DNA of 20,000 bases from Cladosporium halotolerans (lineage: Eukaryota). Position numbers and translations under genes: made by a program. The notes beneath the pieces were generated by a model. The model was not told the DNA's origin, ran no database searches, and saw only the letters and a list, made by a program, of their open reading frames with translations. The stretch lies in assembly GCF_011745625.1 (NCBI RefSeq), contig NW_027191508.1:55444-75443 (forward strand). The letters run 5' to 3'. This document shows, piece by piece, positions 1 to 20,000 of this stretch (position 1 is the stretch's first letter; every line of letters begins with the position of its first letter).

Positions 1-285
1 TTTCTTTGGTGTGAGCACGTGACCGTTCGATAGAGCAATGCTCGCGATAGTACAATACACCTCCGTGTCACCGAGCATATTGTTGTAACGAGCTTTGACT
101 GTACTCCTCTTCTCACGGCGAAACAATCGCTGGGCCTTGCGCAAGGTTCGGAAAACATCGCCTTCGGGGGTAGAATAGCAGAGTAGGCGGTACAGTACAT
201 CATGCCTCTTCCACGGAAAAACAACAAACCGTGCACTAGTCATTGCGAGCACGTCGCGTTCCCGCGTTATCAGAAAACGACAACA

Positions 286-1644
286 TTAATTACTTCGAAA
301 AATCCTTTCCAATTCTCCGCACGCGCGCAGATAATATTCGCGCACGTCACGCGCCGGGTGGAAAGGATTTGGCGCCTTATCCCAGCCATGCGGCACACCC
401 TCAACTAGAATGTAAGAGAGGCGCTTATCAATCTCAGGCGAGAGCAGGCGATCACGGAAGTCCAGGCCCTCAGCCAGCAGCATGTCCCACTCGCAGCAGA
501 GCATGATTATGTCGTTGGGCAAACCCTCTTTCAGCAGTGCCGTTGGCGCGACACCTGGGCTCAGGTAGGGCGACTCAAGTGCAATGGAGTCCGGTGGATA
601 CAAATAGCTTCCGTCGAACAGGTTGGTGAAGAGTGAAGACAGCTCTTGATCTTTCCTGAAGCAGGTCGCGCGCCGCTGTTCGCGAGTCCGCGTGTAATCT
701 ATGCTGGGATACCAGGCGACGACTGCACGGAGAGCAATGGGGAACGGCCCAGTAGATGTGACGTTGTGGGAAGTGGTGGTAGTGTCGGCATTGGGTGGAG
801 AGGAAATATGCTCTGAGAGTTCCAGCGGATCAACGAAGCCGGCATGGCCATTTGGGCTGGCTTTTGTCGGCAACGAGGGATGCGAGATGGAGCTTTGACA
901 CCTTGACTCCGCGTTGAAGCGAGAAGGGTGGTTTTGCTTGGGCAAAGAACCCATCATATAATCATGTAGGCGTAACGATACTGTGAAGGCCATATTGCCA
1001 CCAGAGCTGAAGCCGGATATCGCGATCTTTTCCCTGTCAATCCCAAGGTCCACAGCGTGCTTGTGTACCCAGATTACGGCATCTACGCCGTCTTCCACTG
1101 CATTTGGGAATGGGTATTCCGGCGCAAGACGGTAGCCCACGCTCACGACGACAGCCCCACATTCGTCAGCGACAGTGGTGCACCAGCGAGCATCATCTGT
1201 GGGCGCACCGAGCGTGAAACCTCCGCCGTGAAAGTTGATCACGACAGGATAAGAACACTGTGCTTGAGTGCTTTGAGTGCATGGGCGGGCCGTCTGTGCA
1301 ACTCGTCCGCTGCTGCTTGTCCGCTGGTAGACTGCCTTCCTGATATTACCGGTATCAATGTTTTGTTCATAGTTCCTTATGTCGTTGAAAATTTTACCCT
1401 GTCTCTCGTACTGTGGTGGCACATAGAAGTACAAGTAGATCTGTCCCTGCGTCTTACTAATTGTTGACTGAATGGTCTTCTTGAATGCCGGTTGCCGTGG
1501 GCGGGGAGGCGTGAGCCTTTGAAAGAACATGCCCAGATCCATCAGCACCCGCCAAAACTGTGCTTGTATGTGTAAAACCCATCGTAATCGCGGCATACTT
1601 CTGTCGTCGGGATTGAAACGGGGCTGAGCTTGGCTGCGAAACAT
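286..1644 (-). CDS. Alpha/beta hydrolase, hormone-sensitive-lipase (Abhydrolase_3) family esterase/lipase
   Basis: 452-aa ORF with the HGGG oxyanion motif (VVINFHGGGF), YRLAPEYPFP, nucleophile elbow GFSSGG, candidate acid (CEWDML) and His (VPHGWD). The 5' end is uncertain: the ATG at 1644 lies in a pyrimidine tract followed by CAG, so an upstream exon or a later Met is possible. Confidence 0.9.
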   Translation of the reverse strand: MFRSQAQPRFNPDDRSMPRLRWVLHIQAQFWRVLMDLGMFFQRLTPPRPRQPAFKKTIQSTISKTQGQIYLYFYVPPQYERQGKIFNDIRNYEQNIDTGNIRKAVYQRTSSSGRVAQTARPCTQSTQAQCSYPVVINFHGGGFTLGAPTDDARWCTTVADECGAVVVSVGYRLAPEYPFPNAVEDGVDAVIWVHKHAVDLGIDREKIAISGFSSGGNMAFTVSLRLHDYMMGSLPKQNHPSRFNAESRCQSSISHPSLPTKASPNGHAGFVDPLELSEHISSPPNADTTTTSHNVTSTGPFPIALRAVVAWYPSIDYTRTREQRRATCFRKDQELSSLFTNLFDGSYLYPPDSIALESPYLSPGVAPTALLKEGLPNDIIMLCCEWDMLLAEGLDFRDRLLSPEIDKRLSYILVEGVPHGWDKAPNPFHPARDVREYYLRACGELERIFRSN

Positions 1645-2904
1645 AAAAGGAAGAGAATGAAAGCTTCTTTCCCTTCAGGCTGGCCGCGCTCGTTTTAGTG
1701 CCGCGAGTCTTAGTGTCGGCCTGCCTTATGCAAGAGATCCCCTGTGGCAGTAAGCCTCTTCGGCCGCGGAATAAAAGCAAGACCTGGAAGCCCGGATGCG
1801 ATATCTGTATGCTCCCTCTACCCAACAGCCCTCGTGGCGCGGTTGCCGGCCTTGGTTGCTCCCGAAGACGACGAATCAAGGATGATGTCGAAGACCTCGG
1901 GGTCTGCTGAAGCATGTGTTTCACCTATTGACGAGGCAAGGAGCGCTGTGCCGTGTTGCACTGTAACGCTGAGAGACCATGGAGATACTCGGGAACTTGG
2001 GCGCAAGATAGAGACTAGCGATATGTGATTTCGTTCTAGTGACGCGAGTAGTGAAAAGTGCAAGTCGGAACAAGGAAGGTCTCTTAGAATCGCGAACGCT
2101 TCCTGCGTGCGACAGCCGTGCATCCCTAGCCAGCCGATGCGACATTTGTGCGGAATCCCTGGGCGTTTCGCGGGCTGTTTGCCGACAACGTGAGCCATTT
2201 GCGCGCCTTTCACCTTGGCACACAAATGCCGCGAGCGCCTTCGAAGAACTCGCCTTACGCCGCTGACGTGCGACCACCGTGCTCTGGCATTTCCGCTTCT
2301 CGCTCGCTTTAGAGGGCGCGAATCATGGGTGCATGGTCACCATGCTCCAGAGCTGCATTGCGAGCAGCTGCGCGCGAGTTCGAAATACCGAGAAACTACC
2401 TTGGCCTTTGGCAACATCACGCGCGACCCAGCTTGGCGGATCGATCTTCTACTGCAGCGCCCGCCAGTTCATGCCCGCACGTGAGCTTGAGACAATGACA
2501 CAACCGAGCTCGGCGACCCCCGAAACCGCCAATGGCGGCCGTCGCTCGCTGATTGAAACTGCGAAGAATCCCAAGTCCTAAGCTCACCGGGTGTCGACTG
2601 GCGGCGCGTCAAAGGGTACAAGGCGGCTTGTCATACCAAAAGGCATCCCTGTGATGAAATTTGGTGTGAAAGAGTTGGTTCAGTTGTGTATCTACTGCTG
2701 GGGCCATCCACTGCTTTATACCTTGCGTGGGTCTGTGTCGGTCTGGATCTCTTGTCCGGCAATATTCAACACCCTGGATAGGCAGCACGGCTATCGACTG
2801 TGGAACGAGGACGAGAGTTGTGAATAAGCAGGTTGCTTGTTCATACGATTGGTTCCTGCTCCAATACTGCTGCTTAGAAGGATTGTTGTTGTTTCTTTAT
2901 TTTT

Positions 2905-3669
2905 CTTTATTCAACCATACTGTATTCAAGCTGTATAGCTTATGACAGGCCTGGGCTAAGTCACAGGTATTTCTAGGTCTTCTATCTGTGCTCTCGCCTT
3001 GATCCTTTACCGTACAATCCTGCTCGCCATCCCGCCTTCATCAAGGCGCCACGGCTTTTTGGGCTCAATGCCCTCCTACTTGCTTGTCTTGGTGGTCGCA
3101 ACTGCTGACCTTCATCTCCTTCTCTCTGCCTCGCTCCTCTATTCTCCACGTACCACAGGCTGGACATCTCCAGTGCTGGAGGTGTACGCTGTCTTGTCCA
3201 TGCTGCTTGCCTCCCGGGAAGTGCCTGCCGAGGCCGAGGCACATACCCGTGCTGACTTTCTTGCTGTCCGCCTCTTTCCCTCTCGTGTGCGAGGTACAAG
3301 AAGCTCGTTTTCACTCCCTGCTGACACGTAGCGTCTGCTGTGCTTGCCGTGTTGTCTCCGGCTGGTCGAGCCCATTAGGCGCTCGTGCTGGGCTTTTGTC
3401 CGATGTGACTCATGTCATGACATGAGCCGGTGTTTTGGTCTTTCTGCGCGAGCTGGCGGGCTCATCGCGCTCCAGTGCACTTTGTGCGTCTTCATTCCAA
3501 CTCTTGCTCATCGACAATGTCGGGCGTTTTCGATGGGTAGGTGTCATCGAGTGATGACTTTGTTGCAAGACTGCCACGTGGGATCATCGCTCTTCTGTAG
3601 CGCACTTGATTTCACTGCATAGCAGCTACTCACACCGGACATCACGTGAAGGTGTGCGCTCTCCGTCCG
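2905..3669. repeat. Copy A of a diverged long inverted repeat of unknown nature
   Basis: Collinear reverse-complement matches to copy B: 2918-2932 vs 7311-7325 (14/15), 3017-3031 vs 7209-7223 (15/15), 3265-3278 vs 6900-6913 (14/14), 3496-3512 vs 6684-6700 (17/17), 3627-3669 vs 6405-6447 (41/43). Confidence 0.9.
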
Positions 3670-4171
3670 GCAGGATTGTTGTTACCTAAACGGCATGTAT
3701 TATATATATATGACTGTCATTACCTCAAGTATGAAATAGGGATGACACTGCGCACAAAGCTACTGATCGGAATTGATCAACAACGAGCATGAATTTTGGC
3801 TCTGCAGGCGTTGTCACCATTGATATGTGACCACTTGGCTAGTAAGGCTAAACCCAAGATGGCAGTAGAATTGGTGTCGCGACGATGTCACGCTCACGCG
3901 TAGAACCCGACAAGAGATGGTTTAGAATAAAATATCGGTTCATATGGAACACCGGATCTCAGTAGTGTTGTTTATAGACGTGGAACTCATGCTGACTTCC
4001 CTTTCGGCCTCAACGCGTGAACGCGGCAGTCTCGCGACATCAATACTGCTTCCCCTCTAGGTCTAGCGCTTACTTGCCAAGTGTCGGCATCGACTGAAGT
4101 CAGGTGCTTTCCCAGTGATGTTGTCTTTGTCTTACAGCGACCGGTTTCTGTCGCAGGCCGAGGCACTTTGG

Positions 4172-4645
4172 CAAGCTTGTCAATGGTACGAACACTAAAG
4201 GGTACCCTGTGCGGGTAGAGATTTTCTTAAAGGGTAGGGAATTGAACAAGGAATTTTCTTAACGAACAGTATGACACAACGTAGTACCTCTGGCAAGCCT
4301 GGTTTTGTGCGCGTCCGAGCATGTTTGGTCATAACTTAAATGCCGAATTCGAGCATTGCCCCAACCCCTACCCTGAGGCCATCATGCCGGGGAAAACATT
4401 CGGCCGAGAAATCCACGACGAAGCGCGTCCGGTCGACGCGTACTTCGAGAGAGAGAGAGAGCTGCAGCAGGAGCCTGGAGTACTTTACGATGATGTCGAT
4501 GAGCACTCTAGTATAATATCACGTGATTGCCAAGACTCCCTATGGCACACCCGAACAGCCAAAAGGCTTAACGAACAGCGTTTTTCTTAAAGGGTACGAA
4601 CAGAATAGGGTCCCTTATTGGGTATGCGTACCATTGCCAAGCTTG
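4172..4645. mobile_element. Non-autonomous hAT-type MITE, 474 bp
   Basis: TIRs CAAGCTTGTCAATGGTACG (4172-4190) and CGTACCATTGCCAAGCTTG (4627-4645), 18/19 complementary. Perfect 8-bp TSD CACTTTGG at 4164-4171 and 4646-4653. CA...TG ends. Subterminal motifs TTTTCTTAAAGGGTA and CTTAACGAACAG recur near both ends. Confidence 0.9.
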
Positions 4646-5247
4646 CACTTTGGGAATCCAAGTCGCAGATCGCAGGATTAGCTTGCCAAGACACTAGATC
4701 GAAAGGCCCGGTCTACCAGGCCGCGCGCCTAAACAAGAACAACAACCTATCTACCCACAAATTTATACAAACGAGAGGTGACCCTCTCGTGCAACAGTTT
4801 CTTTCCACACGATGCCTGCTCCGTCCTTGGAGTCGAAGGCTCCGTTAGCAAACAACGTGAATCTGTTGGTCGCTTGACGTTCATCGGTTGGAGCCCGTGG
4901 TTAGGGTCATCTATCCAACCGTCTCTAGAAGCTTCGTCCGTACGCAGTTAGTCGCATGCATTGGTGGAACATACTTTGGAACATCCATGTCAAAGCGAAC
5001 GACATCACTATGAGAATTGAGATACGTGTGACATGCCAAAGGATTTCAACAGTGGTTTCATTTGACTGTTTCCTATTAAGTCAACCATAACTGGAACCCC
5101 CGATCGACCCGGGCCTCCCTGAACGACCGTGCTCGCCCATTTCCACTTCACAAATCCTCCACAGTGTGACTTGGATGTCAACAAGAGGCGGAGGCCTGGT
5201 TGGCTAAAAGATACCTTGCATCGAGATCGAGATTTGGAAGGATTGGT

Positions 5248-5509
5248 TTACTTGCACTGGATGTCAGGGTCAGCTAGCTAGACTCGCGAAGACTGAAACC
5301 CAACAGCCGCTACCATCAAGGTAGCTGGCCATCGAGGTAGCCGTCCATCAAGGTAGCCGTCCATCAAGGTAGCCGTCCATCAAGGTAGCTCTTGGTAACC
5401 ATCAAAATATAAAAAGGGGGTTATGGTGACATACACCGCAAGAGGTGCATCCGCACTTTCCATTGCAACCGTTCCCGCCACAGCAGGTCTTGCATTCGCA
5501 GCTTGCCAT
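5248..5509 (-). CDS. Short fungal metallothionein, 27 aa, two exons: MASCECKTCCGGNGCNGKCGCTSCGCK
   Basis: Exon 1 is 5509-5435 and is followed by a canonical GTATGT donor. The 178-nt intron has CTGAC branch-like motifs and a CAG acceptor ending at 5257. Exon 2 is 5256-5248 (TGC AAG TAA). 9 Cys in 27 aa with CxC and CC motifs and no aromatic residues, like Neurospora/Magnaporthe-type short MTs. Confidence 0.85.
5313..5389. repeat. 16-bp minisatellite, about 4.8 copies, in the metallothionein intron
   Basis: Units of CCATCAAGGTAGCCGT start at 5313, 5329, 5345, 5361 and 5377 (last one partial), with few substitutions. Confidence 0.95.
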
Positions 5510-6404
5510 CTTATTGGAGGTCGGATTCGATTTGTGCCTGAAAATTAAGAAGCTTTCTAAATAATATTCGGCTTTTCTCTGTGAAGGTACGATAAAATTT
5601 CTTTCAGGTAAGAACACGAGCTCCTACTTGTACTCTTCGACTGGATGCTGAAATGGCAGAGCTGGGCTGAGCTCACGATGACGCCCATCGTGTCTGCGGG
5701 GTGCTTTCGTCACTCACTTGGCGCAGAGGATTCGTCATACCGGGTTCTCGCGGTCGATACTGGATCATACTGGACGATGGTTATTCCTATGACCCAGCAG
5801 CATGTGCGGGGTTGGCCACGCTAGGACAGCTCCATGAAAGCTGCCAATCACGATTGGCGGAGTGGCATGTTCAGCCGTCGCGCCCAATGAATATGCCAGC
5901 AAGAGGTGGGGTCGACATATTCCGATAGATTCCGTGCATACTTGTGCTAATACCAGAACATAGGGCTTCCGCCTTTTCACAAAGGATAACGTTAAGCGCT
6001 AGAAAACATGCAGACGGAGCTCGCGTATCACGAACGTGGAGACACCGTACGCCCCGCATTTTAGAAATCCAGGCGCCTGCCTATTGCTTTTTTTGGATGG
6101 GAACGGGATCACCGCCGCGCGCGACCTTGGTGTTTGAGCACTTGGTCCTGGCATCCGAACTTACGTAGCCTGCTCCTTCCCGCACAATGGTGCGAGCCAC
6201 CCAAGCACTTTCAGCCGCGATAATCTGGTTTCCTGGATAAAGCTGACCTCTTTTTGACTGTAACATTGTCAACCAACTTAGAGAGGTGTTGCGTAATGGC
6301 CAGGTTATATTCAAGATCTGTGACTGGGAATGAGTCTACAACCTCGGCGTCTTTGCCCTATAGAGTGAGAAGAGACAGGCTTCTTCTCCATTTGAACGGC
6401 GTGG

Positions 6405-7325
6405 CGGACGGAGAACGCACACCTTCACGTGATGTCTGGTGTGAGTAACTGTAAACGCAGTGAAACCAAGATGCGCTCAAAAACAGTCAGAAGCGATGAG
6501 CCACAAGGCAGTTTCGCAACGAGTGATCACTTGACGACCTAGCCCCAGCGACGACGCCCGAGACGGCCGCCGTCCACCCGTCGGAAGAGTTGACACGACA
6601 CGACCAAGCCTGCGCGCACCGCACGCCAACAAGCAATACGCCCACTGCCGCCGACGCGGCCGCCAATGCGACTCAACATCCATGATGAGCAAGAGTTGGA
6701 CAACGCGCACAACAAGCACACGAGCATTGTAGCTCTCGAAGGAAGATCCATATGTAGGCTCGCAAACGAGGCGAGTCCCCAGATAAACACCCTGTCCCCA
6801 TGGGCTCGCCCAGTCTAATACAACACGACAAGCATGCCAGGCGCGGCACGCCAGCACCTACAACCACAGTCGAGTCCTTATACCTCGCACATGGGTTGAG
6901 AAAGAGGCGGACAACAAGTAACACACCGAGGGAAGGCAGCTGCTTTATGTAAGCACCCCCTCACCAGACGCGCATGCTAGCACGTTCTTTAACCGAGCAC
7001 ACGACGATAAGCCTCGCACAGCCCAGGTTGCGGCAAAAAGGGTAACGCCTGTGTCTCTTATACGAGCAAGAGGCGCCAGAGAGAGAGACAAGACAGCACA
7101 GTTTTTCAGTATCGGAGGCCGCCGGCCTGTGACGCAGGAGAGAGGAAGAGAAGCGGAGAGGAGGAGAGGAGGGCACCGAGCCCAAAAGCCGTGGCTTGGC
7201 CAAGCCGAGATGGCGAGCAGGATAGCATGGAGTGATAAAGCAGGAGCTAAGATGGAAGATCAAGAAAATGTCTGCAAATCACCAAGCCTGGGATAAGGCT
7301 TAAACCAAATAGCTTGAATGCAGTA
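6405..7325. repeat. Copy B of the diverged long inverted repeat, interrupted at its outer end by the pogo insertion
   Basis: Matches listed under copy A. It carries an extra ~120-bp GC-rich segment (~6563-6683). Homology runs to the TA at 7324-7325 and may resume after the transposon (TGAATAAAG 11622-11630 is the reverse complement of CTTTATTCA 2905-2913). Confidence 0.88.
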
Positions 7326-7483
7326 GAAGTCTTCCCTGACTCGTGCACATCCCTGGCTCGTGCACACTGCTTTCACATCATGACCATCACCTTCGCAGCA
7401 CTACATCTCGATGTAAACACATTCGCTTGAAGTGCCAAATAGCTCGTTGCAGCCGTGGTAGGTTTCTCTGTAATTCTATATAC

Positions 7484-7848
7484 TTAGATATCATCAAAGA
7501 ACCTTGGTCGCTTGACAGCCCTGCCAGTTCTTGACCTCGGCTGTTCTGGCACTATTTCAGCTTCTGGCTCAGTAGCAACTGCGACAGGTTCTTCAGACTG
7601 TTTCCGCTTCACCGGCCTTCCTCTTGGTCGTTTACTGGAGGCCCTAGACTTTGTTCGAAGTTGTTCCACACCCTTTTTAGCTAGCCTGTCACGCTCCTTT
7701 TGGGCCTTGTCAAGAGCCTTCTTGGTCTTCCTTGCGGCAGCTTTGATAGCTCTATCCTCGCGCTTCTGCTGAGCCTCCAACTCCCTGTGAGCCTTAAGCT
7801 GAGCTCTATCTTGGGCTTGGAGCAATCGATCGAGCGCCTCGTCGTCTT
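7484..7848 (-). pseudogene. Outer transposase, displaced C-terminal part
   Basis: Removing 7851-9989 and one TA joins ...AREFA to KDDEALDRLLQ...RPRFFDDI* in frame: 1528 + 365 = 1893 nt, a 630-aa ORF. Confidence 0.9.
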
Positions 7849-7850
7849 TA

Positions 7851-9989
7851 GAAGCTTTCCCCACCTCAGGCACGTCCACACCTCAGGCACGCTTGACGGG
7901 CCCGGTGTCGAGGAGCTTCCACTACTTGTATCTCACACATCAACAACTCAATCCAGCTGAAAACATATCATCAAGAAGCTACAGTACCACTCTACAAGTC
8001 TGCAACAAATTTATGTTCTGAACCGGGCTGGTCGGCGCACTGGCCGGCCTTTCGCCGTGGTCGCCTGCTCTACAGGCTCAATGACTACTGGCTCTCGTAG
8101 AGTGTTTGAAACACTCTCAGCAGCTGGTTGTTTCTTTGAGAAGCTTTGCAGTCGCCTGCTCGCAGCCCTCGATTTCATGTCATTCAGTTTCTGAGCTTTC
8201 CTAGCCTCTCGTGACGCCTGTGCTGCGGCCTTCTTCTGGGCTGCAGCTGTCTTGCGAGCAAAAGCAGCTGCAGCTCGTTCATCTCGTTTCCTCTGCGCCT
8301 CTACCTCCTTCTGCGCCTTCTTCTCAGCTCGTTCTTGAGCCCTGACCTCTTTTTCTTGCTGCGACTTCTCCTTCTCTCGCTCTCTGCTCGATGCAATGTC
8401 TCGCGTCTTCTGGATTTTGGAAGGGCTCATGAACAGCGTCCCAGATGGGCCAGAGGCCCTTAACTCGTCTATAACCTTCCTCTTCCTCTTCTTCCGCTTT
8501 TCCTCTTCGTGAATAGGCCCACTTAACTGCTTCACCTTCAGATTTGATAACACAAGCTTGGCCGAGAGTCCGAGCACCGTGTCGCTGAGCCTCTCCAGCG
8601 TCTTCTGCGTCTTGTTGTCGCTGTGTGCCGAGCTGCCGCTGAGGATACTTCTTAACCTCTTTGTCTTCGAAGGCGAATCGTATATGCTCGGTGGACTGTC
8701 GCTCCATCGTTGCGTGCTTCGCTGAGACCTAGTCTCAGCTTCCTGAGCCGCAGGGAAGGATTTGAGCACTTTCTGAGGATCGAAAGGCCAGATCCCGGTC
8801 TTCGACCAAGCTGATGCTATGTTCTTCTTCGTAAAGGCCTTCTCGAAGGCTGGCAGAAAAGTGAGAAGAAGTCTCGTTTGCTGATGCTCGTGTGGCCTTC
8901 TGACTTCCTGACCAAGTCATCGAGCGCCTGGCTGTAGTAATTGGCCAGTGGGGCAAAGACGCTCACATCTAGAGGCTGCAGCCTGTGTGTAGAGTGCGGC
9001 GGGTAGACAGCAAGTAGGATCTTGTGCTGCTCGCACCAGTTGAGGAACTTCATGTTGACGTGTGAGCCGTGCCCATCAACGAATAAGAGCCTGTGAGATC
9101 GTCTCGCTTTGGACGACGTCTCCTTCTCAAACAGGCCAGTCAGCCAGCTGTAACCAAGATCGTCGCTCGTCCACCCATTAGGCGATGAGGCGAAGTGGCA
9201 CTCGTGTTCCTCCGGCTCGAAGTCGTTGAGCCACGTGTCTTGCAAATTACCAGAGATCGCTTTGTAGATTAGAGCTGGCGACAACTTGGTACCGTCTGCG
9301 CAGATCGTGGCCACAACAGTGATCCACTCTCTGCTACCGTCTTGGCCTGCTTTTGCGAGGCCTCCTCGCTCGTACAGCTCTCGCGCGAAGATCCTTCGGG
9401 TCTTTTGCAGCTTGCCGATGAGAAAGCCCTTCTCGTCCATGTTGTATATATTGTCACCACTTATCTTGTATTCTTCTACTTTCTGACCAACGATGGCGAA
9501 ATAGTCCTCACAGCTACTTCTGGAGTCAGCTTTGTGGCGTGCGAGGTCGATTGTGTTGAGATATCGGGCATCAAGCCTGTGCTTGTGTCTTGCGACGAAA
9601 CGCGAGGACCAGTTCTTGGAAAGCTTCCTCCCACATAGTTCTTGGGCGATATTGGCGACAATTTTGGGTGTAGGTGGAAGACAACGCTCGCAAAAGTGAT
9701 GTATGTAGTTTACAAGCTCTTCTTCTTGCTTATCGTTGAGCATTCTCTGAGACTCGTAGCCCCGAGCTCTTGAGGAGGTTTTTGCATGAACACGCTTGCT
9801 AAGCGCGGATCTGGTAAGCCCGTGCTTTTGCGCGACATCAGATATCTTCAGGCCATCAGAAGACCTTAATTCTGCAAGCGCTATGTCCATTGAGTCGCGG
9901 CCGTTGAGATATCACGTAGAGAAGAGGGCGCGTTCGTGTCGCGTCGAGCGTGCCTGAGGTGTGGACGTGCTTGAGGTAGGGAAAGCTTC
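7851..9989 (-). mobile_element. pogo/Fot1-family DNA transposon (inner nested element), 2139 bp
   Basis: 48-bp TIRs 7851-7898 and 9942-9989 (45/48), with CACCTCAGGCACG repeated at 17-bp period. TA TSD at 7849-7850 and 9990-9991. Confidence 0.95.
8011..9890 (-). pseudogene. Inner pogo/Fot1 transposase with a single 1-bp frameshift
   Basis: ORFs 8817-9890 and 8011-8769 join if one base is restored at ~8854 (TTC TG- CCA GCC TTC GAG AAG, i.e. F[W]PAFEKAF, against FYPAFDKAF in the outer element). DD35D motifs are intact. The repaired ORF is 626 aa. Confidence 0.9.
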
Positions 9990-11517
9990 TAGCGAATTCC
10001 CGAGCTGCTGCAAGCTCTCTAGCTCGAACTACCTTGGAAGGGCTAAAGAACAGCACACCAAGGCCTTCACCTGCTCTGAGCTGCTTGGTGAATGCGCTAC
10101 CACGTTTCCTCTTCTTCTTCTCGCAATCGATAGATTGAAGAAGGCCTTGCTCACGCTCTTCTGCCAGCTGTGCTCGGGGAGAAGCTCCCAGGTAGGCATC
10201 GCCGAGCAGTCTGATCGTCCTGTCCTTCTTAGCCCCATCAGCAGCCACACTTCGATCCACAATCCTCCTTACCCTTCTAGTGGCTCTCGGCGAATCGAGG
10301 CAACTACTTCCGAGGCTCTCGGAGGGTGCGGACGCTGATGACTCGTCCAATACTTCGCCTGCCTCCTTGTCGAAGATCTTCAGCACCTGAGCTGGATCCC
10401 ATGGCTCTATGCCGGTCTTGCGCCATGCCGACCGGATGTTCTCTTCCGTGAAGGCCTTGTCAAATGCTGGGTAGAAGATGGTGAAGAAGTCTCGCTTACT
10501 TACGCTCGATAGGCCTAGAGACTGTCTGGTATGAGCATCCAGAGCTTGGCTGTAATAAGTGGCGAGTGGGTTGAACAGACTGACGTCCAAGGGCTGCAAC
10601 CTATGAGTCGAGTGAGGAGGATAGATAGCAACCAAGATCCTACGTTTGTGACACAAGTCAAGGAAGTCCAGAGTGCAATGCGAGCCATGGCCATCGAGCA
10701 TGAGCAGCCTCCAGTCTCTTTTAGCCTTGTCTGAAGTCTGAGGATCGAAGAGGCTCTGTAACCAGCTCAAAGCGAGCTCGTCACTTGTCCATCCGTTGGG
10801 CGAGCTGGCAAACCAACAAGGGTGCTCTTCCGTCTCATAGTCTTGAAGCCAAGTATCTTGGAGATTACCACTAACAGCCTTGTAGATCAGAGCAGGCGGC
10901 AGTGAGCTGCCATCGGCACATATGGTCGCTACAAGGGTAATCCAGTGTCGAGCTCCATCTTGACCGGTGCCTAGAAGCTTTTGAGTCTTCATAAGAGCCT
11001 TTGGGAAAATCCTCTTGACCTTCTGCAGATGGCCGATGAGAAAGCCCTTCTCGTCCATGTTGTAGCAATTATGAGGCTGTATGTCATACTGGATGATCTT
11101 CTCCTCCAAGATAGCAAAGTACTGCCTGTACGAATGCTCTGAGTCGGCTTTGTGCCTCTCGAGGTCTATGGTGCTGAGATATTTGCAGTCAAGCTCATCC
11201 TTGTGTCGGACGCGGAAAGCGGCAACCCAGTTTTTGCCAGGCTCTGTACCACACAAAGCAGCAGCCCAAGCCCTCACCATTGATGGTGTAGGGGGAAGGC
11301 ACCACTCGGATAGTCTGTTAATCTGTTTAACAAGCATAACTTCTTGTTTGTGCGTTAGCAATTGCTGTGTTTGGTAGCCTTGGGCTGTGGAGCGCGTCTT
11401 GCCGCGGAACCGCTTGCTAAGGGTACTTCTGTTGATATTGTACTTTGTAGCTGCTTCAGAGATATTTTCAGATTCAGAGGATCTTAGAAACGCGATCGCC
11501 TTATCGATAGAAGCCAT
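9990..11517 (-). pseudogene. Outer pogo/Fot1 transposase, N-terminal part (HTH, CENP-B-like HTH, DDE_1 domain), interrupted by the nested element
   Basis: ATG at 11517 (MASIDKAIAFLRS). Catalytic motifs YNMDEKG, LDGHGSH and QPLDVS give DD35D spacing. The reading frame runs on through the inner TIR to a stop at 9856. Confidence 0.93.
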
Positions 11518-11710
11518 GGTTGTGAAGATGTCGCGTGTTGAAGCGCGTTGTTGTCGGGCTTCGAAAGTGTGCACGAGTCAGGGATGTGCACGAGCCAGGG
11601 AAGACGTCTAAGCTGGAACTATGAATAAAGGTCTCAATTTCGCGTTGAAAAACGACTCAGGTATTTTCTACTGCTACCTTCCTAAAAGTAATCGAAGCAC
11701 TACCGCAATC

Positions 11711-11770
11711 ATGCCGGAAGACCCAATTCAGAAACTCAAGAAGATAGGCATCGTGGGCGCCGGTAGTATG
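11711..11770 (+). pseudogene. 5' stub of a Rossmann-fold NAD(P)-binding dehydrogenase (possibly 6-phosphogluconate dehydrogenase-like), truncated by an LTR
   Basis: ATG in good context (GCAATCATG) encoding MPEDPIQKLKKIGIVGAGSM, which is a beta strand plus GxGxx[G]. The motif is cut exactly at the LTR's TGTCAC. The family assignment rests on 20 aa only. Confidence 0.6.
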
Positions 11771-11986
11771 TGTCACGGGCGGACGTCGGGGCGTAGGTAT
11801 AGATGCAAACAGGGATAGATACGAATCACTACGACTAACCTACAGACAGGTTATATGACTAGGACGTAGCTCGAAGAGCTACGAATGAGGTTCTGAGCGG
11901 AGTTCTCAGGTGAAGCCGACTGTCGGCACACCTGCCATCATACAAACAGCGACCCTATAGGCATGTCACAGGCTCGGCCCGTGACA
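11771..11986 (-). mobile_element. Solo LTR, 216 bp, from a Ty3/gypsy family related to the element at 15333
   Basis: TGTCACGGG...CCCGTGACA terminal inverted repeat. Shares TGTCACGGGCG, CGTAGGTATAG and the 22-mer AGGACGTAGCTCGAAGAGCTAC (11861-11882 vs 15442-15463) with the LTR at 15333-15567. The flanks GTATG and CCCAT do not match. Confidence 0.9.
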
Positions 11987-12566
11987 CCCATCCTGGATTC
12001 AGCGCAGACGCCTGCAGAGTTCTCTCACAGCTTGCGGGAGCTTGAAGTCCTCGCGAGAGTCACTGAGCTCAGGCAAAGTGAACAATTTGTCTGATATACG
12101 CGCCCTCTCCTTTTTAGACAGCCTGCTGTGCTTCTCCTGAGGTGGGTGCGAGCATTGTCTGGCTAGACGCGATCAGGGTGTTCAGCAAACAAACAGATGC
12201 CTGATTTTACAGTTTGGCAAACAACGCCTTACTATAACAGGAGGCAATATTAGATGTCGCGAAAATTCGCGTACACGCGCCTTTTCGCGTATATACCACT
12301 GACGACTCCCAAACCAAGATGCAAACATGGAAAAGGGTTTTGTGATAATGCTAGACCACCGTTCAATATTATCAGCTGAGGCGAAAAAATATTGTTGATG
12401 AATATGTGTTTCTGGACCCTTTGCCAAGCTGTTTGTCAAACAGAATTTGTAAGGCATCTGTTTGTTTGTTTGTTTGATGATCACCCTGGACGCGATGGTG
12501 ACATGCCTTGAAAAGCGCAACGTGATGCTCCGGTAAGTGTGCAAAGTAGTCGGTAGCGGTAGCTAT
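11987..12566 (-). pseudogene. Degenerate 5' remnant of an OrsD/DUF3505-like C2H2-type gene, split by a MITE and cut by the solo LTR
   Basis: After removing the MITE and one TSD it reads (ATA)ATATDYFAHLPEHHVALFKACHHRV*PDNARTHL, then a 1-nt frameshift, then QEKHSRLSKKERARISDKLFTLPELSDSREDFKLPQAVRELCRRLR*IQDG. This resembles the F.HLPE..V..C..C...VWP.....HL..KH pattern recalled for that family; not confirmed by search. Confidence 0.55.
12174..12488. mobile_element. Non-autonomous hAT-type MITE, 315 bp
   Basis: Ends CAGGGTG...CACCCTG. The imperfect inverted repeats extend ~50-60 bp (CAAACAAACAGATGCCT vs AGGCATCTGTTTGTTTG). Perfect 8-bp TSD GACGCGAT at 12166-12173 and 12489-12496. Confidence 0.92.
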
Positions 12567-13324
12567 CTTGGGAATACTTGTGGCTCAAGTGGAAGAGTGG
12601 TGGAGAGGAGAGATAGGCCGTTCAGAGTCGCCGCCATCTGTACGGTCTGCGCGAACGAAGAGCGCGTCTCTCGCGCCTCTCTCGCATTCCGCCTAGTATT
12701 TGTATCCAAAAAATCCAGTCCATCCTTATTCAAAGTACCTGGTGGGATACAATTATTACCCCATACTTTTATTAGTAACAGAAGCTACGCAATGACGGGT
12801 ATTTATGAGTCTTGCAATTGGGCCCCATATATTGTATCCCATACTCTGCTGCATATACTTCCTGCGATCAGATCCACTCCACAATTCCTCAGTAGATGTT
12901 ATAAAGCGTCTGCGACTGATTAGCTCAGTTTGGAGGCCTTTCTCGAGGTTTGTGGGTGGATGGTGAAACCACATGCGAAAATCCTGAGAGTCGATGAAGT
13001 TCCACCCACAGGCGCTTAGGGTTACCGTTGGGGTATGCTCGGATAGTGGAAAGGGCCAGCGAATGCTCAGTGGGCATTGCAGAACATAATGGTTTGCATG
13101 TTGAAGCATATTCTGGTTTCGAGGTACTGCTAGTAGGTCGCAAAGAAAAACGTTTTATACCATCCGGGTCGAGAAAAGCTGATTTAAAGGGAGTCTGCAA
13201 TCCGTTGAGTTGTGTGTCAGGTTATTTATATAAGAAAACGAGATTCAATGTACAGGATCTGCGCCGAGTATGCTCAAGCACTCTTGCCCTTTGTGACCAC
13301 AGCTGACATGAGAGTAGCTACATT

Positions 13325-14386
13325 TTACCACGCAGTGTGCCCGCCGTCAACTATCAGGTTGCTGCCGGTCATAAAGGACGATGCGTTGCTGAGCAGGAAG
13401 AGTGCGGCGCCCTTGAACTCTGAGGGATCAGCCAATCTCCCCATCATATTCTCAGCTTCCCACTCTTCTTGCAGGCCAGGCGTTGCCTCTAGCTCCTTTT
13501 TAACCATCGGTGTTATGGCATGACCAGGGCTCAATGCGTTGACGCGGATGCCGCCCTCCCCACTGGACTGCACTTTGCTCCATTCCATTGAGAGGTTTTT
13601 CGCTAGTTGAATGACAGCCGCTTTAGTGGCATTGTACACAGGCGACAGCATGCCTTTATTTGCAATTAGCCCGCTCATGCTGGCGACCAGACACATGCTA
13701 CCGCGGCTGCGGTACTTGAACATCTGCCGGGCGCACGCATTCGCTGTTTCCAGCACGCCAATGAAGTTGGTGTCGAGCATGCGCCGGACGTCTTGCTCTT
13801 TGTATTCGATCGAGGGGCAGACTTGCAGGATGCCCGCAGCTGCTATCAGGCCGTCCAGCCGTTGCTTCTCGTCTGCGATGCTTGCCACTGCGGCGTTGAC
13901 TTCGTCTACCTTGCTGATATCAACGCGGCGGTAGTGGAGGGTGCCAGTGCCTGGTTCACGTCGCAGCTGCTCGTTTGCGACTGCAAATTCTTCATCCGGC
14001 TGCTTGTTGCGATCGAAGCAGTAGACCTCGCCGCCGGCCTCGGCCAGTGATTCGGCCATGGCAAGGCCCAGACCACGCGCACCTCCGGTGGTAATATACA
14101 CGCGATTGGACAGGTCGAACAGTGTCGATGTCTGTTTAGCAAGGTTGTCGGTGTGGGGTCTCTGCATTGGAAGAGCATCGTCAGAACGACTGGGTGGTTG
14201 GCTATTGAATAGTGGCTCAGGGGCTCCTTTGGAAAGTTTCTGGGGTTGCGCATTGGACTCACGTCGAGAGAACGAAGCGTAGGAGAACGGGGAGTTGTTG
14301 CGAATTGGAGTGCTATGAAAGCTGCGTTTCAGAATTTGAGAGCGGTCCAGATTGCGAGCTAGTTGTTTTTGAATTGTGGACTGCAT
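13325..14386 (-). CDS. Short-chain dehydrogenase/reductase (sorbose reductase / D-arabinitol 2-dehydrogenase-like) with a probable mitochondrial presequence
   Basis: 353-aa ORF with TGGARGLG, AAAG, catalytic S (VASMSG), YNATK, IRVNALSPG and C-terminal LIVDGGHTAW. The N-terminus is R/S/K-rich and includes KRSFHST. Confidence 0.92.
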   Translation of the reverse strand: MQSTIQKQLARNLDRSQILKRSFHSTPIRNNSPFSYASFSRRESNAQPQKLSKGAPEPLFNSQPPSRSDDALPMQRPHTDNLAKQTSTLFDLSNRVYITTGGARGLGLAMAESLAEAGGEVYCFDRNKQPDEEFAVANEQLRREPGTGTLHYRRVDISKVDEVNAAVASIADEKQRLDGLIAAAGILQVCPSIEYKEQDVRRMLDTNFIGVLETANACARQMFKYRSRGSMCLVASMSGLIANKGMLSPVYNATKAAVIQLAKNLSMEWSKVQSSGEGGIRVNALSPGHAITPMVKKELEATPGLQEEWEAENMMGRLADPSEFKGAALFLLSNASSFMTGSNLIVDGGHTAW

Positions 14387-14869
14387 CTTCGAAATGATAT
14401 GTGCAGGCGGGTGCCTGTGTCTAATGTAGGAGCAGCGTGTGGTTAGAAAAAGAAGACTGTAAGCTCTTTCGAAAACACAAGATCGACATTTTTAAACTGC
14501 GGCACGAATTGTTTACCCAGCATCGAACCTCGAATCATTTATGACGCATATTCTGTTCACATCGCACTGAGCCCTGCGTATTGTGAGCTCACGGGCTCTG
14601 ACGCAAACAACTTGCAAAATGTACACTTCGGGTAACCCGATAGCCTACGAGTCGGAGAGCCATAGGTCAGTGAGAAGTGGGCGTTCGGTCCCGGGACGCC
14701 CGGTTCCCTAAGCCGGATCCTGGAATCAACTCCAGGATTTCGATAGTTTGAGACCGAGGGTCGGTCAAATTGGTCGTTAGGGGTTGCTAGCCACCAAATT
14801 CAGGTAGTCAACATAACAAAATATCTTCATTAATTCATAACTCAACAACCACACTACCTACTCACACAA

Positions 14870-15332
14870 ATGGCGCGTCAGAATAAGCGGAAAGAAGCCC
14901 TCTTTCAACCACATATCTTATATAAAGAGAATACTACACCAGAGCCGAGTGATCGCGATCTAAACACAAAACACGAATGGGACACGCCTACGCGTGCACG
15001 CGTCCTCACGCTTCGAGAGGCCGGATCCTCACGCCCTGTCATCAAAAAGAAAACTGGCGTGCCTATCTCAACTCAGGAGTCATGGAGACCTGGTGAATAC
15101 CGAAGACCTGGCCAAAAACGACCTGGTGCTGCTAAAAAGCTCTCTAATACCTGCCTTCGTACGATCATCCGTTATCTCAGCAAATCCTTCGAAGCACGGC
15201 AATCAACATGGCGGCAGCTCGCAAAAGACTATGGTGGTGGTTGTACAGCTACAACAGTGAAGAACAGCTTAAATGCATTAGGATACCACAAATGCAAGGC
15301 CTGTCAAATGACCTGGCTCTTAGATGACAATA
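14870..15332 (+). pseudogene. Tc1/mariner-like transposase N-terminal DNA-binding region, interrupted by the retrotransposon
   Basis: HEWDTPTRARV...KKTGVPIST HTH, RPGAAKKLS linker (GRP-like), second HTH ending TVKNSLNALGYHKCKACQ. The ORF runs directly into the LTR at 15333. No catalytic domain or partner TIR is in the window. Confidence 0.72.
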
Positions 15333-15567
15333 TGTCACGGGCGCGAGGCAGTGTGTGCAGTACGTAGGTATAGTTGCCAATCAGATCGGATACAGAGCTA
15401 TGTACGGTCTCGGTCGCAACCCGGTGGATGCTTGGATGACGAGGACGTAGCTCGAAGAGCTACAAACACATGGGAAAGGAGAAGCGCATGTAAAGCCGGA
15501 GCCCGGCTTACCTGCCTTCTCAAGCATTATGAGCAATGTCACGGGATCCGGGATTCCGACCGTGACA
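15333..15567 (-). repeat. 3' LTR, 235 bp
   Basis: TGTCACGG...CCGTGACA ends, directly adjacent to the PPT. The outer 5-bp flank CAATA (15328-15332) is the predicted TSD. Confidence 0.92.
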
Positions 15568-15580
15568 CTACTCCCCTCCT
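15568..15580 (-). other. Polypurine tract
   Basis: Minus strand AGGAGGGGAGTAG immediately precedes the TGTCAC of the 3' LTR. Confidence 0.88.
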
Positions 15581-15642
15581 AAAGGTCGAGCTCCGTGAGA
15601 CCGACGCTTCTAGGAGTCACTGTGAGGCAGGATGGTGGTATT

Positions 15643-18600
15643 TCATCGAACGAAAGGCGGTACAGGACGGTCGCGATACCTGCGGTGGAAATCGCGGACG
15701 AGCTGCGGTACGTCTTCGTATATCATACGCGCAGGTTCCAGGGTGGGATCGTCGTAACCAGTCCAGCGGATGAGATACTTGTAACCTCTAACTTTTCGGC
15801 GGCAATCTTGGACTTCCGCGACATCGTGTGCAGGACTTCCATCTATAAACACAGGTGGTGGTGGTTCTTGTAGCTGACCAGGTAGCGGATCGTCCGCTGC
15901 GAGATACAACTGATCCACATTGAAGACAGGGTGGATTCGCATCGAGTCAGGCAGATCAAGTCGGTATGTGTATGGTCCTAACACTTCGGCAATTCGGAAC
16001 GGGCCAACGCTCTTCCAGTCGAGCTTCTTGCGCGGACGGAGTGTTTTCAAATTCTTTGCGGACAACCAGACCTTCTGGTCGACTGAGAAGCTCGGAGCTG
16101 TGACGCGGGATTTGTTTGAAGCGTCTTCGTACCGGGCCTGGGCTAGAACGGTCTGCTCACGAAGGTGCTCGAGGATTGCAGACATATGGTCGGCGAAAGC
16201 GGACGCTTGTCGGGCTGCAGGTGCGTCGATCGGCTCGACCGGCTCAACACCCAACCGTGGGTGGAAGCCATAGTTTGCAAAGAATGGGGACATTCCTGTC
16301 GTTTCAGAAAACAGTGAATTTGCGGAGAACTCGGCTAACGGGAGCCAGTCTACCCAGTCATCTTGTAGGTACGACACGTAAGCACGAAGATGTTGTTCCA
16401 AAACAGCATTCATTCGTTCGGTCTGGCCATCACCTTCAGGGCGATGAGCGACAGTCATCTTCGTAGATAGCTGAAGGCGTTTCGAAAGGTGATCCCAGAA
16501 ATTGTTCACAAAGCGTATGTCTCGGTCAGATACGACAGAAGCTGGAGCGCCGTGCAGGCGGTAGATCTCGCGGACGAAGATCCTGGCGACGTCTTCGGCA
16601 TTGCTAGTCATGAGACAGGGAACGTAATGGCGCATTTTCGTAAGTCTGTCTACAACGACGAGAACCGCGTCGTAACCGTTCGACGACGGCAAGTGCGTGA
16701 TGAAATCCACAGAGATGTGTTGCCACGACCTTTCTGGAACTGGGAGCGGCTGTAACAGGCCTTGGTGTCGGTCGTGACGTGCTTTGATCCGGCCACAAGT
16801 TCGGCAGTTCAGAACGTATTGACGAACGTCGGTGCTCATCCCTTTCCAGCAGTAGTTGCGCGACAACAGTTCGAACGTCTTCGCTCTTCCAGGGTGGCCT
16901 GCAGAAGGGTTGTCATGGTACTGTCGGATTATCTTCACTCGGAGGTCTTCAAACTCGGGAACGTAGATCTTATCTCGATAGTACAGGAGTCGGTTTTCGT
17001 GTCGACATTGAGCCAGCTGCAAAAACGGGTGTCTAGTCTTACCCTGCTCCAGCGCTCGGAGCACTGATACTACGTTTTCGTCTTCCAGAGACCCTTTCTG
17101 TAGCAGTCGTTCGATCTCCGGGATGTCGTTCGGAACAGGGTCAGGAGTCATAGCGTTGAACAATACCACGTCGGCGAGATCCTTCGTGAACCGCACGTTC
17201 TTTGGTTCTTTAAACCGTACTGTCTTTTGTTGGTCTGTCGATGTCGATTGTCTCGGTTCCGGGGTTGTTGGTGGGGTCAGCGGCACTGCTTGGTCTTCAA
17301 AATTTTCTTTCTTTAGCACGATACGGCTCTGGTGTTGGAGGCGTTCATCCCCTTCCTTAGGCAAATCTTCTGACCTCCTGGCCAGAGCGTCGGGCTTCTC
17401 GCCCTGTTTTCCTGGTCGGTAGATGATTCGGAAGTTGTAGCGTGACAGGAACTCGGACCAGCGAGCTTGACGCCTGTTAAGCATCTTCGTCGACATGAAG
17501 TATTCCAGATTCCTGTGATCTGTAAGAACGCGGACGGGTGTCTCGGTTCCCTCGAGTTCCGGACGCCATTCCTCAAGGCATCGGATGATTGCGAGGAGTT
17601 CTTTGTCGTAGATCTCATAATTGCATTAAACCGCAGAGTGCTTCTTCGAAAAGAAGGCAACGGGACGTAGGATCCCTTCATCGTCATACTGGGACAGCAC
17701 TCCAGCGGAGACAAAGTCGGAGGCATCGGTTTCTAAAATCGCTTCTTTAGTCCAGTCGAACGGCTTCAGGATAGGAGCAGAGGCAACAGTGGCCTTGAGC
17801 TTCTCGAAAGCATCTTGGCATTCCACAGACCAGTTGAACTTGGCGTTCTTCTTCGTCAAGTCGATCAAAGGGGTGACGATCTTCGAGTAGTCTCGGATGA
17901 AGCGGCGGTAGAAATTGCAGAATCCGTTGAATCGGAGGACGTCGGTAGCGTTGCTCGGAGTATTCCAGTCCAAGATCGTCTTGACCTTATCTGGGTCCAT
18001 CTTAAAGCCATCTCTACCTACAATCAGGCCTAAGAACTTCGTCTCTTCAACGAAAAACTCGCACTTGGATAGCTTCGCGTACAGGCCAGCTCGTCGGAGT
18101 CGCTCTAAGACCTGGCGAACGTGTTCTAGGTGTTCTTCTTTCGTCTTGCTGTAGATCAGGATGTCGTCAAGGTACGCGGAACAAAAGCGGTCAAGATACT
18201 CGCGAAGAGCATCGTTGATGAACCTTTGGAACGTAGCAGGAGCGCCAGTCAGCCCGAACGGCATAACCAGAGACTCAAACAGTCCGAACCGAGTCAGAAA
18301 CGCAGTGAACTTCTCATGTCCCTCTTTCATCCGAACATTGTTGAAAGCGGAGATGATGTCGATCTTCGTGAAGTACTTCATACCGTTCAGGTTGTTCAGC
18401 GTCTCCTTGATCAGCGGTAGAGGGTAGCGGTCTTTCACAGAAATCTCATTTAGGGCGCGGAAGTCCATACAGAGCCTCAGGCCTCCTCCAGGTTTTTTGA
18501 CAAAGAGGACTGGCGAGGTGACAGGTGACGAACTTGGCCGTATGAACCCTTTCCTCAGATTTTCATCCAGCCAGTTCCGGAGAGTCTGGAGTTCTTCGCG

Positions 18601-19503
18601 AGACATCGAATATATCCTTCCGAACGGGAGTCTCTTATCGGATGTCAGACGGATCTCGTGATCGTACGAGCGGTGCGGCGGCAGCTTATCTGCCTTCTTC
18701 GGCGAGAAGACGTCCGCGAAATCGCGGAGTGCCTCGGGGAGCTGTAGTGCAAGTTCTTCGCCTTCTTGCTGTAAGGCAGTATCGATGTCCTCGAGTGTGA
18801 CCATGCACATCTGATAGCCACGTCTAGCATAAGCCCTGCAAGCGTTCAAGCTAACTCGAGCAATATCCCGGTGGTTCAGCTCGGGGATATACCGCTTAGG
18901 AACGTCCTTGAGCGTTTTCTGTCGTGTCGGGTGTCTCGTCGTGTTACAGTTCTGTAAGCAGTACGGGTCGCTAAACTCCCACGAGCCGTCGGCCCAGTTT
19001 GTGCGTGGGTTGTGTTTCTTCAGCCAGGGGTGTCCCAGGACAATCGGGTAGTGCGATAACGGCGTAGCATACAGGACGACGTCCTTATCCACGTGATCTC
19101 CGTTCTTGATATCACAGCGAACGTATTCGCGTACCGTGCGGGAGTCTCTTTCTTCGCCGTCATAACCGTAGAGAGAGAAGGGTCGGGAAACTGCGCGTAG
19201 GGCCAGTCCTACAGATTTAGCGTATTCTCGGTCGATAAAGGCATATCCTTCGCAGCCAGAGTCTACGAGAGCACAAGTGAGTTCGGTCTTTCGGTCTTGA
19301 ACGACTGAAACGCTCAAGATCGGAGCAGAAGTACGGGTGAACTCCTTTTCGATAGGAATTCCATGAATTGCCACATTCGAGATTCGAAGGGGCTTACCGG
19401 GAGGGAGGTCAGTTCGAGTGGTCAATCGAAGTGCAGGTCGGGAGATCCGTGCGTTTTGTCTTACTGCCTGGATACGGCTTCCTCCAGGCGAAGGCCGTTT
19501 TCC
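15643..19503 (-). pseudogene. pol: pol polyprotein with one in-frame nonsense codon in RNase H
   Basis: Protease ALVDSG, RT YLDD, RNase H ETDASD...HSAV*CNYEIYDKELLAI (TAA at 17626-17628), integrase HHCC (HDNPSAGH...CRTC), SVDF/SDRD/GQTE core, GPF module, and chromodomain YKYLIRWTGYDDPTLEP. ORFs 17626-19425 and 15643-17496 are in the same frame. Confidence 0.95.
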
Positions 19504-20000
19504 GAATCGCTATCGAGGTTGGCGGCGTAAGCAGGAGTCGGAGGACGAACGGGCGTAGGGGCATGGATCTGTGAGGGAAGACGACCAGGATCCGGCGAGT
19601 GGGAGGTGGGAGACGGGCTTCGGACACCTAGCGATTGCATACGCCATTTACGAGCATCGCTGTCGCGTCGCTGAATTCCAGGAGGTCGTTTGTCAGGTTC
19701 CGGGCAATCCCTCACGCGGTGTCCCCATCGGTGGCAACGGAAGCAGGTGCCAGACTCCTTATCTGTGTAGCGGCGGTTGGTGCTGAGATCCATCGGTTCT
19801 CCTTGCAAGGTCTTCGGTGCCGAGCGCATAGTAGTAGCATAGGTAACAGGAGTGGGCGACATACCAGATCCAGGGGTATCCGCCGTCGCAGGTGTGGGGT
19901 ACCGAGCAGTTGCAACAGCGCTGTACGCTTTCGACGGCGTAGTAGGTTGATGAGTCTGGAAGTGCCGACGGCGGCGATTATCGAGATCTTGTAGGTGGCG
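19461..20000 (-). CDS. gag: gag, C-terminal part (partial)
   Basis: The frame is open from the window edge to TAA at 19461-19463. It has an EPMDLS motif and the CCHC knuckle [14 protein letters not shown]. Confidence 0.92.
19466..19503 (-). other. Candidate -1 programmed ribosomal frameshift signal (gag-pol)
   Basis: pol is in the -1 frame and is open from here. Minus strand reads G GAA AAC (19503-19497), a 7-nt spacer, then the stem-loop GCCTGGA-N10-TCCAGGC. Confidence 0.7.

Follow-up and report, generated by a model that had tools for sequence, protein, structure and literature searches.

Features of the locus

The window, which is the whole stretch of 20,000 nucleotides that was analysed, contains a small metallothionein gene between two non-coding arms, 2905-3672 and 6402-7325, that are collinear reverse complements of each other. 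The surrounding stretch is transposon-rich, and a Ty3/gypsy element at 15643-20000 contains the sole reverse transcriptase detected in the window with Pfam. The features referred to below are the following.

2879-2890, no strand: 3' TSD of the left element, plus-strand sequence AGGATTGTTGTT; identical to 3672-3683 and seen at the X4 contig junction
2891-3671, minus strand = sense: left arm, a non-coding retroposon copy of 781 nt with its 5' end at 3671; TSD, tail, contig depth and loose ends
3599-3671, minus strand: predicted self-cleaving ribozyme of the HDV class, formed by the first 73 nt of the left element; sub-threshold match to Rfam RF02682, manual fit, strict descriptor and pair counts
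3672-3683, no strand: 5' TSD of the left element; identical to 2879-2890
4171-4646, no strand: MITE-like insertion with 25-nt terminal inverted repeats (repeat I8), not part of the element
5041-5620, minus strand: metallothionein gene between the arms; CDS 5509-5435 and 5256-5248, intron 5434-5257, poly(A) site near 5041
6403-7325, plus strand = sense: main part of the right arm, a diverged and older member of the retroposon family to which the left arm belongs; self-blastn, alignment and pair counts
7326-11608, minus strand: nested pogo/Fot1-type DNA transposons splitting the right arm; inverted repeats I4 and I1, Pfam and junctions read
11611-11631, plus strand: 3' end of the right arm beyond the transposon, ...GAATAAAGG; aligns with the tail of the left element (last alignment block)

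The space between the arms was described in an earlier reading of this DNA (the sequence-only reading) as holding the metallothionein gene and a MITE, and both are present. The metallothionein has 27 amino acids, 10 of which are Cys. Its intron is backed by a joint in an X2 RNA contig from 5256 to 5435 (CT..AC) at a depth of 17326, and the transcript shows a poly-T loose end at 5041 with a bin depth of 31675-39766 in X2. The gene is not part of the repeated element. In the region of the MITE-like insertion, contigs of X5 skip from 4143 to 4797 and one contig of X1 joins 4146 to 4830.

Alignment of the two arms

The collinear inverted repeat reported by the sequence-only reading was recovered by three approaches. 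A repeat search of the window gave eight collinear inverted blocks between the arms (I10, I5, I24, I12, I6, I3, I16 and I2), the best of which, 3623-3672 with 6402-6451, is 92% complementary over 50 nt. Self-blastn aligned 3520-3672 with 6561-6402 (78% over 164, E 1.5e-24), 2970-3077 with 7267-7167 (75%, E 5.7e-11) and 3257-3375 with 6921-6800 (70%, E 4.4e-6). The global alignment of both arms scored 368, compared to 63 +/- 12 and a maximum of 94 in 50 shuffles. With the ends redefined as in the list, 561 of the 717 aligned positions are identical, in an alignment of 1008 columns.

Conservation along the arms is patchy and peaks at the inner ends, where 52 of the first 60 columns are identical, in agreement with the earlier statement that the inner ends are the most conserved. 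We attribute this to the position of the inner ends as the 5' heads of the elements, which we read as a ribozyme. One block of 21 nt is identical in both copies and contains the palindrome CACGTG. A reading frame common to the arms was not found, as had also been stated earlier; the six-frame blastp matches jump from frame to frame. For an open stretch of 130 amino acids in the arm sequence, one weak database match was obtained among 18 candidates.

The left arm is a discrete insertion

According to the sequence-only reading the arms had no TSD. The left arm alone is however enclosed by a perfect direct repeat of 12 nt (2879-2890 = 3672-3683), which sits exactly where the arm homology ends, and the homology stops sharply there. 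At the 3' end it has an A-rich tail, ...GAATAAAGAAAAATAAAGAAAC, in which AATAAA occurs twice (at about 2891-2912), and its sense strand is 61% purine. Terminal inverted repeats, LTR ends and other terminal repeats were not found on the left element by repeat search and inspection.

A DNA contig of X4, from a related organism, joins 2891 to ~3685 and represents the unfilled site. The 16 letters that follow 2891 in this contig correspond to 3685-3700 with one mismatch, and its depth is 4.26, where X4 contigs from unique sequence nearby have 3.2-3.5. Of about 17 flanking positions 2 are different from the window, as is the length of a TA repeat, and the site may therefore be paralogous rather than orthologous. 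In the same X4 run record 19 spans 6287-6536 with 0 differences, so that the inner junction of the right arm is present. The sequence-only reading had advised a search for empty-site alleles lacking 2905-11630; the empty-site contig lacks only the left arm. Record 27 of X5 (3643-4071) suggests that organism C, which is more distant, carries the left insertion.

The left-arm sequence is multi-copy. Its summed contig depth in X1 was 245-345 against 31-46 in the neighbouring bins, and one variant at position 3583 was common to 6 contigs of X1 and to 4 contigs in each of X2, X4 and X5. Three contigs of X2 and two of X4 lose their match at 3671 and run into unlike sequence (agreement 0.52 and 0.67); the other copies share the 5' end at 3671. 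The left arm is accordingly a discrete insertion with its own TSD and tail, and the left copy shows what defines a non-LTR retroposon, namely a TSD with an empty site, and an A-rich 3' end in an element lacking TIRs, LTRs and an ORF. One of the two proposals of the sequence-only reading, a dispersed non-coding element that landed twice, is borne out by this TSD and tail, the empty-site contig and the further copies.

The right arm is an older copy split by transposons

The right arm was earlier taken to end at 7325. Beyond a nested pogo/Fot1-type transposon it picks up again at 11611 for 21 nt and ends near 11631, terminating in ...GAATAAAG, the same ending as in the left copy. The outer pogo/Fot1-type element is bounded by TIRs of 45 nt and by a TA duplication at 7324-7325 and 11609-11610, and the inner one, at 7849-9991, has 50-nt TIRs. 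The Pfam domains DDE_1, HTH_Tnp_Tc5 and HTH_psq were found on the ORFs 8817-9890 and 9856-11574. A TSD of the right arm was not significant, since 416 of 2000 shuffles equalled its score. X2 RNA contigs cover both arms at a depth of 98-424, and transcription of the right arm at the locus itself is shown by X2 RNA contig record 10, which corresponds to 5962-6802 with 0 differences.

A predicted ribozyme at the head of the element

The conserved head of the element is probably a self-cleaving ribozyme of the HDV class, judging from a sub-threshold Rfam match, a manual fit and two copies. The hallmark of this class is the order P1-P2-P3-P3'-P1'-P4-P4'-P2', with a P1 of approximately 7 bp and P1' directly after P3/L3 (described in PMC3774820). 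In the manual fit of the left copy, P1 is predicted between 3671-3665 and 3640-3634 (7/7 bp including G1.U38) and P2 between 3660-3654 and 3605-3599 (7/7 bp). The strand order fits the nested double pseudoknot, with P3 followed directly by P1' and with P4 between P1' and P2'. In both copies P4 is a 5-bp stem directly adjoining an internal loop, AGUA (nt 42-45) opposite GAA (nt 59-61), formed in the left copy by 3630-3627 and 3613-3611, which we read as loop-E-like. The cleavage-site pair is G1.U38 in both copies.

P3 in the Rfam register consists of A-U, a C.A mismatch as the middle pair, and C-G in both copies; some R2 ribozymes also have a disrupted P3 or P1.1 (reported in PMC3774820). L3 reads UUCACGU and has the conserved G, and a single C24-G39 pair could form at the position of P1.1. 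The candidate catalytic C is C64 (window position 3608), which is kept in the right copy and lies 3 nt before the 3' strand of P2; in classical ribozymes (HDV, CPEB3) the corresponding junction is 4 nt, one nucleotide longer than here. In the two copies C18 can be read either as an extra C between P2 and P3, with a P2 of 6 bp, or as part of a seventh P2 pair, C18-G67.

Ribozymes of the HDV class cleave at the base of P1 and leave 2',3'-cyclic phosphate and 5'-OH ends. Cleavage is predicted 5' of G1 (3671), which is the first base of the element, and the DNA copies start at the first base of the predicted cleavage product, as seen from the loose ends at 3671 and the TSD. The predicted fold appears intact in the left copy. 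The right-arm head, 6403-6477, has one mismatch in P1 (pair 2-37), one in P2 (13-74) and one inserted A, and is probably a decayed ribozyme head.

The Rfam comparison advised by the sequence-only reading gave no match at gathering thresholds. The best match in 2850-7400 was to RF02682, the HDV-like ribozyme of Faecalibacterium prausnitzii, at 3613-3671 on the minus strand, covering the full-length model (1-74) from the first base of the element. The score was 19.4 bits against a gathering score of 44, with an E-value of 2.6 on 4.5 kb and of 0.076 on 131 nt. P1, P3 and L3 align over the whole model, with 5/7 consensus positions in L3, whereas the P4 region and the 3' part align poorly. RF02682 is a bacterial RNA upstream of glmM and not in a mobile element. 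For the right arm no HDV match was obtained in Rfam at E <= 10.

Across the two copies 44 of 48 cells pair, against 15-40% when the partners were slid, the structure having been derived from these same sequences. Four differences between the copies preserve pairing (G-C to G.U, G.U to A-U, C-G to U.G and G.U to G-C), and compensatory double changes were found at 0 pairs in these two copies. A strict descriptor requiring the loop-E-like motif, written after the sequence had been seen, matched one site in the 40 kb of both strands of the window and 0 in 25 dinucleotide shuffles, about 1 Mb. A loose descriptor without loop E was not enriched (18 sites in the window, shuffle mean 18.4), and the nested MFE was no better than in shuffles (z = 0.05 and 0.61 for left and right copies, respectively).

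An alternative that also takes the arms as two retroposon copies explains the head by an internal promoter or a protein-binding site, e.g. the CACGTG E-box at 3643-3648 / 6426-6431; the head would then be kept because transcription must start at the first base of the element. The sub-threshold Rfam match, the P3 mismatch in both copies, the missing thermodynamic signal for the ribozyme fold and the palindrome in the identical 21-nt block all agree with it. In addition the same 77 nt of L1Tc are described as both promoter and ribozyme (PMC3383444), and a promoter role is therefore plausible by itself. However, it leaves unexplained the 7-bp P1 and P2 helices in nested-pseudoknot order and the loop-E-like motif on a 5-bp stem together with the four pair-preserving differences; the strict descriptor, moreover, had no match in the shuffles. 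We consider this explanation unlikely, though it deserves more weight than the other rival explanations.

Discussion

The sequence-only reading had called the element undescribed. This is only partly right: fungal ribozymes of this type have been published, and animals and trypanosomes are known to contain retroposons with a ribozyme head (PMC3774820, PMC3383444, PMC5814959). Li & Breaker 2017 (BMC Genomics 18:785, PMC5640933) describe 230 variant HDV ribozymes from 26 fungi, which violate the criteria of earlier searches. In these variants P4 is partly replaced by loop E, an extra nucleotide, mostly C, lies between P2 and P3, and a C-G pair at the cleavage site is typical; cleavage was demonstrated for two of them (PMC5640933). 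They are described as having 'widely variable gene associations' and as having no assigned role, and in the main text of that paper 'transpos' and 'repeat' have 0 occurrences and no biological context is given (PMC5640933). The head analysed here resembles them, by their published description, in the predicted nested double pseudoknot and the loop-E-like loop (AGUA opposite GAA) in lower P4, and in its filamentous ascomycete host with unrelated genes adjoining; if P2 is read as having 6 bp, C18 would also correspond to the nucleotide inserted between P2 and P3. It differs in its G.U pair at the cleavage site, which agrees with the general HDV consensus, where the typical fungal variants have C-G, and, compared to the variants as published, in being the first 73 nt of a retroposon with a TSD.

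NARTc/L1Tc of Trypanosoma cruzi and non-autonomous elements derived from R2 are described as beginning with an HDV-like ribozyme, which frees the element RNA from an upstream co-transcript, so that their DNA copies start at the cleavage site (PMC3383444, PMC3185411, PMC3414825). The present element is likewise non-LTR, and the group as described in these sources includes short ORF-less derivatives (truncated or internally deleted) of autonomous elements. It belongs to another host kingdom and, unlike R2, which is described as site-specific for rDNA, it is dispersed.

Fungal SINEs and SINE-like retroposons (Mg-SINE, Foxy, Eg-R1) are short, non-coding and dispersed, with variable TSDs and an A-rich 3' end, and LINEs are presumed to mobilise them. 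Our element is similarly a short non-coding dispersed element with an A-rich 3' end; unlike them it has no tRNA-, 5S- or 7SL-like head (0 genes in ARAGORN, none in Rfam at gathering thresholds). It is also longer than most Pol III SINEs, at about 0.8 kb, with a ribozyme-like head instead of a Pol III promoter.

Our preferred explanation, to which we assign a probability of roughly 0.65, is that each arm was inserted independently and that both belong to one family of non-LTR retroposons of a Cladosporium-like ascomycete, which are short (about 0.8-0.95 kb), non-coding and non-autonomous and have a ribozyme head and an A-rich tail with AATAAA. The two copies would have come to lie head-to-head by chance. 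The element would be transcribed inside a longer read-through RNA, its own promoter not being evident, and the ribozyme would cut directly 5' of its own first base and thereby set the 5' end of the element. The reverse transcriptase of a LINE would then copy the RNA at a nicked target by target-primed reverse transcription, leaving the 12-nt TSD. The right copy would be old and later split by the pogo-type transposon.

The arms could instead have arisen by segmental duplication, in inverted orientation, of DNA with a regulatory or non-coding-RNA function, and be for instance duplicated promoters or a pair of lncRNA genes. The patchy conservation, the RNA contigs over both arms and the transcription of the right arm at this locus would suit such an origin, but transposition is indicated by the TSD, at which homology ends sharply, by the contig with the empty site, by the A-rich tail and by the several copies whose flanks differ, and we regard a duplication as very improbable. 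Still less probable is that the arms are solo LTRs of a decayed family of LTR retrotransposons. The size of 0.8-0.9 kb, a TG beginning one base upstream of G1 in both copies and the Ty3/gypsy element of the window are in favour of it. LTR elements make TSDs of 4-6 nt, however, and here the TSD has 12; there is no ...CA end, the 3' end being A-rich, and the T before G1 is absent from other copies, the loose-end consensus starting with G at 3672 on the plus strand.

The other proposal of the sequence-only reading, that the arms are TIRs of an old DNA transposon of the foldback or Pack type by which the metallothionein gene was captured and mobilised, is consistent with inverted arms around a small cargo (this gene and the MITE) but was rejected as having hardly any likelihood, given that the left arm has a TSD of its own and is the only arm missing from the empty-site contig, with the inner junction of the right arm present in the same run, that no TSD lies outside the arm pair, that the outer ends are A-rich tails and not transposase-binding termini, and that the left-arm type occurs in several contigs with flanks differing at 3671; the arms are read as head-to-head retroposon copies.

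With the ribozyme-headed retroposon family, a testable reading takes the place of the attractive but wrong one of a composite transposon that mobilised a metal-resistance gene. In annotation, the copies are best masked as members of a repeat family; they should not be taken for regulatory palindromes or for genes of lncRNAs. Confirmation of the ribozyme head would provide the fungal HDV-variant ribozymes, which were described with their function left open, with a biological role, and would add fungi to the animals and trypanosomes as hosts of ribozyme-processed retroposons. As a tentative generalization, which we find conceivable but somewhat less likely than not to hold, fungal variant HDV ribozymes in general could be the 5' heads of widespread promoter-less non-LTR retroposons in Pezizomycotina that ride on read-through transcripts and cut themselves free; if true, the element described here would be a first example whose anatomy is defined, including its TSD, its tail, an empty site and a 5' end at the cleavage site. 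Since such elements would depend on read-through from neighbouring genes, insertions by highly expressed genes, for example this metallothionein, may inform on transcription and genome plasticity in Cladosporium-like moulds.

Probable independent insertion of two arms

The two arms of the inverted repeat are explained as independent retroposon insertions, a reading to which we assign a probability of about 0.9. The surrounding DNA is transposon-rich fungal DNA, as Pfam scans of long ORFs showed, and the features of the window are listed here.

Features of the window
286-1644, minus strand: alpha/beta-hydrolase gene (Pfam)
2891-3671, minus strand: left arm
4171-4646: MITE-like element with 25-nt terminal inverted repeats (TIRs) and internal direct repeats (4182-4236 / 4577-4614)
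5041-5620, minus strand: gene for a 27-aa Cys-rich copper-metallothionein-like product, with a single intron (5434-5257)
6403-7325 and 11611-11631, plus strand: right arm
7324-11610: two nested pogo/Fot1-type DNA transposons, DDE_1 with HTH_Tnp_Tc5 or HTH_psq (Pfam)
7324-7368 / 11566-11610: TIRs of the outer pogo/Fot1 element (repeat search)
7849-9991: inner pogo/Fot1 element, TIRs 7849-7898 / 9942-9991 (repeat search)
12168-12494: inverted-repeat pair (28 nt at 86% and a 17-nt perfect pair, spacing ~270 nt), which may be a second MITE
13325-14386, minus strand: short-chain dehydrogenase (Pfam), closest named relative a Cladosporium halotolerans protein (86% identity)
14870-15367: Tc1-type HTH fragment beside the Ty3/gypsy pol
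15643-20000, minus strand: Ty3/gypsy pol (integrase, chromodomain, RT, RNase H, gag zinc knuckle), passing the window end

Additionally, a 31-nt repeat is common to 11855-11885 and 15436-15466. From the closest named relative of the dehydrogenase, the host was placed as a Cladosporium-like dothideomycete.

Eight collinear inverted blocks were found by the repeat search (2918-3672 against 6402-7325), the longest of which comprises 50 nt at 92% (3623-3672 / 6402-6451). In sensitive self-blastn the arms matched each other three times on the minus strand, in collinear order (E 1.5e-24, 5.7e-11 and 4.4e-6). Aligned globally after one had been reverse-complemented, the arms scored 368, compared to 63 ± 12 for shuffles (n=50). 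We concluded that the inverted repeat is real, diverged and indel-rich, and that its conservation is highest at the inner ends, where the longest block lies, as the sequence-only reading had described. No reading frame common to the arms was found in a six-frame comparison, in which the homology hopped between frames, and the entire window contained neither an Rfam match at gathering thresholds (0 matches) nor a tRNA (ARAGORN). The arms are thus non-coding, again in agreement with the earlier reading. Their origin from a decayed gene was rejected, since the frames are not common and an open stretch of 130 aa in the left arm had one weak match among 18 candidates (45% identity, E 9e-12).

The left arm and its repeat family

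Contigs of four public sequencing runs were placed on 2000-12500. From contig sizes and depth pattern, X1 was assigned to DNA of the window's organism, X2 to its RNA, and X4 and X5 to DNA of two other organisms.

At both limits of the arm homology the left arm is flanked by an exact 12-nt direct repeat (2879-2890 = 3672-3683), a target-site duplication (TSD). Read on the minus strand, it starts at 3671 and ends at 2891 with an A-rich tail containing two AATAAA motifs; terminal inverted repeats or LTR-type ends were not found on it. In one X4 contig 2891 was joined to 16 letters matching 3685-3700 (one mismatch), and the match resumed at 3703. This contig represents a site without the left arm and with a single copy of the 12-mer. 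As two flanking positions and a TA repeat differ from the window, the site may be paralogous rather than allelic. One X5 contig (record 27) terminated 29 nt within the left arm, which hints that the insertion is present in the more distant organism C (X5); we therefore claim the insertion and not its age.

Just beyond the tail, at 2652-2890, extra X1 DNA depth (92 in bin 2351-2701) was observed together with diverged look-alike contigs having loose ends at 2748 (X1) and 2652 (X4). The insertion site of the left retroposon may lie within or next to another low-copy repeat.

The summed contig depth of the left arm in X1, which is not a copy number, was 245-345 compared to 31-46 in nearby unique bins. 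A variant at 3583 was common to six X1 contigs and to four contigs each in X2, X4 and X5. Three contigs in X2 and two in X4 ceased to match at exactly 3671, and the sequences past this position were mutually unlike (agreement 0.52 and 0.67). The left arm belongs to a family of repeats whose 5' end is fixed.

The right arm

The outer pogo element adjoins the right arm at 7325, and TA is duplicated on its two sides (7324-7325 and 11609-11610). Without this element the right arm runs 21 nt further, to ...GAATAAAGG at 11631, and these last 21 nt can be aligned to the left arm at its outer end. The X1 depth over the right arm (32-74) showed little extra, as expected for an old, diverged copy. A candidate TSD (6385-6401 vs 11632-11645) was not significant, 416 of 2000 shuffles being as good.

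The pogo/Fot1-type transposons are ~2.1 kb each and ~66% alike over 8792-9446 / 10409-11064. An X1 contig joining 7369 to 11504 suggests TIR-only pogo deletion derivatives elsewhere in the genome. On the plus strand at 11711-11770 a short ORF starts with MPEDPIQKLKKIGIVGAGSM and is followed by a GT intron-like site with no evident continuation; its sequence resembles the N-terminus of a Rossmann-type dinucleotide-binding protein, and it may be a gene remnant adjoining the tail of the right arm.

The proposal that a dispersed element had landed twice is supported by the TSD and A-rich tail of the left arm, by the X4 site without this arm and by the presence of several copies that start at a common 5' end. 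The competing proposal, a cargo unit mobilising the metallothionein gene, was rejected because X4 contains the site without the left arm and yet the inner junction of the right arm, as seen from a contig (record 19) with 0 differences over 6287-6536.

A candidate HDV-class ribozyme at the inner ends

The best structured-RNA match in an E-value scan of 2850-7400 was the HDV-ribozyme model RF02682 at 3613-3671, minus strand. The match extends over the entire model with 19.4 bits, well short of the gathering score of 44, begins at the first base of the element and has an E of 0.076 when 131 nt are searched. Sub-threshold matches to TCV_H5, DLEU2_4, sR30, DUF3085, RT-2, sR18 and TB9Cs4H2 were treated as chance. 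By manual extension of the Rfam fit, the head of the element (its first ~73 nt) could be arranged in an HDV topology.

Predicted helices and loops of the head, numbered from G1 = 3671
P1: 1-7 with 32-38, G1.U38 pair at the predicted cleavage site (manual fit)
P2: 12-18 with 67-73 (manual fit)
P3: 19-21 with 29-31, middle pair a C.A mismatch (manual fit)
L3: UUCACGU, 5/7 positions agreeing with the Rfam model consensus
P1.1: C24-G39, one pair (manual fit)
P4: 5-bp stem, 46-50 with 54-58, on an AGUA/GAA internal loop; closing pair G41.U63
C64: after G41.U63, three nt ahead of P2' (manual fit)

Over the two copies 44/48 cells are paired, compared to 15-40% when the partners are slid by 1-3 columns. 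Four differences between the copies preserve pairs and two break them, both in the right copy; a double compensatory change between the two was not found. A descriptor with the loop-E feature matched no other site in the window and gave 0 matches in 25 shuffles (both strands). The loose descriptor without this feature was dropped as evidence, since its frequency was not above that of shuffles (18 sites in the window vs 18.4, no enrichment). Nested minimum free energies of the heads gave no signal (z 0.05 and 0.61) and are uninformative for a pseudoknot. In a metagenome scan a 20-nt head motif was found in one contig (L001), an unrelated chance match, and a head pattern that does not depend on P1 was matched neither in genome contigs (0) nor in viral contigs (0), these collections being of prokaryotes or viruses and little informative.

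The head of the right copy has mismatches in P1 and P2, and an X2 contig (record 10) runs unbroken from 5962 through the right arm to 6802, crossing the head junction. Both would fit a ribozyme that is dead in this copy.

Transcription at the metallothionein locus

The metallothionein bins reached a depth of 31675-39766 in the X2 RNA, compared to tens to hundreds elsewhere, with a poly-T loose end at 5041 and a CT..AC joint 5256->5435. Within the intron, 5313-5392 is a tandem array of a 16-nt unit, comprising four 32-nt copies that overlap at a spacing of 16 nt. A second version of 4146-5917 was present in the X1 DNA at similar depth, and variants at 4917, 5916 and 5917 were found in one X1 contig (depth ~36 of 63-66) and in organism C (X5); it could reflect duplication of the segment, the presence of another haplotype or a mixed culture. 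The MITE-like element is absent from X5 contigs (joint 4143->4797) and from a second contig of X1, where 29 other letters stand between 4146 and 4830.

X2 contigs extend upstream of 3671 in other copies, which together with record 10 would fit read-through, though the strand cannot be read from contigs. A contig joining the metallothionein transcript to the left arm was not seen in X2; since the cover of bin 3755-4105 was almost nil (0.46), this is no evidence against read-through.

Discussion

We propose a non-autonomous non-LTR retroposon as the identity of the element. Its transcription would come about by read-through, the predicted head ribozyme would cleave 5' of G1, and a LINE reverse transcriptase acting as partner would copy the RNA at a staggered nick, giving rise to the TSD. 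The statement as a whole, independent retroposon insertions including the ribozyme head, we consider probable, at a clearly lower level than that of the insertions themselves. That the two copies lie head-to-head on either side of the metallothionein gene is best attributed to chance, in a region rich in transposons.

Li & Breaker (2017) described 230 variant HDV ribozymes from 26 fungal species, characterised by a cleavage-site C-G (typically), a loop E in part of P4 and an extra P2/P3 nucleotide, and self-cleavage was demonstrated for representatives from P. chrysogenum and A. niger (PMC5640933). The Cladosporium element is predicted to share the loop-E feature and is ambiguous for the extra P2/P3 nucleotide, whereas its predicted cleavage site carries G.U and not C-G. 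In R2, RTE, baggins and L1Tc with its truncated version NARTc, the ribozyme frees the element from the RNA with which it is co-transcribed, and its DNA copy begins at the cleavage site (PMC6765202, PMC3774820, PMC3383444, PMC5814959, PMC3414825). A P. chrysogenum sequence with an HDV-compatible fold has been mentioned as unpublished laboratory data (PMC3185411). A full-text literature search that covered few subscription journals and Repbase reports yielded no publication on an HDV-type ribozyme heading a fungal retroposon. The fungal variants were reported to have 'widely variable gene associations', and 'transpos' and 'repeat' are absent from the main text of that study (PMC5640933). A lead from the present locus is that these HDV variants of fungi may form the heads of retroposons.
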